A stretch of 64,000 nucleotides of DNA from a virus (IMGVR_UViG_3300015263_000944:43395-107394); one strand, 5' to 3'; positions 1-64,000 are shown, numbered from the stretch's first letter. The notes: a model not told the origin generated them from the letters alone. Numbers and translations: made by a program.

Positions 1-330
1 CCTGTTAGGATTGGGCGGGATCGGCTCCTCCTTACCAGTGAAGCGATTCCATGTGGTTTCGCATTTGGGGCACATCCAATAGCTCACGCCATCGTAGTGC
101 TGGGGATGATTGTACTCCAACTCGATGCCGATGATGTGACTAAAGCATTTGGGAGATTCCTCAGTCCAACCATACATCCCCGCCGTCTTGCGGATTTCTT
201 CGTCGGTCTTGTTCTTGTAATAGTCGTGGCCCTCTTCTCGCATCTTCAGGAAGTGCTGATAGATGTCTTCTCCTTCCCAGAAGAAGCCACACTTCGGACA
301 CTGCTTTTCATCTTTGGGATATGTGGACAT
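1..330 (-). CDS. Zn-ribbon protein, 3' part truncated by window edge
   Basis: Minus-strand ATG at 330 overlaps the stop of the upstream gene (TGATG). It translates as MSTYPKDEKQCPKCGFFWEG...CPKCETTW with two CPKC pairs. The ORF runs off coordinate 1. Confidence 0.45.
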   Translation of the reverse strand, partial: MSTYPKDEKQCPKCGFFWEGEDIYQHFLKMREEGHDYYKNKTDEEIRKTAGMYGWTEESPKCFSHIIGIELEYNHPQHYDGVSYWMCPKCETTWNRFTGKEEPIPPNPNR

Positions 331-1022
331 CAAGCACCTCCATGTCGTGATTGGTTAGCGAAATCCAAACCGCCTTGTGCCATCAATCGATCAACAGCAC
401 GTTCAGCCGCCAATTCGCTGATGCCTTTACTTCGTCGTTTCGTTGGTGGGTCGAAGAGGCCCAGTGCCTTCATCAAGCAGGAGCGGCAGAGAACTGTTTT
501 AGTGACACTTTCTGCCGGAATCGGTTCATCGGTCTCGGGGAAGTTGTTGCCGACCAATCCACCCAGACAACGAGGGTCGGCGACATAAATGTTGCCGTGA
601 ATGATGAACCCAGCGGTAGGGTCCGTGATGGGCACGTCGCAGTCGTCACACAGGAAATGCTCGACCGTTCGCATTCTCTCCTTGCGAGAACGCCTCAGAT
701 CGGCTCTGGCAGGCTCACAGGCCCCTTTCTTGAGCTTCAGGGACTTGGAGACCTCTTCTGCTTCTCGACGCTGCTGGTTGCCGCCTGTGGCTTCCTCGAA
801 GGCGGCATCTTGGGCCTCAGCTACTAGGCTTTCGTCGGCGGGGATGCTTCGGGCGGGGGAGCGACTCAGCATTTCCGCCAGAGACTCGATCTGGTTCGGA
901 CTTGGACCTCCCACTCGTACTGCTCGTGGGGCTGGCCGCATCCTTCTTATTCGTCCGTCTTCTGGTCTTGGCGGCTGGTTTTGTTGTGGCTGAGTCATCT
1001 TCGTCATCCTTGACAGGTTCAT
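330..1022 (-). CDS. Hypothetical protein with CDDCD...CRSC cysteine cluster; start uncertain (internal Met at about 872 or 674 possible)
   Basis: 230-aa ORF. Its N-terminal 200 nt overlaps ORF 817..1323. Its stop is coupled to the downstream ATG. Confidence 0.4.
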   Translation of the reverse strand: MNLSRMTKMTQPQQNQPPRPEDGRIRRMRPAPRAVRVGGPSPNQIESLAEMLSRSPARSIPADESLVAEAQDAAFEEATGGNQQRREAEEVSKSLKLKKGACEPARADLRRSRKERMRTVEHFLCDDCDVPITDPTAGFIIHGNIYVADPRCLGGLVGNNFPETDEPIPAESVTKTVLCRSCLMKALGLFDPPTKRRSKGISELAAERAVDRLMAQGGLDFANQSRHGGA

Positions 1023-1323
1023 CTGGAATGTAGCGAATGGGATCGTCGCTGAATCGCTCTCGATCCCAGATCACCACTTCCAAGTTTTCTTCCTTGAAAG
1101 TTGCCTCTGCCGTCTTCTTGGCGTCGGCTAATTGGTCGGTCTCATAAAAGTCCTTGTAACACTTGCACCCAATGTAGGATTTTGCGGGCTGAAAAATCGA
1201 AACGGTATATCGCTTCGTATAAGTCAGACCATCATCGTCATCAGAAGACGAATCCTCTTGGATCTCATCTTCGATCTCCGGTTCTGGCTCCGGGTCAATC
1301 CTCTTGGTTCGCTTCTTCGCCAT
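817..1323 (-). CDS. Hypothetical acidic/basic low-complexity protein
   Basis: 168-aa ORF starting MAKKRTKR. It has an acidic DE-rich block and a basic C-terminus. It lies on the same strand as its neighbours. Confidence 0.4.
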   Translation of the reverse strand: MAKKRTKRIDPEPEPEIEDEIQEDSSSDDDDGLTYTKRYTVSIFQPAKSYIGCKCYKDFYETDQLADAKKTAEATFKEENLEVVIWDRERFSDDPIRYIPDEPVKDDEDDSATTKPAAKTRRRTNKKDAASPTSSTSGRSKSEPDRVSGGNAESLPRPKHPRRRKPSS

Positions 1324-1675
1324 TTGGACCTTCGATCCAGTTGTTGTTCTTCACACGTTGTCGGCCACCAACAGGCATATTGAAGAAGTAGGAGATAGCC
1401 GTGGTGCCATCTTCTAATTCAACCTCTCCCCGTCTGAACAGCGTTGGGACACCTTCATACTGATCGAGGTGCGCCAGACATTCATCTGAGACCGAATAGA
1501 CTTCGCCCTCGACGCTGCCCTCTTCCTCCACCATGCCCGGATACCAACTGATGCGATATAGTTGGTAGCGAGGGGCCGTGCGAACTTTCTTGATGAAAGT
1601 GGCCTTGGATCGCTCCAAAAACATGTGCGACCGACAACCACTCTTGAGCGTTCCGTAGACAAAAAGCGTGTGCAT
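1295..1675 (-). CDS. Gamma-glutamyl cyclotransferase-like (GGCT/AIG2 family) protein
   Basis: N-terminus MHTLFVYGTLKSG carries the YGTL signature of the AIG2/GGCT fold. Length is 126 aa. Confidence 0.7.
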   Translation of the reverse strand: MHTLFVYGTLKSGCRSHMFLERSKATFIKKVRTAPRYQLYRISWYPGMVEEEGSVEGEVYSVSDECLAHLDQYEGVPTLFRRGEVELEDGTTAISYFFNMPVGGRQRVKNNNWIEGPNGEEANQED

Positions 1676-1726
1676 TCCGTGCTCTCCTTTTCAGGGAGTA
1701 TAGCACAACGCCTCTTAATGGTCCAT

Positions 1727-2041
1727 TCAGATTTTGTGCGTGAAAGCGTAAGCCATCTGCACAATCTGAGAGACACCGAGAACGATATGGGATTTGGGCA
1801 GGTGGTACATGACCACAGGACCATCCCAGCGGAGATACATGATCAAGAAAGCGGTAGTGGATTCAACCACCACCTTTGCTTCGATCTGGCCGTACATGCG
1901 GTGTACGGCTGAAGGTACAGAAAGAGTGAAAGGGTAGTATTCACCTCTGCCGTCGTGAAACAAGAGTTCGATATCCATTTCCTGCTCGCTGGGAGTATCG
2001 TCAATCCCTACTCCGAGCGGCGGCGACTCATTCGCTGTCAC
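1727..2041 (-). CDS. Hypothetical protein
   Basis: 104-aa ORF collinear with its neighbours. Confidence 0.35.
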   Translation of the reverse strand: MTANESPPLGVGIDDTPSEQEMDIELLFHDGRGEYYPFTLSVPSAVHRMYGQIEAKVVVESTTAFLIMYLRWDGPVVMYHLPKSHIVLGVSQIVQMAYAFTHKI

Positions 2042-2228
2042 AATCTTTCACCGGTACAAAAGTTGGAATCGACTCGTCTTCGTCAAATGTCAAGACTTCT
2101 GGGAGATTGTCAGGATTGACTGAATCCCAGAATCGTTTGAGTAAACGAGCCGAAATGATGAACGGATCAAAAATAATCGTGACGATGTGAAACACCGTCA
2201 CGATCAAGATTTCCAGTAACGCCTCCAT
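2028..2228 (-). CDS. Hypothetical small hydrophobic protein
   Basis: 66-aa ORF with an N-terminal hydrophobic helix. It sits between ClpX and the next gene with a short overlap. Confidence 0.3.
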   Translation of the reverse strand: MEALLEILIVTVFHIVTIIFDPFIISARLLKRFWDSVNPDNLPEVLTFDEDESIPTFVPVKDCDSE

Positions 2229-2248
2229 GCCAGCGTCCTCAACTTGGA

Positions 2249-3541
2249 TTATGCGGCTTCTCCCCGTGACTCGCAGACGATCTTCTTCTCGCCTTTGACC
2301 ACAGACTCATCGATCACAATCTTCGCCGCTTTCGGGTTGGATGGCAAGTCGAAGTGAATGTCAGTCATCAGATCTTCCACCACACTCCGAAGAGCACGAG
2401 CCCCAGTGCCGAACTTGTGAGCCTTCTCGGCGATCATTCGCAGAGCACCATCTGTGAACTCCAGATCGAGCCCACTGTAGGCCAGCTTCTTTTCCTCTTG
2501 CTTGATGAGAGCGTTCTTCGGCTCGCTGAGCACCTGCACCAGATCGTCCACACTAAGTTCTTCGAGTGTGGCGATCACCGGCAGACGACCACACAATTCG
2601 GGGATCAGCCCGAACTCCATCAGATCGTGGTGGGTACATTGGGCCAGCAACTCGTTCTTCTCTTCGTTCTTCTCTTTGGTGGGTTGCTGTCCGAAGCCCA
2701 TCGCCCGGCGATTCATTCGCTTGCCGATGATGTCTTCCAGACCGTTGAATGCCCCACCGACGATGAAGAGGATGTTGGTGGTATCGATCTGGATGTATTG
2801 CTGCTCGGGGTGCTTTCTCCCACCCTGCGGAGGAACATTGGAGACGGTGCCTTCGATCATCTTCAGCAAGCTCTGTTGCACGCCTTCGCCACTCACGTCA
2901 CGAGTGATGCTGACGTTGCCACCAGTACGACCAATCTTGTCGATTTCGTCGATGTAGATGATTCCAGACTGGGCGGCGTCGATGTCGAAATCGGCAGCGA
3001 CGAGAAGTTTGAGGAGCAAATTTTCCACATCTTCGCCAACGTACCCAGCTTCGGTGAGGACGGTGGCATCACCGATGGCGAACGGAACTTGGAGCTTCTC
3101 GGCGAGGGAGCGGGCCAGCAGAGTCTTGCCGCTCCCTGTCGGGCCGATCAACACGATGTTCGACTTTTCGATTTCCACATCCTGCAACTCCTTACGCTTG
3201 ATGAGCGGAGTTGTATGGCCGTACCGCAACTCGCCGTCGATGAGACGCCGATAATGGTTGATGACCTGAACTGAGAGCTTCCGCTTCGCTGCATTCTGAC
3301 GGATCACATACTCGTCGAGATGCTCGTAAACATCTCGGGGCGAGGGGAGAGATTCCATCTGAGAGATGAGCGTAGGCTGACGAGACTTGCGTTCCTCTTG
3401 CTCGATGGCTTCATCGCAATTGGCGATGCAGTTCTTGCAAATGTACACACGGGCCTCATCGCCGTAGGCTTTGCCTTCGACAAGGGGGCCGACCTTGTTC
3501 TTGTCGCCCCCACAAAATCCACACTTGGGTCGTGTCTTCGC
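2249..3541 (-). CDS. clpX: ATP-dependent Clp protease ATP-binding subunit ClpX
   Basis: N-terminal C4 zinc finger (CGFCGG...CKNC). Walker A GPTGSGKT, and the typical ClpX sequence through the C-terminus. GAGGAGG lies 5 nt before the ATG at 3541; the longer ORF start at 3571 is less likely. Confidence 0.9.
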
Positions 3542-3601
3542 CATAAGTTCCTCCTCTGCTGGGCTTTTCATTGCCGTCTTCCCGTCAACATCATTATAGA
3601 G

Positions 3602-3607
3602 AGTTTC
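3602..3607 (-). promoter_or_regulatory. Possible -10 element (TATAAT on minus strand) upstream of clpX
   Basis: Perfect TATAAT about 60 nt upstream of the clpX ATG. No convincing -35 was found. Confidence 0.2.
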
Positions 3608-3674
3608 TCATCTACATTTTACGGCTAATCTGAGGCAGTGTAAAGCAATTCTCCGGTAGATGTTAGGGTGAAGT

Positions 3675-4493
3675 TTACCGTGGGTGGCGGTTATCCGTTT
3701 CCTGATCCAGCCTCTCAGAAAGTTCGTCGAATTCCTCTCTACTTTGTATTGACACCAATCGTCGCTGAATGTCGGAAATCATTCGAGCCGACGCCTCAAC
3801 ATCGTGGGGCGAGACTGCTGGCGGCTCATCGCCGGTCACTGTTCGGTATAGATCCTGAAGCTGACGATGCCCCTTGGCCGCTCGAATCTCTTGTTCCGCA
3901 GCCATTGCAATGAATGCTCCGATCACAACCAACATGAAGCGACCAGACATGATTCCCACAATAGCGAATCCAATACAGCCCACTTGACCAATTCGACCAG
4001 CGACAACTGTTGCCCGCTCATGATTCTTCCATATCATCGACAGAAGAGACCTCAACACTCTACCACCATCCATTGGAAAAATTGGCAATAGGTTGAAAAG
4101 CAGAATCGCAATGTTGATATAACAAAGCGTGGCAAGGACTGTGTGGACACTTGCCGAGAACCACAATGGGGCAATCAAGAGAGCGTTGACCAGCGGTCCA
4201 GCAAGAGCAACAACAAACTCTTGTACCGGCTCAACAGGCAGTCGCATTCGGGCCGCACCACCGAACGGATAGAGGGTGATGCTATGGGGCTCGATCCCAT
4301 ATCTTTGTGCCGCAATGCAGTGTCCAAATTCATGCAGCAGGACAATGAAGAAAGCCCCGGCATAAACGGCGGCGAGATTCCCGCCACCAGCAATCAACAC
4401 AAAAAGAAAAAGAAGTACCCAACTCCAATGCAGAGTTACGGGGACACGAAACCACCTACCCAGTGGAATGTTGAGATAGTTCAGAAATTTCAT
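3675..4493 (-). CDS. Site-2 protease family (peptidase M50) zinc metalloprotease
   Basis: HEFGH motif inside a TM helix. Multiple TM segments and a C-terminal soluble domain. Confidence 0.75.
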   Translation of the reverse strand: MKFLNYLNIPLGRWFRVPVTLHWSWVLLFLFVLIAGGGNLAAVYAGAFFIVLLHEFGHCIAAQRYGIEPHSITLYPFGGAARMRLPVEPVQEFVVALAGPLVNALLIAPLWFSASVHTVLATLCYINIAILLFNLLPIFPMDGGRVLRSLLSMIWKNHERATVVAGRIGQVGCIGFAIVGIMSGRFMLVVIGAFIAMAAEQEIRAAKGHRQLQDLYRTVTGDEPPAVSPHDVEASARMISDIQRRLVSIQSREEFDELSERLDQETDNRHPR

Positions 4494-5514
4494 TGGAATC
4501 CGTTCCTTTATTCAGGAGAACCCTCTTGGTCTCCAAATACTCTTTCCATCGATTCATAATGTACCGATGGTTGTGCTCAAATGTCGCTTGCACGTCGATC
4601 TGTCCTTCCTTGTGGACTTCGTTGATCGTCTTGTTCTGATAGTGGTACACCAGTGGGATGTACAAAGCGTAAATCTTATGGCCTGCTTCCATCAGGCGCA
4701 AGGACAAATCAGCATCCTCACAATATGCGAACTTCAATTGTTTGTTGAACAAACCGAATTCGGCATATGTGGTTTTCCGCTCAATGCAGAAACACCAGCC
4801 CGGAATATAATCAATTTCGGCTCCGTTGTCACCACCAAATCCCCGACCATCTGAGCTTAAATGCCCACCCCAAAAGCCTACCTGACGGTAATCTGGGTTG
4901 TTTTGCAAGAAGCCAAGCATAGCAGTATCCCAATGCTCAAAGACTTTGGTATCAGAATTCAGCAGGATGATATAATCTCCGGTGCCAACCTCGGCCAGCC
5001 TGTTGTTGGGTTCGATGAACCCCATATTGGCATCCATCGTCCAAACTTCTAAGCTCCAATCAGGGTTTTCAATGCTGAGGAATTCTGCTTGCAGCCTCTC
5101 AATGTATTGTTTTGTCTCTGGCCCGGAATCATTATCCCAGATGTAAAGTGTGTAGTTGTGCGTGTGTGCTCGGACAGATTCAATGCACTGCTTGAAGTAT
5201 TCTAACTGGTCACGAACAACGATGATGATGTCCTTCCATTTGTTCTCAGCCATCACTGCTGCTTTAAGTTCAGCCTCCATCTCCTTCTTCATCTCATCAA
5301 GTTGACCAGCACGGGAATGCTCTCTGGCCTGCCGCCAGATCTTGTTGCCGCATTCTTCGCTGCACACATGCTTCTGCAACTTCACATCAATCCAACGTGT
5401 GAAAGAACCACACTCAAAGCATTGGCCGAGTTTGGGATCACGAGTCACAAACGAGTATTCGAACTCGATTCGTTCGGTGGGCGCAGTGTCAGGGTATTTA
5501 ATCTCGAATTTCAT
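4456..5514 (-). CDS. Family 2 glycosyltransferase with N-terminal zinc ribbon
   Basis: CFECGSF...CSEECGN zinc ribbon followed by a GT-A domain with IWDNDSG and CEDADLSLR motifs. Start placed at MKFEIK (5514) to limit overlap with the upstream gene. Confidence 0.75.
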   Translation of the reverse strand: MKFEIKYPDTAPTERIEFEYSFVTRDPKLGQCFECGSFTRWIDVKLQKHVCSEECGNKIWRQAREHSRAGQLDEMKKEMEAELKAAVMAENKWKDIIIVVRDQLEYFKQCIESVRAHTHNYTLYIWDNDSGPETKQYIERLQAEFLSIENPDWSLEVWTMDANMGFIEPNNRLAEVGTGDYIILLNSDTKVFEHWDTAMLGFLQNNPDYRQVGFWGGHLSSDGRGFGGDNGAEIDYIPGWCFCIERKTTYAEFGLFNKQLKFAYCEDADLSLRLMEAGHKIYALYIPLVYHYQNKTINEVHKEGQIDVQATFEHNHRYIMNRWKEYLETKRVLLNKGTDSNEISELSQHSTG

Positions 5515-5872
5515 CAGAGCCTTTCGGGAGCACCAGCCAACTCTTATACCCCATCGTGAGGTAGATGGCCTGCTCTTCAAGAAGGGAGCACATTTCAGAC
5601 AGGAATTGAACGAAGGGCTTTACGTCGCCATGAAAACTGACTTCATAGCGGGCGTTTTGATCCTTGAAGATCGGATCTTCTGGGTGCCGACGCCAATACC
5701 CTTCGATGGCACTGGTTTCCAGCGTGTAGGCATCGAAGCTCGTCATCAAAAACTGCTCGAACAGTTCTCGTGGCGTCTTTCCATCCTTGCCGTGATCAAC
5801 CGAATCCAACTTTTGGACCGGGATATAAAACACAGCCACATGCCCGAGGTAAATAGCGTCAATCTCATCCAT
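5498..5872 (-). CDS. Hypothetical protein
   Basis: 124-aa ORF collinear with its neighbours. Confidence 0.45.
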   Translation of the reverse strand: MDEIDAIYLGHVAVFYIPVQKLDSVDHGKDGKTPRELFEQFLMTSFDAYTLETSAIEGYWRRHPEDPIFKDQNARYEVSFHGDVKPFVQFLSEMCSLLEEQAIYLTMGYKSWLVLPKGSDEIRD

Positions 5873-5886
5873 GAACTATCAGAGTA

Positions 5887-6750
5887 TCACTCGGAGGGAT
5901 TCTCTTCCTCTGCCCTCTCTGCTTGTTCTTGTTCTTTGGCGGCGTCTTCAGCTTCCGTGGTGCCCGTCGCCTTATCCATTTCGGCGATCACAGCACGCTC
6001 CTCCTTCACCTTCTTGAATTCCTCAAAAGGATCGAGGTTCGGGTCGGCTTCTTCTGCAAAGACTTGATCAAACGCTCCTGTGATGGCAGAGAAGCACGCC
6101 ATCACAACCGCCAGACCAGCGATCATAAATCCCATGACGATTACCCGCCCGGCTGCTGTCTGCGGGGAGAGATCACCATAACCAACCGTCGTAGCAGTAA
6201 CTTCCAAGAACCACGAAAGCGTGAAGAGGTTGCGAAATTCGGGTTGAGTCGGTCCCTCTACCTCATACAGAGCAAAGAGGGTGAACAACAGAATGATTCC
6301 CGTCATGAAAAGCAATGGTCGCAAATTGAACCATGCTCGATAGAAACCAAGGGCAACCAGTTGCAATGACCGGTTGTATCTGAAGAACTTCAACATGCGA
6401 AGCACACGCAATGTGCGAACCAAGTGAAGATAGGGCCGCAGTATCGGCAGGAACCCAATCCAGAAAGGCAAGATGGAGATCAAATCGATCATTCCAAATG
6501 CTGTGCGGGGATAAAACCCACGCCCAGAGTTCCGCCACCAGCGGAAGGCATATTCGACAGTGAAGATCAGAGCAACAATTCGCTCTGACCATAGAAAGAA
6601 GGGATGACTTCCTCTACTGTCGGTCTCTGGATACATGTGGCATTCAACAGCCAACATCGCCACGCTGTAAATCACCAATGGCTTGACAATCAGGTCGATC
6701 TTATCGATGACCCATTTCGTGGCATCCATTCGGTCAGTGCTGATCTCCAT
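5887..6750 (-). CDS. Voltage-gated potassium channel (6TM, Kv/KvAP-like)
   Basis: Six predicted TM helices. S4 segment LVRTLRVLRMLKFFR has basic residues at every third position. Pore helix plus the TVGYGD selectivity filter. Acidic cytoplasmic tail. RBS GGAAGAAGG lies before the ATG. Confidence 0.85.
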   Translation of the reverse strand: MEISTDRMDATKWVIDKIDLIVKPLVIYSVAMLAVECHMYPETDSRGSHPFFLWSERIVALIFTVEYAFRWWRNSGRGFYPRTAFGMIDLISILPFWIGFLPILRPYLHLVRTLRVLRMLKFFRYNRSLQLVALGFYRAWFNLRPLLFMTGIILLFTLFALYEVEGPTQPEFRNLFTLSWFLEVTATTVGYGDLSPQTAAGRVIVMGFMIAGLAVVMACFSAITGAFDQVFAEEADPNLDPFEEFKKVKEERAVIAEMDKATGTTEAEDAAKEQEQAERAEEENPSE

Positions 6751-6760
6751 AACCTTCTTC

Positions 6761-7021
6761 CTATTGGTTAAGCAAAGCCGCCCGCTGTATCATCGCTGTC
6801 GCCATGATCAAAACCCACATTGCCGATAACACCCAATTGGGCAACATAGCAGCTTGTGCATGATGCCATTCCGCTAAAGCGTAGAGCACTGCTGGAAACA
6901 CTGACAAGATCGCAACGGCAGCACAGGTCTGCGGCGATGGAGTGGCGGCTTTGACGAGAATTGCTACAAAACCGATGATCGCAGACAGGGATGCGAGAAA
7001 GTGTAACATTCGGGGTTCCAT
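6761..7021 (-). CDS. Small membrane protein
   Basis: Two or three hydrophobic helices. Start taken at MEPRML. Confidence 0.4.
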   Translation of the reverse strand: MEPRMLHFLASLSAIIGFVAILVKAATPSPQTCAAVAILSVFPAVLYALAEWHHAQAAMLPNWVLSAMWVLIMATAMIQRAALLNQ

Positions 7022-7059
7022 GACATTTCCTTCCTTGGAGTTCCCCACACGGTAGCGGA

Positions 7060-7926
7060 TCAAGCCGGATAGGTAAAGACGACTTCCTCCCCAAGTTCAG
7101 AATTGGGATCGTGGATATTCATGAAATCCGGGGCAGTACACAAATCAAAACCAGATAGGCCCATCGCCGCAAATGCCCTGTCCAATACTGGTTTTCGCTC
7201 TCGCAATTCGTCGGCCTGTAGCAAATGTTTCAGATGCAAACACATTCGGTGGTGATGATGTTCATAGGTGTTTCCGCCGTGGAACACATAGACATAATGA
7301 TGCCCTTCGTTCACGCCCACAACTGATCCACTCTGCATCAACTTCTGAAGAACATTGAGATCTTCTTCTCGATCACTTTGGTATCCAAACTCTGGATAGA
7401 GAAAACTTCGAAATTGATGGAAGCAGCTTTTTCGGAACATGACCGATCCGGTCAAAAAGCGTTTGTACGGTGATTGTTGAAGGATGTCCATGTAGCTCTC
7501 TGGGCCACGGGTATAATCTATCCAATACATTCTCCCTGTATTCTTGAAGTATTTCAGGTGTTGAGTGTAAAGGCTCGCCACGGCACGTCCACGAAGATGC
7601 TTGAACTGCGTCATCAGTCTGTCGGGATGATAAAAATCATCGTCATCCCACTGGCAAATGATGTCACCGGTAGTCAACTCAATGGAAACATTACGCATGG
7701 CACCCAGAGAAATGTTCGAGGGAGCTTCTATGAAGATCGCTCCTTTAATGGCACTCACCATCTGACGAATGGTTGCATTCCGCTCGGCTGTTCCTTGCGA
7801 AACCACCACGAGTTCTTTGTTCGCATAAGTTTGAGCCTCAAAACATCGAAGTGCGCCGCCAATCAGGTCATCCCGACCTGTGGTCACAGTAACGCAACTG
7901 ATTTTGGGTGGTCGTTCAAAGATCAT
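7060..7926 (-). CDS. Family 2 glycosyltransferase
   Basis: PKISCVTVT N-terminus and a QWDDDD DxD motif. Paralogous to the next gene. Confidence 0.8.
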   Translation of the reverse strand: MIFERPPKISCVTVTTGRDDLIGGALRCFEAQTYANKELVVVSQGTAERNATIRQMVSAIKGAIFIEAPSNISLGAMRNVSIELTTGDIICQWDDDDFYHPDRLMTQFKHLRGRAVASLYTQHLKYFKNTGRMYWIDYTRGPESYMDILQQSPYKRFLTGSVMFRKSCFHQFRSFLYPEFGYQSDREEDLNVLQKLMQSGSVVGVNEGHHYVYVFHGGNTYEHHHHRMCLHLKHLLQADELRERKPVLDRAFAAMGLSGFDLCTAPDFMNIHDPNSELGEEVVFTYPA

Positions 7927-8741
7927 GATTCCCTCTCATATAAGAATGCCAATCCCTCTCTGCCCATGACGGTGATCTTGTCTGCCAATTGCAGATGATC
8001 GAGCGTTCGACAGATGCGGTTGCGATGTTTGATCATGAAAGGAATGGTCATGCTACGATGCGTCGAAATGACTTGATGATGCTGGATGTCCCAGACGTTT
8101 TTTCCATGGAAGCTGTAGACATGCAAGTATCCCTTGTCTCTCAAAAGAATCACCTCAGTCTTTTCGCACAACTGATGAGCGAGCACAGAATCTTCACCGG
8201 CTGAGGCAAACGTGCCCGCTGAAGGATATCGAGCGGGGAAGCCTTCTTTGTACGCCATAATGGTGCCGGGTATCAATGAGAACTCTTGCACCTGACCGCT
8301 CAGGAAATGTTCCCAGTTCTCCCAATACAACTGTTGCGTTGGGAAGTAGTAATGCAGTTGATCGGTGAGATAGCAGACACGGGCGTTGGTGTGTTTGGAG
8401 AGATATGCGTACTGGGTCGCCAATCGCTCTGGCATGTTAAAGTCGTCATCATCCCATTGCACAAAGAGATCGCCATGACAAAGGGCGATGGAGATGTTGC
8501 GTAAAGCCCCGAGCGTGTATTTGCCGTCCAAGAAGATGAATCGCACATCTTCACGTTGCCCAACACACTCTCTGATTTGCTGTTGATACTGAAGAGACCC
8601 CTCATTGACGATCACCAATTCACGATTGGGATATGTCTGATTGAGGTAGCACTGGAAACTTCTGCGAAAGTATTCAATGCGCCCGTTGGCTGTGACCAGC
8701 AAGCAACTGATCTTCGGATATGGCCTATCGATGTGGAACAT
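7923..8741 (-). CDS. Family 2 glycosyltransferase (tandem paralog)
   Basis: PKISCLLVT and QWDDDD motifs. ATGA overlap with the downstream paralog. Confidence 0.8.
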   Translation of the reverse strand: MFHIDRPYPKISCLLVTANGRIEYFRRSFQCYLNQTYPNRELVIVNEGSLQYQQQIRECVGQREDVRFIFLDGKYTLGALRNISIALCHGDLFVQWDDDDFNMPERLATQYAYLSKHTNARVCYLTDQLHYYFPTQQLYWENWEHFLSGQVQEFSLIPGTIMAYKEGFPARYPSAGTFASAGEDSVLAHQLCEKTEVILLRDKGYLHVYSFHGKNVWDIQHHQVISTHRSMTIPFMIKHRNRICRTLDHLQLADKITVMGREGLAFLYERES

Positions 8742-8762
8742 ACTCTATGAAAGTAAGTTCCA

Positions 8763-8800
8763 ACAAAAAAGGCCACGGTGATCTCTCACCGTGGCCTTTC
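8763..8800 (-). terminator. Rho-independent terminator
   Basis: Perfect hairpin GGCCACGGTGA/TCACCGTGGCC followed on the minus strand by TTTTTTG. Confidence 0.6.
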
Positions 8801-8824
8801 CGCAATGACCGTCCACACGACGGA

Positions 8825-9460
8825 TCAGTCTTCGAGTTCGGCTCCTTCGACGATGTAGTATCGCCGGTCGTCGCCACGGGCGACCTTCTTGGCCTTCTTG
8901 AAGTTGTAGAGGTGCTGCTGAATCTGGGGGCTGATGTTCTCGGAAGAGGATTCCCAGATCTTCTTGGCCTCGATGATCTCCTTGACTTCGGAGACCTTGA
9001 GACCCTCGGCGTCGGCGGGGAAGTCGGGCAGAATCTTCTCCCACGCTTCCGGCCCCATCTCCAGCACTTGCCAGATGGCAGCCTTCAGGGAGATTTCGTT
9101 GCCGTAGTTCCGGTCGGCGGGATCGACCTTGCCGCTGCGACGGACGTTCTTCCTGCCCTTGCCCTTGGCCGCTGGAGCATTCTTGCTCTTCGTCTTCTTC
9201 TTGGCCGGGGCGACGGCAGTGCTGGCAGCGGGGCGGGTGCGTGCCGTCTTCGGACGAGGTGCCGCAGGCGAAGCGACCGAGGAAGAGCCGTTCGAGCCAA
9301 CCTGATAATCGCCAGAATGCTGATTGGCGAGATCACGGATGGCGGCGAACTTCTCTTTGGCTGCGTTCAGCTTCTCCTGTCCCTCGTGTTCCAGTTGGTT
9401 TGCTTCGGCAAGGAGATCGCTGATCTGCTTGCCAACGTCGGTGGCTGTCGCCGTACTCAT
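8825..9460 (-). CDS. Lys/Ala-rich histone H1-like putative DNA-binding protein
   Basis: N-terminal coiled coil. Central KKKTKSKNAPAAKGKGRK low-complexity block. Structured C-terminal domain. The opposite-strand ORF 8720..9589 is its antisense. Confidence 0.55.
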   Translation of the reverse strand: MSTATATDVGKQISDLLAEANQLEHEGQEKLNAAKEKFAAIRDLANQHSGDYQVGSNGSSSVASPAAPRPKTARTRPAASTAVAPAKKKTKSKNAPAAKGKGRKNVRRSGKVDPADRNYGNEISLKAAIWQVLEMGPEAWEKILPDFPADAEGLKVSEVKEIIEAKKIWESSSENISPQIQQHLYNFKKAKKVARGDDRRYYIVEGAELED

Positions 9461-9660
9461 GGTTGGGGTTCTCCCTTGCAGCCGGTTTGTTCTGGGAAGC
9501 CTGTCTCATTGGCTGCGAAAGAGCAGGCACGCAACGTGTCCACAACACAAGTGTATCATCTGAGAAGGCGGGTTCAACCCCCTTTGTAAGAATTTTTCAG
9601 TTTGGATGGATACCTACTGTTATAAGTCGAACCCAAGGACGTAAACGAAGGGAGGCACAA

Positions 9661-9855
9661 ATGTTAGTCCTGTCTCGCAAACGTGATGAGAAGATCCTTC
9701 TCAAGACGCACGAAGGTCAAGAAATTGAATTGACAGTGGTACGAATCGACAACAACAAGGTACGTCTAGGCATCGAAGCCTCAGATCAGGTCACGATCCT
9801 CAGATCAGAACTGATCAACAAGGACATCCCAGAAGTTGCTGCCGTTTCGGCCTAA
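9661..9855 (+). CDS. csrA: Carbon storage regulator CsrA homolog
   Basis: MLVLSRKRDEKILL...VRLGIEASDQVTILRSEL aligns with CsrA (MLILTRRVGETLMI...VRIGVNAPKEVSVHREEI). GGAGG lies 6 nt before the ATG. Confidence 0.8.
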   Translation: MLVLSRKRDEKILLKTHEGQEIELTVVRIDNNKVRLGIEASDQVTILRSELINKDIPEVAAVSA

Positions 9856-10970
9856 CTCAACAATTCGCTGATGCTGCCGGTGCCATAATGGATTCTCATT
9901 ATGGCATCGGCAACCATCTGTGCCGTCGAGATTGTCACGACTTTCTTCTTATTCGCCTCACTCAGCCTCCAAGGGTCAACGGTGTCGCACATCACGATTC
10001 TCGTGTTGAGATCATCCATCTTCTGATTGGCGTCTCCGCAGAACAACCCATGTGTGGCGACCACAGCGAACAATTCCCCGCCAGCCGGTTCAACGGCCAT
10101 ACAGGCATTCCGCATGGTGCCACCAGTCGAGATCATGTCGTCCACGGCAATGACGTAGGCACCATCGACATCGCCGATGATGCGACCACCTTCATAGCCA
10201 GTCACGCCACTATTGGCCTCTTTTTTCTTTCGGGTTTTATCGTAGATGACGCATTCGATGGTATTCTTGGCAGGTTTGCCCAGTGCCTTCAGGCAATCGA
10301 CAAGGGCACCCCGGAAACGGCGAGCACGATGAAGACCTCCAGAATCGGGGGTGAGAACTGCAATTTTGTCTGCATCTTGCAGTTGCTTGGCACACCACTC
10401 CGCTTGGAGATTCTTGGCTTCGAGATTGTCAATGGGGCGGGAGAAAGCATTTTGCTCAGCAGCGAGATTGTGTACGTCAATGAACAGGGCTCTGTCCATG
10501 CCCACAGCTTCGAGCATCCGAGCGACGTATTTGGTGGTGATCGGCTCCCTTGAGGCTGTTTTGCGATCCTGTCTGGCCCATGCGAGATGGGGAATGACGA
10601 CCGTAACTTCGTGGGCACTGGCGTCTTTCAGCGATCCCACCATCCAGCACAACTTGACGAACTTGTCCGAAACTGATTCGTGGGCGTCCGAGTACAAACT
10701 TTGGATTACGAAGACATTGTGCCCTCGAACATTGCCAACCGCTCCATCGGCAGATTTGGCGAAGTTCTCGCCATCTGGGAAGTCTAGCTCCTCATGTGGG
10801 GTCAAGTCAATACCCACATGTTCGGCAACTTTCTGAGCGTACCCCTGAGAACTGTTCAGGCCGAAGATCTTGAATGGTCTGGGTGCCCGAGAAATCTTCA
10901 GCAAAGCAGCCGAAACTGCCTGTTGTACCATGGCTTCCGCTTCTTCTACGGTGACGAATCTGCTGGACAT
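9852..10970 (-). CDS. prs: Ribose-phosphate pyrophosphokinase (PRPP synthetase)
   Basis: Prs-type sequence throughout, including the PRPP-binding VDDMISTGGT motif. About 30-aa N-terminal extension. Confidence 0.85.
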   Translation of the reverse strand: MSSRFVTVEEAEAMVQQAVSAALLKISRAPRPFKIFGLNSSQGYAQKVAEHVGIDLTPHEELDFPDGENFAKSADGAVGNVRGHNVFVIQSLYSDAHESVSDKFVKLCWMVGSLKDASAHEVTVVIPHLAWARQDRKTASREPITTKYVARMLEAVGMDRALFIDVHNLAAEQNAFSRPIDNLEAKNLQAEWCAKQLQDADKIAVLTPDSGGLHRARRFRGALVDCLKALGKPAKNTIECVIYDKTRKKKEANSGVTGYEGGRIIGDVDGAYVIAVDDMISTGGTMRNACMAVEPAGGELFAVVATHGLFCGDANQKMDDLNTRIVMCDTVDPWRLSEANKKKVVTISTAQMVADAIMRIHYGTGSISELLS

Positions 10971-11003
10971 TCGAACTCCTTTCGGGATGATCGGGCATCA
11001 GAA

Positions 11004-11882
11004 TTATATGGCATTTTTCGACAACAGTTGAGCTTTTAGCGTGTTTCGCATCAGCATCGCCACCGTCATTGGGCCTACGCCACCGGGAACCGGGGTGATG
11101 GCGGACACCTTCTGTGAGACAGCATCGAAGTCTACATCGCCTACGATCTTTCGAGTGCCGGGAATGCGGTTGATCCCCACGTCAACCACCACGGCACCTT
11201 CCGGCACCATGTCAGCAGTGAGGAAATTGGGCTGGCCGACTGCGACCACGATGATGTCTGAAGAAAGACAGACTTCTTTGAGACGATCTGGGGGCGTGTG
11301 ATCGTGACACATGAAGACCGTGGCATTCGCTTGCCCATGGTCTTGAACGAGAAGTGCAGACAGAGGCTTCCCGACAATATCAGATCGATTGATGATCGCC
11401 ACTTTCTTCCCCGCAATTCCAATGCCGCTACGGGTCAGTAACTCCTGAATACCCTGTGGCGTGCAGGGAACAAATCGAGGACGACCTTGTAGGAGCAGTC
11501 CAACATTCGTAGGCGAAAAGACATCAACGTCTTTGTGAGGGTCGATTCTATCGAAAACCGCTTGTGCGTCAAGACACTTTGGCAACGGCAGTTGAACCAA
11601 GACCCCATGCACAGCCGGATCGTTGTTGAGATAATCGATGGTTGCCAGAAGATGGTCCATTGGCTGGGACCAATTCTCAATGCCTCCTTCGAACGGCTTC
11701 AACAGAAAACTGATGATGCCGCACTCCTCACATGCCTGTCTCTTCTTTGAGACATAAATCTCACTTGCTGGATCTTCAGAGCACAACACCACAGCGAGAC
11801 ATGGTGGCGTCATTCCAATTTTTGCTTTGATCTCTGCACGCACTTCGGCGGCGACAGCGTTCCCGTCAAGAAGTTGGGCCAT
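11004..11882 (-). CDS. folD: Bifunctional methylenetetrahydrofolate dehydrogenase/cyclohydrolase FolD
   Basis: MAQLLDGNAVAAEVRAEIK N-terminus, GKKVAIINRSDIVGKPLSALL and PGGVGPMT motifs. Confidence 0.85.
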   Translation of the reverse strand: MAQLLDGNAVAAEVRAEIKAKIGMTPPCLAVVLCSEDPASEIYVSKKRQACEECGIISFLLKPFEGGIENWSQPMDHLLATIDYLNNDPAVHGVLVQLPLPKCLDAQAVFDRIDPHKDVDVFSPTNVGLLLQGRPRFVPCTPQGIQELLTRSGIGIAGKKVAIINRSDIVGKPLSALLVQDHGQANATVFMCHDHTPPDRLKEVCLSSDIIVVAVGQPNFLTADMVPEGAVVVDVGINRIPGTRKIVGDVDFDAVSQKVSAITPVPGGVGPMTVAMLMRNTLKAQLLSKNAI

Positions 11883-12414
11883 CGATCTCCCTCTCAATCA
11901 GTTCCATCATGGAATCGAAGTGATCGACACAGACGTAATGCAGATCGCCATGCAGGTGTCTGCTAAGATGTCCCTTCAGGAAATTGTCGAAGCTCACAGC
12001 CTCGTCGTAATCCTGATAGCGACCCTTTTCGTTGTACTCGACCGTGCGTTCAATGAAGAGATTGAGAGGTGGAAAGTCTCGGTCGAACTGCTGACAGATG
12101 CGAATCAGATCGTCGGCACATTGAAAATCGTAGAGTGCCGAGTAAGCAGTATTCATCAGCAACGGAGAGTCCGTCACGATGGTTTGCACGTTTCTCAGAA
12201 TGACATCTTCTGACTTCAATTGCTTGGCGAAGACGTACAACTGGTCGTATGAGGTCGGTTTGCGGCCCTCATGTGCCCAAGTTTTTATGTATTCGGGAAT
12301 ATGTTCTACGTCGTATCCCCGAATCTTCAATTCGGCGAACGTGCGAGCGGCCAAGGTGCTCTTCCCGCTACCCGGCCCAGCATAGAAATTCACTCTTCTA
12401 ATTGGTGAGGACAT
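11866..12414 (-). CDS. P-loop NTPase / nucleotide kinase-like protein
   Basis: Walker A GPGSGKST near the N-terminus; 182 aa. Confidence 0.6.
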   Translation of the reverse strand: MSSPIRRVNFYAGPGSGKSTLAARTFAELKIRGYDVEHIPEYIKTWAHEGRKPTSYDQLYVFAKQLKSEDVILRNVQTIVTDSPLLMNTAYSALYDFQCADDLIRICQQFDRDFPPLNLFIERTVEYNEKGRYQDYDEAVSFDNFLKGHLSRHLHGDLHYVCVDHFDSMMELIEREIDGPTS

Positions 12415-12929
12415 TTTCCGTAGATTCCTTTCGCACAGTTACAATTGAAACAAAGAACTGTGTAGTCCCCTTGCGGCCATCCTAGCCTTTTAAGACGAGC
12501 CCATGCCTTGTAGCCCGTCAATCGTTTCGGCTCATCATCTCTCCCATTCACATGTTCGAGAGTGAGAAATTCAACGGTACTCTCTCCACAACACGAGCAC
12601 TTTCCACCATAGGCTTCAATGCCATCCAATCTCACAGAACGCTCGTACTCACGCTTCTGTTCTCTGAGTCTGTCTCGGTTGTTGCGACGATACTCCCGCT
12701 GGTATTCTTTGGCCTTCTCTTGTCTCGCCGTTCTCTCATTTTCTGTGAGACGTGGTTGGCGACATCGAGAGGTGTAACTACCAGATTTCTTTTCACGACG
12801 AACCCGACACTCAAGCTCGCTGCGACAATCCTTACAAACATTGCAAAGACCATCCTTCGCAGCGGAGTTTTGGTGGAACTTGCTGAGGGATCGGTTTTTG
12901 CGACACGAACTGCATTTCTTCCGTTTCAT
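12390..12929 (-). CDS. HNH endonuclease
   Basis: CSSC...CNVCKDC zinc-finger pairs and an EHVNG...N...CFNCN HNH core. Confidence 0.75.
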   Translation of the reverse strand: MKRKKCSSCRKNRSLSKFHQNSAAKDGLCNVCKDCRSELECRVRREKKSGSYTSRCRQPRLTENERTARQEKAKEYQREYRRNNRDRLREQKREYERSVRLDGIEAYGGKCSCCGESTVEFLTLEHVNGRDDEPKRLTGYKAWARLKRLGWPQGDYTVLCFNCNCAKGIYGKCPHQLEE

Positions 12930-12991
12930 AGAAGAATTATAGTACGCATCAACAAATTTCCGTCGTCTGACAGGTAAGAGTCTACCTTAAA

Positions 12992-13336
12992 TTACGACGC
13001 TAGGTCAATACAGTTTTGCCATGTATTGGATACCCCTTGTTCTTTAAGATAATCCCTGAACTCTTCGTGTGAATAACAGCCATCAGCCACTAGCTTAATT
13101 ACAAGCGTGGCTTCTTCGATGCTGTATCCGAATTGCACCAGATACTCTTCAGAATCGATGTTCCGCTTTCTTACAAGCCAAGCGGCACTGAGGAGCCTGT
13201 GAAATGGCGAGGAGTCCGAGACTCGGTGACAATTGTTACAACTTGTGATGCCGTGAACGATGGCCTGCGGCAAGTTGTGCCCGCAATGTGGACAATATGT
13301 AATCATCACTTCTATGTATCCATGAGACTTAAACAT
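12992..13336 (-). CDS. Zn-ribbon hypothetical protein
   Basis: CPHCGH...CNNC motifs; 114 aa. Confidence 0.45.
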   Translation of the reverse strand: MFKSHGYIEVMITYCPHCGHNLPQAIVHGITSCNNCHRVSDSSPFHRLLSAAWLVRKRNIDSEEYLVQFGYSIEEATLVIKLVADGCYSHEEFRDYLKEQGVSNTWQNCIDLAS

Positions 13337-13351
13337 TCGAGAGGAGATCCC

Positions 13352-13618
13352 ATGACCGGCAGCTATTCAGATCAGTTGTTGGAACAGCGTAATAACGAGC
13401 GTCGAGCCACCCGTCCGTGGCTGGAATGCTACATCTGCCAAACACCGCCCACATTTGAGGACGTGAAGGCCCACTTCGCTGAACAGGGGATGCTCGTCAC
13501 ACGGGCGGACTACCAAGCGGTGTGCGAGAAGATGTGCGTGAAGCCACGCTGGGCGCACGAAAAAACCCCGGAGCAACCGAAGTCACTCCGGGGTGAGTCC
13601 GAGGGGACCGACGTTTAG
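13352..13618 (+). CDS. Hypothetical small protein
   Basis: GAGAGGAG RBS 4 nt before the ATG at 13352; 89 aa. Its 3' end contains a hairpin that works as a minus-strand terminator, which lowers confidence. Confidence 0.35.
   Translation: MTGSYSDQLLEQRNNERRATRPWLECYICQTPPTFEDVKAHFAEQGMLVTRADYQAVCEKMCVKPRWAHEKTPEQPKSLRGESEGTDV
13558..13593 (-). terminator. Rho-independent terminator for the ParB-like gene
   Basis: Hairpin CCCCGGAG/CTCCGGGG followed on the minus strand by TTTTTTCG. Confidence 0.5.
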
Positions 13619-15132
13619 TCCTCGTCATCGTACCCCATCCGATCCAACTCAGCGACCGGATTGTAGTCCTCGTCGTCGTCGTCATCGAAGTCGTCCCCGA
13701 ACTCTTCATCGAGTTCGGCGTCGAGTTCGGCGTCGGTTTCGAATTCCTCTTCGTCTTCAACATCAACAGCATCCCATCGGCCCAGATCGATCTGGATCGA
13801 GCGGATGATGTCGAGTCCGGGGCTGTGACGCCCTTCGAGGATCGCCGTGCAGGTTCGCCGCACAGCCATCACCAGATCAGCAGGAATGTTTTCGCCGTAA
13901 TCTGGGTCTTCGGTCTCGCCATCCTCCAGAGCCGCCAGAGAATCGATGATCTCTTGAATCTGCTCCTTCGGCATCATCTTCGCCTTCTTCGGCGACAGAT
14001 TGGCAGCGGCAGCCCCACGAGCGACGTGGCTCTGCTTGATCGTGCCCTTCTCGTCTTCGACACGATCCTTCTTCTCCTTCGCCTTCTTCTGTCGAGTCTG
14101 GGCAGACCGGACAGTGCGACGAGCCTTCTTGGCAGTTGTCTCGTCATCGTTCTGCTCAGCCTTCTTGGCCTCGGCGAGAGCAAGCTCCTCCTCGTCTTCG
14201 GCCTGCTCCAGTTCGTCCTGCGCCTCTTCCAAGCGACGGGCAGTATCTTCCTCTTCGGCCTTCTTCGTCGCCTCGAAAAGTTTCTGACGATCTTCGGGCT
14301 TGAAGCCCATGATGTGGACGGCAACGTGACGGGTCATGGTGCCGTCGAGCAGTTTCTTGTAGGCTTCCTTCGGCAACGCCTCTTGGAAGTTGAGTGTCTG
14401 GGAAACCCACGTCTCATTGGTTCCCAACATGTCGGCGATCTCGCCCTGCTTCATTCCCATCCGCTGGAGACGCTCGACGAGGGCGATCTCTTCTCGGGTT
14501 TCCAACGACTGGCTCTTGTCGTTCTCCGTGAACGCCAAACGCAAGGCACGCTCATCGGTGCAGTCGTAGGCCACCCGGCACGGAATCTGATGGTAGAGCT
14601 TGCTGCCGGGAATGGTGGGAAAGACTTCCTCGGCGGCGACATCACGCTGTTCTTCGCCCAGCGTGAGTCCATCGGCGAGAAAGAACTGGATCGCAAGGCT
14701 GGCCGTCTTGTGAGATACGACCTTGGCGAAGCGACCTTTGTGCAGCACGACGGCCCCGGCACGATACTTCTTCGGGGCTTCAGCGTCTTCGTCGAAACAC
14801 GGGTAATCGTTCTCGACGATCTTCAGGAGGGTTCGCAGCCGCCGCTCACCAGCAATCAACTGGACAGCGACAACCTTCCCCTTCTCAGTCAGGGCACGGA
14901 CTTGCGGGGGTTGCTGCAAGCCGTCCGTCCGAATCGAGAGCAACAACTCTTGCATCTCCGCAGGCGTGAAGCTCTCGATGCTGCGGGGGTTGTAGAAAAG
15001 TTGCTCAGTCTCTCGGCCCTTGGCGGGCCGCTCCACAATCTCAATCTGATCAAGAGGGACGGAAGGATATTTCCCCTCGCCCGTGATCTTGATGGACTTG
15101 GACTTGGTGGTTGTTGTCATTGCGGTTTGCAT
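13615..15132 (-). CDS. ParB-like nuclease domain protein with acidic C-terminal tail
   Basis: ParB N-terminal box LIAGERRLRT. Long charged coiled-coil region. Poly-D/E C-terminus. Confidence 0.8.
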   Translation of the reverse strand: MQTAMTTTTKSKSIKITGEGKYPSVPLDQIEIVERPAKGRETEQLFYNPRSIESFTPAEMQELLLSIRTDGLQQPPQVRALTEKGKVVAVQLIAGERRLRTLLKIVENDYPCFDEDAEAPKKYRAGAVVLHKGRFAKVVSHKTASLAIQFFLADGLTLGEEQRDVAAEEVFPTIPGSKLYHQIPCRVAYDCTDERALRLAFTENDKSQSLETREEIALVERLQRMGMKQGEIADMLGTNETWVSQTLNFQEALPKEAYKKLLDGTMTRHVAVHIMGFKPEDRQKLFEATKKAEEEDTARRLEEAQDELEQAEDEEELALAEAKKAEQNDDETTAKKARRTVRSAQTRQKKAKEKKDRVEDEKGTIKQSHVARGAAAANLSPKKAKMMPKEQIQEIIDSLAALEDGETEDPDYGENIPADLVMAVRRTCTAILEGRHSPGLDIIRSIQIDLGRWDAVDVEDEEEFETDAELDAELDEEFGDDFDDDDDEDYNPVAELDRMGYDDED

Positions 15133-15266
15133 CCTTTCGGGAAACGATGTTGTGTAAATGCCCGACCTGAAGCAGACCGGACTGCGGCTCCCGCAATCCC
15201 AGTAGGGAGTCGCCCGAAGAAAAAAGAACCTCCTCTTGTTAAGGGTCGATGAAGACTCAGGCTGCC

Positions 15267-15295
15267 GTTTTACCCCAGTGTTCGCAAGTAGTCAA
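15267..15295 (-). promoter_or_regulatory. Putative sigma70-like promoter for the ParB-like gene
   Basis: On the minus strand: TTGACT, 17-nt spacer, TAAAAC. It sits in the 195-nt intergenic region upstream of the ParB start. Confidence 0.3.
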
Positions 15296-15326
15296 CCATG
15301 ATTTTCGAATCTGGCAAACCAAATTC

Positions 15327-15941
15327 TCAAAAACGGTAATTCTTGTGTGGGCGGCGACAGCGGACCTGCCAATCGACCTCGTATGGGGATGCTCCCCAGT
15401 TGTCGAGTGTGGAGTCCTTCTTACGAAGAAGCAGCCCCTCGATCAAGGGCAGTTTGACGAAACTGCGGAAGTGAGCACTGAACTCGCTATCACCATGCGT
15501 TGACAACCAAATGCTATCACTCACTTTGAGAGCAGCATCCGGGAAGTCTGGGTGAGGCTCACTGGGCTGGCCGCACACATTGAAGAGCATGGCGAGACGA
15601 GTCAACTGATCGACACCGATGAGGTAATCGGTGATTTGAAGAGCGTCGAAAAGGACCAGAGCGTCCTTTCCGTTATGGCGGACCAGTTCGCCATCGAGGT
15701 AGTGCGTCCCACTCGGAAGTTTGAGACGCAAAAGTTCATCCCTGATCTGGGAGAACTTTCCTGCGGGATGCCACTTGTGATGGCGGTTCCCGAGATCAGC
15801 CTTGTTTCCATCTACGACGGGGATACAACGGTCGCCGTCGAACTTCGGTTGCCAAATGAACACGCCCTGACTTTCCATGGAATCAAGCTGTTCGGGCTTG
15901 ATCTTGCTGGTCGGTCTGGGCGGAAAAATGTATCGGGGCAT
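15327..15941 (-). CDS. ATP-dependent DNA/RNA ligase nucleotidyltransferase domain protein (minimal, no OB domain)
   Basis: Ligase motif I KFDGDR, motif III YLDGELV, motif IIIa LVLFDAL and motif IV IEGLLLRK. Only 204 aa. Confidence 0.6.
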   Translation of the reverse strand: MPRYIFPPRPTSKIKPEQLDSMESQGVFIWQPKFDGDRCIPVVDGNKADLGNRHHKWHPAGKFSQIRDELLRLKLPSGTHYLDGELVRHNGKDALVLFDALQITDYLIGVDQLTRLAMLFNVCGQPSEPHPDFPDAALKVSDSIWLSTHGDSEFSAHFRSFVKLPLIEGLLLRKKDSTLDNWGASPYEVDWQVRCRRPHKNYRF

Positions 15942-15982
15942 GATGTTCCTCCATGCCCCACATCATATGGCAGTTTTGCGGG

Positions 15983-16675
15983 TCAGTTAAAGCTTTCCGC
16001 ATCAAGTACAAATTTTGTGTCACAATCGTTGCAAGTGACGTTGAGCGGCTTCTGTCCATCAGGACGCCGACCAGACCGGATGATCACCGGAGGTTCGCAC
16101 GACTGACAGACATACTTCAATTGGTACTCTTTGTGCGGCTTCGACTCGTAGGACCGTCGCAACGCCCGCTGGAAGTTCTGGAACTCCTGTTGCGACCACG
16201 AAATCTCTCGATAGATTTTTCGACGCAACTTCACCGCAGACGTTTCGGGGAACCTCACCTTGTCCGCCTGAACCACCTCGCTGTGATTGGCGTCGGAGAA
16301 AGTGATCCCCCAGCCTCGTGCCGAACTAGCAACAACAATGAGACCGAGACGGAGTGCCTTCTCACAGAAGTATCGGTTGTGATACTGATTCTGCGTAAAG
16401 TCCGGGACGCCCTGCTTGGCATGATAGACGTGAATCATCACATGCAGCAGATCATCCAGCACCTCTGTCTTCGATGCGTTGATGAAGCTTGCCCCGATCT
16501 CTATCGTGTCGTCTCCCGTATAATGGAAGATGCCTTTGCGGCTCAAGTTGGGCGTAAACTCGATCTCATCATTCAGTTCACCGTTAAAGAGGCCCTTGTT
16601 CAGAGTTTCAAATGCTCTGGTCAAATGACCTTTCATGCAGTCACCTTTTCTGTCATCCGTGGGTGTGGACTCCAT
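15983..16675 (-). CDS. Hypothetical protein with C-terminal zinc ribbon
   Basis: C-terminal CQSC...CNDC pair. No HExxH motif, so a SprT-like call is not supported. Confidence 0.45.
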   Translation of the reverse strand: MESTPTDDRKGDCMKGHLTRAFETLNKGLFNGELNDEIEFTPNLSRKGIFHYTGDDTIEIGASFINASKTEVLDDLLHVMIHVYHAKQGVPDFTQNQYHNRYFCEKALRLGLIVVASSARGWGITFSDANHSEVVQADKVRFPETSAVKLRRKIYREISWSQQEFQNFQRALRRSYESKPHKEYQLKYVCQSCEPPVIIRSGRRPDGQKPLNVTCNDCDTKFVLDAESFN

Positions 16676-17196
16676 GCCTTTTCAGGCAGTAGGACGCTCT
16701 CCAACGAAAGCTCCCTGAATTTGTTCGAGGCTCCTCGCAGACTGGGAGAGCACTGGTTGGGGTCGAAGACTACCTCAACCTCCACGCCCTTTCGACGAAT
16801 CTCTTGGGCCACCTGTGCCATCTCATATGCTCCGGTCAGAACCACGAAGGAATCGTAGTATCCCTGCTGGAGCAACTGGGACATGTCCCAAGTGATCTGG
16901 CAGGTTATCGCAGAATTGATTTCGTCATCCAGTTCCGGGTGGCCCGCTCGGCTCACTGGATTCCGCATGATCCTGACATCGAAACCAGCCAGTCGCATCG
17001 AATCATAAAGCCGATGTCTTGAGTCTAAATTGCGGTTGGTCTCTCCGCAATAGAAAATCGACACCACTGCCTCTCGATCACCAGCCAACCAATTCTTGAG
17101 CAGCTTGAAGTTGACCTTGCGGCCATTCAAGATTCGAGAGAGAGCGTTGTTGTCTACGAAGACGCAGATCTTTTCTGATCGCTGGCCTTCACCCAT
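16633..17196 (-). CDS. NYN/LabA-like ribonuclease domain protein
   Basis: ICVFVDNNAL start, then FVVLTGAYEMA and VEVVF, consistent with the NYN fold. RBS AAAGGGAGG. Confidence 0.7.
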   Translation of the reverse strand: MGEGQRSEKICVFVDNNALSRILNGRKVNFKLLKNWLAGDREAVVSIFYCGETNRNLDSRHRLYDSMRLAGFDVRIMRNPVSRAGHPELDDEINSAITCQITWDMSQLLQQGYYDSFVVLTGAYEMAQVAQEIRRKGVEVEVVFDPNQCSPSLRGASNKFRELSLESVLLPEKAWSPHPRMTEKVTA

Positions 17197-17255
17197 TTGT
17201 CCAGCCTCCCTTTCGGAAGCTCCATTGATCTGTGAAATCGTCCATCTGACCCGAT

Positions 17256-17284
17256 ATCGTACTCAATCTTTTTTGGTTTTACAA
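17256..17284 (-). promoter_or_regulatory. Putative sigma70-like promoter for the NYN gene
   Basis: On the minus strand: TTGTAA, 17-nt spacer, TACGAT. It overlaps an A/T palindrome TTTTGGTT-ttac-AACCAAAA. Confidence 0.3.
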
Positions 17285-17400
17285 CCAAAATTGACCGACG
17301 AGGGCGATTTCCCTGAACCAAACCGCCTAAAATTTCGTCTCGACAAGTTGGCTCCTATCCCGCAGAATACAATTTTTGGACAGAAAGTGCAGGGAAGCTC

Positions 17401-17892
17401 ATGATTTACACCGCCGCCGTGCTCAAGGAAAATTCCCGCCATCTGCTGCGATGGCTGGCTAAGGCTCTTACTACGCTGGAAGAGGACGGGTTTCGGTTCC
17501 AAACCTCTCAGGCGGAACTCCTGCCCCATCACATGACGCTAAATCTGGGAGCCTTCGACGACTCCCTGAACGACCCCAGCGTACTTGGCGGCTTCGCCGA
17601 AATCCATGTGGATCGACTCCGGTTCAACTATACACTGGGCGTGTGCGCCGCACCAGTCCTCAGAGCGAGAGTCGAGTCGATTGACGGTGATGGGAAATGG
17701 TTGGACCTGAAAACCATCAATGATTTCCCGCACATCACAACGTGCCTCAAGCCGGGCGTCTCGGCCAAAACCAGCAATGAAATGCTGAGCCTGCCACGGC
17801 AACAGAATGAAGAGGTCGTCTTCGATCAGACGTATGTGCTAGAGGCGTGGGTGCAAGAAGTGCGACCACAGAAGACCTACCTCGGCGCATAA
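17401..17892 (+). CDS. 2H phosphoesterase (LigT-like cyclic phosphodiesterase) family protein
   Basis: Two HxT motifs (HHMTL and PHITT) at the spacing typical of the 2H superfamily; 163 aa. Confidence 0.65.
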   Translation: MIYTAAVLKENSRHLLRWLAKALTTLEEDGFRFQTSQAELLPHHMTLNLGAFDDSLNDPSVLGGFAEIHVDRLRFNYTLGVCAAPVLRARVESIDGDGKWLDLKTINDFPHITTCLKPGVSAKTSNEMLSLPRQQNEEVVFDQTYVLEAWVQEVRPQKTYLGA

Positions 17893-17895
17893 AAA

Positions 17896-17962
17896 GAGCA
17901 CACGCCGCTCAGCCCTCATTTAGCTCGGAGGTTTCGCTTGTTCGGTGTGTGCTCGTGTTTTG
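17896..17962 (+). terminator. Possible terminator (long-loop hairpin plus T tract)
   Basis: GAGCACAC ... GTGTGCTC stem with a loop of about 42 nt, followed by GTGTTTTGG. Confidence 0.3.
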
Positions 17963-17965
17963 GTC

Positions 17966-18199
17966 TTAGTAGAGACGCTGGTTGCAAACCGTGATTGCTG
18001 CAACCCATGCTTCCGACCGTGTGCTACAAAGCTGGTTCAATTTCGGGCAACTCACCCGAAACTTCCGCCATGTTGCACATGTGTAAATCGGCTGGGCCAT
18101 CGCATCTTCACCCTTCAAACAGTAAAGCTGAATGTTAGGGGTATCGTCTGCAAATGTGCCCTTGCACTTATTCGCTGAAACAGGTGTAACTGCTGCCAT
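17966..18199 (-). CDS. Small Cys-rich protein
   Basis: GGGAGG RBS 4 nt before the ATG at 18199. 77 aa with six Cys residues. Confidence 0.4.
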   Translation of the reverse strand: MAAVTPVSANKCKGTFADDTPNIQLYCLKGEDAMAQPIYTCATWRKFRVSCPKLNQLCSTRSEAWVAAITVCNQRLY

Positions 18200-18256
18200 A
18201 ATTCCTCCCGGATCGAACAATGTAGATCACATCTATCTATTCGTCTGGGAGGTATT

Positions 18257-19072
18257 TTACGAGAGCTTCTTCAGGTCTTCGATGCACCGCTTGCGGTTCT
18301 CTTTCTCCATGATGTCTCTCGTCGATGGGTTTCTTCGCCACAACTCTTCTATCGTGACGGCCCCATCGTGATGAACCCAACTGTTGCGACACACCGCCTG
18401 CTTGAATCCATATGAGTTCAATCGGGCACCAAACTCTTGATCCTCGTAGAAACCATACGGGTAGTTCTTCAAGAAACCACCGCAACGACGAAATAACTCT
18501 CGGTGGCACATGAAGCAATACAAGCTGAGGTACTCGTCTTCTTGCAAGATGTAAGGCTCTGGGTTTCGATCAAACCGGTCGCCTTGCTGTTCTGGGTGTC
18601 CGCCCACGGCATTGTTGGTGATTGGACAAACCATACGGACGCCCTGATCCTTGTAAGCCAACAATGTCTCTCCCATGGTTCGCAGCCAACCTGAGTCTTC
18701 AATCTTACAGTCTGAATTGATGAAACAGACATAAGGACTCTCTGTACTCTCGTAACCCAACTGACACGCTCCAGCAAAGCCCAGTTGTTCTGGAGAGCGA
18801 ACCGTCTTAACGACATTGGCGATTTTGCGAATCTTTGCTGCCTTGTCGGAGTTCCTCTGCATAACCTTGATGAACTCTTCGTTGGGAGACGCATCGTCTA
18901 CTATGCACACTTGATAGTAGTTGCTGCGAGTGAGACGGAAAATCGTCTCAAGAAGGGTAGTGACTTTCTGATATTGTCCGTGGAAGGGGATGATGATGTC
19001 AACCTGTGAATGAAAATCACTCACACTGTTCACAGGTCTCGAAATCACTTCCGGTGTCGTATTCTGATCCAT
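18257..19072 (-). CDS. Family 2 glycosyltransferase
   Basis: QVCIVDDASP DxD motif and GT-A N-terminal region. Confidence 0.75.
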   Translation of the reverse strand: MDQNTTPEVISRPVNSVSDFHSQVDIIIPFHGQYQKVTTLLETIFRLTRSNYYQVCIVDDASPNEEFIKVMQRNSDKAAKIRKIANVVKTVRSPEQLGFAGACQLGYESTESPYVCFINSDCKIEDSGWLRTMGETLLAYKDQGVRMVCPITNNAVGGHPEQQGDRFDRNPEPYILQEDEYLSLYCFMCHRELFRRCGGFLKNYPYGFYEDQEFGARLNSYGFKQAVCRNSWVHHDGAVTIEELWRRNPSTRDIMEKENRKRCIEDLKKLS

Positions 19073-19544
19073 ACTTCAAACACTCCTTGATCTGGTCTGC
19101 GATGCTGGCAACATCCCTGATTTGGATCACATAAGCCTCAGATGGATCGATCTCGTGAATTGGGGCATCTCCAATCGACAATACCACCAGCTTACAATCG
19201 ATCATCTCTCTTTCTTGGATTTTCGCTAAGCGATGAATGGGGCCGGGATCAAATCTGTCTGTGATGAGCACAAGGTACTTTTGGAAGCCCTCATTCTCAG
19301 CATCTAAGACGTACAGAGTTTGCTGCAACGCATAATTGATGTTGAACTTCCACCCGTCTGTCTCGAAATTGGAGACAGCCCCTACTTGTTGGCCGATCCG
19401 AGTCATTGTCTCGACGATCTCAGGATGAAACAGGTAGAAGATGTCGTCATCGTCGAATGTGTCTCTCAGATATTCGATCAAGCCCTGCTTGGCATGATCG
19501 AGAACTCGACGGCCATCAGCCGCATGTCTCAAGGACACGTCCAT
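19017..19544 (-). CDS. Hypothetical protein (possible VWA-like fold)
   Basis: YLVLITDRFDPG segment. Start taken at MDVSLRH. Confidence 0.4.
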   Translation of the reverse strand: MDVSLRHAADGRRVLDHAKQGLIEYLRDTFDDDDIFYLFHPEIVETMTRIGQQVGAVSNFETDGWKFNINYALQQTLYVLDAENEGFQKYLVLITDRFDPGPIHRLAKIQEREMIDCKLVVLSIGDAPIHEIDPSEAYVIQIRDVASIADQIKECLKYGSEYDTGSDFETCEQCE

Positions 19545-20379
19545 TACTACGCCCAGCACCTTTGAGTCCCAAGTTGTGATTTCCATGGATCAACTCCTTT
19601 CTGATCTTTCTGTGTTCTTCCCGAAATGGATGGTCGTAGTTCTTCAACGGGTGCATGATGCTCGCATCTGGGAACTCCTCGGTTTCGGGATTTAGCTCGG
19701 GTCGCCATCGCACAGGATAGTATTGGTAGGCACCGTGCCACCGACCCATCTCATCATATGAGGCCAAGACACCGATGTTGCCGCCGAAGTGGCGACACAG
19801 AGAAGGATAGAGATGCTCGCTTACATCATAACCAGAGTAACACGGCATGTAACCTTCTGTGAATTCGTTGGTTAAGTTGAGGAATCGGTCGAAGAAATCG
19901 ATCTCATACAACTTCCTCAAATACTTGTTGCGGAAAAACTGACAGCACCCCAACAGGTAGTAACTTTGCTTCAAGGGCTCGCCCACAAGAGAAGATACCA
20001 GCGGTAAAGTGACTTCATCCACATGACCGTCATTGCCCAGCATCCACACATCCATCTCATCTGCCATCAATAACTGAGACCTAATTCTTGAAGATGTGAA
20101 GAGGACATCATATTCCGTGTAGCAGTACCAGTCCGCTTCAGGGTTCGATTCGTAGAGGCACTTGAGGCCCAATGCCACATTTCGATAAGGCGATTTTGGG
20201 CAACCGTGCTTAAAGCCAACCACGGAAGGAACCGGGAGATCGAAGTCCTTAAACTTCGATTCACTCGCCCCATCAATCAAAACGAGGACATCCCGAGTCA
20301 GATAACAAAAAATTGACTCAAGCGTATCTATAATAACCTTGTCTGGCGTGTGGACGTTCAAAAGTGCAGCGATCTTCAT
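19516..20379 (-). CDS. Hypothetical protein (possible glycosyltransferase-associated)
   Basis: 287-aa ORF in the GT-rich cluster. No firm motif. Confidence 0.45.
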   Translation of the reverse strand: MKIAALLNVHTPDKVIIDTLESIFCYLTRDVLVLIDGASESKFKDFDLPVPSVVGFKHGCPKSPYRNVALGLKCLYESNPEADWYCYTEYDVLFTSSRIRSQLLMADEMDVWMLGNDGHVDEVTLPLVSSLVGEPLKQSYYLLGCCQFFRNKYLRKLYEIDFFDRFLNLTNEFTEGYMPCYSGYDVSEHLYPSLCRHFGGNIGVLASYDEMGRWHGAYQYYPVRWRPELNPETEEFPDASIMHPLKNYDHPFREEHRKIRKELIHGNHNLGLKGAGRSNGRVLETCG

Positions 20380-20408
20380 GAACTGATAATAGCGAAACGA
20401 GAGACAAA

Positions 20409-21317
20409 ATGGCCGATATCGAAAAACTTAACCAATCCATCGAACGGGCTGTCCAGTCTCTTCTGGACCTCAAAAAGACCCTGAACACAGAGTTCCAAGA
20501 GACCCCGATCCAAGCCCAAGCAACCCCCGAACCAACCGATTCCCTCGACAGTTTTGACAGTCTGGAACGTGCCGTACACAGCAACAAATGGCCTGCGGCA
20601 GTCAATCCCAACCTCATCTGCGACCCAAAATCCGAATCAGATCAGGTGGAGCGTGCTCGTGGGATCATTGAACTGATGATCGAAGAAGATCTGAAGGACA
20701 AGAAGTTCCTCGACTATGGTTGCGGACCCGGATATGTCGCTCGACTCGCAAAAGACTATCAACCAAAATCAACTGTTGGTTTTGACCTGCAACACAACAA
20801 CTGGGACAACGTAGACGGAGTTGTATTTACGAACGACTTCAGCATCGTCCAACATCACGGACCCTATGATGTCATCCTGCTTTTCGATGTACTTGATCAT
20901 CTGAAAGCCGAACCTCCTGTGGCTGTCTTGAAGAAAGCCAGAGATCTACTATCAGACACCGGCAAGATCTACATGAGGTGTCATCCATTTACATCGAGAC
21001 ACGCAACTCACTTGTACAACACTTTGAACAAGGCATACTTGCATCTGGTGTTTACCGACGAAGAACTCAAGCGACTGGTGCCAGAACCGTTGAATCCAGA
21101 GCACAACATTGGCGTCGTTTATCCCATCAAGACATATGGCGAATTCATCGAGCAAGCCGGATTGAAGATACTGAGCCGACGAGATCTCACAGAAAAGGTG
21201 GAGAACTTTTTCAAGATACCGAAGATCGCAGAACGAATCATGGACAATACAAAGTTTGCAAGCTTCCCTGATTTCCAGATGAGCCTACAGTTCATTGACT
21301 TTGTTCTAGGAAAGTAA
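20409..21317 (+). CDS. Class I SAM-dependent methyltransferase (paralog 1 of 3)
   Basis: Motif I LDYGCGPGY. Shares WPAAVNP and HPFTSRHATHLYNTLNKAYLHLVF blocks with the genes at 24750 and 26573. Confidence 0.8.
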   Translation: MADIEKLNQSIERAVQSLLDLKKTLNTEFQETPIQAQATPEPTDSLDSFDSLERAVHSNKWPAAVNPNLICDPKSESDQVERARGIIELMIEEDLKDKKFLDYGCGPGYVARLAKDYQPKSTVGFDLQHNNWDNVDGVVFTNDFSIVQHHGPYDVILLFDVLDHLKAEPPVAVLKKARDLLSDTGKIYMRCHPFTSRHATHLYNTLNKAYLHLVFTDEELKRLVPEPLNPEHNIGVVYPIKTYGEFIEQAGLKILSRRDLTEKVENFFKIPKIAERIMDNTKFASFPDFQMSLQFIDFVLGK

Positions 21318-21759
21318 GAAACTCGCCTTCACTTGTCTCTACAAATGACCCGGCATTCTTAAAGTATCTCACGCTTTTGAATGCCGGGTATTTTATTTGA
21401 TACCACTTCTGGAACATCCCACGATGCTGCTCAAGATCAGCAACCGGCACCCTGTACTGAGCGATAATTTCCTCGTAATTGGCATAAAGAACATAGCAGG
21501 TGACGCCTCCCGGCAGAAATTCTCCCTGTTCGTCTCCTAGATGCCAGCCATCTAGTACAAATTTTGGATTCGCCTCACAGACAGATTTCACCTCCTGCAT
21601 CGCCGCCTCAAAAGACAACCCCAGAGTTTCCATCATGTGCCAAGGAAAGAGGGCATCAAAACAGATATAAGGTCGTGGGATCTGTTGGGCGAACGTGGTT
21701 TTACCCACACATGACATTCCCCAAATCACGATTCTGTCAGAGTGTTCTATCATAACCAT
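21292..21759 (-). CDS. P-loop kinase-like protein
   Basis: RIVIWGMSCVGKTT Walker A. Start set at M63/M65 because the upstream part overlaps the conserved N-terminus of the divergent GT2 gene. Confidence 0.5.
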   Translation of the reverse strand: MVMIEHSDRIVIWGMSCVGKTTFAQQIPRPYICFDALFPWHMMETLGLSFEAAMQEVKSVCEANPKFVLDGWHLGDEQGEFLPGGVTCYVLYANYEEIIAQYRVPVADLEQHRGMFQKWYQIKYPAFKSVRYFKNAGSFVETSEGEFLTFLEQSQ

Positions 21760-22446
21760 ATGATATCGATCATCACCGTAAATTGGAACAGCTACGACTT
21801 CCTCGAACTCCTCATTGAGTCCCTTGAGCGATTTTCCTACTTCCCCTACGAGTTGGTTGTCATTGACAACAGCATCCAGAAACGCACCGTCAGCCGACGA
21901 TGTGTTAAGTGGGTGCCACAGACCGACAACATTGGGCACGGGCAAGGACTTAACGAAGGAGTCAAAGAATCACATCCCCAATTCCCTTATGTGATGTTCT
22001 TGGATGTAGATGTCCACATGCTTCAATATCAATGGGAAGAGCCGTTCGTCACACATATGGCTCAGTATGATGTGATTGGAGCCAAGGGCGTGCCAGAGAA
22101 ACCAATCAGGCCCGCTTGTATGTTCATGAAGAGAGATGTCGCTGTGCGACACGATTGGCAGCCCACCCCCGGTTACAAAGGACACCGAGTCACCCCAGAC
22201 GGATATGATGTGGCAATTGCGGCCTATCACAACATGGTTAAGGAAGGAACTAAGATTGCCTTCATGGGCAGTTACCCCAACCGCTATGGCACGCTCACTG
22301 GAGAAGAGTGGGGAATCGAAGGAGAACCATTGGTCTACCACCATTGGCACGGCAGTCATCTGGCCGAAAGGCAAGTGGACTTTGACACAAACCTCGAAAC
22401 AGAAAAAGAAAAACTGTTCTCACAGATTCCTTGGAGATTGCCGTAG
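21760..22446 (+). CDS. Family 2 glycosyltransferase
   Basis: MISIITVNWNS, ELVVIDNS and GHGQGLN motifs. Alternative GTG start at 21742. Confidence 0.75.
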   Translation: MISIITVNWNSYDFLELLIESLERFSYFPYELVVIDNSIQKRTVSRRCVKWVPQTDNIGHGQGLNEGVKESHPQFPYVMFLDVDVHMLQYQWEEPFVTHMAQYDVIGAKGVPEKPIRPACMFMKRDVAVRHDWQPTPGYKGHRVTPDGYDVAIAAYHNMVKEGTKIAFMGSYPNRYGTLTGEEWGIEGEPLVYHHWHGSHLAERQVDFDTNLETEKEKLFSQIPWRLP

Positions 22447-23274
22447 TTCTTCCACCCTCTTCTTGATGTATGCTCGGGGATTTCTGATCGCTGATTCGTA
22501 TGCCAAATTCTCTGCGATGATTAAAGGCAGATCCCACTTCAAGCAATACAAAACGAAATTGTCTAGCGATTTTTGCCAAAGCTCAACATCAGAAAGAGCT
22601 TTGTTGCCATCTCGCTTCTTGTGCGGCCAGTGTAGTTCAGGAACTTGCAAATCCACAAACTGACATCCTCCCACAGCAGCCGCATAATGGAAGTCTGTGT
22701 CGGCGTAGGCACCATGTCCGCAGTATGAGTGATCGACTCCTCCCAATCTGAGATAGGTGCTTTTTGTGAAAGCAGTGCTACCAGACATGACATTCTTGCC
22801 GGGCCGATGAATTGGGTCGCCATATCGAGCCTCAAAGCGAAGGCTCCCCATGAATTTCTCGTCCAAGAACACACCTTCTTCGTTCATGCTTTTCAAAAAC
22901 AACTTGCAGTCTTCAATAGACATTTCCTTGAGCATCTGGAAGTGGCTTGATGTGAAAACGAATACATCATCCTCAACAGCCGCCAAGACACGCTTCAGGA
23001 AATCGGCAGGAAGCAATCTGTCGGAGTCCAAATAGAGAACCTTCTCGTACTGGGCCGTGCAAACCCCAGCATCCCACATTCTCCCCCAACAGAACTTGTC
23101 GGCCACTCTGGGAACTTGGACATACTCCCACCCTTCTCGGAGGCGGTCAATTCTACCGTCAACCACGATGGTTTTCTGGCATACATCGTAAAACTCCATC
23201 TCTCTGAGACAAGACAAAGTGGCGTCCAAAGCCACCTCTCTGTCCGTCGAATACATTATGAAGATGCTGAGCAT
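22420..23274 (-). CDS. GT-A fold glycosyltransferase (DxD family paralog 1 of 3)
   Basis: YLDSDRLLP DxD block. Paralogous to 28971..29789 and 39164..39928. Confidence 0.6.
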   Translation of the reverse strand: MLSIFIMYSTDREVALDATLSCLREMEFYDVCQKTIVVDGRIDRLREGWEYVQVPRVADKFCWGRMWDAGVCTAQYEKVLYLDSDRLLPADFLKRVLAAVEDDVFVFTSSHFQMLKEMSIEDCKLFLKSMNEEGVFLDEKFMGSLRFEARYGDPIHRPGKNVMSGSTAFTKSTYLRLGGVDHSYCGHGAYADTDFHYAAAVGGCQFVDLQVPELHWPHKKRDGNKALSDVELWQKSLDNFVLYCLKWDLPLIIAENLAYESAIRNPRAYIKKRVEELRQSPRNL

Positions 23275-23311
23275 GGCTGATTTTTCCTCTCGGTGATCGC
23301 TACATACTTAC

Positions 23312-23950
23312 ATGAGAAGCTTCAAGGAATTTTTCGAACAACAATTGCAAGAAGCATCCCCGCCAAATGCCAGAATGGGCTCTCCATTGAAAGCAGGTGG
23401 CATGGGGACAGGTCTGCAAACCGGATCGGGTATTAACTTCCCATCAATGGGCATTGGAGCCATGCCGCTTACCGGCCCTCAAAGTATGGGACAGTGGCTT
23501 CAACACTACAGCAAACCACACGAAGCCCCAGAATGGAAACTTCTCGATAGTGCAGCCAGAGCAGCACAGAACATCGGCAACGCTGTCAGTCAGGGATCAA
23601 AGGAATGGGGTTCGGGCGCATATGTGACAGGAACTCCTGATCGTGGCGGCAAGATCATGAATCTTCAGAAAGACACCTTGCTCCATAGCGGCGTAGCCCG
23701 AGGATACCAGTTCTCGCCAGCCGAACTTCAATGGCTGCAAGACAAAGCCATCATTATCCCAGATCAAGCGAACCCACAACTGGTTCATCTGGATATGGGC
23801 AAACTCTACACAATGATGTTGGAAAAGCAACGTGGGCAGGAACTCAAGTATGGTGCAGCACAGGCTTACGACATGATCGCTGGTCGCATGGCTAATGGTG
23901 GCCCGATGTCGAATGCCGGAACCAACCTTGATCCATTTGGCGTTCGCTAA
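23312..23950 (+). CDS. Hypothetical Gly-rich protein with SFKEFFEQQ N-terminal motif
   Basis: 212 aa. Its N-terminus resembles those of the proteins at 51206(-) and 41744(+). Confidence 0.5.
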   Translation: MRSFKEFFEQQLQEASPPNARMGSPLKAGGMGTGLQTGSGINFPSMGIGAMPLTGPQSMGQWLQHYSKPHEAPEWKLLDSAARAAQNIGNAVSQGSKEWGSGAYVTGTPDRGGKIMNLQKDTLLHSGVARGYQFSPAELQWLQDKAIIIPDQANPQLVHLDMGKLYTMMLEKQRGQELKYGAAQAYDMIAGRMANGGPMSNAGTNLDPFGVR

Positions 23951-24753
23951 AAGATCATCGTCGCACTCTGAAGTGGATTCTGCTTCATGTACCACTGCCA
24001 AAACTCATGCACAGCGTCTCTGGCTTCGATCTTGTAGTCTTTCTTCTCCAACGTCTTAGATTTGTTTTCGAGTGGTGAAGTGATACCATCGATCATCCCC
24101 GCAATACAATGCAGGTAGTCTTCGTTGTCTGTCTCAATGAACTTCTGCACAAAGAAATCGAAGTGTGCTTTGGCCTTCTGAACAATATCGTTTCCACCCA
24201 TAAACGCACCGCTGTCCCACTCGAAGTTGTGAGATCTGTACGTCTGGTAAACATCCCGATACTTGTAATAGCAGAAATGACGACCCTGAACCCGATGCTC
24301 GCCTATGGGACGGGTTCTGAGATAATCGTGGATGCAAGTGTATCCCGCATCTGTGAGTCTCTGATAGTGCTCAACATCAGGGGTGGCACTTTCCTTAAAC
24401 ATGTGCTCTTGGGCTATCTTGGTACGCAAAACCTTTAAGGCCAGAATGGGACGGTCGGTGAGCGTATCGTGCAACCGGAACAAAATCGAGTGCCAATGTG
24501 GGTTGCGAAAATGCTTGCGAATGGCATTGGTGATACGAGGCCACGCATCATGGTGAAGTACGATATCTGCATCCAATGGAACAAAATACTCAGTCTTGAC
24601 GCCGCTCACCATTTGATTGAGTGCTTCAATCTGAGGATACACATTCCTCACCTCAAAGAACTCAATCTCGCTCCTGAATGGTTCAATGGCAGCGAGACAG
24701 TCTGGCTCCGAGAGTTCGCCACAAGTCATCAATACAAAGGTTACTTCATTCAT
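23947..24753 (-). CDS. Hypothetical protein, possible GT-A-like
   Basis: VPLDADIVL DxD-like block. Confidence 0.4.
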   Translation of the reverse strand: MNEVTFVLMTCGELSEPDCLAAIEPFRSEIEFFEVRNVYPQIEALNQMVSGVKTEYFVPLDADIVLHHDAWPRITNAIRKHFRNPHWHSILFRLHDTLTDRPILALKVLRTKIAQEHMFKESATPDVEHYQRLTDAGYTCIHDYLRTRPIGEHRVQGRHFCYYKYRDVYQTYRSHNFEWDSGAFMGGNDIVQKAKAHFDFFVQKFIETDNEDYLHCIAGMIDGITSPLENKSKTLEKKDYKIEARDAVHEFWQWYMKQNPLQSATMIF

Positions 24754-25772
24754 TTGGGTGACAGAACGAAATCAACGAACTGCAACTTCATCGAGTCGAT
24801 GAAATTGTCGATGTCCTGTTTCGCAATTCCTTGCTCATTAGCCAATAAGTCCTTAAAGGCTGGCACATAGAAAAACTCGCTGACCGGCTCTTCCAACGGG
24901 CATTCCTTAATGATGTTGAAGTCTTTCTTGAACCAGTTGTGATATGCGGTGATTGGGTACTTTTCTGGTCGAGTAAATGTCGGTGGTTCGCCGAGAAGAG
25001 TTTTCATTTCCTCCCAAGTGAAAAACAGATGGAGATAGGCTTTATTGATGCCTTTCTTCCAAAGATGTGTGGCGTGTCTTGAGGTCCATGGGTGACACCG
25101 AACATAGACAACACCATCATCTTTCACACACTCCCGGACCTGCTGCATCACCTCTTCCGGCTCAAAAGCGTGATCTAAAACATCATACAAGAACACGATG
25201 TCGTATTGGTGTTTGGGAACCTCATTGTAGACGCTAGTGAATTGTGCTCCACCATCGAACTCTTCCCAGTTGTCATTGGGGGTATTGTCATAGCCGGTGG
25301 CAAGAGCACATCCTCGCTTCAACGCCTCATTGGCAATCCAACCTTCCCCGCATCCAAAATCTAAGAGACGTGCGCCGCTCAACCCTCTGTCCAACATCAT
25401 ATCGAGCACAGCTTTTGCTCGTTTGACCTGATCTTCCTTGGTGGGGCCACACATCAAATGCTGGGGCACGGCTTCCGGCCAACAGTCAATGTCCAACAGA
25501 TCTTGGAGGTGCTTCTTCCGAGCCGTCTGATGGGCCACAGAAGGGGCTGGTTTGGCGGGCGGTGCCGCTGGCTGTTGGTATTCGGCGGCAGGCAAAGCTC
25601 TTGGAACCTCTGGCTCCGAGATCATCTCTTCCAACAGTCCGCCGTCGTCATTGTCCAACATACCCTCAATCAAAGAGACGGCTCGCTTGATCACGGACAA
25701 ATATCTTCTGAGTTCTTTTTGGTTCACATCACCCTCTTCTGTGTTTTCATAACTTCGCAATACTGGCCCCAT
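24750..25772 (-). CDS. Class I SAM-dependent methyltransferase (paralog 2 of 3)
   Basis: LLDFGCGEGW motif I plus HPWTSRHATHLW...KAYLHLFFT. Confidence 0.8.
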   Translation of the reverse strand: MGPVLRSYENTEEGDVNQKELRRYLSVIKRAVSLIEGMLDNDDGGLLEEMISEPEVPRALPAAEYQQPAAPPAKPAPSVAHQTARKKHLQDLLDIDCWPEAVPQHLMCGPTKEDQVKRAKAVLDMMLDRGLSGARLLDFGCGEGWIANEALKRGCALATGYDNTPNDNWEEFDGGAQFTSVYNEVPKHQYDIVFLYDVLDHAFEPEEVMQQVRECVKDDGVVYVRCHPWTSRHATHLWKKGINKAYLHLFFTWEEMKTLLGEPPTFTRPEKYPITAYHNWFKKDFNIIKECPLEEPVSEFFYVPAFKDLLANEQGIAKQDIDNFIDSMKLQFVDFVLSPK

Positions 25773-26554
25773 TGATGATGGTTCGGAATTCGATTGGCCT
25801 GTGTGAAATGGATGCCCTGCTCATTCCCAGACAGCTTAGTACGGAAGTCCCGATGAAGAACTTCTATCATCTGGCTGGGCTTGATCCGAACGCTGGGTTC
25901 GAGACTCAGTGTGTAAGTCAGCAACCCCTGCTCATCGGCTTGTGAGAGATTCTCAAAAGAGCCGTGAGCCTCCCACTGCTCCTTGATCCGGGCACCAAAG
26001 TTGTATCCGGGAGGAAATCCCATAAATCCCGAGTTCAAGAAAGGCGGGTCTTGTGGAAACAAATGATCGTAGCGGCCATAGAAACGAATCGGTTCCTCTA
26101 AGATGAGCACTCGGTCACGTTGACCAAGCCACTCTTCTATTTGTGGGAACTTTTGAAGCAGAACAACATCGTTGTCTGCGACAATCTCGTGAGTTTCCAT
26201 CCGCAATCTAGGAGGACAGACCTTCCACATTGTCCCGCCACAGCGTTTCCCGTCATACTCGAAAGATCCATCTTGGCGGCGTGGAGTCTGGCAATTGTCT
26301 TTGACCGGACAAGTGGCCCAGTTCTGAGCCACCAGCTTGACGGGAAGTTCTCCAATCCGTTCTCTTAGAAAACCAACTTCATCCCCATTCAAGCCATTGT
26401 AGCAAACAGCCCAATCCCAATCATTTACCCCAAATGCCTGTGTGGTTCTGTGAATTGATTCAACGAGAATGTCCAGACCTTGCTGTAAACAATTACCTAC
26501 GGTCCATCGAAACAAAGGCTTTGCCATAACGAATCTTCCTCCTGTTACTATCAT
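25724..26554 (-). CDS. GT32-like (Gly_transf_sug type) glycosyltransferase paralog A
   Basis: LFRWTVGN start, ADNDVVLL DxD, GFMGFPPGYNF and GIHFTQAN blocks. Paralog of 28285..28974. Confidence 0.55.
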   Translation of the reverse strand: MIVTGGRFVMAKPLFRWTVGNCLQQGLDILVESIHRTTQAFGVNDWDWAVCYNGLNGDEVGFLRERIGELPVKLVAQNWATCPVKDNCQTPRRQDGSFEYDGKRCGGTMWKVCPPRLRMETHEIVADNDVVLLQKFPQIEEWLGQRDRVLILEEPIRFYGRYDHLFPQDPPFLNSGFMGFPPGYNFGARIKEQWEAHGSFENLSQADEQGLLTYTLSLEPSVRIKPSQMIEVLHRDFRTKLSGNEQGIHFTQANRIPNHHQWGQYCEVMKTQKRVM

Positions 26555-26572
26555 AGTTTCGGGGTACGCAGA

Positions 26573-27568
26573 ATGCTGACACTAGAAAAAATCAACGAGC
26601 TTACACAAGGAATCGAGTACCATCTCAGAAAGCTGGAGAGCTTTGAGAGTGGACTCCGAGAAGTTAAGGCCGCTCTTGAAGAACTCAGACACGCCAAAGA
26701 ATCAGAATATCTCTGGGAGCTTCAGAAATACCGTGCCGATATTGAAGACATACGGCACCAACTGCGAAAGCGTGGGCTCCCGGATGCTGAGAAATACGAA
26801 ATCCAGTTCCGTAAGATCAAAGATTCACTCAACGAACACCAATGGCCTGTCGCCGTCAATCCAGAAGCCATCTGTAACGACGATGAGCGAGCCACAATTC
26901 GGGCTGAGTCAATTCTGGACCTCGTTGTTGGCGAACATCTCCAAGGCAGAAAGTTCCTCGACTATGGATGCGGTCAAGGCCATGTTGTACAAGCGGCTAT
27001 AAGCCGAGGAGCAATGGCAATTGGCTATGACATCAACGCCCAAGGGGAAGCGACCAACAACTTCGAGGATGTCAAAAAGCACGCACCTTTTGACATCATT
27101 TTGATGCACGACGTGTTGGATCACATTCAGAGCCTCAACCCCATGGAAGCCTTAGCCCAAGCAAAATCGGTGCTTGCTCCAGAAGGACGCATCTATGTCC
27201 GTAATCATCCGTGGTCATCCAAGCATGGCGGACATCTGTACGAACACATCAACAAAGCATATCTCCATCTGATCCTCGACGAAGTAGAGTTGACCCGGCT
27301 AGGAGGATTTGCCTGCGAGTACAACATCCGTGTCGTCAGGCCGCTGGAGACTTACCGTCATTGGTTTGACAGCGTTGGCCTTTCTGTAAAATCCGAGATT
27401 CCCATCAACAGTAATGTTGACGAATACTTTAAGAAGCCATCCTTTGTTCACGAGCGTCTATTGCATAACTGGGAAGGGGATGAGGCCGCAATGTTGTTCA
27501 ATATGGGAATTGACTTTGTAGAATACATCGTCGAATCAGACGGCATCTCAAATCAACAGATATTTTGA
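26573..27568 (+). CDS. Class I SAM-dependent methyltransferase (paralog 3 of 3)
   Basis: LDYGCGQGHV motif I plus HPWSSKHGGHLYEHINKAYLHLIL. Confidence 0.8.
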   Translation: MLTLEKINELTQGIEYHLRKLESFESGLREVKAALEELRHAKESEYLWELQKYRADIEDIRHQLRKRGLPDAEKYEIQFRKIKDSLNEHQWPVAVNPEAICNDDERATIRAESILDLVVGEHLQGRKFLDYGCGQGHVVQAAISRGAMAIGYDINAQGEATNNFEDVKKHAPFDIILMHDVLDHIQSLNPMEALAQAKSVLAPEGRIYVRNHPWSSKHGGHLYEHINKAYLHLILDEVELTRLGGFACEYNIRVVRPLETYRHWFDSVGLSVKSEIPINSNVDEYFKKPSFVHERLLHNWEGDEAAMLFNMGIDFVEYIVESDGISNQQIF

Positions 27569-28270
27569 GGTCATGTTATAGCCATAGGTCTCGCCTTTGG
27601 CTACCAGTAGGTCACGAATGTCCTTATCTGTGACATCCATGATGTCGAAATGGCCTTGCACTGGTTTGCGGAATGTGTTGACTGTTTTATCTGGATAGTC
27701 TGCTCCTGTCACACCAAGGAATTGTTTAAGAGGTTCGAGAGAGTCCTCGATTCTTACAAAGATGTCCCTATGTGGTTCAACGAGTTCATTCCAGAGAATG
27801 TAAAACAAAGATGCTTTATCATATGCAGGCATCTCTTGAGCCAGCCGGGGCATGTTCCTGTAGATAAACTGCTCGTAAGTATTGGGGCTTTCTTGGTTCT
27901 TGAAGTAATCTATGTGGTTGACAAAGCTATGAATCACTTTGGCGGGGTGACGCACCACATGAATAACCTTTGTGTCTTTCAAGATCTCTGCATTCAAATC
28001 TATCGCCGCCATGTAACTTGAATCGGCTCTCAATGCCCGAACATCTACATAGTCCCCTAGCTGAGTGACATTCTCGGGCGTCCAGCACATCTTTGAGGCA
28101 TTGCTTAAGGCAAGCGGGATCTCTCCCTTCAGCCGCCGCAACGCCCCTCTCAGACCTTGATAGTCGAAAACAGTTTCGTGCCCGCATGGGATTCCCCAAT
28201 CGGTCAGACACCTCGCTAAATACACAGTGCCGCAACGTCCGGTCCCGGTAATCAAATACTCAAGTTGCAT
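27548..28270 (-). CDS. Sulfotransferase family protein
   Basis: 5'-PSB-like ITGTGRCGT and 3'-PB-like KVIHVVRHP motifs. Confidence 0.65.
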   Translation of the reverse strand: MQLEYLITGTGRCGTVYLARCLTDWGIPCGHETVFDYQGLRGALRRLKGEIPLALSNASKMCWTPENVTQLGDYVDVRALRADSSYMAAIDLNAEILKDTKVIHVVRHPAKVIHSFVNHIDYFKNQESPNTYEQFIYRNMPRLAQEMPAYDKASLFYILWNELVEPHRDIFVRIEDSLEPLKQFLGVTGADYPDKTVNTFRKPVQGHFDIMDVTDKDIRDLLVAKGETYGYNMTSKYLLI

Positions 28271-28284
28271 GGTATATTAAAGCG

Positions 28285-28974
28285 ATGCCACACACGTTTT
28301 CTAAGATCATCAAATGGACCATCGGACAACCTCACAATGCTGGCTATTCGTGTTTAAGGCACGCCATGCTGACAATGAGAAGGTTGATCCCCGATGCTCA
28401 TCTCGTCGTCTGTCACAACGGCGAACGTGATCCCATCCCATGGCCCGCCGACGAGATCATCGATCAAAGGACGATCAACTTCAACCTACCCTACGACCCC
28501 AGCGGGCCGGGCTGGAAGCTCTATCCTCCACGATTGAACATCGATGCGTGGGAATTATGGTTGGATAACGATCTGATTCTCTACGAGATGCCGCCAGCCA
28601 TTGAGGAATTCTTCCAGAGCGATAGATTGTTGATTTCAGAAGCGTTCAAGCGTTCTTATTCCGAACGCTTTGATTCGCTGGTGCCACAAGGGGTCAACTA
28701 CAATAGCGGCATCTTGGGCCTGCCTCCCGGCTTCGACTTCGAGGCTCACCTGACGCCACTGATGCAGGATCGAGTCGGCTGGACAGACCATTTCGATGAA
28801 CAGTCGCTCGTGGCCCACATCTTCCACAAGCATGACCCGCTCATTGTCCCCATGAAGGAAGTGCAGGTTCTACAAGAGCGATACATCAAGGGAAGTCACG
28901 GGATTCATTTCGTGGGTTTGAATGGCGGGGATGTGAAGCACTGGAACCGCTACAAAAGCGAGAGGTTGTTTTGA
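28285..28974 (+). CDS. GT32-like glycosyltransferase paralog B
   Basis: IIKWTIGQ, WLDNDLIL, GILGLPPGFDF and GIHFVGLN blocks. Confidence 0.55.
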   Translation: MPHTFSKIIKWTIGQPHNAGYSCLRHAMLTMRRLIPDAHLVVCHNGERDPIPWPADEIIDQRTINFNLPYDPSGPGWKLYPPRLNIDAWELWLDNDLILYEMPPAIEEFFQSDRLLISEAFKRSYSERFDSLVPQGVNYNSGILGLPPGFDFEAHLTPLMQDRVGWTDHFDEQSLVAHIFHKHDPLIVPMKEVQVLQERYIKGSHGIHFVGLNGGDVKHWNRYKSERLF

Positions 28975-29789
28975 TCTCATTCATCATCATCTTCCATCCG
29001 AGCAGGATGAGAAACCTACAACAGACATTGAGGTTTCTCGCAAAGAGAGAACCTGTCCTCCACGAATTGATCCTTGTCTGTCAGACCAGTTGTGAGAATG
29101 TGGAGTCGCCTTTTCTGAAGACTCGCCAGATCAATCTGGGACTAGAGACCTATCACAAATCCCGCATGACCAACATTGGTGTCGAGCAAGCGTCAGGGGA
29201 CATCTTGGCTTTGCTCGACAGCGATAGGATTCTGCCGAAAAGTTACTTCGCAAAAATTGGAATGGACATCCGACCCAACCAGATTGTGACCTCAGAGAAG
29301 CTCTTCTTGCTTCTGGACGATTACACGGATGAGCAAATTGAGAACGAGCAAATCGAAGTGATGGAGGATTTTCGCAGTATCTCCAATGAAGGCCGTCGAA
29401 AGAACCTCTTCGCCGGGAATACCGTGATGCTCAAGGAAGACTACTTGAAGATGGGTGGCTATGATGAATCATACATCGGTTACGGCTATGCCGACAGCGA
29501 CATGACCTTGAAAGCCATGAGCACCGGAGCCGAAATCATCTGGACCCAAGATCCAGAGTTACACCTTCAGCACCATTGCGATGTGTGCTGGAAAGACAAG
29601 ATGGTTCCGCAGAACATCTTCAAGATCATGACGGCCACCAATGGATTTCGATTTCACCGAAAGTGGAAGATGCCGCTTGACGATGCCATCAAAAACCTCA
29701 CCCAAGAAATCGAGGCCGACATCAAATCGTATCCAGAAGAACTGGTGAAAGAGTATTGGCAGATGAAGAAGCCATTCATCCTGCTATAG
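28971..29789 (+). CDS. GT-A fold glycosyltransferase (DxD family paralog 2 of 3)
   Basis: LALLDSDRILP and GGYDESYIGYGYADSDMT blocks. Confidence 0.6.
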   Translation: MISFIIIFHPSRMRNLQQTLRFLAKREPVLHELILVCQTSCENVESPFLKTRQINLGLETYHKSRMTNIGVEQASGDILALLDSDRILPKSYFAKIGMDIRPNQIVTSEKLFLLLDDYTDEQIENEQIEVMEDFRSISNEGRRKNLFAGNTVMLKEDYLKMGGYDESYIGYGYADSDMTLKAMSTGAEIIWTQDPELHLQHHCDVCWKDKMVPQNIFKIMTATNGFRFHRKWKMPLDDAIKNLTQEIEADIKSYPEELVKEYWQMKKPFILL

Positions 29790-30633
29790 CCTGATACCGG
29801 GCCAGCACGTCAGTCGAATCCAAATCAAGACCTTCGCCAAAATAGGTGTGCAGCGGCGCACGTTGATGAGCGAAAGCATAATGACTGACGACCATGCCGC
29901 CGAAGATGGCGTTCTGCTTGCCGATCCGCTGGGGCTTGGTGCGGATCAACCAATCCTCCTCCTTGACGTATTCATCGCCCTCTTTCGCCACTTCGCCGTT
30001 GAACTTGGCGAATTCCGAGCCAAACCAACTGATGCAGTTGATCGACGCCATGTGGCCGATGGCTGGCTCTGGCAGCTTCAGAGACGAGAGATCAGGGTAG
30101 GCGTCGAAAAAGACGTTGTGAAGATGGAGACCGATTTGGCCCCCATGCGGCCTCCACTCCTTCTCTTCGTCATAGCCGCTTTGACAAAAGGGATGAGAAC
30201 GAGGAAAGATGCGAAAGTCCATGCAGTTGTTGACGATGACAGGGAAGACCAAGAAGAACTCTGGGTGCTCTCTGCGAAACTGAATGTAACTCTCGAAGGC
30301 ATCCACCTCGATGAAACACACATCGTCATCGATGCGAACGTAGATGGCATCGTCGTCGATGCAGTTTTGAAAGAATGGGGCGATCATGTGCCCCACATGA
30401 TGCACAGACGGGGTGCCTGTGGTCTCGAAGACACCTTCGACTTCAGACTGATAGATCAATTTGAAGTGCGGACTCAGGGAATGAATATGGTGGATGAACT
30501 CCAAATCGTCCGGGTTCTTCGTGTTGACCCAGAGATGGTGTTCATCCACCACATCCTTCAGTTTGAGAATGTAAGGAAGCTGAACCTCTAAGAACCGCTT
30601 CCGTCCGCAGACAGTGACTAGAATCGTTCTCAT
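29776..30633 (-). CDS. Hypothetical protein (DDD motif, possible glycosyltransferase)
   Basis: Start set at MRTILVTVCG (30633), giving ATGA coupling with the radical-SAM gene stop. VRIDDDVCF block. Confidence 0.45.
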   Translation of the reverse strand: MRTILVTVCGRKRFLEVQLPYILKLKDVVDEHHLWVNTKNPDDLEFIHHIHSLSPHFKLIYQSEVEGVFETTGTPSVHHVGHMIAPFFQNCIDDDAIYVRIDDDVCFIEVDAFESYIQFRREHPEFFLVFPVIVNNCMDFRIFPRSHPFCQSGYDEEKEWRPHGGQIGLHLHNVFFDAYPDLSSLKLPEPAIGHMASINCISWFGSEFAKFNGEVAKEGDEYVKEEDWLIRTKPQRIGKQNAIFGGMVVSHYAFAHQRAPLHTYFGEGLDLDSTDVLARYQAIAG

Positions 30634-32144
30634 TGACGTGGGGCGGCAACCAGTTCGAGTTCGACCTCTTCCTTCTTGGCACGACTTTCTTTGGTGAGCT
30701 TGTAGAGTTGCCGAATCTCTTGCGGCAAGACATACCGAGTTGACATACAACCCATGTCGTGGTTGCCGTCATACCCCTTCTCTGCGAACTGGTTGTTGGC
30801 TTTACAGCCACCCATGCACATCGGCAGAACATGGCACTCGTAGCACTCGGCATCGTTCATGGGATTGAACTCGTACTTGTCCAGTCCCTTCGATCCCTTC
30901 GTGGCGAATTCCAGATTTGTGATATGGCCGATGGCATGACTGTCATCGGTCGAGTGGTGCCAGCATTTGATGATCGCACCACTCGGGTTGACGACGAACT
31001 GAAAGTTCTTGTTAGCTGTGCAGGTGTCCCCGGTGAACCGCAGATTGCGTCGATACGCTTCCGCACTTCGCTCCTGTGACCACCGGTTCAAGCTCAACTC
31101 AAAGCGAGCGTGTTCTTCTTTGGTCATCTGGGAGCTACATGCCCCACCACAGCCATCGAAAATGGCGTTGGTGTAGACTCGCACGATGCCCCCGTCCTCA
31201 GACTTCTCCATCCACCCTCGCTCGTGAGCCAGTTCATACAAGGCTTCGACACGATCCTTGTTGATTTTGCTGACGTTGATCCGCAGGGCGACCTGAAGGC
31301 CAGCATCGTAACAGTGGCCGACGTTGCGAATGATGTCCTCAAAAGACGACTTCGGAGATTCTGGGGCCTGCCCGATGATCGGAAGCGATCCAAAATTTGG
31401 ATCGATCTTTTGTCGCTGAGCAATCTGATGCTCGTGCATGTCCTCGATTTTCATCTGGGAAAGATAGGGCCGCAGGGCGTCGTGGTCTTCTTTGATGCCA
31501 TCGACGGTGATTTGCAAACCCTTGATCTTGCACGCTTTCAGACGGTTGATTACATGCGGCGTGAGGGTGGTGCCATTCGTGATGATGAACGGCTCCCACG
31601 GCACGCCGAGCTTCGAGCACAACATGTCGATGTAAGCCGACAGCCGTTCGATGCAACGCATGTTGAGGGTTGGCTCGCCGCCAAACCAAGTAACGCCGAA
31701 ACTCTTCGTGGGCGTAGCTGTAAGGTACTCGTCGAGAAACCTCTCAACCTGTTCTTGCACCTCTTCTGTCATCATCCGCCATTCGGTTTTCTTCTCATAG
31801 CAGTAGGTGCAGCCGAGGTTGCAACGATCTGTGGTCACGATGGTCAGAGCTTTGGCGATGGGAGAATTGACGTTTTCGTCCCAAAATCTGCCAATCGTCT
31901 CCCGCTCATCGAAACCAGCCGGTTTGAGGAATCCGCCGTTCTTCAGGGTCTCCACAAAAGTTGGAGTCGCCAACGAAAAATCGCCGTCCGACAGACGGCG
32001 ATACACCTCTGCCTTTTCGTCACTCAGAAGAAGGAGCGTGCCCTTCATCTGACTATGTAGCAACCAACCATCGTCACACTCAACCAAGGTGTTGTAGCGT
32101 GAGACTTCGTGTGTAGGTCGGCTGCGCCAGAACCAATTGAACAT
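30630..32144 (-). CDS. Radical SAM / SPASM domain enzyme with roughly 100-aa N-terminal extension (possible RRE)
   Basis: CNLGCTYC (CxxxCxxC) at about residue 108, GGEPTLN motif, and a C-terminal Cys-rich SPASM region CYECHVLPMCMGGC. GGAGGAG RBS. Confidence 0.85.
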   Translation of the reverse strand: MFNWFWRSRPTHEVSRYNTLVECDDGWLLHSQMKGTLLLLSDEKAEVYRRLSDGDFSLATPTFVETLKNGGFLKPAGFDERETIGRFWDENVNSPIAKALTIVTTDRCNLGCTYCYEKKTEWRMMTEEVQEQVERFLDEYLTATPTKSFGVTWFGGEPTLNMRCIERLSAYIDMLCSKLGVPWEPFIITNGTTLTPHVINRLKACKIKGLQITVDGIKEDHDALRPYLSQMKIEDMHEHQIAQRQKIDPNFGSLPIIGQAPESPKSSFEDIIRNVGHCYDAGLQVALRINVSKINKDRVEALYELAHERGWMEKSEDGGIVRVYTNAIFDGCGGACSSQMTKEEHARFELSLNRWSQERSAEAYRRNLRFTGDTCTANKNFQFVVNPSGAIIKCWHHSTDDSHAIGHITNLEFATKGSKGLDKYEFNPMNDAECYECHVLPMCMGGCKANNQFAEKGYDGNHDMGCMSTRYVLPQEIRQLYKLTKESRAKKEEVELELVAAPRQ

Positions 32145-32176
32145 ACTTCTCCTCCAGTGAGATCAGCGGCAGCGAT

Positions 32177-32374
32177 TTAGGTCAAGCCAGTACAGGGGGC
32201 CTGAAACGTGCAGTCAGCGAGCTTGAGACCCTTGAGATCTTTGGGGTCTCCCTGTTCCGCTGGCTCATGGACGATTTCGACGCCTTCGTCCTTCTTGGCA
32301 TCTTTGTCTTTGTCGGTGTTGCTCTCAGTGGTAGACTTAGAGAACAACGATGTGAGTCGTTCGAAGAAACTCAT
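32177..32374 (-). CDS. Candidate RiPP precursor peptide (65 aa; C-terminal ADCTFQAPCTGLT)
   Basis: AAGGAGGT RBS 6 nt before the ATG. Charged leader-like N-terminal part. Two Cys in the last 13 residues. It lies 33 nt upstream of the radical SAM/SPASM gene on the same strand. Confidence 0.5.
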   Translation of the reverse strand: MSFFERLTSLFSKSTTESNTDKDKDAKKDEGVEIVHEPAEQGDPKDLKGLKLADCTFQAPCTGLT

Positions 32375-32420
32375 CGAGTACCTCCTTGGTGGATGATGTT
32401 GTCAGAATTCGACGCTCGTT

Positions 32421-32448
32421 ATTCTAGCAAACAACCCGTATTTCGCAA
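32421..32448 (-). promoter_or_regulatory. Putative sigma70-like promoter for the peptide and radical-SAM operon
   Basis: On the minus strand: TTGCGA, 16-nt spacer, TAGAAT. It sits about 45 nt upstream of the peptide ATG. Confidence 0.4.
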
Positions 32449-32457
32449 GGTTGAATC

Positions 32458-33030
32458 GTGAACAATTACCTGAAACCATATCCGCTCTTTGTGATCGAAA
32501 ACTTCGCCAACGTCGCTGACTTACAAATTCCGAGCCTCAACAGGGTGAGCCGGGACGGCAACCTGAAGTATGAAGAGCGGCAAAATAGCTGGCCCGAGAT
32601 CGATGACCTGATCACCCACTTCTTACAACATGCCGTGCTTCCCTACATCCGTCCTCTGGAAAACGAGTTCCATTTCAAGCTCCCCGAAGACAGATCATAC
32701 GGCTGCGTGATCATGCAGGCAAGAGAGGGTTACGAATTACGGCCCCACACCGACAGCCGAAACCGCCTCGTCTCGGGGGTTTTGTACTTGGAGTCCGACG
32801 TGAAGGGCGGCGAACTGGTCTTCTGTGACCACCCAAACCTTCCCAATCTTCCCCATCTTATGGAACAGGATGTGCCGGATCTTGTGAGAATCGAGCCCAA
32901 ACCGGGAACCTTCGTCTGCTGGCTCAACTCTTTCAACTCCTATCACTACACAACCCCCATGAAAGGCACACGCAATTCTCTCTACATAAGTTGGGAATCA
33001 AAAACGCCGATCTGGGGTGAGAGTGCTTAA
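32458..33030 (+). CDS. 2OG-Fe(II) oxygenase (prolyl 4-hydroxylase-like)
   Basis: HTD ... GGELVF ... H pattern with LRPHTDSRNRLVSGVLYL. GTG start. Confidence 0.7.
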   Translation: MNNYLKPYPLFVIENFANVADLQIPSLNRVSRDGNLKYEERQNSWPEIDDLITHFLQHAVLPYIRPLENEFHFKLPEDRSYGCVIMQAREGYELRPHTDSRNRLVSGVLYLESDVKGGELVFCDHPNLPNLPHLMEQDVPDLVRIEPKPGTFVCWLNSFNSYHYTTPMKGTRNSLYISWESKTPIWGESA

Positions 33031-34387
33031 GTTTTCGAACACACAATCAAAATTTGGACACTGGTTCAACAGCTTCAAGGGCTGGCAAAAGCATCGACGG
33101 CAACTTGTCTTTGTAGAGCCAGACCAACTTAATCAATATCGAGAAGAAGGTCTGGCCCATATCCAGAAATACTATCGTCGGTCGATGCCATTGCCATCGA
33201 GCGTCTTGCCGACACCGCTCTACAGCTATCACAGCAAAGAACTTCGAACATCTGGCTCTCAATCGTCCATTCGGCGACGATACTTGTACTCAAGCCCTCA
33301 ATACGAGTGCATTGAAAATCACCATTGGTGGAGAATCGAGTCGGCTCATGGACTCGAAGAGCCCGGCATTGTATTCGATCTGGGATATTCGCCAACCTAC
33401 TTGCAGCACGAAGAATACCGAGAGAGCTACATCAGTGACTACGATGGCGTTCACGACCCCACAGGCCGACACAACACACATAAGCTAATTTGGTATCGGC
33501 GAAACACCGGCTCTTCGGCACTCGTTGAAACTCTGCAAGAAGCCCGAGATCAAAACCCAAAAATTGTAATGTGCTCGCCCAGCCAAATCGAATTCCTGTA
33601 TGCTCGCTCCGAGGGTAAAGTCCAATTCGATTGCCCGCTCATCTCGACTCGTGAGACACTCTATCCTCATGTCAGAAAAATGGCATTGAAAATGTTTCCC
33701 AAGGTCATAGACAAGATGAGATGTTGGGACGGAGGACTGACCTTCTATGAATGTGCCGAAGGTCGGTTACATGTTTGTGATGAACTTTGTCACGTTGAAC
33801 AACTTGATGATGGACTGCTGGCTTGCACAGATTACTTCAACTTCTCAACGCCATTTCTCAGATATCTAAACGGCGATGCGGGATCGTTGGCTTGTGGACA
33901 TTGTTCATGTGGGGTTTATGGAAACTATCTCACCAAATTCGATGGCGCATCACGATCCCTGATTTGGATCGGAGACTATGCTATCCCCGGATCGCTAGTC
34001 GTAGAAGACATCAATAGTTTGTTCGAGTTCGGCGGCTGTGCCTCGAACGTGTTCTCCCTTTCGATGATCGAGAAGTATCACGGGAACCCATTTGAGGGCT
34101 ATGACATTCTGTATCGAGTTATTCAACACAAAGATGAATCAATCGAATTTCTCTACCATTCCAAACCATCACTGGGAGATACGCAGTTAGCTGCTCTGCG
34201 AGACGGCTTGAACTTCATATTCTATCGACAGGTCAGCGAGGGTCTCACTATTCATCAACACGAATCTGCATTTATGGTTGCGCCCAAACCTCTTGCCATC
34301 TCAGCCGATCCAGATCTGATGTCACACACTCGGGGAGCCAGACACAAGAGCCGATGTGTGGAGTCTCACATAAGCAAAGGTGTGTAA
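33017..34387 (+). CDS. Hypothetical large protein (possible adenylate-forming-like)
   Basis: 456-aa ORF with several Cys clusters. No firm family assignment. Confidence 0.45.
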   Translation: MRVLKFSNTQSKFGHWFNSFKGWQKHRRQLVFVEPDQLNQYREEGLAHIQKYYRRSMPLPSSVLPTPLYSYHSKELRTSGSQSSIRRRYLYSSPQYECIENHHWWRIESAHGLEEPGIVFDLGYSPTYLQHEEYRESYISDYDGVHDPTGRHNTHKLIWYRRNTGSSALVETLQEARDQNPKIVMCSPSQIEFLYARSEGKVQFDCPLISTRETLYPHVRKMALKMFPKVIDKMRCWDGGLTFYECAEGRLHVCDELCHVEQLDDGLLACTDYFNFSTPFLRYLNGDAGSLACGHCSCGVYGNYLTKFDGASRSLIWIGDYAIPGSLVVEDINSLFEFGGCASNVFSLSMIEKYHGNPFEGYDILYRVIQHKDESIEFLYHSKPSLGDTQLAALRDGLNFIFYRQVSEGLTIHQHESAFMVAPKPLAISADPDLMSHTRGARHKSRCVESHISKGV

Positions 34388-34950
34388 CTCGCTTTATTGC
34401 GATGTGGAAATTCAACATCAGGAATGTCTTTACCCAAGAAACCACATAACTTTTCCCAACCATCGCCGTCGCAGATGTTCATCACCAACAGATCATCTGG
34501 GCGATCCTTGAAGTATTCCATCACCGATTTAGTGTGCTTCTCGTAAATGTGTGCAAACCGCTCACGTTGAAAATAGAAGGTGCCAAATGTAACAGCGGTG
34601 ATGAATAAAGCAAACTTGGATCTCGTCTCCATGCCATCCCGCCAATCTCTGTGGTTTCCTAACCAGTGGTAATTCACAGATCGCAACCAAGAATTCACAT
34701 CACGTTCTGTGAGGATGAACTTGCTGCCGGGGAAAGCCTCGTCCAACTCGACGTAGAACGGAGCGACACTAAGATCGCAAGCCCCATCACATTGCTTGAC
34801 CACATCCAACTCATAGTCGCCATGAATCAATTGTTCATATGTTCGATCATCGTGCGGATAATGAACGATGTGAACTCCCAGATGGTGCAGAGCCACATAT
34901 AAGCTGGTTGTGCCAGTCCTCTGAAGACCTATGCCGAAAACTTTGTTCAT
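34366..34950 (-). CDS. Sulfotransferase family protein
   Basis: MNKVFGIGLQRTGTTSL (5'-PSB) and FILTERDVNSWLRS (3'-PB-like) motifs. Start taken at M31. Confidence 0.65.
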   Translation of the reverse strand: MNKVFGIGLQRTGTTSLYVALHHLGVHIVHYPHDDRTYEQLIHGDYELDVVKQCDGACDLSVAPFYVELDEAFPGSKFILTERDVNSWLRSVNYHWLGNHRDWRDGMETRSKFALFITAVTFGTFYFQRERFAHIYEKHTKSVMEYFKDRPDDLLVMNICDGDGWEKLCGFLGKDIPDVEFPHRNKASYTPLLM

Positions 34951-35489
34951 TTCAAATATCCAAACGATGCTGAGATTCTGGGAATGAGTCCTACCACTTC
35001 TTGGCACTCGTGATAGTGTTTGTTGGCGAGGAAATACCACGCATCTCCAGCATTCAGATCCAGCACATCATCTTCTATCACTGGCAGACCTCCTGAATCC
35101 GGCTTGGAGATCAAAAGGTTGAATCTCATATGGTCGTAGTTATCATAGCCATAGTTGTCATCAATGTGACGTGGCACGCTGCAACCTTCGCAAACAAACT
35201 CGATGTTCGCCACACAATACGGATGATACATCTTCTGAGATTTTGTCAGTTGGAGTCCAAAATCTCTCAATTCATAGAACGGTTCGGGGATTCTGTCAGA
35301 AACGAAACACGTCTCTTTTTTGTCAAAATCTGGCCGCTTGTCGAACACCGACAATCTTAAAGTACCACCTTTGGTTCCATTCCCCTGCCAAATTCCCGGA
35401 ATTGCCAATTCCTTGTGATCCAAACACCACTTGTGTATTTGGCTCAATTTCGTATAATTCAGGACATTGCGACATACTGTGTAGCTCAT
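34947..35489 (-). CDS. Hypothetical protein, possible cupin-fold oxygenase
   Basis: PRHIDD ... KHYHE pattern (HxD ... H). Confidence 0.4.
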   Translation of the reverse strand: MSYTVCRNVLNYTKLSQIHKWCLDHKELAIPGIWQGNGTKGGTLRLSVFDKRPDFDKKETCFVSDRIPEPFYELRDFGLQLTKSQKMYHPYCVANIEFVCEGCSVPRHIDDNYGYDNYDHMRFNLLISKPDSGGLPVIEDDVLDLNAGDAWYFLANKHYHECQEVVGLIPRISASFGYLK

Positions 35490-35523
35490 GCTTTATTTAG
35501 AGTGAGCCCAGAAAGGAAACAAA

Positions 35524-36288
35524 ATGAGCAGCGACCGAATCTATGCCCGAGTAATGAGTGAAGGAACCCCGACCAACCGCCAACCATGGATGTTGGCGAC
35601 GGCTCGACACATGGCTCGGCTTAGCGTAGACCGATTCCAAAAATTGCATTCAGACGCACCAAGAACCAATCTTGATCTGGGCTGCGGCGTCGGCGAATTC
35701 ACAAAAATGTTGACAGCCGCCGAATTCCAGTGTGTCGGGATCGACCAGAATGAGATCTTCGTTGAAGTTGCCCGAGAGCGAAACCCCAAGGGGAACTATG
35801 GGGTTGGCGACTTCTTGAAGGCTGATCTGGGTGGCGAGTTTGGCATCGTCAGTGCCACACATGAAGTGTTCAACATGACAGAGAACTACGGGACATTTCT
35901 GAGTCGAGCATCTCGGCGAGTGGCCCCCGGTGGATTCTTTGTCTTTGATATCATTACTCCCCGAGGCTTCCAAACATGGCAGGACATACAAATCCAAGAG
36001 CGTTCGGATTTCGTGATGATCCAAAAGTGCATCTACGACGAGGAACTTCGACGAGCCACCATCAAGTTGACGGGCCTTGTCCAAAATGGCGAGCATTATG
36101 ATCGCTTCGATGTGGTCGGCGATGTCTTCAATCACGACATCAACATGGTGGCCGAAACGGTTGCAGAGCTTGGGATGAAGATCGAGTTCTTCCCTGAATG
36201 GGGCAACTTGGTGGATGACGGCTTCGAGAATCCAGACAATCCAACGGTAGATAAGACAACGAGCTTGCTTGCTGTGTTGACCAAATGA
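35524..36288 (+). CDS. Class I SAM-dependent methyltransferase
   Basis: Motif I LDLGCGVGEF; 254 aa. Confidence 0.75.
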   Translation: MSSDRIYARVMSEGTPTNRQPWMLATARHMARLSVDRFQKLHSDAPRTNLDLGCGVGEFTKMLTAAEFQCVGIDQNEIFVEVARERNPKGNYGVGDFLKADLGGEFGIVSATHEVFNMTENYGTFLSRASRRVAPGGFFVFDIITPRGFQTWQDIQIQERSDFVMIQKCIYDEELRRATIKLTGLVQNGEHYDRFDVVGDVFNHDINMVAETVAELGMKIEFFPEWGNLVDDGFENPDNPTVDKTTSLLAVLTK

Positions 36289-36848
36289 TTGTATGCCACG
36301 AACCCAAATTTGCTTTCATCCGTAATCCGAAAACGGCGTCCCGATCCGTAACAAAAATCCTCCAAGACAATTTCACGGTTTGGGATTGTTCCGATTACCA
36401 CGGCTGGATCTTGCCCGAGGCGTGTCAGGATTACTTCACATTCATGTTTGTGAGGAATCCATTCAGTCGCACTGTCTCGGCATGGTTGCACGTCTGCGAA
36501 GATCGCATCAGAGTGGGAAGAGCCTCCTCCCCATCGCTGGCTCAGTTTGTTGATTACGGCGGATTTGGGCTCCACAACGCAAGGAACTATTTCAAGCAAT
36601 CGGATTTGCTGAAATGGATCGAAGCCGATACCAAAAGTAAGGTGACAATCTTAAAGTACGAGAATTTGGCAGAAGAGATTCGGAATCTCCCATTCATGCC
36701 AGAAGGAATCGAGTTGCCGCACATTGGCAACTCTGGAAAAGACTGGATGTCTTTTTACACGCCCGAGATCGAGGAAAGAGTTCGCCAAGCTCTGGCAGAG
36801 GATTTTGAAACCTTCGGATATCACGACAGGATTTCAATTTCCATGTGA
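36285..36848 (+). CDS. Carbohydrate sulfotransferase-like (Sulfotransfer_2 type)
   Basis: FAFIRNPKTASRS (5'-PSB) and FMFVRNPFSRTVSAW (3'-PB RDPxxRxxSA-like) motifs. Confidence 0.65.
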   Translation: MIVCHEPKFAFIRNPKTASRSVTKILQDNFTVWDCSDYHGWILPEACQDYFTFMFVRNPFSRTVSAWLHVCEDRIRVGRASSPSLAQFVDYGGFGLHNARNYFKQSDLLKWIEADTKSKVTILKYENLAEEIRNLPFMPEGIELPHIGNSGKDWMSFYTPEIEERVRQALAEDFETFGYHDRISISM

Positions 36849-36892
36849 ACCAAATCGTCGATCCGAGGCTCTGTTATCTCAAGGAGGAGATT

Positions 36893-37822
36893 ATGTCGAG
36901 CACAACGCAACAACTCATGGAAAAAGGGCTCATCAAGGATGCCCCGCCTTTCCTCAAAACCAACGTCCATTACGAGACGATCATGGGCTCACACGCCTAT
37001 GGTGTCGCCGATACGAGTGTGCGTGACAAGATCCCGGACTATGACGTGTACGGGTTCGCTATTCCTCCCAAGGAATACATCTTCAAGCACCTGACAGGAT
37101 GGATTCCGGGTTTTGGCCCCGAGCCTCCGGGCTTCGAGCAGTGGCAGCGTCATCACATCATGGATCAGGACGCCATTGCTGGGAAGGGCAAGGAATGGGA
37201 CTTGAGCATCTTCAGCATCGTGAAGTTCTTCGAATTGTGTCGGGACAACAACCCCAACATGATCGACAGCCTCTTCACGCCCGAGAACTGTGTGATTCAC
37301 TGCACGATGATCGGGCGGATGGTGCGTGACAACCGCAAACTCTTCTTGTCCAAGAGGGCATGGAAGAAGTTTCGTGGATATGCTCACAGCCAGTTGAAGA
37401 AGATGAACGACAAGAACCCCATCGGAAAGCGTAAGGAGATCATCGAGAAGCACGGCTTCGACGTGAAGTTTGCTTACCACATCATCCGTCTCTTGGACGA
37501 AGTGGAGCAAGTCATGTTGGAAGGCGACATCGACCTCCAGCGTGCCCGAGAACCGATGAAGGCCATCCGTCGAGGCGACTGGACGGCAGATGAGGTTCGC
37601 AACTGGGCGATGGAAAAAGAGCGAGTTCTGGAAGCGGTTTACTCTGAATGTAAGCTTCCTACAGAGCCTCCCGTCGAGCCTCTGCGGCAACTTCTGATGA
37701 ACTGTCTGGAGGAGCACTACGGATCGCTTCAGGACTGCGTGGCCCAAACCGGATGGGCGGAAAATTCGCTCATGCAGATTGACGAAATCCTCAACAGAAT
37801 TCGTGCCAGTCTGTACAAGTAA
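36893..37822 (+). CDS. Pol-beta superfamily nucleotidyltransferase domain protein
   Basis: AAGGAGGAG RBS before the ATG at 36893. GS...(13)...DYD pattern (MGSHAYGVADTSVRDKIPDYDV). Confidence 0.5.
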   Translation: MSSTTQQLMEKGLIKDAPPFLKTNVHYETIMGSHAYGVADTSVRDKIPDYDVYGFAIPPKEYIFKHLTGWIPGFGPEPPGFEQWQRHHIMDQDAIAGKGKEWDLSIFSIVKFFELCRDNNPNMIDSLFTPENCVIHCTMIGRMVRDNRKLFLSKRAWKKFRGYAHSQLKKMNDKNPIGKRKEIIEKHGFDVKFAYHIIRLLDEVEQVMLEGDIDLQRAREPMKAIRRGDWTADEVRNWAMEKERVLEAVYSECKLPTEPPVEPLRQLLMNCLEEHYGSLQDCVAQTGWAENSLMQIDEILNRIRASLYK

Positions 37823-37827
37823 TCTTT

Positions 37828-37857
37828 GGGGCGAGCCTTGTGCTCGCCCCTTTTTGT
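37828..37857 (+). terminator. Rho-independent terminator
   Basis: GGGGCGAGC-cttgt-GCTCGCCCC hairpin followed by TTTTTG. Confidence 0.6.
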
Positions 37858-37879
37858 TGCTGCGCCACTCTATTCTTGT

Positions 37880-38401
37880 ATGCTGAAGCCGGTTTTCGTC
37901 AATCACAGACATTCCATGTTGACGTTCCTTAAAATCAAAGGAACCGCCGTTGAAGTTGGCGTAGAAACCGGGAGGTTCTCCGAATCAATCCTAATCAGAA
38001 CATCCGTGGATGTATTGTATTCTGTTGACCAATGGCAAAATCTGGATCAGCTAGAAATCACCAGAGACAGATTGCGGCCTTATGGAGACAGAAGTGTCAT
38101 CGTACAGGAAACCTCAGTCAAAGCCGCACAGAGATTTGATGACGGCTTCTTTGATTTTGTCTACATCGATGCCGACCACCGATATGAGTTCGTCAAAAAA
38201 GATCTAAGAGCGTGGTGGCCGAAACTCAAAGTCGGAGGCATCTTCGCTGGACATGATTACTTCCAATACAAGGATTTCGGCGTCGTCGAAGCTGTCAATG
38301 AATTCGCCGCACAACAACACTTCTCTATCCATATCACCAACGAGCATTTTGCCCCTTCTTGGTTCGGATTCAAACCCAGTAACTTCGTTGCGGCTCCTTG
38401 A
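37880..38401 (+). CDS. TylF/MycF-like class I SAM-dependent O-methyltransferase
   Basis: AVEVGVETGRFS motif I and FDFVYIDADH. Start placed after the terminator hairpin. Confidence 0.7.
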   Translation: MLKPVFVNHRHSMLTFLKIKGTAVEVGVETGRFSESILIRTSVDVLYSVDQWQNLDQLEITRDRLRPYGDRSVIVQETSVKAAQRFDDGFFDFVYIDADHRYEFVKKDLRAWWPKLKVGGIFAGHDYFQYKDFGVVEAVNEFAAQQHFSIHITNEHFAPSWFGFKPSNFVAAP

Positions 38402-39146
38402 ATAGCCTCTCGCACATCTCCTCGATGCACTTCAGCGGAGGATGGCATCGCCGCTCGTGTGGGATCTCAAACACGTCTTTCTTGATGTGTCCGTATTCCT
38501 TGATTTCCCATTGAAGCTGATTCTCGCTCACAATCTTGCCGATGTCTTTCCACGGCTCTTCAATCTTGTTGTTGCGATAGTTGTCGCCATTGAAACAAGG
38601 GCGAGTATGGACAGCAATCACATCATCAACAATTGCGATCTTATCCTGCGGGTGCCCCAACTCTTTATCCCACAACTTCTCGATCCCCCAACAACTTCTA
38701 TTGTGGGCAAAGGTGTGCTTGCACTTCTGAAAGGCGTTCTGGCTGAAGCAGGGGCAGATAATCTCGACATAATCCGTGTACCTTAAGATGTACCCCGGAT
38801 GATGAAGGTTCTGAGGTACAGAATAGTATCCCGCCAAGGACGGTTGGCAAATTTCAAGATGATACTGCTCTGCATACTCGAACAACCGATTGATGTCATG
38901 TGCGTCTATATGAAGGTCATCATCGGGAACGAAAATGAAATCGTACTGATCTGATATCTCCAAATCACCAACGATGTTGAACTTGGTGCCTCTGGCTTTC
39001 TTGTACAGATCTGCATCGACCTTGTAGGTATCTCCTTCGTTGGTGCCATAATACACCAAGAACAAGTCAAAATTCCGGTCTCCTTCGATCCACTTCTTGT
39101 GGAGTGATGTGGGACCAACACATCCAATCACCAAATTCTTTCTCAT
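38370..39146 (-). CDS. Hypothetical protein, possible glycosyltransferase (DDD motif)
   Basis: FIFVPDDDL block; 258 aa. Confidence 0.4.
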   Translation of the reverse strand: MRKNLVIGCVGPTSLHKKWIEGDRNFDLFLVYYGTNEGDTYKVDADLYKKARGTKFNIVGDLEISDQYDFIFVPDDDLHIDAHDINRLFEYAEQYHLEICQPSLAGYYSVPQNLHHPGYILRYTDYVEIICPCFSQNAFQKCKHTFAHNRSCWGIEKLWDKELGHPQDKIAIVDDVIAVHTRPCFNGDNYRNNKIEEPWKDIGKIVSENQLQWEIKEYGHIKKDVFEIPHERRCHPPLKCIEEMCERLFKEPQRSYWV

Positions 39147-39163
39147 GAAACTAAGCTAGTAAC

Positions 39164-39928
39164 ATGCAAGCATCCTTTGTCGTTCGATTCCATAGCCGCC
39201 GTCTGGACAACCTTCACCAATTGCTCAGATTCTTGGAGAGATGGCATCACAACGTAATTTCAGAGTCCCAATTGGTCCTAGTTTGTCAGGACTCCTGCGA
39301 CCGAATCCCAAATGGCTTCGAGAGATACGACCACTTCAACATGGAACTCGACTGCATGAAGTTGCCAGTCGTTACAAATTTTGGAGTGGAAAAGTCACTG
39401 GCCGACAAGATTGTGTTGCTTGATGGTGATCGGGTGGCCCCCGCTGGATACTACCAGCGAGTTCTCAAACAAGTCGAGTTGGGCATTCAGATCACTTGCA
39501 AAAACATACAAAACTTGCCAAGGCCAACTGAGGATTGGGAGATCGAACGAGGCAAATACGATTATATCGAGGAGCATCGTAGTGAGGAAAAGATGCCGGG
39601 CCGGAAGTGCATGTGGTCTGGGAATACCACCTTCATGAAGCAGGATTTCTACCGAGCCGGTCGAATGGATGAAGCGTATCGTGGCTACGGGTTCGAGGAC
39701 CATGACATGACCTACACAATGGAGGCCGCTGGTGTCAAATCTATCTATCTGCCCGAAGAGATTGAACTTCATCTGTGGCACGAAAGACAAACGTATGGCG
39801 TAGGCGACGAGGCAACAAAAAAGGGAATGTTCATAGACAACGGATTGTTCTTCTGTAAGAAGTGGAAACAGCCGCTTCCAGAATTTCTAAGGGAAGACAT
39901 CGCCAATCACAGGAAGGCATGGATATGA
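39164..39928 (+). CDS. GT-A fold glycosyltransferase (DxD family paralog 3 of 3)
   Basis: IVLLDGDRVAP and GRMDEAYRGYGFEDHDMTYT blocks. Confidence 0.6.
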   Translation: MQASFVVRFHSRRLDNLHQLLRFLERWHHNVISESQLVLVCQDSCDRIPNGFERYDHFNMELDCMKLPVVTNFGVEKSLADKIVLLDGDRVAPAGYYQRVLKQVELGIQITCKNIQNLPRPTEDWEIERGKYDYIEEHRSEEKMPGRKCMWSGNTTFMKQDFYRAGRMDEAYRGYGFEDHDMTYTMEAAGVKSIYLPEEIELHLWHERQTYGVGDEATKKGMFIDNGLFFCKKWKQPLPEFLREDIANHRKAWI

Positions 39929-40860
39929 GAGATCACATCTATTATCACCAATGGTCCGAACTAGGCGATGGTCCACCATATTGTAATATGAGGTGCCCCA
40001 CCATCGTATCCATCGCAACACTTCGTGGCGTCAACCCAAATGTGCCCATCACCGTCTTGGACAAAAGCGAGACGCCTCAAGATTGGGGAGAATTTCCAGA
40101 GAAGCTAAACTTCGATGTAGCTCACGATCCGACGTTCTCGTGTGAACGATACAAAAATGTAGTCGCAGGATACAAACATCTGTCTCGTTTCCCAGACTTG
40201 GTGTCCTACACCAAAGACAAAGACGAACGAGTTGTGTATGTGGACGCCGATGTCTTCTGGTTTAGAGATCCCTTCCCACTGGCAGTTACATCGAGCAAAT
40301 TGTGTATCGATGGTTGGAACACGGGGTTCTTCTACTACGAGGCACGCTATGCCAACAAATGGTTTGATCCATTTGAGGCATACATGAAATCCGCCATCTA
40401 TTCAGAAGAGTTGCGGGATGTGCTTAAACAACACGTCAATTACGATGATTGGTATGTGGTGTTTGACGAACAGATCATCACATATCTCAAGAAGACAAAC
40501 CCACAACTCATTGAAATCATTCCAGATTGTGAGCACATCACCGGCAGTCGATTGGAAGAGCTTGATCCAGACACAGCGAAAATGCTTCACTTCAATGGCA
40601 TTATGGTGCATGACAACTATCATCGCACACGACATGCCAGAGGTCTAGCAGGCATCATCATCCAAGAGTTCTATGACAACATCTGTAAATCCCTCGACGC
40701 ATCCGACATCGAGAAGATTTTCACGCCACATGCTATGAGACTCTATGGGAGCAAACGATTCTCGCTCTTTAGGAATCTGGCTCGATTGTTAGAAACGAAA
40801 ACGGACAGGCTTTATCGTCTCGATAAATGCCTGTCCGTTCCACGACTCGATCTTATTTGA
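39925..40860 (+). CDS. Nucleotide-diphospho-sugar transferase family protein
   Basis: VVYVDADVFWFRDP DxD block. ATGA coupling with the upstream gene. Confidence 0.55.
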   Translation: MRDHIYYHQWSELGDGPPYCNMRCPTIVSIATLRGVNPNVPITVLDKSETPQDWGEFPEKLNFDVAHDPTFSCERYKNVVAGYKHLSRFPDLVSYTKDKDERVVYVDADVFWFRDPFPLAVTSSKLCIDGWNTGFFYYEARYANKWFDPFEAYMKSAIYSEELRDVLKQHVNYDDWYVVFDEQIITYLKKTNPQLIEIIPDCEHITGSRLEELDPDTAKMLHFNGIMVHDNYHRTRHARGLAGIIIQEFYDNICKSLDASDIEKIFTPHAMRLYGSKRFSLFRNLARLLETKTDRLYRLDKCLSVPRLDLI

Positions 40861-41622
40861 ACAGCAAGTCGAACTCACCCTTCATGATGCCCTTGACGTT
40901 TCCCGTCTTGGTGTCCAGCCGATGATCGACAACTCGGCTTTCCATGAAGTTGTAGGTGCGGATTTTCCCGCTCCGGTGGCCTCCCTGCAACTGTTCTTTC
41001 CTGTAGGCTGCGTACTCCGAATCAGCGGCCTCTTTGGCTTGTTCGTAGACACGGCCTTGAATGATCCGACGTGCTTCTCGCACATTGCTGTGGAAATCTC
41101 TGCCGTTAATAACAACCTTGATCCCTGTGGGGATGTGGGTCATTCGGCAGCCCGACATCGTTTTGTTCTGATGCTGTCCACCTTTACCGCCCAGATTGAC
41201 GGCCTCGATTTCCAGATCATTGTCGGCGATCTTCACATCCACTTCTGGCGGCAGTGGTAAAACTGCAACCGAGACGAAAGATGTCTGCTTACGGCCCTTG
41301 CTTTCCGTAGGTGGAATACGCTGGACACAGTGTTTGCCCGGCTCATGCCGGAACGCACGACCTGCGCCTTTGCCCCAGATACGGGCCATCATATGGCCGA
41401 AATCAGAGTGAATCAGTTCGGATTTCAGGTTCAGTGAGCGAGAATACCGTGCATAGGCTGCGAATAATTCGTCAACAAAGATCTTGCTGTCGTCGCCGCC
41501 CTCGCCGTGTCGGACCTCTAAGATGATCTCGTCGGCGTCAAAGAAACCTCCGCTCCTTCAGATCGGTAGCGGTTGGGGAGTTAAAGACACCTCCCGGCGT
41601 TTTTCTTGTGCTTCTTACCCAT
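40853..41622 (-). CDS. Peptide chain release factor 2-like protein lacking domain 1 (PrfH-like), expressed via programmed +1 frameshifting
   Basis: GGQ motif (GGKGGQHQNKT). RF2-like blocks LEVRHGEGG, HCVQRIPPTESKGRKQTSF and KIRTYNF. This frame is closed 6 codons upstream of the CTTTGAC site. The ATG at 41622 has an AAGGAGA RBS in another frame. Confidence 0.7.
41537..41556 (-). other. prfB-type +1 frameshift site 2 (GGAGG-TTT-CTT TGA C)
   Basis: SD-like GGAGG, a 3-nt spacer, then CUU UGA C. Homology to RF2 starts exactly at the codon after the shift. Confidence 0.6.
41580..41599 (-). other. Putative +1 frameshift site 1 (GGGAGG-TGT-CTT TAA C) at codon 13-14 of the ATG-initiated frame
   Basis: Same architecture as the E. 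coli prfB site, but with UAA. Confidence 0.4.
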
Positions 41623-41669
41623 GGTATTCTCCTTGTTGGAATTAGTGGGATCGTTCCCACCGGACATGT

Positions 41670-41697
41670 ATTATAGCCAACAAAAAACCAATTTCAA
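41670..41697 (-). promoter_or_regulatory. Strong sigma70-like promoter for the RF-like gene
   Basis: On the minus strand: TTGAAA, 16-nt spacer, TATAAT. It sits about 45 nt upstream of the ATG. Confidence 0.55.
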
Positions 41698-41743
41698 GTC
41701 CTAAATACGGAAAGGAACCAATCCGACAGCGAGGAATTGAGAG

Positions 41744-43048
41744 ATGTTGAACTTCTATGAGTTTCTAGGTCTGATCACAGAACAACGACGGCAATACCAA
41801 GAGATGGGCAAACCCATCTTCAACTTGGATGATGATGAAGAACGAGATGACGCTTTCATCCCCAGTCAGGTGCCAACTGACCGAAACACAAATGCGATGG
41901 CTAAGAAGCGAGAAATGGATGATCTCGTTCAAGGGGCCTTCGGAAGCAGCAAGGCAACTGCACAGCCTGTCAGACCTACCAGACCGGCCAAGGTCAACAC
42001 AACTCCCGACCCCAATGCTGAATTAAGCGGCACCGGTGGTCGTGGTATGCAGCAGATTTCAAAGAGAATTCGCAGCACGGCCAATCGAGAAGGACACATG
42101 GCAGACAAGGTTGGGGAACTCAACCATTGGCTCCAAGTCAGTCCTAACCAACGTGAGTTCGTCAAATGGTTCCTGACGGACAAGATGGGATTGGGTGGCG
42201 TTCCAGACAACTTCATTATCTCAAGCCAGAAAACAGGTCGTGAAGGCGAAGTTGTTCTGCCAATGGACACCATCAACGAACTTATGAGAAAACTTCGTGA
42301 TGTGAGCAAAACCGACCAAGGGCCACGAGCACCACATGAAGACATGGGTTTCCGTCTTCGTCGAGGCGGACGAGTCCAAGGCGACGTTTACACAGACTCA
42401 GAAGGCAAACCCCTTCGTTTTGGCCGAACCAAGAACTACCAAGATGAGTTGATGAACGATGTTTCTCCAGAAGGGGACATGGCTCGCAAGATCGACAACA
42501 TCATCGCCACTCATCCAGAAGAGTTCCAAGAGCCAATGACATACGGTCAGCTTGCACAGAAGATTCTGGGCATGATCCCGAAGGGCGGACTGGAAGGCGA
42601 CAAGGCTCACTTGCAATCAGTGGCCCGAGGCATCAACAAGCTCCACAAGGTGGCAGGCGACAAACTGCTGAAGAAGAACCCGGACAACACATATACAGTG
42701 AATGTTGCTTTGGTTGGCGGCGGTGGTGGAGACAAGGGCGTGGATGTCGAAAGTGATTACGTCAACCGAGACGATCAAGCCAAGATCTACCCGGAACGCC
42801 TGATGAGCCTTGGCAAGAGACTTGAGGATACCATCGAAGAGATTGAGGCATTGGGCAAAGACCCTCTCTCGAATCCAAAAATTGTACGACTGGCGAAGGT
42901 CGTCAATCAGTTGGGTGATGCGGTTGCCAGAGGTTTGCATGGCATTCCCTCATCGGCCTACAACGACAACGCCAAGCAGGCGCATGAACTCGCCAAGTGG
43001 ATCATCGAAAAGAGTGGTGGTGGAGAACACACCAAGACTGGCTTGTAA
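41744..43048 (+). CDS. Hypothetical protein (434 aa)
   Basis: GAGGAA RBS. Its N-terminus FYEFLGLITEQRRQ resembles the SFKxFxEQQ family. Followed by a terminator. Confidence 0.55.
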   Translation: MLNFYEFLGLITEQRRQYQEMGKPIFNLDDDEERDDAFIPSQVPTDRNTNAMAKKREMDDLVQGAFGSSKATAQPVRPTRPAKVNTTPDPNAELSGTGGRGMQQISKRIRSTANREGHMADKVGELNHWLQVSPNQREFVKWFLTDKMGLGGVPDNFIISSQKTGREGEVVLPMDTINELMRKLRDVSKTDQGPRAPHEDMGFRLRRGGRVQGDVYTDSEGKPLRFGRTKNYQDELMNDVSPEGDMARKIDNIIATHPEEFQEPMTYGQLAQKILGMIPKGGLEGDKAHLQSVARGINKLHKVAGDKLLKKNPDNTYTVNVALVGGGGGDKGVDVESDYVNRDDQAKIYPERLMSLGKRLEDTIEEIEALGKDPLSNPKIVRLAKVVNQLGDAVARGLHGIPSSAYNDNAKQAHELAKWIIEKSGGGEHTKTGL

Positions 43049-43065
43049 GAACCAAACCAAAAAGA

Positions 43066-43101
43066 GAAGCCGGTGAGCCTTTCGACTCACCGGCTTTTTT
43101 C
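43066..43101. terminator. Bidirectional rho-independent terminator
   Basis: GCCGGTGAG-cctttcga-CTCACCGGC hairpin. TTTTTT on the plus side and a T-rich tract on the minus side. It lies between convergent genes. Confidence 0.65.
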
Positions 43102-43102
43102 G

Positions 43103-43723
43103 TCAATCATCGTCCCCGATGCCGACATTCCAATATGCCTCGCCCAAGAACGCTTCCCAGCTTTTCACTGGCTTCAGCGACTCAAACTTGAACAGGCTCA
43201 TCCGAGGCTTCTTCGGCTGCGAGAGCAGCTTCATACCGGCCTGCTTGGGCGTGCGGTCAGCCTTGCGACTGTTGCATTCCACACAAGCAAGGACACAGTT
43301 CTCCCAAGACGTTGCCCCACCCTGTGACCGAGGGATAACGTGCTCAATGGTCAATTCCGCAGAGCCGGGTCGGCAACCGCAGTATTGACACGTCATGTTG
43401 TCTCGCTTGTACAGAGTGCGTCGGCTGAAGTGGAGCTTCGGCTGAGGCATCTTGTCGTAACGAGTCAACAGGATGACTTCTGGGATTCTGAAAGCAACAT
43501 GCGCCGCTCGAAGAGCCTCATCAGTACACAGAGGCTTCAACTTGCTCCAGTCCTCCCATGTGAAGGTCTGGTAGCTTTCGTGATCGATGATGCGGGCTTT
43601 GGGCTCTCCATTCTTGTAGGTACTGAAGAGCATGATGATCGCTCGCTGAAGCGGCACAGTGCCGACTGGCGACCATCCTTTGTTGAGAACTAAGCATTTG
43701 CGTGAGTTGAGAGTGGTACTCAT
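43103..43723 (-). CDS. HNH endonuclease
   Basis: CQYCGC ... EHVIPRSQGG ... CVLACVECNSRK. GGAAGGAG RBS. Confidence 0.75.
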   Translation of the reverse strand: MSTTLNSRKCLVLNKGWSPVGTVPLQRAIIMLFSTYKNGEPKARIIDHESYQTFTWEDWSKLKPLCTDEALRAAHVAFRIPEVILLTRYDKMPQPKLHFSRRTLYKRDNMTCQYCGCRPGSAELTIEHVIPRSQGGATSWENCVLACVECNSRKADRTPKQAGMKLLSQPKKPRMSLFKFESLKPVKSWEAFLGEAYWNVGIGDDD

Positions 43724-43835
43724 CGATCACTCCTTCCTGTGTGTCTATGTGAATGTCATGTTGTGACCTCCTCTGTGACAGAAGGTTTGCGTTCCATGCG
43801 ACAAACGGCTGCCGCACTTCTCTCAAGAGTATATA

Positions 43836-44078
43836 TCAAAAGCCTTCCTCTTTCCAGTTCACCTTTTCTTGGGGCACTCTGGTTGGACGAAGCTGCCGAG
43901 CGAGTTCAACCGCCCCTCGTCGTAAGGATTCCCATTGTGCGTCGATGTTATGATGATGACGCACAAACGGGCCTTGGGGTTCGCTTCTTCTACGAATTTC
44001 TTTGAAAAGATGCGAAAGTCCCAAAGCCGTCTGGCAACCCCACAGGGTAAACACTGTAAAGAAGATGGCCCATTCCAT
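43836..44078 (-). CDS. Small TM protein, NWK(K/E)EGF C-terminal family member
   Basis: N-terminal hydrophobic helix and Arg-rich middle. Ends VNWKEEGF. Its start is coupled to the YqeY stop. Confidence 0.5.
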   Translation of the reverse strand: MEWAIFFTVFTLWGCQTALGLSHLFKEIRRRSEPQGPFVRHHHNIDAQWESLRRGAVELARQLRPTRVPQEKVNWKEEGF

Positions 44079-44079
44079 G

Positions 44080-44505
44080 TCAGGACGCCCTGATTGCCGC
44101 TACAACGCTCTTGACCGTTCCACCCTCTACCGGGGCTCCCAGCCCCTTGAGGTGCTTCATAGCGGCTCCTGTGGCCTGTCCTTCGTTGCTAAAGCTCGTC
44201 ACGTCAACGCCGTCAGCTTCCAGCCGGGCACGGATCTGATCTTCTGACCAATACTGGGGAAGCAACGACTGGAGCATCTCATTCTCGGCCACCAGCCCGG
44301 CATAGCGTGGGTCTGTCTGGTCGAGATGTCCAAGACACTCTTCGTTGGACGTAATCAGCTTCTTGACGATGCTGTGGCCTCGTTCGTCGGTGACGTTGCC
44401 CATCTCCTGTTGCAACTCCCCCAGAACGAGCTTGAGCACGTTCTTTTCTGAGGAGCCGAATGGAGCGGCCTTGATCTTTTCCCTGAGTTGTTCTTCAAAA
44501 GTCAT
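44080..44505 (-). CDS. GatB/YqeY domain protein
   Basis: YqeY-like helical repeat (KNVLKLVLGELQQE ...). The ATG overlaps the upstream stop (TTCTGATGAC). Confidence 0.6.
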   Translation of the reverse strand: MTFEEQLREKIKAAPFGSSEKNVLKLVLGELQQEMGNVTDERGHSIVKKLITSNEECLGHLDQTDPRYAGLVAENEMLQSLLPQYWSEDQIRARLEADGVDVTSFSNEGQATGAAMKHLKGLGAPVEGGTVKSVVAAIRAS

Positions 44506-44930
44506 CAGAATCCTTCTTTCTTCCAATTCACCCGTTCCAAATTTTGGACTGGTTCGGGCGGATCGAGCACAATGCCCATTTCCGCCAACTGCTGCTCATG
44601 TTCGAGAACATCACCCATCACCTCCCGGATGTAGGCTTCGACGTTCCCACTAATCCGGTGAAGATTCTGCTGCAAACGCTCTCGGGACTGTTGTTGTTGG
44701 TCCTGAATACGTCTGCGATGAGCGTTCAGCCGTTGTCGGCTTTCTTCTCGAAGCTCAGACAGCAGGCTACGATACGAGGATCTTACACTTTCTTCGTTTT
44801 CAATGATAGATCCAATCAGACCTCTCGGGAACAGGCTGTTCGAGTTGTCTGACCATTCCGAATCGTGTTGCCGCCTATACTGATCGTTTTCGTCAGAAAA
44901 AAGTTCGGCAATATCTTCGAAAATTCCCAC
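44505..44930 (-). CDS. NWK(K/E)EGF C-terminal family protein
   Basis: Arg/Gln-rich coiled segment. Ends VNWKKEGF. Stop/start overlap with the YqeY gene. Confidence 0.5.
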   Translation of the reverse strand: MGIFEDIAELFSDENDQYRRQHDSEWSDNSNSLFPRGLIGSIIENEESVRSSYRSLLSELREESRQRLNAHRRRIQDQQQQSRERLQQNLHRISGNVEAYIREVMGDVLEHEQQLAEMGIVLDPPEPVQNLERVNWKKEGF

Positions 44931-44931
44931 G

Positions 44932-45222
44932 TTACGTCACATCCACATCGTTGAGAGGAACCACAGTCTCGCCGATGGTGCATCGACGGAATCGCAATAC
45001 TAAAGTATCGTTCGGGCCAAATTTTGCAAAAACTGTTTCGGCACCGTTTAGTCTGCGGCTCACAATCTCCAACTCTTGTGTGGAGGAAACATTCCCGTCG
45101 TCCAGAAGGACATCGGGATCATTCATCATGTCAATGATGTCAGCGTGGGTAAGTTGAAGCTCAAAAACTTCCAGTGTTTTGTCTTGTGTGCGTTTTGCGA
45201 CCATAAATGTTGCCTCCAACAT
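44932..45222 (-). CDS. Hypothetical protein
   Basis: 96-aa ORF collinear with its neighbours. Confidence 0.4.
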   Translation of the reverse strand: MLEATFMVAKRTQDKTLEVFELQLTHADIIDMMNDPDVLLDDGNVSSTQELEIVSRRLNGAETVFAKFGPNDTLVLRFRRCTIGETVVPLNDVDVT

Positions 45223-45242
45223 CTATGTATCGATTTCGCCAA

Positions 45243-45274
45243 CAAAAAAGGACACCGGGTTGCCCCGGTGTCCC
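45243..45274 (-). terminator. Rho-independent terminator downstream of the protease gene
   Basis: GGACACCGGG-ttgc-CCCGGTGTCC hairpin followed on the minus strand by TTTTTTG. Confidence 0.55.
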
Positions 45275-45301
45275 TAACTCACTCACAATCAACAAGGATT
45301 G

Positions 45302-46396
45302 TTACTTCAGAGTTCCCTCTGATTTCTGGGGCACGGTCGGGGCTTCTCGCCAAACCGAACGAGTCGGGAACTTCAGTTCCGTTGCTCGGTCGCCGAGGTA
45401 GTATGGTCCCTTACCGGTGATGATGATGTGAGGCGAGGTTGGCCCTTCGCCTGCATCAGCCGCACTTCGAGAGTAGCTGAAAGTCACACCGTTGTCCTCG
45501 ACGGGCAACTTTTCAAGCTCTTCTTCAGTTGGCATCTTGACGTTGGCGTCCAACGCCCATTCAATACTGGCCTGCTTCGACCATTCTTGCATCCGGCGAA
45601 CCGGAACAATCAAATTGAAAGTCTCACCAGCACCACGCACAAGCATACCCACCATGCGTCCGTCTGTGAGGTAGACGCCGCCACCAGACGAACCGGGGAA
45701 TGCAGCAACAGTTGTCTGATCAAACACCTTCTTGTCGATCAAACGTCCGTGCTGTGACATGATACCTGTGGTCATCGAGTTGGAACCAAGCTGGCCCAAC
45801 AGAGATCCGACGTGCAACAGATTCGTTCCGAGACTCGGAATTTCTTTGTCTAAGTAGAAGGTAACTGTCGCATCAACGAAGTTCTTCTTGCGTAGACGAA
45901 GAAGAGCCAAGTCTTCCTCTGCACTGTATCGCACGACCTGAGCATAGAACTCGACCTTGCCGACCGAACGTCCATCTTCTGTGAGAGACTTCACGACCAT
46001 TGCATCGTCGAATTCGACGACAGTACGCTTTGTGCCGCTCTTCGGATCAATGACATCCTTGGTCTTTCGCAGGTTGTCCACCACATGGGCAGCCGTCCAG
46101 ACGAAGTTGACCTTTTCGCCGTTGGGGAAAGTGCGTGTCACGATAACGCCACTGCCTTCACCACCGCCGCCGTATTGGCCCTTGCTGACGATGGTAACAC
46201 TGATGTCTTGAAGGTGCTGGGCCATATTCTTCGCTTCTGTGTGATTCACAGCGTCGTCTTTGGAATTGGCATCCAGCTTCTTCTGCAATTCTGCGATCTG
46301 AGCCTTCAGATCATCAGCGTTGTCCTGTGCAAACGATGCAACAGGTGCGGCCATCATCAAGGCGACGGCCAACATTGTTGAAATAACTTTTCGCAT
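45302..46396 (-). CDS. Secreted trypsin-like (S1) serine protease
   Basis: Signal peptide MRKVISTMLAVALMMAAPVASFAQ. Catalytic His (TAAHVV), Asp (DLALLRL) and Ser (GSSGGG) blocks. AGGAGG RBS. Confidence 0.75.
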   Translation of the reverse strand: MRKVISTMLAVALMMAAPVASFAQDNADDLKAQIAELQKKLDANSKDDAVNHTEAKNMAQHLQDISVTIVSKGQYGGGGEGSGVIVTRTFPNGEKVNFVWTAAHVVDNLRKTKDVIDPKSGTKRTVVEFDDAMVVKSLTEDGRSVGKVEFYAQVVRYSAEEDLALLRLRKKNFVDATVTFYLDKEIPSLGTNLLHVGSLLGQLGSNSMTTGIMSQHGRLIDKKVFDQTTVAAFPGSSGGGVYLTDGRMVGMLVRGAGETFNLIVPVRRMQEWSKQASIEWALDANVKMPTEEELEKLPVEDNGVTFSYSRSAADAGEGPTSPHIIITGKGPYYLGDRATELKFPTRSVWREAPTVPQKSEGTLK

Positions 46397-46520
46397 AACC
46401 GGTCCTCCTAACCTTTCGTTTGTGTAGAAGAATCACACCCTACAAGGGCATTTCCCTATATAGGAGTTTGTGAGGCTTCGTTTTCCACACTTGTCATACG
46501 ACATTTGTAAAACCTACGCC

Positions 46521-46546
46521 CCAAAAAAGGGCCATCCGTGGCCCAG
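46521..46546 (-). terminator. Possible rho-independent terminator
   Basis: GGGCCA-tccg-TGGCCC hairpin followed on the minus strand by TTTTTTGGGG. Confidence 0.4.
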
Positions 46547-46662
46547 ACGACATCCTGTCGTCACTCATCCGTGAGGCCATCCTTGGCTTCCCCCCGTCAT
46601 GAAGGGTGATCGTCCTGATCAGGCTCCCCGCCCACCATGGCGGGGAGCCATCCATGGCGTGC

Positions 46663-47301
46663 CTATTCGCTGTCTTCAGGCGTGGTCGGGACATCGAGAT
46701 CGTCCTGAACGCCACTGAAGATGTTGTCCGAGACCCGTTGCAGGAACTTGGACAGTTTCGTGTAGATCGTCTTGCAGACCCGCTTGACGAAATCGTTGAT
46801 CAAACCCCAGATCATGCTGATGGGCCAGAAGCTCATCCAGCGAAGAACTTGGGCTTTATGCTGTCGCACCAATGGTGCTTCGTTGAGCAACCGGTTATCT
46901 CGATAACCTCGGTGTCGCTCCAGCTTCTCTTTCCATTCAGCACGGAACTGAACGGGCACAACCTTCGTGCTCTCTGGGAGACCCTTGCCCCGTAGGAACT
47001 CTGACTTCAGTTCTTCGTACTCTTCCAGTCGATCACGACAGAACAAGTACCATTTAACGATGCCCCACACCGCCCCGAGCACAAAATATGCTCCGACGAT
47101 GGCAAGCAGTTGGAGTGGGTTCGCTACGACGTAGCCAATGATGTCGGTGTCACCGAACCATTGGAGCAACGCACCGAACACCACAAGAGAGATCGTGGCC
47201 CCCACGCCGTTCTCCCATTCAACGAACAGGAAGAGACAGACGATTTCGGCAACCACTAAAGCCCAGAACCAGAATGTTCCAGCTACAAAGAGTTCCAACA
47301 T
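46663..47301 (-). CDS. Membrane protein (multi-TM), hypothetical
   Basis: Four or five hydrophobic helices; 212 aa. Confidence 0.5.
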   Translation of the reverse strand: MLELFVAGTFWFWALVVAEIVCLFLFVEWENGVGATISLVVFGALLQWFGDTDIIGYVVANPLQLLAIVGAYFVLGAVWGIVKWYLFCRDRLEEYEELKSEFLRGKGLPESTKVVPVQFRAEWKEKLERHRGYRDNRLLNEAPLVRQHKAQVLRWMSFWPISMIWGLINDFVKRVCKTIYTKLSKFLQRVSDNIFSGVQDDLDVPTTPEDSE

Positions 47302-47464
47302 GGTAGGAGATCCTTTCCTTATGTGACCGAATCTTAACTCAAGATGAAATTTCGGTCAAGGTGCGTTTCTTAAGCCTTCCGTCAGGCTTTTCTTTTACAA
47401 CCGCACCATGATCCCTATTCTGTAAGATCTGGTCAAGGCGAGAATAATCCTTTAAGACCAAAAT

Positions 47465-48442
47465 TTATGGATGATGTCCGCCACATTGGCAGGGTGGTGG
47501 CGGAATTTTATGATCGTCGGAGGCTGGAATGATCTGATAATCAGCATCCAACCAAACACCATTGAGATGTTCACGCATAAATGCCCGCATTTTCTCGGCC
47601 TCTGCACTCACCAACAGTTCATTGAGAAGCTCATCTTGTTTGGCCCATTTGAACTGCTCCATCTGATGACCCTTCATGTAGGTTTCATAAGATTGCTGAA
47701 GCATCCAAATAGTGAAGTCCCGGTATTGTTGGTTGTTTTCCCAGTAAGCGGGATCATGCTCGTGAACAGCCATCGCTGTCGCCACGGCATAAATGGAGAA
47801 ACCCAGACATCCAGATACACCATCTGTCCAACCACCTTTGTAGCGGCCATTTTCAACATCATCCACATTGCACTTTCCGCCCAAAACGTAGGCCGTCCAC
47901 TCATCATAAATATACAGAGGAGTGTCGTCCCATGCCTGCTGACCAACCAGATACGTTTGGTAGCGATATGATCTTAAGTTTTCTGGCACAAACTTGTTGA
48001 TCTGGCTTTTGCGGATGTTCGGCTCTTCTATGATTACAGCACGACCCTCAAGAACATAGAAGCCATTGACTCTCTTGCCTCTTTCGAAGGTGTACTTGTT
48101 TCTCAGATAGCTGTGAATGCCATGTGCTGTTTCATGGACATTGGTAGAACGCCCAGACCCATCACCAAATGGTGCTGTTGGGCTGTGACTGAGCACGTCA
48201 TTGTAGACTGAGCCAGTCTCATTGGTGGTACGATACGTTTCGACCGTTACAAAAGTTGGAACCGCTGGCGGCTTTTGTGGCGGCGGCGGTTGATCAACAA
48301 TAGGCGTAACGGGAACGGGGAGAACTGGACGAACCGCAATGGGTTCGTTCACTGCTCCTTCGTTGCTCTTCACTTTGTGAATGAACAGACCGATGTTCAT
48401 GCAGAACATCAGCACTATGGCTGCGGCTAATACGATCCTCAT
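47465..48442 (-). CDS. Secreted/membrane-anchored HExxH zinc metallopeptidase-like protein
   Basis: N-terminal TM/signal segment, Pro-rich linker (PPPPQKPP), HETAHGIH motif and C-terminal PPPPCQCGGHHP. Confidence 0.55.
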   Translation of the reverse strand: MRIVLAAAIVLMFCMNIGLFIHKVKSNEGAVNEPIAVRPVLPVPVTPIVDQPPPPQKPPAVPTFVTVETYRTTNETGSVYNDVLSHSPTAPFGDGSGRSTNVHETAHGIHSYLRNKYTFERGKRVNGFYVLEGRAVIIEEPNIRKSQINKFVPENLRSYRYQTYLVGQQAWDDTPLYIYDEWTAYVLGGKCNVDDVENGRYKGGWTDGVSGCLGFSIYAVATAMAVHEHDPAYWENNQQYRDFTIWMLQQSYETYMKGHQMEQFKWAKQDELLNELLVSAEAEKMRAFMREHLNGVWLDADYQIIPASDDHKIPPPPCQCGGHHP

Positions 48443-48450
48443 AGAAATAT

Positions 48451-48663
48451 CTAGGGATCAATAACCACAATCGCCCCGAGGTTGAAATGGCTCTCATAGT
48501 CCCAACGGAAACCATACTTTTGCAGTACAGAAACCACCAACTGGCGCATGATGACGCTGTTGCCTGTGATGATTTTCACAGGCATCTCATTGAGGAGAAT
48601 GAAGTCCTCAACCGTCGCTTCCACTTTGTCGTGGAGCACTCCGTGCAAATCCAGTGTTTCCAT
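48451..48663 (-). CDS. Smr domain protein
   Basis: LDLHGVLHDKVEA and IITGNS motifs typical of Smr nicking-endonuclease domains; 70 aa. Confidence 0.65.
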   Translation of the reverse strand: METLDLHGVLHDKVEATVEDFILLNEMPVKIITGNSVIMRQLVVSVLQKYGFRWDYESHFNLGAIVVIDP

Positions 48664-48880
48664 CGAACTTTCGATCAGTCACAACAATCTGATCTCCTAT
48701 TGCTGTCGTCTCAATGTAGACGCCATATCCCATGCCTTGGATATCTATGATGGCCTGCTCGACACCTTCTGGTGGATGGCCTACCGGCACGGGGATCGCA
48801 AGATGAATGTTGCTGAACCGATCATTGAGTTGGGCCAGCAATTGTTCCGCTTCGCTTTTCGTCATTCCACTCCTCCGCAT
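48608..48880 (-). CDS. Hypothetical protein
   Basis: 90-aa ORF overlapping the Smr gene by 55 nt. Uncertain. Confidence 0.3.
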   Translation of the reverse strand: MRRSGMTKSEAEQLLAQLNDRFSNIHLAIPVPVGHPPEGVEQAIIDIQGMGYGVYIETTAIGDQIVVTDRKFDGNTGFARSAPRQSGSDG

Positions 48881-49175
48881 TGCACGGAAGATTCATCATC
48901 ATTGTTGCTTCAATGATGGCTTTCCGCACTTTGTAAAAGAGTTCCTCTGATCCAGTATAGATCTGGAAAATGATGAAGCGGCCTTGGATGGGATGAGTGA
49001 TGCCGACCTCAGACCAATTGTCGGTCTGGTAAGCGAATTGAAAGAGGCGACCGTCTCGACCAATGCTCTGCTGGGAGAAATCGCCGGGCTTCAGACGACG
49101 GAGATAATAGCACTGTCCGCTCATTGGGGCATACTGGGCCAAACGGTGCATTATCTCGTTGAATTCAAAGTACAT
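48822..49175 (-). CDS. Hypothetical protein
   Basis: 117-aa ORF whose ATG overlaps the stop of the upstream NWKREGF gene. Confidence 0.35.
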   Translation of the reverse strand: MYFEFNEIMHRLAQYAPMSGQCYYLRRLKPGDFSQQSIGRDGRLFQFAYQTDNWSEVGITHPIQGRFIIFQIYTGSEELFYKVRKAIIEATMMMNLPCNAEEWNDEKRSGTIAGPTQ

Positions 49176-49372
49176 CAGAAACCCTCACGTTTCCAATCCA
49201 TTCTGGGCTCTCGATGTTGTGATTCTAGCCACGCCAAGAAAGCCAATACCTCTGTTTCGTTAACGGGTCGCCTGACTCTTCGGATCATTCGGATTCTGCG
49301 ATCCTCAGCGATTGCTGTGATCAGCAGTAGTGTGGTCAGGGCTATCATCATTATAAGCCCAAAAGCCGCCAT
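49175..49372 (-). CDS. Small TM protein, NWK(K/E)EGF family (ends DWKREGF)
   Basis: N-terminal TM helix, Arg-rich segment and conserved C-terminus. TGATG junctions on both sides. Confidence 0.5.
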   Translation of the reverse strand: MAAFGLIMMIALTTLLLITAIAEDRRIRMIRRVRRPVNETEVLAFLAWLESQHREPRMDWKREGF

Positions 49373-49683
49373 CAGAAACCCTCTTTCTTCCAGTCCACGA
49401 TCTCCTTCTCTTCAGTACCGGATTTGTGTCCAAAATTGTAATGTCGCAGCAGAGCAGCAATCATCAGGGCTTCACGTCGATCCTCACGAACCATCCGAAT
49501 AGCGGCTCGAATGGTTGGGCTCAAGACGTTGAACTGTTCTATCCACTCTCGTTGTTGTTGACGACGACGCTCCTCTCGTTCGGCTTGTCGTATCTGGTCC
49601 TGACAATACTCCCTGTACCAGCAGATCAGGACGAGGATTCCATAGATGATTGCGCCAATGACTGTGAAACTCGTGGCGAACAT
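49372..49683 (-). CDS. Small TM protein, NWK(K/E)EGF family (ends DWKKEGF)
   Basis: Start at MFATSF (49683) abuts the upstream stop. TM helix, then an RQAEREERRRQQQ stretch. Confidence 0.5.
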   Translation of the reverse strand: MFATSFTVIGAIIYGILVLICWYREYCQDQIRQAEREERRRQQQREWIEQFNVLSPTIRAAIRMVREDRREALMIAALLRHYNFGHKSGTEEKEIVDWKKEGF

Positions 49684-50048
49684 CAAAACCCCTCGGCCAT
49701 CCAATTGACCTTCTCGAATTGTCGTTTCTGTTTCTTTGGTCGCTGAGTACGTCGTTGACGAGTAGCGATGTCGGCCAAACGTCTCCGTTGGCGTTCGGCC
49801 TGTTCCTGTACCCATCTCTCAGAACGCTCGAAACGACGTACATCGAGGGATGCCGCCTCTTCGATAACTTGCACCGGATCATAGTTATACACAACGATAT
49901 CAGCGTAAGTGTCTCGAACTCTCCAAGCGTTCTGAGAGAATCTTTCAGTTCCATAACGACGTGCCGAAACAACGTCTTCAAAAGCGTGCTCTGCCTCAAA
50001 GCGAATCCATCCTTTGACTTCGAGAGTAAATCTCATTAACTCACCCAT
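49683..50048 (-). CDS. NWK(K/E)EGF family protein (ends NWMAEGF)
   Basis: Arg-rich coiled segment. GAGGGG codons for the final EG act as the SD for the next gene. Confidence 0.5.
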   Translation of the reverse strand: MGELMRFTLEVKGWIRFEAEHAFEDVVSARRYGTERFSQNAWRVRDTYADIVVYNYDPVQVIEEAASLDVRRFERSERWVQEQAERQRRRLADIATRQRRTQRPKKQKRQFEKVNWMAEGF

Positions 50049-50752
50049 GGCTCCGCAATCTGTAGAATCCGCTCACAGATAGTGAGATCGAATTCATCCT
50101 TGTCATTGCGAAGCTTGGTTTCCATGTCGATCCAAATCTCGGCATCGCCGACCACTTCTGAGATCCGCTCAAGCTCTGCTTCCAGATTATCTGGACCCAG
50201 ACCTCCAGCGTAACCACAGAAGAGTGGTTTGCCGTATTCGTCGAGAGGGATGGTAGGCCATGTCTTGGCAGAAATGCCTCGACCACCAGATGCGTCAAAC
50301 AGCGGAGACACGCCGAGTTGACGGAACTTGTCTGTAGGAATTGCGAGGTTGTACTTTGAGTACGGACCACCGAAGATCACAGGGATCAACGAGAAGTCGC
50401 ATTCCCAAACTTTGTTCTCGAAATTCAGACACTTCTCCAGCCGACTCCCGGCCATGTTGAGTTGGATGCGACCAAAGAAGTCGCTCACCTCATCATCGTC
50501 GAGAAACGTGAGACGCCCCCTCTGAGCATCATCAACCCACTTGCCGCACAAGTGCGCAGCAAAGTTGCCGGTTCCCTCTGAAGCAAGCAATTGGTTCACC
50601 CAATCCAAACTTGGATACCGTGGCACCCCAGCTTTGGATTGAGAAAACAGAATTGCCCATTCAGCGAAATGGAACTTCTGTGATAACTGCAACATCCCTT
50701 CGATAGATGTCTTGTCATCGGCCCCAGTTAGCGTGACGAATTTGATCTTCAT
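50036..50752 (-). CDS. Phosphoribosylanthranilate isomerase (TrpF)-like TIM-barrel protein
   Basis: MKIKFVTLTGADD N-terminus and a C-terminal FCGYAGGLGPDN block resembling the TrpF LAGGLxxxN motif. Confidence 0.45.
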   Translation of the reverse strand: MKIKFVTLTGADDKTSIEGMLQLSQKFHFAEWAILFSQSKAGVPRYPSLDWVNQLLASEGTGNFAAHLCGKWVDDAQRGRLTFLDDDEVSDFFGRIQLNMAGSRLEKCLNFENKVWECDFSLIPVIFGGPYSKYNLAIPTDKFRQLGVSPLFDASGGRGISAKTWPTIPLDEYGKPLFCGYAGGLGPDNLEAELERISEVVGDAEIWIDMETKLRNDKDEFDLTICERILQIAEPWVS

Positions 50753-50777
50753 CCTTGAGTCTCCTTAAACATTCAGT

Positions 50778-51194
50778 TTACTCGTCGTCGCACAAATCGC
50801 CAATAGTATCTTCGATGTCTTCTGTTGCGACCTTGGGCAACGCATTCTTGATCGGAGCACCCAGTGCAGCGGGTGTTCGCTTAGTGGGTTTGAAGTCCTC
50901 AATGCCCGCAGATCGAGGTTGAAGCAAATGCTCTTTGACCGTGATCTGCTTGCCGAAATTGAGGGTTGGTTTGGGCAACGTCAAATAGCACACGTCTCCC
51001 TGTTGTGCTTCGCAATCACAAAACAGGAAGCCATCGACGTATCGCTTGCTGGGCTTAAATGCCCCGCCGAGTTGTACGTCGAATTGTGTGACGTTGAGGC
51101 TGAAAGCCTGACCATCATATACCGTGCTCTCAAATCGAAGGGAGTTGTCCTGTTGTAGATGGATGCGTCCCTTTAGTTTCATTGCTCTCTTCAT
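50778..51194 (-). CDS. Hypothetical protein
   Basis: 138-aa ORF. Confidence 0.4.
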   Translation of the reverse strand: MKRAMKLKGRIHLQQDNSLRFESTVYDGQAFSLNVTQFDVQLGGAFKPSKRYVDGFLFCDCEAQQGDVCYLTLPKPTLNFGKQITVKEHLLQPRSAGIEDFKPTKRTPAALGAPIKNALPKVATEDIEDTIGDLCDDE

Positions 51195-51205
51195 GATTTA
51201 CCTTT

Positions 51206-51658
51206 CTATGTTATTGTCGGAGCCTCGCCGGGTCGGCCCGGCTTGCCTTTGCCTCGCTCTTCGGCATTCACATAGAAAACGAAAGATCGCTTGTCAGGAC
51301 GTGGGCTTCCCGCATCCGCTGTGACGCCTCGAAAAACGAGTCGTAGTTTTGTGTGAGGATTCTCATATGCCATCAACTCTTTGAGTCGAGAAAGCACACT
51401 CATGATGAAGGGGAAGCTGCCGCTGATGCGAATTCCGTCTTCACCATAGCTAGAGCCGTCACCGCCCTTCGAAATCGGTGTCATGTAGATCGGCGTATTC
51501 GGACGAGACTGCTGCCACATCTGAAGAATTTCAGGTTTTTTGGCAGACCATGGCTTCGCCATGCCCAGTTGTTCCTGATTTTGAACTGGGTTGTTGAACT
51601 CGTTGAGGACTGACTCCACGAATTCCTGCTGTTCTACAAATGACTTGAAGGACTCCAT
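51206..51658 (-). CDS. Hypothetical protein with MESFKSFVEQQ N-terminal motif
   Basis: 150 aa. Its N-terminus resembles the gene at 23312. Confidence 0.45.
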   Translation of the reverse strand: MESFKSFVEQQEFVESVLNEFNNPVQNQEQLGMAKPWSAKKPEILQMWQQSRPNTPIYMTPISKGGDGSSYGEDGIRISGSFPFIMSVLSRLKELMAYENPHTKLRLVFRGVTADAGSPRPDKRSFVFYVNAEERGKGKPGRPGEAPTIT

Positions 51659-51702
51659 AACATAGTATTTACAGAGCCAGACACGAAAATTGATAGCAAG
51701 GT

Positions 51703-52152
51703 TCAGGAGTTTGGGAGCCGCAGCCCATGATCGGCGTAGGGCAGCTTATACGGCTTGTCCTTCACATTGTCGAGATGCGTGATCGAAACGAATACAAATT
51801 TTGCATCAGCGACCAATTCCCGGCTGCCATCCCTCGATTCTCGGAATGCCTGTATATCAACCACAATGGCCTTGTGACGCAATTCTACAATCTCGCCAGT
51901 GACGAAGACCAAATCTCCCAGATAGCAGGGTCGATGATAGGTGCCGTCAAATTTGTGGGTCACACAGGCCGAACAAGTGTCTGAATCGTAAAGAAGCCGC
52001 CGAACAGCCTTGGCGGCACAGAGATCCATCTTCGAGAAAAACGCCCCGCCAAAGATCATAGGGCTGTTGGCATTTGTATCCTCGGGCATCACGAGGAAAT
52101 TGTCTTCGAATTTCAGGTGCATGGCATCCCTCCCACGACCATCATAGACCAA
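51703..52152 (-). CDS. Acyl-CoA thioesterase (hotdog fold, YciA-like)
   Basis: LVMPEDTNANSPMIFGGAFFSKMDLCAAKA matches the YciA block MPxDTNANGxIFGGWL. Confidence 0.7.
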   Translation of the reverse strand: MVYDGRGRDAMHLKFEDNFLVMPEDTNANSPMIFGGAFFSKMDLCAAKAVRRLLYDSDTCSACVTHKFDGTYHRPCYLGDLVFVTGEIVELRHKAIVVDIQAFRESRDGSRELVADAKFVFVSITHLDNVKDKPYKLPYADHGLRLPNS

Positions 52153-52158
52153 AGTGCA

Positions 52159-52196
52159 TGAAAAAAGCCAGACGGGTTTGAGGCCCGTCTGGCTTG
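52159..52196 (-). terminator. Rho-independent terminator
   Basis: AGCCAGACGGG-tttgagg-CCCGTCTGGCT hairpin followed on the minus strand by TTTTTTC. Confidence 0.6.
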
Positions 52197-52211
52197 TCGC
52201 ACGTTGGCGAA

Positions 52212-52883
52212 TCAGATCTCGTAGGTGGCGTCGAAGAAGCTCTTTGCCACACGATAACAGTCAGCGGAGTCTTTGCGGTTCTGCAATACCCAATCGCCGT
52301 CCTTTCCATAGTGGAGATAGAGCTTCACCTGCTCTCCACCTTCAGGATCAATCGGTTTCAGTCCGCAGCTTTGTGGATCAATCCCCAAGCTTTCCAGCGT
52401 AGTCACAGACATTACTCGCTCATCGCCCCACCACGGATTGATGATTGAGAAGCCGCCAGCCTCGCCGAGCGAATGATTCGCCGCCGAGACCTGATAGGCG
52501 TTCATGACGGCATCATCGCCCTCCTTTGGAACGAAGGTGATCCACCCATCTTCGTCCACTTCTGTCGGCGTGTACTTGCTGTGGAGCTTGTCCTTGGCCT
52601 GTTGCCAAACATCGTCGTTGACGCCCCAGCAAACGAAAGCGTCCCGCTTGATGGCCTGTGCCCCTTCGAGGGTGGAGAGGAGAACCTTCTCCAGAATCGA
52701 GGGCTGGCCTTTATCCAGAATGGCATTGACGGGCTTGGCCCGAATGGGCTTCACCTTGCGTGCCGAACCAAACCCGAAAGCCTGTGCGTTCAACAAGGGA
52801 TGGATTTCCAACACCTCATCGAGCGGCAGATCCTTCAGCAACACAGTATTCATCGTGGCGATACGAGCAGTATCGAGTGGCAT
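52212..52883 (-). CDS. Hypothetical protein
   Basis: 223-aa ORF followed by a terminator. Confidence 0.5.
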   Translation of the reverse strand: MPLDTARIATMNTVLLKDLPLDEVLEIHPLLNAQAFGFGSARKVKPIRAKPVNAILDKGQPSILEKVLLSTLEGAQAIKRDAFVCWGVNDDVWQQAKDKLHSKYTPTEVDEDGWITFVPKEGDDAVMNAYQVSAANHSLGEAGGFSIINPWWGDERVMSVTTLESLGIDPQSCGLKPIDPEGGEQVKLYLHYGKDGDWVLQNRKDSADCYRVAKSFFDATYEI

Positions 52884-52934
52884 GATTCGTCTCCTGTTTG
52901 CACACTCTCAATTGCCCGAGGTCGATTGTGTCTT

Positions 52935-52989
52935 TCCTTATCTCAGACACCAGCAACTTTGAGGGGCGGCTTGCCGCCTCCTTATCTCA
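52935..52989. repeat. Direct repeat CCTTATCTCAG x2 flanking a GC-rich hairpin
   Basis: Identical 11-mers at 52935 and 52979 bracket GAGGGGCGGC-TTGC-CGCCTCC. Confidence 0.3.
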
Positions 52990-53071
52990 GCGACGAACCA
53001 CATTCGGATTACCTCAACGGGGGACATTCTACACCAAGTAGATTTGGCTGTAAAGCCAAATTTTGTGCCCC

Positions 53072-53108
53072 AAAGAAAAAGGGTGCCGGAATCGAAATCC
53101 CGGCACCC
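53072..53108 (-). terminator. Strong rho-independent terminator (9-bp GC stem)
   Basis: GGGTGCCGG-gatttcgatt-CCGGCACCC followed on the minus strand by TTTTTCTTTG. Confidence 0.6.
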
Positions 53109-53592
53109 CCTCGACGATGAACCTCACACAGAGACCCCGGCAGGTCTCGATCCCCACTCAAGAAACCGATTTCAACGTCGCCGGGCCACGCTGAACGATT
53201 TCCCAGTTCGGGAGTCTCAGAAAGCTGTCTGGTTTTCGAGGGCCGAGAAGTTCCGTTCCATACTGGGGGACAGAACTCTACCCAAGTGCCGAAGCCCCAC
53301 AAGTTCCTACTCACTTCTGAGAGTTCGCTGGGAAGGTGCTGCCTTCCTCCGCTACCTTCGGATCGAGCAAGCTTCACGTCAAGGGTAACAATCCTATCAA
53401 TTCAGGATTTGGATGGCAAGTCCCGGTCGTCGATTTCCACTTTCCACGGCTTGCGAAGTTTGACCTTCAAGCGAGACAGGATGAAGTCACACACCTGCCA
53501 ACATGCCCAGAAGCAGAAGACTTCCCAGAAGTACGAGAAGAAACGGGTTGTCAGATCGAAGACATCCATTTGGGCACGAAAGATCCATTGCA

Positions 53593-53663
53593 GTACCCCC
53601 TAGAGGAGTCGAACCTCTTCTAAAACTTTAGGAAAGTCTTGTGCTTCCGTCACACTCAGGGGG
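53593..53663 (-). tRNA. tRNA-Arg (anticodon CCU)
   Basis: Manual cloverleaf fold. Acceptor GCCCCCT/AGGGGGT. D arm GTGT-GACGGAA-GCAC. Anticodon stem AGACT/AGTTT with loop TTCCTAA. T arm AGAGG-TTCGACT-CCTCT. Discriminator A. 71 nt without CCA. Confidence 0.65.
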
Positions 53664-53712
53664 CTCGGAATGTTGCATTGTAACATATCTAGCCGAAACA
53701 CTAAATATCTCT

Positions 53713-56700
53713 ATGAGCCGCAAACCCACATGGCCGTTTGGACCCAAAATCGTCAGCAATCAACACAACGGATTGGTTGGTTGGTGGCCGCTTGCGCCCA
53801 CAGGGGGATCTCTCGTCTATGATTTGGAACGAGGAAACACAGGCACAATCACGAATGGCGATCCTGCAATACTCTGGGTCGCCGATGGAGAACGTGGCGG
53901 CAACGTCTTACAACTCGATGGAACAGGTTATGTAAGTGCTGGCGATGTTAATCTCGTTGATGATCTTGGAGCCAGCGGCGAACTCACATGGTCCATCTGG
54001 GTAAGACTGGATAGTGTTGGCGCAAGCGAGGCAATCATCGACAAAGCCGAAAGCAGCCCCGGAGAACCCGGCCTCACCTTCTGGTGGGATGTATCAAACG
54101 GTTGGAGGGTTGACATTGATGGATCGCAATCAGCATACACTTCAACCACAGGATATACAGCGAACACTTGGTATCATCTCGTTGTTGTCTTCAATGGCAA
54201 CCTGACTGGAGATGCCAATCGTCTAAAGATCTATGTCGATGGAGTAAACCAATCACTGACTTTTTTCGGCACAATCCCTGCGACAATTTCTTCAAGCAGT
54301 GCTCCTCTTCTGTTTGGTCAATTCAACGGAGTAGTTGGACAAACCTTGAATGGTGCGTTAGACGATATTCGGCTTTATTCCCGTGCTCTCACAAGTCCAG
54401 AAGTTGTTCAACTTTGGAACCCCCAAACACGTTGGGAACTCTACGATACAACTGATGTATCTCCTGCCATTCTGCTTGGTGCTCAGGCCACCGCCACCTA
54501 TAACGAAACAGCGACAGGCGGTGCTGTTTGTGGCGGCACAGCAGATGTCTTCGTGCAGAGAGATGAGACGGCCACAGGCGGCGTCGTGGTCGCTGGCAAA
54601 GCACTCTTGGTCAGCATCTTCTCAGATGCCGATAAGAGCCCCGGAATCACATGGAACACAAACATCCGCTTCTCTGTGAAAGACGGACAATTGCTCGTTG
54701 CCGTGTTTGCCACCGATAACGATTCATCTGCTGATGGAAACACAAATCTCCATGAGACAATTGTGGTCGGCGGTCAGGCAATGACCAAAGCCAGAGAATA
54801 CACCAACAGTGAAGGGGCTGTTGATGCAGGGGCAACTGTCTCCATCTGGTACTTGCTACCTATCGGCGATATTGAAAGTGGTGCCACAGTTGCCACATCG
54901 TTGAACTCTGGCCGAACTGCAAAAGCCATCACTGGTTTCGTCATCGATATTGGTCGAGGTCTAAGAATCTCCCTCGATGGCACAGCGGATGCCGAAGGCA
55001 CGGGTGCTGATCCCGGAGCCATCAGTGCTACAGGTATCGAGACCGGAGACCACCTCTGGATTCGAGGCACGGCTCTTGAGGATGCGAATGAAACAATTGG
55101 ATGGATGACGCCAACGAGCTTCTGGGAGAAGTTCGAGGACAATGGTAGTACAGGCAATCCGGCGTCCAGCAACATCTCTGTCCGTGGCGAATGGAAATTC
55201 TCAACAGGCACATCATCAGGAACGAGTGATCCGACTGTTGAAAGTGGGGCCGACAACGCAACCTCTTTGATTGGTCTCTATATCGACCCCCTAAAGACAT
55301 GGAATCAATTTGTCAGTGGTGGCACACTTGCTGGTGGCTCGGCACTCGTCAGTTATACCGCCAATCAAGACACCACGGGTGGTGCTGTCGCTGGCGGATC
55401 AGCAACAACCAACTTCGCCGATGTCATCGATGCCAGCGGAGGTGTGCTGGTCGCAGGCTCGGCAACCACAACCTTCATCGATCAGATTGACATGACGGGC
55501 GGTGTAGTCGTCGGTGGCGGCGCACTCATTCTCGGTGGCAACGACATTATCGCTGCTGGCGGTGTCGTCGCTGGTGGTTCTGCAACACAGAACTTCATCG
55601 ATTACATCGACGCCACGGGTGGTGTGGTCGTCGGCGGAAACGCCCTGCTTGGGGAAACTATTGACGCCACTGGCGGGGTTGTGGTCGGCGGCAGTGCCAC
55701 AGTGGCCTTCATCGATCAGATTGACACCACGGGCGGCGTAGTCGTCGCTGGCACGATCACCGATAACATCATCGCAAATGTAGTTTCCACGGGCGGCGTG
55801 GTTGTGGCCGGTGTGACCACAGAGAACATTGTCATCAATACCGATGCCACAGGTGGTGTGGTCGTTGCGGGCAATGCAACTTTTGGAACGAGCGGCGACA
55901 TCAATGGCACGGGCGGGGCTGTCGCTGGTGGTGCAGCCGATGTCGCATACACAGCCAACGTCACAGCAACAGGCGGCGTAGTCATCGCCGGAATGACGAT
56001 CATCCTCGGAGACATCTATGCTGAAGGCGGTGTTCTTGTTGGGGGTGCAGCCGATGTCACCTTCGCCGATCAGATCGATGCAACTGGTGGGGCCGTCGCT
56101 GGCGGCACAGCCGATGTGAACGTCCAAAGAGATGAAGTTGCCGCAGGCGGTGTGGTCGTTGCTGGCAACTCTATCGAATCATTCTCGATGAACATCTCGC
56201 CTCAAGGCGGCGTGGTTGTTGGTGGAGTTCACGTCCAAGACGCCACTTTCTCGGTCATCGCCACAGGCGGTGTGGTCTGCAATGGTCACGCCCCTCTTAA
56301 CTTCGAATTGGATGCCACAGGTGGTGTCGTTGTTGGCGGTAGTGCAGTCGGTCAGACAGTGTTTGTGGATGGAGCAGGCGGTGTCTCTGTCGGCGGATCG
56401 GCCATCGTAGAAGATGACAAGATCTTTCTCATCGTTGAGTGCCCAGATGGCTTGTATGTTTGCGAGCCGAAAGGAGAAGACGCCTACTGCCTGCGATACA
56501 TCGATTACATCAGCTATGGTTCTCCTGTCTTCAAGGACATCAGCAAGACGCTGGCAAAAATGCCGCCAATCATTCTGTGCCGACAAGGCATCAAGAACGA
56601 TCTCGTTGTCGAAGAAGGCGTCCCGGTTGGCGGACGCTCGCAAACAGAAGAACTTGCCGAGATCGGTATGGGCCTCACAGAATTCGTGATGCTCTCAACG

Positions 56701-57099
56701 GTTGAGGCCAATGTGGGAGCATTCAAAGTCAAAGCGGCCAGCCGACTTGATCTCGGCAATTACTCTCCTGTCAAATCCACAAAGAAGATCGAGGGAACTG
56801 CGACAACACCCCAAGTTCAAGATCCCGTGCTGAGTAATCTGGCACTGAAGGCAGAGTTCAGACGTGAATACAAAGACTTCAAGAAACCAGTCGTAACTCG
56901 GGCCGCTAAACAGCCAACCGGGAACATCGCCAAGAATACGCCCCAGATGGCTCGTCTGAAGAGAGCCAACGAAGCAATCCGTCAAAAGCGACATGCTCAT
57001 GTGCCAGAAGAAGTGAGAAGTCTGGGATATTCAAGAGGCGAATTGAGGAAAGCCCCAAGTAAACCAGACAAACCAAAGATCAAACAAACAGCCTTGTGA
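53713..57099 (+). CDS. Large LamG-domain protein with Gly/Val-rich tandem repeats (putative fibre/adhesin)
   Basis: N-terminal laminin-G/ConA-like region (WSIWVRLDS, NTWYHLVVVFNG, LKIYVDGV). About 370 aa of repeats of the form IDxIDATGGVVVGGxA. Basic C-terminus. Start at 53713 avoids the tRNA. Confidence 0.7.
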   Translation: MSRKPTWPFGPKIVSNQHNGLVGWWPLAPTGGSLVYDLERGNTGTITNGDPAILWVADGERGGNVLQLDGTGYVSAGDVNLVDDLGASGELTWSIWVRLDSVGASEAIIDKAESSPGEPGLTFWWDVSNGWRVDIDGSQSAYTSTTGYTANTWYHLVVVFNGNLTGDANRLKIYVDGVNQSLTFFGTIPATISSSSAPLLFGQFNGVVGQTLNGALDDIRLYSRALTSPEVVQLWNPQTRWELYDTTDVSPAILLGAQATATYNETATGGAVCGGTADVFVQRDETATGGVVVAGKALLVSIFSDADKSPGITWNTNIRFSVKDGQLLVAVFATDNDSSADGNTNLHETIVVGGQAMTKAREYTNSEGAVDAGATVSIWYLLPIGDIESGATVATSLNSGRTAKAITGFVIDIGRGLRISLDGTADAEGTGADPGAISATGIETGDHLWIRGTALEDANETIGWMTPTSFWEKFEDNGSTGNPASSNISVRGEWKFSTGTSSGTSDPTVESGADNATSLIGLYIDPLKTWNQFVSGGTLAGGSALVSYTANQDTTGGAVAGGSATTNFADVIDASGGVLVAGSATTTFIDQIDMTGGVVVGGGALILGGNDIIAAGGVVAGGSATQNFIDYIDATGGVVVGGNALLGETIDATGGVVVGGSATVAFIDQIDTTGGVVVAGTITDNIIANVVSTGGVVVAGVTTENIVINTDATGGVVVAGNATFGTSGDINGTGGAVAGGAADVAYTANVTATGGVVIAGMTIILGDIYAEGGVLVGGAADVTFADQIDATGGAVAGGTADVNVQRDEVAAGGVVVAGNSIESFSMNISPQGGVVVGGVHVQDATFSVIATGGVVCNGHAPLNFELDATGGVVVGGSAVGQTVFVDGAGGVSVGGSAIVEDDKIFLIVECPDGLYVCEPKGEDAYCLRYIDYISYGSPVFKDISKTLAKMPPIILCRQGIKNDLVVEEGVPVGGRSQTEELAEIGMGLTEFVMLSTVEANVGAFKVKAASRLDLGNYSPVKSTKKIEGTATTPQVQDPVLSNLALKAEFRREYKDFKKPVVTRAAKQPTGNIAKNTPQMARLKRANEAIRQKRHAHVPEEVRSLGYSRGELRKAPSKPDKPKIKQTAL
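55300..56420 (+). repeat. In-frame tandem repeats of roughly 57-63 bp inside the LamG protein gene
   Basis: Repeated gatgccacnggnggngtngtngtnggcgg units encoding (D/T)ATGGVVV(A/G)G. Confidence 0.5.
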
Positions 57100-57928
57100 C
57101 CTCTGCTCGGACTTCTTCGAGCAGTGCTTGCCATGTGGTACTGCGACGAAAGATTCGCATTGAGTTGTACCAGTTCGCACCACCAACCCATCTCCAGTCG
57201 GTCGCTCTATCTGGAAGCAACATCCAAACAGGCTTGCCCATCGCCCCGGCTAAATGTGCCACGGCGGTATCTACAGAAATCACCAAATCCATGTGGTTGA
57301 TGAGGTGGGCTGTGTTGTTCCAGTTCGACATCAAACCACGAGCATCTAACATAAAGCTTGGTGGAGGCTCGTGTTTTACAAGGGAAAACGGCTTCATGTC
57401 TCCCCAAAAATTAAAGAACTCAACCGGGATGGATCGTTCCTTGTCTCTCGGATTGAATGGGTTTCCGGCCCAACAGATACCAATCTTGGTGAACTTGGTT
57501 GTCCCCAAACCAGCCACAGGGTCTTCCCATTGTGGTTTAAGATAAGGCTCTCCCGTGACTTGCGTGATTCCGAGGATTTGTGGGACAGCCATCATGTGAA
57601 TGACGCAATCACCGGGCAAGGGAGATTCTTTGCTCACGACAGGGATGGGGAATAGTGGTTCGAAGTCGATGTCGCAGCGAAGAATCACTTCTTTAGCTTT
57701 GATCTGCGGGAGCCATCGATAGAAGCAGATGGTATCACCCATGCCGCAATCAGCATTGACGAGGACGGTCGTATCTTCTCGACCATCCCAAATGGGTAAT
57801 CCAAAAGTTGGAGTGGACTCAAAGTGATCGTGAGTGTCAAAGCGGCCAGTACGGATATGCTCGTGTCGAGGCCAAGCAGAATAATCTCCCTGCCTCAATC
57901 GCTTCAGTGCTTCTGTCCACTCTTTCAC
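57080..57928 (-). CDS. Family 9 glycosyltransferase (heptosyltransferase-like, GT-B)
   Basis: ADCGMGDTICFYRWLPQ and VISVDTAVAHLAGAMGKPVWMLL motifs. GTG start right after the NADAR stop. Confidence 0.7.
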   Translation of the reverse strand: MKEWTEALKRLRQGDYSAWPRHEHIRTGRFDTHDHFESTPTFGLPIWDGREDTTVLVNADCGMGDTICFYRWLPQIKAKEVILRCDIDFEPLFPIPVVSKESPLPGDCVIHMMAVPQILGITQVTGEPYLKPQWEDPVAGLGTTKFTKIGICWAGNPFNPRDKERSIPVEFFNFWGDMKPFSLVKHEPPPSFMLDARGLMSNWNNTAHLINHMDLVISVDTAVAHLAGAMGKPVWMLLPDRATDWRWVGGANWYNSMRIFRRSTTWQALLEEVRAEVTRLFV

Positions 57929-57929
57929 A

Positions 57930-58496
57930 CTACTGACTCCAACCGAAGTCTTCTGTGGTTTCGACCCCAGCACGAATGTCTTCTCGAACCTTCGTGCAAA
58001 CTTCTCCAAGCCAGTTGGTCCCATCCCACAAAGCTCGATTGTGGACTCCGGGGTGATGTTCCTTCAGACCGATTCCCCAGATTCGGTCCCACGGGCTGGC
58101 TTCGACCAATGTGCCTTCCAATGAAAGCAGGGCGTCCTTGAGGCCGGGGTTCTGAGTGAACTTCGCATAGTTCCCCCGGTAAACGATGTCCCGTGCAACG
58201 GCATTCCATGTGTCTGCATCAAAATTGCGAACCATGCGACCCAAAGCTTTTTGGTCTCTGGGGTTGTCCGCCTTCATGATCTGCTGAGCAGCATCTTCGT
58301 CTCCGAAGAGACGTGCCTTTTCGGCCATCATGTATTGTTCAGTGCAATTGTAGGTCACGCCGTCTACTTCAAAACGGCATGGCAACCACTGAGAACAAAT
58401 ACCAGCGATGTTGTCGCCTGTAACAGCAACAATCACATCGTCTTGATTGTGAACCAACTCAACATGTCCACCAAAAAATGGCGTAAACTTTTCCAT
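57930..58496 (-). CDS. NADAR (YbiA-like) domain protein
   Basis: MEKFTPFFGGH, SQW, EQYMMAEKARLF, GNYAKFTQN and EASPWDRIWGIG blocks. AGGAGG RBS 4 nt before the ATG at 58496. Confidence 0.7.
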   Translation of the reverse strand: MEKFTPFFGGHVELVHNQDDVIVAVTGDNIAGICSQWLPCRFEVDGVTYNCTEQYMMAEKARLFGDEDAAQQIMKADNPRDQKALGRMVRNFDADTWNAVARDIVYRGNYAKFTQNPGLKDALLSLEGTLVEASPWDRIWGIGLKEHHPGVHNRALWDGTNWLGEVCTKVREDIRAGVETTEDFGWSQ

Positions 58497-58630
58497 CGTT
58501 CCTCCTAAAGTATGTGGCCCAGCGGGGAGTGGGACGGAACTCAACCCGCTGGGTGCGCCTGCCACTTCGACCGGCGTTGAAGTGGTGGATGGTTTGCCGG
58601 AAACCAAACCCGGCGCAGTCTCCATGTATT

Positions 58631-59290
58631 TCACTTGCTCTCGGTATGCCGAGTCACACCATCATGATAGTCTCGCCGGTAGAACTTTGAATCATATTCA
58701 AGTTCGTGGTAGAGGTTGCGGCCATGCCAGACCACCCGGCCTCGTTTGATCCAAGTGATCGAGCAATTATCAATCGAGTGATCCCAAATGGGCACAGAAT
58801 CGACGTTGCCTCTGGCAACATGCAAGAGCACGAAAGCAGGCAATCCATGTGTCACCACAACGCTCCTCTCGGGCAACTTGTGGAAACAGTCATGGATGCG
58901 ATGCAAGAAGACTTCGTTGAACTCGTCGTAATAGGTGGTCCCTTCATCAGCATATAGCGACCAATCCAACTCGGTGAACTCGTTCTTGCGGCTGCGAACG
59001 AAGCACTCACGGCCAGTGTGATTCAAATACTCACGCAATTCGTGCATCACTTGGAATTGACCGAATGGCCGGGTCCAATTCTGAATGATGCTGGCAGTTT
59101 GCAGACAACGCAAGAAAGGGCTCGTGAAGAACTTGAAGCCGGTCAGATCGATTTCTTCGTACAGATAGCGACCGACATTTCTGGCTTGGGCTTTGCCGTG
59201 TTCTGTGATGGCATCATCCATGTCCTCAGATTCACGGATGTTATGCTTGCTGCGTGCATGACGGATGATTACGAGTTCTTCCTTAAACAT
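58631..59290 (-). CDS. Histidine phosphatase superfamily (phosphoglycerate mutase-like) protein
   Basis: LVIIRHARSKHN (RHG-type motif) and VVVTHGLP second His. Confidence 0.7.
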   Translation of the reverse strand: MFKEELVIIRHARSKHNIRESEDMDDAITEHGKAQARNVGRYLYEEIDLTGFKFFTSPFLRCLQTASIIQNWTRPFGQFQVMHELREYLNHTGRECFVRSRKNEFTELDWSLYADEGTTYYDEFNEVFLHRIHDCFHKLPERSVVVTHGLPAFVLLHVARGNVDSVPIWDHSIDNCSITWIKRGRVVWHGRNLYHELEYDSKFYRRDYHDGVTRHTESK

Positions 59291-60137
59291 CTGACGCCTC
59301 CCTGAGCAGTAAATACAAATTTGTGTGAGCCGGGTGCAATTCTATCGCTTTTTCACAAATGCGCCTAGCTTCATCTCCATTGCCAAGATCGATGTACTTT
59401 TTGACTAACCCCTCCAGCACCACAACCGGCGTCAACAACTCGCCATCACGAGTATCAATGGTCCTGACAGTCCACACATCTTTGGTTTCCCAGTATCCAA
59501 GCTGGGTGATATGCACACCTTTGTACTGGCCGACAAACCCCGAGAACATCAGCAGTGGTAGCTGCTGATAAAACCGAGCATCCAAACACTTCGTGCGATT
59601 CTCATCAAATTTGGCTCGGACTGTGGGACGCCACGCTACTTGAGAGGCGTCCAACTTCATGTGAGGATCAATGAGCCCCTTGTGATTCAAAGCACATCCA
59701 ATGAGCGGAGCGTGTTCCGACTTCTCGAAAACAGGGTTGTATAAGATCACATGTGAATAGCACGCCTCCTCATCTTCGTGTGTCTCAAAATACTCACTTA
59801 GATTCCGTAGGTATTCGGGGTGCAATTCGTCGTCATCACAAAGCATGATCACGATGTCAGCATCCGATTCACGAATCGCTTGGTTCATGGTCTTGCCGAC
59901 CATGCCACCCGTTCTCATCTTTTCCTCAAGAGTCATCCCCGTGTGATAGAACCTCACTTTGTCGAGGTGGTCACACAAGATTTCCTCGCACACCGGTCGT
60001 CCCGGTGTGGGGCTTGAGTCGTCGATGAAGGCTAATTCCCAGTCTTGATGATGCTCGTTTGCACGCAGAATGCTGGTGAGAGCATTCCGCACCATCGATG
60101 GTCGTTCCCAGTAGAGAAGAAGGATCAGTGTTCGCAT
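59283..60137 (-). CDS. Family 2 glycosyltransferase
   Basis: LAFIDDSSP and MLCDDDE motifs. Confidence 0.7.
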   Translation of the reverse strand: MRTLILLLYWERPSMVRNALTSILRANEHHQDWELAFIDDSSPTPGRPVCEEILCDHLDKVRFYHTGMTLEEKMRTGGMVGKTMNQAIRESDADIVIMLCDDDELHPEYLRNLSEYFETHEDEEACYSHVILYNPVFEKSEHAPLIGCALNHKGLIDPHMKLDASQVAWRPTVRAKFDENRTKCLDARFYQQLPLLMFSGFVGQYKGVHITQLGYWETKDVWTVRTIDTRDGELLTPVVVLEGLVKKYIDLGNGDEARRICEKAIELHPAHTNLYLLLREASDV

Positions 60138-60151
60138 CCCCTAAGAGAGCG

Positions 60152-60391
60152 TTACTGACTCTGAAGTTCTCTGATGTGATCAACCAACTGGCCCAACGTG
60201 CCTTTGGCAAGACGTTCAGCATCATCGTCATCAATGGTCACGTCAAACTCGTCTTCGCAGGACTGAATCAGTTCTACGAGATCGAGTGAGTCCAGATTGA
60301 GAGTGCTGATTTCTGTGCTCATGGTGGCATCATCGGGCAGTGGTGCAACCGACTCAAACACCTTACGGACTTGTTCTTCGAGTGTAGCCAT
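60152..60391 (-). CDS. Acyl carrier protein
   Basis: LNLDSLDLVELIQSCEDEFDV carries the DSL phosphopantetheine-attachment motif; 79 aa. Confidence 0.75.
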   Translation of the reverse strand: MATLEEQVRKVFESVAPLPDDATMSTEISTLNLDSLDLVELIQSCEDEFDVTIDDDDAERLAKGTLGQLVDHIRELQSQ

Positions 60392-60402
60392 CGTAGCTCT
60401 CC

Positions 60403-60603
60403 TTAGTTGATGGGGCGAATTTTGCGTAGTACCACGGCGTATTCCACCTCACCCGGCAAGGGGACCGAAACCCCCATTACAATTTTTGTGTTGGTGAAGC
60501 TGAGTGTGGGCAGAACTTGGAAAACCTCATAACCTTGAACACCGTTGAGTGTTTCTTCGAGATTTTCGCCTGTGGCCTTGATTACCTTCCAGTCATAAGT
60601 CAT
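60403..60603 (-). CDS. Hypothetical small protein
   Basis: 66-aa ORF. Confidence 0.35.
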   Translation of the reverse strand: MTYDWKVIKATGENLEETLNGVQGYEVFQVLPTLSFTNTKIVMGVSVPLPGEVEYAVVLRKIRPIN

Positions 60604-60675
60604 CCCTGACCCTCCATTGACCAGACTTTGTAACCAAAATTTGCGGTTTTGGCAAGATCAGTTATAATTTAAGGC

Positions 60676-61464
60676 ATGTATCATGCTTACAAGAACGGCT
60701 ATAGCGTACTTCCCCAGTTGGGGAAACTTGGACAGGGGAAGCCCTTTCAGGTCACACTCTACGACGTAGATCGTTTTCTGAGCGAAAAGCGAGAGGCCAT
60801 TCAGCATCAAACGTGCTTTGTAGAGGACGGCATGACCGACGAGCTTTACAAGGTCGTCTGCGACTACATCATCGACACATACCCCATCCCGCTCTTCGCC
60901 CATCAAGTTCGGCCCCGTGACATATTCGGGGAACTGGCGATGCAGATCCAAGAAGATTTGGTCATCCATCGGCTCAGCGATGACAGGGATTGGATGGCTG
61001 CCGGGTATGTTTGCTTCCCCAGCGGTTGGAACCCAGTGGATAAGATCGGGCGACCCCTCTCGGAGATCCACGCACCGATCCCCGGCATGGACCTGAGCAA
61101 GAGCCGGAAGCTTGTCGAAACCATGGTGCATCATGGACCCTTTGAACGGTATGTCTGGGGTCCGGTCTTCGAGGACAGAATCAACTTCCACCCACGTTTC
61201 GAGAAGCGAAAATTCGATCCGCAGAATCCTGTTGTGTACGTCAAGGTGGAGAGACAGATTACGGTAGGTTTTCCTGAGCATGGTGCCGCCCTTTTCATTC
61301 TGAGACAACATTTGATCAAGAACGAGATAGACTATCCCGCTCTATCGACGAGTCTCAAAACTATGACGGAAGCTCAGCGAGAGTACAAGGGTATCAACGA
61401 CGTTTTCGACGACCTGATTGCTTTCTTAGACGAGCAGCCTCCGCTTCCTCAAACTCAGGATTGA
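60676..61464 (+). CDS. Hypothetical protein
   Basis: 262-aa ORF with no confident motif. Confidence 0.45.
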   Translation: MYHAYKNGYSVLPQLGKLGQGKPFQVTLYDVDRFLSEKREAIQHQTCFVEDGMTDELYKVVCDYIIDTYPIPLFAHQVRPRDIFGELAMQIQEDLVIHRLSDDRDWMAAGYVCFPSGWNPVDKIGRPLSEIHAPIPGMDLSKSRKLVETMVHHGPFERYVWGPVFEDRINFHPRFEKRKFDPQNPVVYVKVERQITVGFPEHGAALFILRQHLIKNEIDYPALSTSLKTMTEAQREYKGINDVFDDLIAFLDEQPPLPQTQD

Positions 61465-61819
61465 ACTCATATTCGGCCTTTGGTCGTTTGAGCTTGAGCT
61501 TGTTCAGCGTGCGGACACCAGCTTCTTTGATTTTCCGCTGGACACCTCTCACGCACCGCTTCGCCTGTTCAAGAGTTGGAACAGTTCCCAGATTAACCAA
61601 TTCCTCGGGCGACTTGAGATGCTTGTGATCATAGAACGGCCCTTCAATGCTTTCGATGTTGCCATTGGCATCGTAATGTTGAACTTCGTCTTGGGGTGTG
61701 TGGAAACAAGCGAAACACATCTTTGAGTATGTCTTGCCATCTATGAACGGTGTATTGCGACAGCCGATTGCAATGAAGTCCATGTATTGGCCGCAGATGG
61801 GACAATCATATTTGCTCAT
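61394..61819 (-). CDS. Zinc-finger protein with basic C-terminus
   Basis: CPICG ... CFAC Cys pairs. C-terminal RKQSGRRKRR. Confidence 0.45.
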   Translation of the reverse strand: MSKYDCPICGQYMDFIAIGCRNTPFIDGKTYSKMCFACFHTPQDEVQHYDANGNIESIEGPFYDHKHLKSPEELVNLGTVPTLEQAKRCVRGVQRKIKEAGVRTLNKLKLKRPKAEYEFNPEFEEAEAARLRKQSGRRKRR

Positions 61820-62072
61820 CGTTTCCACTCCTGATTCGATGCTCGAAACGTCTCCACAGGAAATAGGCTCGGACGTTGAGAAAGCAAAAGAAGATGTTCA
61901 TCAGGATCGTGGCAGTGCTGCCAGACAGGAGCCCGAATGAAAACCCACAAAAGTTTGCCATTACAGCAAAGAGGAAAGCCGACCGTTTTTGATGTCCGAG
62001 CAACCAAAGGTGGATCGTGACAAAAAAGAACAACGCCCAATCAGTGCCGTAGAACTTAAAGAACGCATCCAT
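61806..62072 (-). CDS. Small membrane protein
   Basis: Two or three hydrophobic helices; 88 aa. Confidence 0.35.
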   Translation of the reverse strand: MDAFFKFYGTDWALFFFVTIHLWLLGHQKRSAFLFAVMANFCGFSFGLLSGSTATILMNIFFCFLNVRAYFLWRRFEHRIRSGNDEQI

Positions 62073-62079
62073 CGAGTTC

Positions 62080-62589
62080 TCACAACATCGCAGCCCGTTT
62101 GTCCTTGTCAGACAGGAAATACTGTTCGGACGGAGGCCAGCGAATCCCTAACTTCGGATCACGCCAATTGATTTCCTTCTCAACTGAAGGCTCATATGTA
62201 CCATCTTGCAGATAAAGAAGCAAGGTGTCGTTTTCCGACGCAAAGAAACCATGAGCACATCCCGCAGGAACATACACCTGATTTCTATCACTTCCATCGA
62301 GCCAGACGCCTGCCCACTTAAGGTAGGTGGGGGAGTTGGGCCTTACGTCGGCGACGACATCAAAGAGTCGTCCCTTAAGACACATCGCAAGTTTCGCAAA
62401 GGGAGCGAGGTGCATTCCACGAACAACGCCTTTGCGTGAATTGGATAGATTAAGTTGGCGTTTCTGGCCCACCAGATGCGGGAAGCTTCTGGCTGTCGAA
62501 TAGAGTTCCTCGAAATAGCCTCGCTCATCTTCGTGGCGGTCAACGGTGACGAGGAACGCACCGTCAACATCAAGTGGTCGCTTTTCCAT
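62080..62589 (-). CDS. rmlC: dTDP-4-dehydrorhamnose 3,5-epimerase-like (RmlC cupin) sugar epimerase
   Basis: DERGYFEE, KGVVRGMH, FDVVADVR and VPAGCAHGF blocks typical of RmlC. Confidence 0.75.
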   Translation of the reverse strand: MEKRPLDVDGAFLVTVDRHEDERGYFEELYSTARSFPHLVGQKRQLNLSNSRKGVVRGMHLAPFAKLAMCLKGRLFDVVADVRPNSPTYLKWAGVWLDGSDRNQVYVPAGCAHGFFASENDTLLLYLQDGTYEPSVEKEINWRDPKLGIRWPPSEQYFLSDKDKRAAML

Positions 62590-62601
62590 ATCCTAAAAGA
62601 G

Positions 62602-64000
62602 TTAGAACAATCTCATAAAGTCGATGCCGCCCAGAGCGTTTTCATCATCGTTGCTCTTTGAACCCGGCTCATCATCAGCCGACACCATCAAGATGTTGCG
62701 GCCACGAGTGGCAGCCACATACCAAGCGTTTCGCTCTTGTTGAGCCTGCTCTTCATTCTTAATCTTGTCGCTTTCGGGATCATATTCCTTTGGCTTCATC
62801 AAGAAGGTGCGATCCCATTCCAAACCCTTCGCTTTGTGGGCTGTGGTCAAGGTGACGTAGGAGTTTGGATCTTTCTCTTTGAGCTTCTTGGCGTCATTCA
62901 TGCTGTTCTCTGGATCGAGACCACCCAACTTACGCATCAAGAAGTCGATCAAATCTTGAGGAGACTTCATTGGCTGGCTCTTCTCGTCTTCCCGGAATCC
63001 ATTTTCTTCCAAATGTCCAAGCACAGCCATCAACACGCCCATGTAAGAACGAATGTCCTTTAGTTCATCCTTTTTGCTCACCAAATTGTTCCATTTACGT
63101 TCCAACTCTTCTTGGTATTCGCTGAGTGTCAGGGCAAAGTCTTGAATTGGGTACTTGCGATAGTCCTCTGGCTTCTGCCATGTGACCTTCTTGATCAAAT
63201 CAGTTAAGTCCTTCGAGAGATCGACACCGATGATTTCGAAATCGATACCGCTCTTCAAGAACGACAATGCAGCGTGGGCCAGAGGAGCATTGCTGCGACA
63301 GATCATAGCTGTTGGATGAGAAGATCCGCCATTGGTTGCGAACTCTTCTCCCACCATCGACATGAAGTCCTGATATCCAACAGGTGGATGCGTGCCGCCT
63401 TCAGCCCAAACTTCACCTTGTCCTTGCAGATGCGGTGCAGCTTGGAGATTGGTGACGTGTGTGTTCTTTGTCACCCAGTCGATGATGTTTCCACCAGAGC
63501 GGAAGTTGATCGGAAGGCTTTCTGATTCGCCGCCACCGATAATCTCTTTGAGCTTCTCGAAAGCTGCGGAGTCGGCACCACGGAACAGATACATGGCCTG
63601 ATTCGGGTCGCCCACGCCAACAACTCGTGCGCCTGCCTCTCGAAGCTTGTTTGCCATGACAAGCTGGCACATATTGAAGTCTTGCACTTCGTCCATCAAC
63701 ACCACATCGTAACCGAGGTTCCAGTTGATCTGGTCGGCATAGATGGCCGCATACCACAACGTGTCGTCTTGGTCACGGTAATTCGCAAACCGCTGATCGA
63801 GATCATCTGTACCTCCCGGCAGTGTCAGATGAAGCAGTTCGATGGTTTTGGCAATGATGTCGGGCGTGTAATCTCGATCTTGAATCTTGTTTTCCGTAGA
63901 GAGGTCCATGTCCATACCAGAACTCTCGACGATCTTCATCAACTCTTGCTCAATCGTCGGGCTGTCTGGCATGATTGCATAGGCTTTCGCCAAGCTCGCC
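62602..64000 (-). CDS. UvrD/PcrA-like SF1 helicase (5' part beyond window)
   Basis: Helicase motif II VVLMDEVQDFN, III GDPNQAMYLFRGAD, V TAHKAKGLEWD and VI YVAATRGRNIL. Motif I/Walker A is not present, so the gene probably continues past 64000. Confidence 0.7.
   Translation of the reverse strand, partial: ASLAKAYAIMPDSPTIEQELMKIVESSGMDMDLSTENKIQDRDYTPDIIAKTIELLHLTLPGGTDDLDQRFANYRDQDDTLWYAAIYADQINWNLGYDVVLMDEVQDFNMCQLVMANKLREAGARVVGVGDPNQAMYLFRGADSAAFEKLKEIIGGGESESLPINFRSGGNIIDWVTKNTHVTNLQAAPHLQGQGEVWAEGGTHPPVGYQDFMSMVGEEFATNGGSSHPTAMICRSNAPLAHAALSFLKSGIDFEIIGVDLSKDLTDLIKKVTWQKPEDYRKYPIQDFALTLSEYQEELERKWNNLVSKKDELKDIRSYMGVLMAVLGHLEENGFREDEKSQPMKSPQDLIDFLMRKLGGLDPENSMNDAKKLKEKDPNSYVTLTTAHKAKGLEWDRTFLMKPKEYDPESDKIKNEEQAQQERNAWYVAATRGRNILMVSADDEPGSKSNDDENALGGIDFMRLF

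Follow-up and report, generated by a model that had tools for sequence, protein, structure and literature searches.

A C-terminal decapeptide carried by many unrelated small phage proteins probably acts as a portable docking tag

In large, uncultured phages, many unrelated small proteins end in one conserved decapeptide, [E/D]-K-[V/I]-[N/D]-W-x-x-E-G-F-COOH. We infer, with a probability of about 0.7, that this tail is a portable address or docking tag at the extreme C-terminus, to be recognized by one common and conserved reader to which it would bring all tagged proteins. The tail is maintained by selection on the peptide, and a flexible linker of variable length joins it to bodies of many kinds: some are soluble domains, others are helices anchored in the membrane that present the tail to the cytoplasm, and a few are no more than pieces of the major capsid protein. 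The tail is undescribed: no family in Pfam, PHROGs, NCBIfam, or PADLOC and no paper covers it, and searches of the searchable literature, both for the literal motif and for the concept, found no description.

The window analyzed here is a stretch of 64,000 nucleotides from a virus (IMGVR_UViG_3300015263_000944:43395-107394). A six-frame regular-expression search found W..EGF followed by a stop codon at exactly five sites in these 64 kb, which lie between 43.8 and 50.0 kb and are all read from the minus strand. These sites terminate the five ORFs of the original prediction, whose existence and endings were confirmed, as was the gene order, with three members head-to-tail and two flanking a YqeY gene. 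The tail-bearing genes and the elements around them are:

43836..44078, minus strand: tail gene 1, 80 aa, N-terminal transmembrane (TM) helix, tail KVNWKEEGF
44505..44930, minus strand: tail gene 2, 141 aa, GTG start, soluble, Arg/Gln/Glu-rich helical, tail RVNWKKEGF (JGI gene call)
49175..49372, minus strand: tail gene 3, 65 aa, N-terminal TM helix, tail RMDWKREGF (JGI gene call)
49372..49683, minus strand: tail gene 4, 103 aa, N-terminal TM helix, tail IVDWKKEGF (JGI gene call)
49683..50048, minus strand: tail gene 5, 121 aa, tail KVNWMAEGF (JGI gene call)
44080..44505, minus strand: YqeY/GatB-like gene without a tail, between tail genes 2 and 1 (Pfam YqeY below cut-off; PHROG 1460, E 2e-16)
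43103..43723, minus strand: HNH protein, 206 aa, of a kind that recurrently follows a tail-bearing gene
43724..43835, minus strand: conserved 112-nt leader between tail gene 1 and the HNH gene (alignment of four independent lineages)
43829-43835, minus strand: leader element TATATAC
43773-43779, minus strand: leader element GTCACAG
43745-43759, minus strand: leader mini-ORF M-T-F-T-stop, four codons with its own Shine-Dalgarno (SD) sequence, followed by AAGGAG and the HNH start
52165..52195, minus strand: intrinsic-terminator-like hairpin that opens the transcription unit with tail genes 5, 4, and 3
46529-46544, 45248-45275, and 43067-43096: the matching ends

The start of tail gene 4 is placed at 49683 (MFATSF) on the basis of the JGI gene call and the TGATG overlap; a mechanical ORF list extends this gene up to 49815. 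As predicted, three of the five products carry an N-terminal hydrophobic helix, and an Arg-rich stretch follows it, hence the tail of these three proteins is predicted to be cytoplasmic. The Arg-rich stretch of tail gene 3 is juxtamembrane, behind the TM helix; in tail gene 4, an Arg/Gln/Glu-rich helix lies between the TM helix and the tail, and the product of tail gene 5 consists of a bbabb N-domain, a long helix, a flexible linker, and the tail. The YqeY/GatB-like gene recurs in a syntenic module. T4-type late promoters are absent, sigma-70-like sites occur at chance level, and an Rfam scan of 42.5-51.5 kb returned no junction match, with only two sub-threshold hits elsewhere.

The similar endings had been taken as the mark of a five-member protein family, a claim that we do not uphold. 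Without their tails, the five window bodies fall into five different BLAST clusters with no detectable mutual homology, and the tag is found on more than 100 unrelated bodies. The accompanying remark that the family was not recognized did hold, in that the window tail proteins and their neighbors gave no significant family match in Pfam, PHROGs, NCBIfam, or PADLOC. A search of IMG/VR with two whole window proteins found no relatives; orthologues of window proteins surfaced only via motif-seeded metagenome loci and a HMMER representative search. Two orthologues of tail gene 4 (in loci L060 and L089) retain the TM helix, the linker, and the tail, and the one in L089 still adjoins an orthologue of tail gene 5.

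Beyond the window, the tail ends 162 distinct ORFs in phage contigs, with 119 BLAST-unrelated bodies and a median length of 99 aa; the longest run is 21 consecutive tail-bearing genes (locus L041). Most of these loci were collected with a seed encoding WKKEGF, and the body-only family search described below is the sole unbiased sample. The motif was terminal in 168 cases and internal in six, five of the latter being artefacts of the seed pattern. A 24-nt degenerate pattern matched 15 viral contigs and 101 metagenome stretches, nearly all at real ORF ends. In 596 Gb of cellular genomes, the pattern matched 12 times versus approximately four expected by chance (a 38-bit pattern, by our own estimate); 10-11 of the 12 lie in junk frames, and the one convincing match is on a 157-kb contig binned with a Pirellulaceae MAG. 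The tail is restricted to viruses and at chance level in cellular genomes. A 44-residue profile containing the tail retrieved only seven proteins from an index of 5.8 billion, a search limited by its word index.

About 9% of the tail-bearing proteins have a membrane anchor, and their tails face the cytoplasm. Matches to PF07068 (Gp23 major capsid protein) among the tail proteins of other loci cover only profile positions 2-34 or 148-205 of 376; no tail protein gave a full-length match, and none of the five window proteins matches at all. Three different segments of a gp23-type capsid protein occur among the bodies, hence the tail has become attached to bodies that arose independently. Between genomes, tails resemble each other as much as they do within a genome, and no genome-specific flavor was detected at the amino-acid level (p ~0.37); within-genome likeness at third bases is due to codon bias. 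This uniformity suggests one conserved reader surface. The tail-bearing phages range in GC content from 0.30 to 0.56 and so probably infect different hosts; judged by the many genes that they have in common, they appear to form one clade, in which a gp23-type major capsid protein is also found.

Searching with the body of the gene 5 protein, and not with its tail, retrieved 53 homologues, and the tail is kept in 51 of 52; the motif is thus conserved in homologous genomes, as the original prediction required. The homologues are 27-46% identical, and their linkers, 25-100 aa long, cannot be aligned. Three of the four invariant columns of this family (W42, W116, G120, and F121) lie inside the tail. 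Within the tail, W, E, G, and the terminal F are conserved, positions -5 and -4 are variable (L, K, Q, I, M, R, A, V, and others), and a logo of positions -16 to -9 of the tails contains E/D at -10, K at -9, and nothing else. An AF2 model of the gene 5 protein has a pLDDT of 91, with 50-72 in the tail, which is modeled as a free appendage outside the fold. Fold searches with this model gave only weak matches to uncharacterized small phage proteins and generic coiled coils, and the family was found in none of 50,697 deposited phages.

What might read such a tag? Our leading specific guess, which we hold tentatively, is a phage-encoded AAA+ unfoldase of the ClpX type, for which the window holds a candidate:

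2249..3571, minus strand: candidate reader ClpX (PF06689 zinc-finger N-domain, AAA_2, Walker A, GYVG, RKH, MGF)

This ClpX is complete, with the zinc-finger N-domain, the GYVG pore loop, the RKH loop, and the MGF ClpP-docking loop. ClpX recognizes free C-terminal tags with its pore, and adaptors bind its zinc-finger domain through their C-terminal peptides. On this view, the tail may serve as a tether, as the C-terminal peptide of the adaptor SspB does, or as a C-terminal degron; each body would either bind a target or itself be the cargo, to be passed to ClpX by the tail. It is not obvious why a pure degron should need a ten-residue motif with an invariant Trp, and by inspection against established knowledge, EKVNWxxEGF is unlike the ...LAA, ...LRVVK, and RRKKAI-like tags of ClpX. 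We also considered a tag delivered by tmRNA, and no tmRNA was found in the window. A second ClpX, 60% identical, is encoded on a 177-kb contig that bears tail loci L005 and L140, the only other tail-bearing contig above 100 kb that was checked. Co-occurrence of ClpX and tag is documented for these two contigs, which come from related phages and so amount to about one observation. A search within 10 kb of 80 phage ClpX genes found no tail, although in the window, too, ~40 kb separate ClpX from the tails.

A bolder extension, which we regard as doubtful, is an orthogonal tag-and-reader system in which the decapeptide would dock dozens of small proteins per genome to the phage ClpX and so deliver defence factors or phage proteins. 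The variable bodies would be interchangeable adaptors for unfolding or degradation of host defence factors or phage proteins, with host or phage ClpP as the partner protease, and the docked proteins would include membrane anchors as well as decoys that reuse two parts of the capsid protein, its Gol-like and its spine-helix segment. If true, this would be a viral PROTAC-like multi-adaptor system that evolves as tandem gene arrays.

The main alternative to a ClpX reader is that the tail is a prohead- or virion-targeting signal, equivalent at the C-terminus to the N-terminal capsid targeting sequence (CTS) known from T-even phages. Such a signal would load many small, fast-evolving proteins into the capsid for co-injection. 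The gp23-type capsid proteins of the tail-bearing phages, the capsid-protein fragments among the bodies, and the long, charged, scaffold-like helices of several window members are all in line with this idea. Nevertheless, we consider it unlikely. The membrane-anchored members with a cytoplasmic tail, three of five in the window, do not fit; no L/I-x-E protease site is conserved upstream of the tail; in most loci, the neighbors of the tail genes are accessory or metabolic genes, not head genes; and the head-core proteins of T4 have no such tail. The internal strings RWAGESF and PWNEMGF of T4 gp23 were also compared with the tail, and were set aside since the BLAST matches were not significant and the strings are not conserved in a related capsid protein.

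Equally improbable, in our judgement, is a reader supplied by the host, that is, a conserved protease, chaperone, replisome, or translation hub on which phage proteins would converge. A very conserved cellular surface would be expected to select a uniform tag in phages spanning such a range of GC content, and membrane-anchored and soluble members alike show the tail in the cytoplasm. However, no cellular protein with this ending was found, hence there is no evident mimicry of a host tail, and, as the phages are apparently one clade, a phage-encoded reader accounts for the uniformity equally well.

The original prediction had instead taken the junctions as a translational-coupling module, a reading on which SD and stop/start overlap at the RNA or DNA level would be what matters and the peptide would be incidental. 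The overlap was predicted for all five endings. TGATG is indeed present at four of five window junctions (tail genes 2, 3, 4, and 5), with the YqeY-like gene as the partner of tail gene 2 and a 117-aa gene (48822-49175) as that of tail gene 3, but at 43836 the junction of tail gene 1 reads TGATATATAC, has a TGA stop with TATATAC behind it and no overlapping start, and runs into the 112-nt spacer. The junction DNA motif has four matches in the window at up to three mismatches, versus 0.02 expected. The proposed role of the tail codons as an SD also stood, in that Glu-Gly inevitably spells SD-like GAGG or GAAGG, 6-7 nt before the overlapping ATG; the extension of this SD to a K-K-E-G purine run did not, since the two Lys (-5/-4) are not conserved and these positions are under no purine constraint in the unbiased family. 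The DNA consensus as written fits exactly at only two junctions. Conservation is lacking at the fifth codon from the end and its neighbor.

Across the 162 tails, an SD-like core is present in ~82%, an ATG overlaps the stop in only 49%, and an ATG lies within 4 nt in 108 (67%). Yet in a third of the tails no start lies close by; where a downstream start is missing, the tail is conserved to the same degree and shows no difference in synonymous codon choice (Fisher p 0.2-0.8), and Trp, Asn/Asp, Val, and Phe are beyond explanation by an SD. Val is encoded by four codons, Gly by all four, and Asn, Asp, Glu, and Phe by both of theirs; all three stop codons are used, and the GAA:GAG ratio of Glu is 2.2:1 in tails versus 2.3:1 in gene bodies. 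This free variation at synonymous sites and stop codons places selection on the peptide, not on the DNA. The Lys-Glu-Gly-Phe-stop codons give rise to the SD core and the stop/start overlap as a by-product, which downstream genes exploit; coupling as the cause of tail conservation is largely refuted, and a coupling module as the unit is most improbable. Frameshifting or recoding at TTY-TGA was ruled out as the Gly and Phe codons and the stop vary.

Least probable of all is the predicted mobile small-gene cassette, with the junction as a boundary, recombination, or homing site (possibly linked to HNH) that shuffles small genes: the bodies are extremely diverse, gene fragments included, and in seven of nine loci with the HNH family of the window, the gene just upstream of the HNH carries a tail, but junction DNA is only 62-73% identical over ~37 nt, with identity confined to codon positions 1 and 2, the similarity does not extend beyond the tail itself (~25-37 nt), neither direct nor inverted repeats flank the junctions, and no identical DNA junctions, synonymous sites included, flank different cargo among the 162 tails. 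The window HNH protein is 63% identical to one behind a TM-and-tail gene on an unrelated 501-kb contig. HNH as an obligatory partner of the tail was rejected, given that tails are missing from the HNH regions of LR756511.1 and Rctr197k and that most tail arrays lack an HNH gene.

Short tags at protein ends that direct unrelated proteins to a single machine, such as the T4 CTS, encapsulin peptides, ssrA, and the SspB peptide, are powerful organizing principles and tools. The docking tag that we propose is unusual both in its sharpness, with W, G, and the terminal F invariant, and in its spread, over at least 119 unrelated bodies and runs of up to 21 genes, and it marks a large part of the small-orphan-gene 'dark matter' of big phages as one functional class. 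If its reader were the phage ClpX or the prohead, the tag could be used for targeted degradation or for capsid cargo loading.

Among known systems, ordinary stop/start coupling (TGATG, TAATG) resembles four of the five window junctions and half of all tails, with GAGG or GAAGG at ideal spacing, but it keeps no upstream decapeptide, whereas the tail is conserved with or without a downstream start. Encapsulin cargo likewise carries a short C-terminal peptide on a flexible linker, common to unrelated proteins and read by an HK97-fold shell. The cargo-loading consensus is Gly/Ser/Leu-rich and differs from the tail, and encapsulin cargo genes adjoin the shell gene, whereas tail genes lie mostly far from the capsid gene (no shell gene stands beside them in the window) and some of their products are membrane proteins. 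In T-even phages, the CTS is the sole feature common to highly diverse internal 'defence' proteins (IPI, IPII, IPIII, and the polymorphic IP loci; PMC3012670). The tail is similar, being a short terminal peptide in gp23-type phages that links many small proteins with nothing else in common, their genes often lying in variable loci. By contrast, the CTS is N-terminal, unrelated in sequence, and removed by the prohead protease; the tail stands at the extreme C-terminus, has no upstream L/I-x-E motif in its logo, and is also found on membrane-anchored proteins. Lastly, the XB peptide of SspB and the ssrA tag share with the tail the need for a free C-terminus and an architecture of a folded body, a linker variable in length and sequence, and a conserved C-terminal peptide of ~10 residues; the phage genome itself also encodes a ClpX that has the zinc-finger docking domain. 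The tail has no similarity to LRVVK or LAA, and the SspB tag sits on one adaptor, whereas the phage tag sits on more than 100 different bodies.

Five genes on the minus strand of the window encode proteins with near-identical C-terminal endings, as originally predicted, and a six-frame regular-expression search of the 64 kb found W..EGF followed by a stop codon at these five sites only:

43836–44078, minus strand: tail gene, ending KVNWKEEGF
44505–44930, minus strand: tail gene, ending RVNWKKEGF
49175–49372, minus strand: tail gene, ending RMDWKREGF
49372–49683, minus strand: tail gene, ending IVDWKKEGF
49683–50048, minus strand: tail gene, ending KVNWMAEGF

We refer to the shared C-terminal peptide as the tail and to the rest of each protein as the body. 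The source contig, Ga0247387_10000286 (100,747 bp; record coordinate = window + 26174), carries JGI gene calls that match the five genes, and the DNA motif occurs four times with ≤3 mismatches, where shuffled sequence gives an expectation of 0.02. The predicted stop/start overlap holds at four of the five junctions, which read TGATG, the A of the stop codon being the A of the next ATG, but the fifth reads TGATATATAC. Three of the five proteins do carry an N-terminal hydrophobic helix and, after it, an Arg-rich stretch and, because of this arrangement, the positive-inside rule predicts their tails to be cytoplasmic. The bodies of the five have no detectable mutual similarity once the tail is removed. 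Intrinsic-terminator-like hairpins divide the genes into two minus-strand units (52.2–46.5 kb and 45.2–43.1 kb). A strong terminator hairpin (45248–45275, minus strand) gave a sub-threshold Rfam match to the sRNA BjrC68 (23.6 bits vs 39 needed); most simply, it is an intrinsic terminator rather than BjrC68.

When the tail was searched for in other phage genomes, a 24-nt degenerate pattern for [N/D]-W-K-K-E-G-F-stop (~38 bits and ~1 chance match per 2.7 × 10^11 positions, by our own estimates) matched 15 IMG/VR contigs and 101 metagenome stretches. These loci (GC 0.30–0.56; contigs up to 501 kb) contain 214 W..EGF-stop ends; 198 occupy open frames ≥40 codons long, and 162 are distinct. Tandem tails are frequent: 21 consecutive genes in 10 kb at metagenome locus L041, ten in L121, eight in L123, and six each in L044, L115, and L118. 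The L041 array (positions 1–10319; contig MDTG01031237.1, 120 kb, GC 0.33) consists of ~150-aa genes, all tail-ended, mostly in NWQQEGF, NWQGEGF, or NWEREGF; it reaches the locus start and continues off it, and may exceed 21 genes. Bacterial and archaeal genomes (596 Gb) gave only 12 matches, a number of the order that chance would give, and 10–11 of them lie in junk frames of 8–35 codons or lack a stop after the motif. The single convincing tail among them comes from a 157-kb contig assigned to a Pirellulaceae MAG by binning. None of the matches on metagenome contigs of 0.47–1.9 Mb is an ORF end.

Conservation was also assessed in orthologues. Orthologues of the proteins encoded at 49683–50048 and 49372–49683 are present at five metagenome loci (L031, L033, L070, L089, and L060), all tail-bearing, and the two genes are still adjacent in L089. 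An unbiased search with residues 1–85 of the 121-aa product of 49683–50048, excluding linker and tail, against 1.84 billion representative proteins returned 53 matches at E ≤ 1e-3 (identity 27–46%). Of the 52 non-self homologues, 51 end in hydrophobic-[N/D]-W-x-x-[E, rarely D/K]-G-F, and three of the family's four invariant columns (W116, G120, and F121) lie within the tail; thus the tail is kept in homologous genomes. The full tail logo is [E/D]-K-[V/I]-[N/D]-W-x-x-E-G-F. The 25–100 residues between body and tail are unalignable. An AlphaFold2 model built on the family alignment (mean pLDDT 91) has a bbabb domain (7–56), a long helix (58–101), and then a low-confidence linker, and shows the tail as a modelled free appendage (pLDDT 50–72). 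Fold searches with this model yielded no functional lead, and the family was found in no deposited phage. In some homologues (P0015, P0021, P0025, P0027, P0034, P0045, P0048, and P0059, and those in L070 and L089), one short part of the linker does align: R-L-R-G-F-N-F-V-G-x-x-P is conserved there as a second island. This island, not found in the window protein itself, may be a second linear motif.

Selection acts on the tail peptide, and DNA is not the conserved level. Among the 162 tails, Val(-8) and Gly(-2) each use all four codons, both codons occur for Asn, Asp, Glu, and Phe, and the stop is TGA in 94, TAA in 54, and TAG in 14. Within frames ≥60 codons long, [ND]W..EGF is directly followed by a stop 168 times and otherwise only six times, five of the six being ...EGFW, let in solely by the TGG allowed at the stop position of the search pattern. 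Compared as DNA, the window junctions are 62–73% similar over ~37 nt and nothing beyond; no flanking or inverted repeats were found there, and an Rfam search of the junctions returned nothing. The suggestion that a translational-coupling module or a mobile small-gene cassette underlies the conservation was therefore not borne out. The purine-rich tail codons do supply a Shine-Dalgarno-like core, as proposed, and its use by downstream genes is clear from the position of the next ATG, which overlaps the stop in 80 of 162 tails and is ≤4 nt away in 108. The core is, however, unavoidable in Lys-Glu-Gly codons (84% of tails with a start after them, 78% of those without) and does not explain the conservation. 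We treat coupling as a by-product rather than the cause, because the choice of GAG vs GAA, AAG vs AAA, and GGR vs GGY does not differ according to whether a start follows the tail (Fisher p 0.2–0.8), the Glu GAA:GAG ratio is 2.2:1 for tails against 2.3:1 for gene bodies, and the Lys-Lys purine pair is not kept in the body-only family, where positions -5/-4 are L, K, Q, I, M, R, A, V, S, or E.

Stripped of the tail, 160 bodies formed 119 BLAST clusters, 102 of them singletons; because the bodies differ so much in origin, the tail must have been joined repeatedly to unrelated proteins. The median length is 99 aa (maximum 241 aa), ~9% of bodies have an N-terminal membrane-like helix, and within the L041 array only 18 of 210 pairs show BLAST similarity. 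The commonest body types are fragments of gp23-type major capsid protein, including:

L126 245–718: capsid fragment + tail
L086 686–1156: capsid fragment + tail
L014 5620–6272: capsid fragment + tail
L062 1899–2111: capsid fragment + tail
L106 4904–5119: capsid fragment + tail

Fragments of this kind score above the PF07068 gathering threshold but cover only profile positions 2–34 or 148–205 of 376, and correspond to residues ~2–60, 194–263, and 355–391 of the genuine 423-residue capsid protein in L106, itself without a tail. In deposited phages, tblastn with these bodies retrieved annotated gp23-like capsid proteins. Each fragment is an N-arm (T4 gp23 98–128, Gol-like), a spine-helix segment (LKAxWSxEAQQDL), or a C-terminal segment. 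In T4 gp23, the N-terminal fragment aligns to residues 98–128, which lie in the first quarter and best-conserved part of the protein and probably fall in the Gol region. According to a review, this part of gp23 corresponds to the Gol peptide, which binds EF-Tu and sets off the Lit protease (PMC3014915). A possible role for the capsid-fragment proteins is as capsid or EF-Tu decoys.

An accessory part of a large phage genome makes up the window, which encodes many glycosyl-, methyl-, and sulfo-transferases, a radical SAM enzyme, NADAR, NDK, a release factor (RF)-like protein, CsrA, and an ion channel. A syntenic module surrounding the tail genes is found again at over ten metagenome loci and consists of a 96-aa protein, tail gene(s), YqeY, a TM-tail gene, an HNH gene, 150-, 138-, 117-, and 90-aa proteins, an Smr-like 70-aa protein, and a 325-aa TM+HExxH protein. 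Individual genes noted are:

40853–41392, minus strand: short RF-like protein, 178 aa, PCRF + RF-1 domains
44080–44505, minus strand: YqeY/GatB-like protein, between two tail genes
L135 1744–2136, just beyond the window: PTH2 peptidyl-tRNA hydrolase
53593–53664: one tRNA-Arg(CCT)
45302–46396, minus strand: secreted trypsin-like protease (PF13365), between the two tail-gene operons
47465–48442, minus strand: 325-aa protein, N-terminal TM helix, HExxH (HETAHGIH)
48451–48663, minus strand: 70-aa protein, LDLHG typical of Smr domains (by eye)
~9661–9855 (plus), 5887–6750 (minus), 9852–11882 (minus): other unusual cargo (CsrA homologue, Ion_trans-type channel, PRPP synthetase, FolD)

The RF-like, YqeY/GatB-like, and PTH2 genes are translation-related accessory genes. 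The 325-aa and 70-aa proteins are module members in six and five lineages, respectively; the former has no family match and the latter no library match. The module HNH is 63% identical to the HNH behind a TM+tail gene on the 501-kb contig, and a tail gene lies directly upstream of this HNH family at seven of nine loci. The link is not obligatory, since a deposited phage of 595 kb and Rctr197k both have HNH regions that lack tails. Four lineages keep a leader between tail gene and HNH (window 43724–43835, minus strand; L052 591–701; L101 172–287; L091 6531–6676), consisting of TATATAC right after the stop, GTCACAG, a mini-ORF, AAGGAG, and the HNH start. The mini-ORF (window 43745–43759, minus strand) has four codons, M-[G/T]-F-T-stop, with its own Shine-Dalgarno and synonymous variation, and may be a translated leader peptide regulating HNH.

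The tail is an undescribed, phage-restricted, portable C-terminal tag, and we put the probability that it is a peptide-level docking tag at roughly 0.7. Tail identity at variable positions is about the same within as between genomes (0.379 vs 0.370, p ~0.37). Because the tail is strictly terminal, hydrophobic-ended, carried on a flexible linker, and uniform across genomes, the data suggest that a single conserved reader recognises the free C-terminus. The main alternative to ClpX in this role is that the tail is a prohead-targeting signal, comparable to the capsid targeting sequence of T-even phages, the sole feature common to their diverse internal defence proteins (PMC3012670). The gp23-type lineage, hypervariable arrays, and capsid-fragment bodies fit this proposal, but membrane-anchored members and the lack of a protease site fit poorly, and we consider it unlikely. 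That the tail is read by a conserved host hub seems equally doubtful.

Our tentative candidate for the docking partner is ClpX, which would recognise the terminal peptide as a tag or adaptor tether:

2249–4493, minus strand: ClpX together with a directly adjoining M50 (site-2-type) membrane metalloprotease

The window ClpX is complete (zinc finger PF06689, Walker A, GYVG pore loop, RKH loop, and MGF at the ClpP-docking position). Relatives occur in 183 IMG/VR stretches, the closest (60–61%) on 177- and 459-kb contigs. The sole other checkable tail-bearing contig >100 kb (177 kb; L005, L140) encodes a 60% identical ClpX. Against ClpX as the reader, both co-occurrences come from related phages, none of 80 phage ClpX genes has a tail within 10 kb, and the tail is unlike any known ClpX tag. 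Reading C-terminal tags is a textbook function of ClpX, and the adaptor SspB docks on the zinc-finger domain of ClpX through its C-terminal peptide. The architecture of SspB, a folded body, a variable linker, and a conserved terminal peptide, is that of the tail-bearing proteins.
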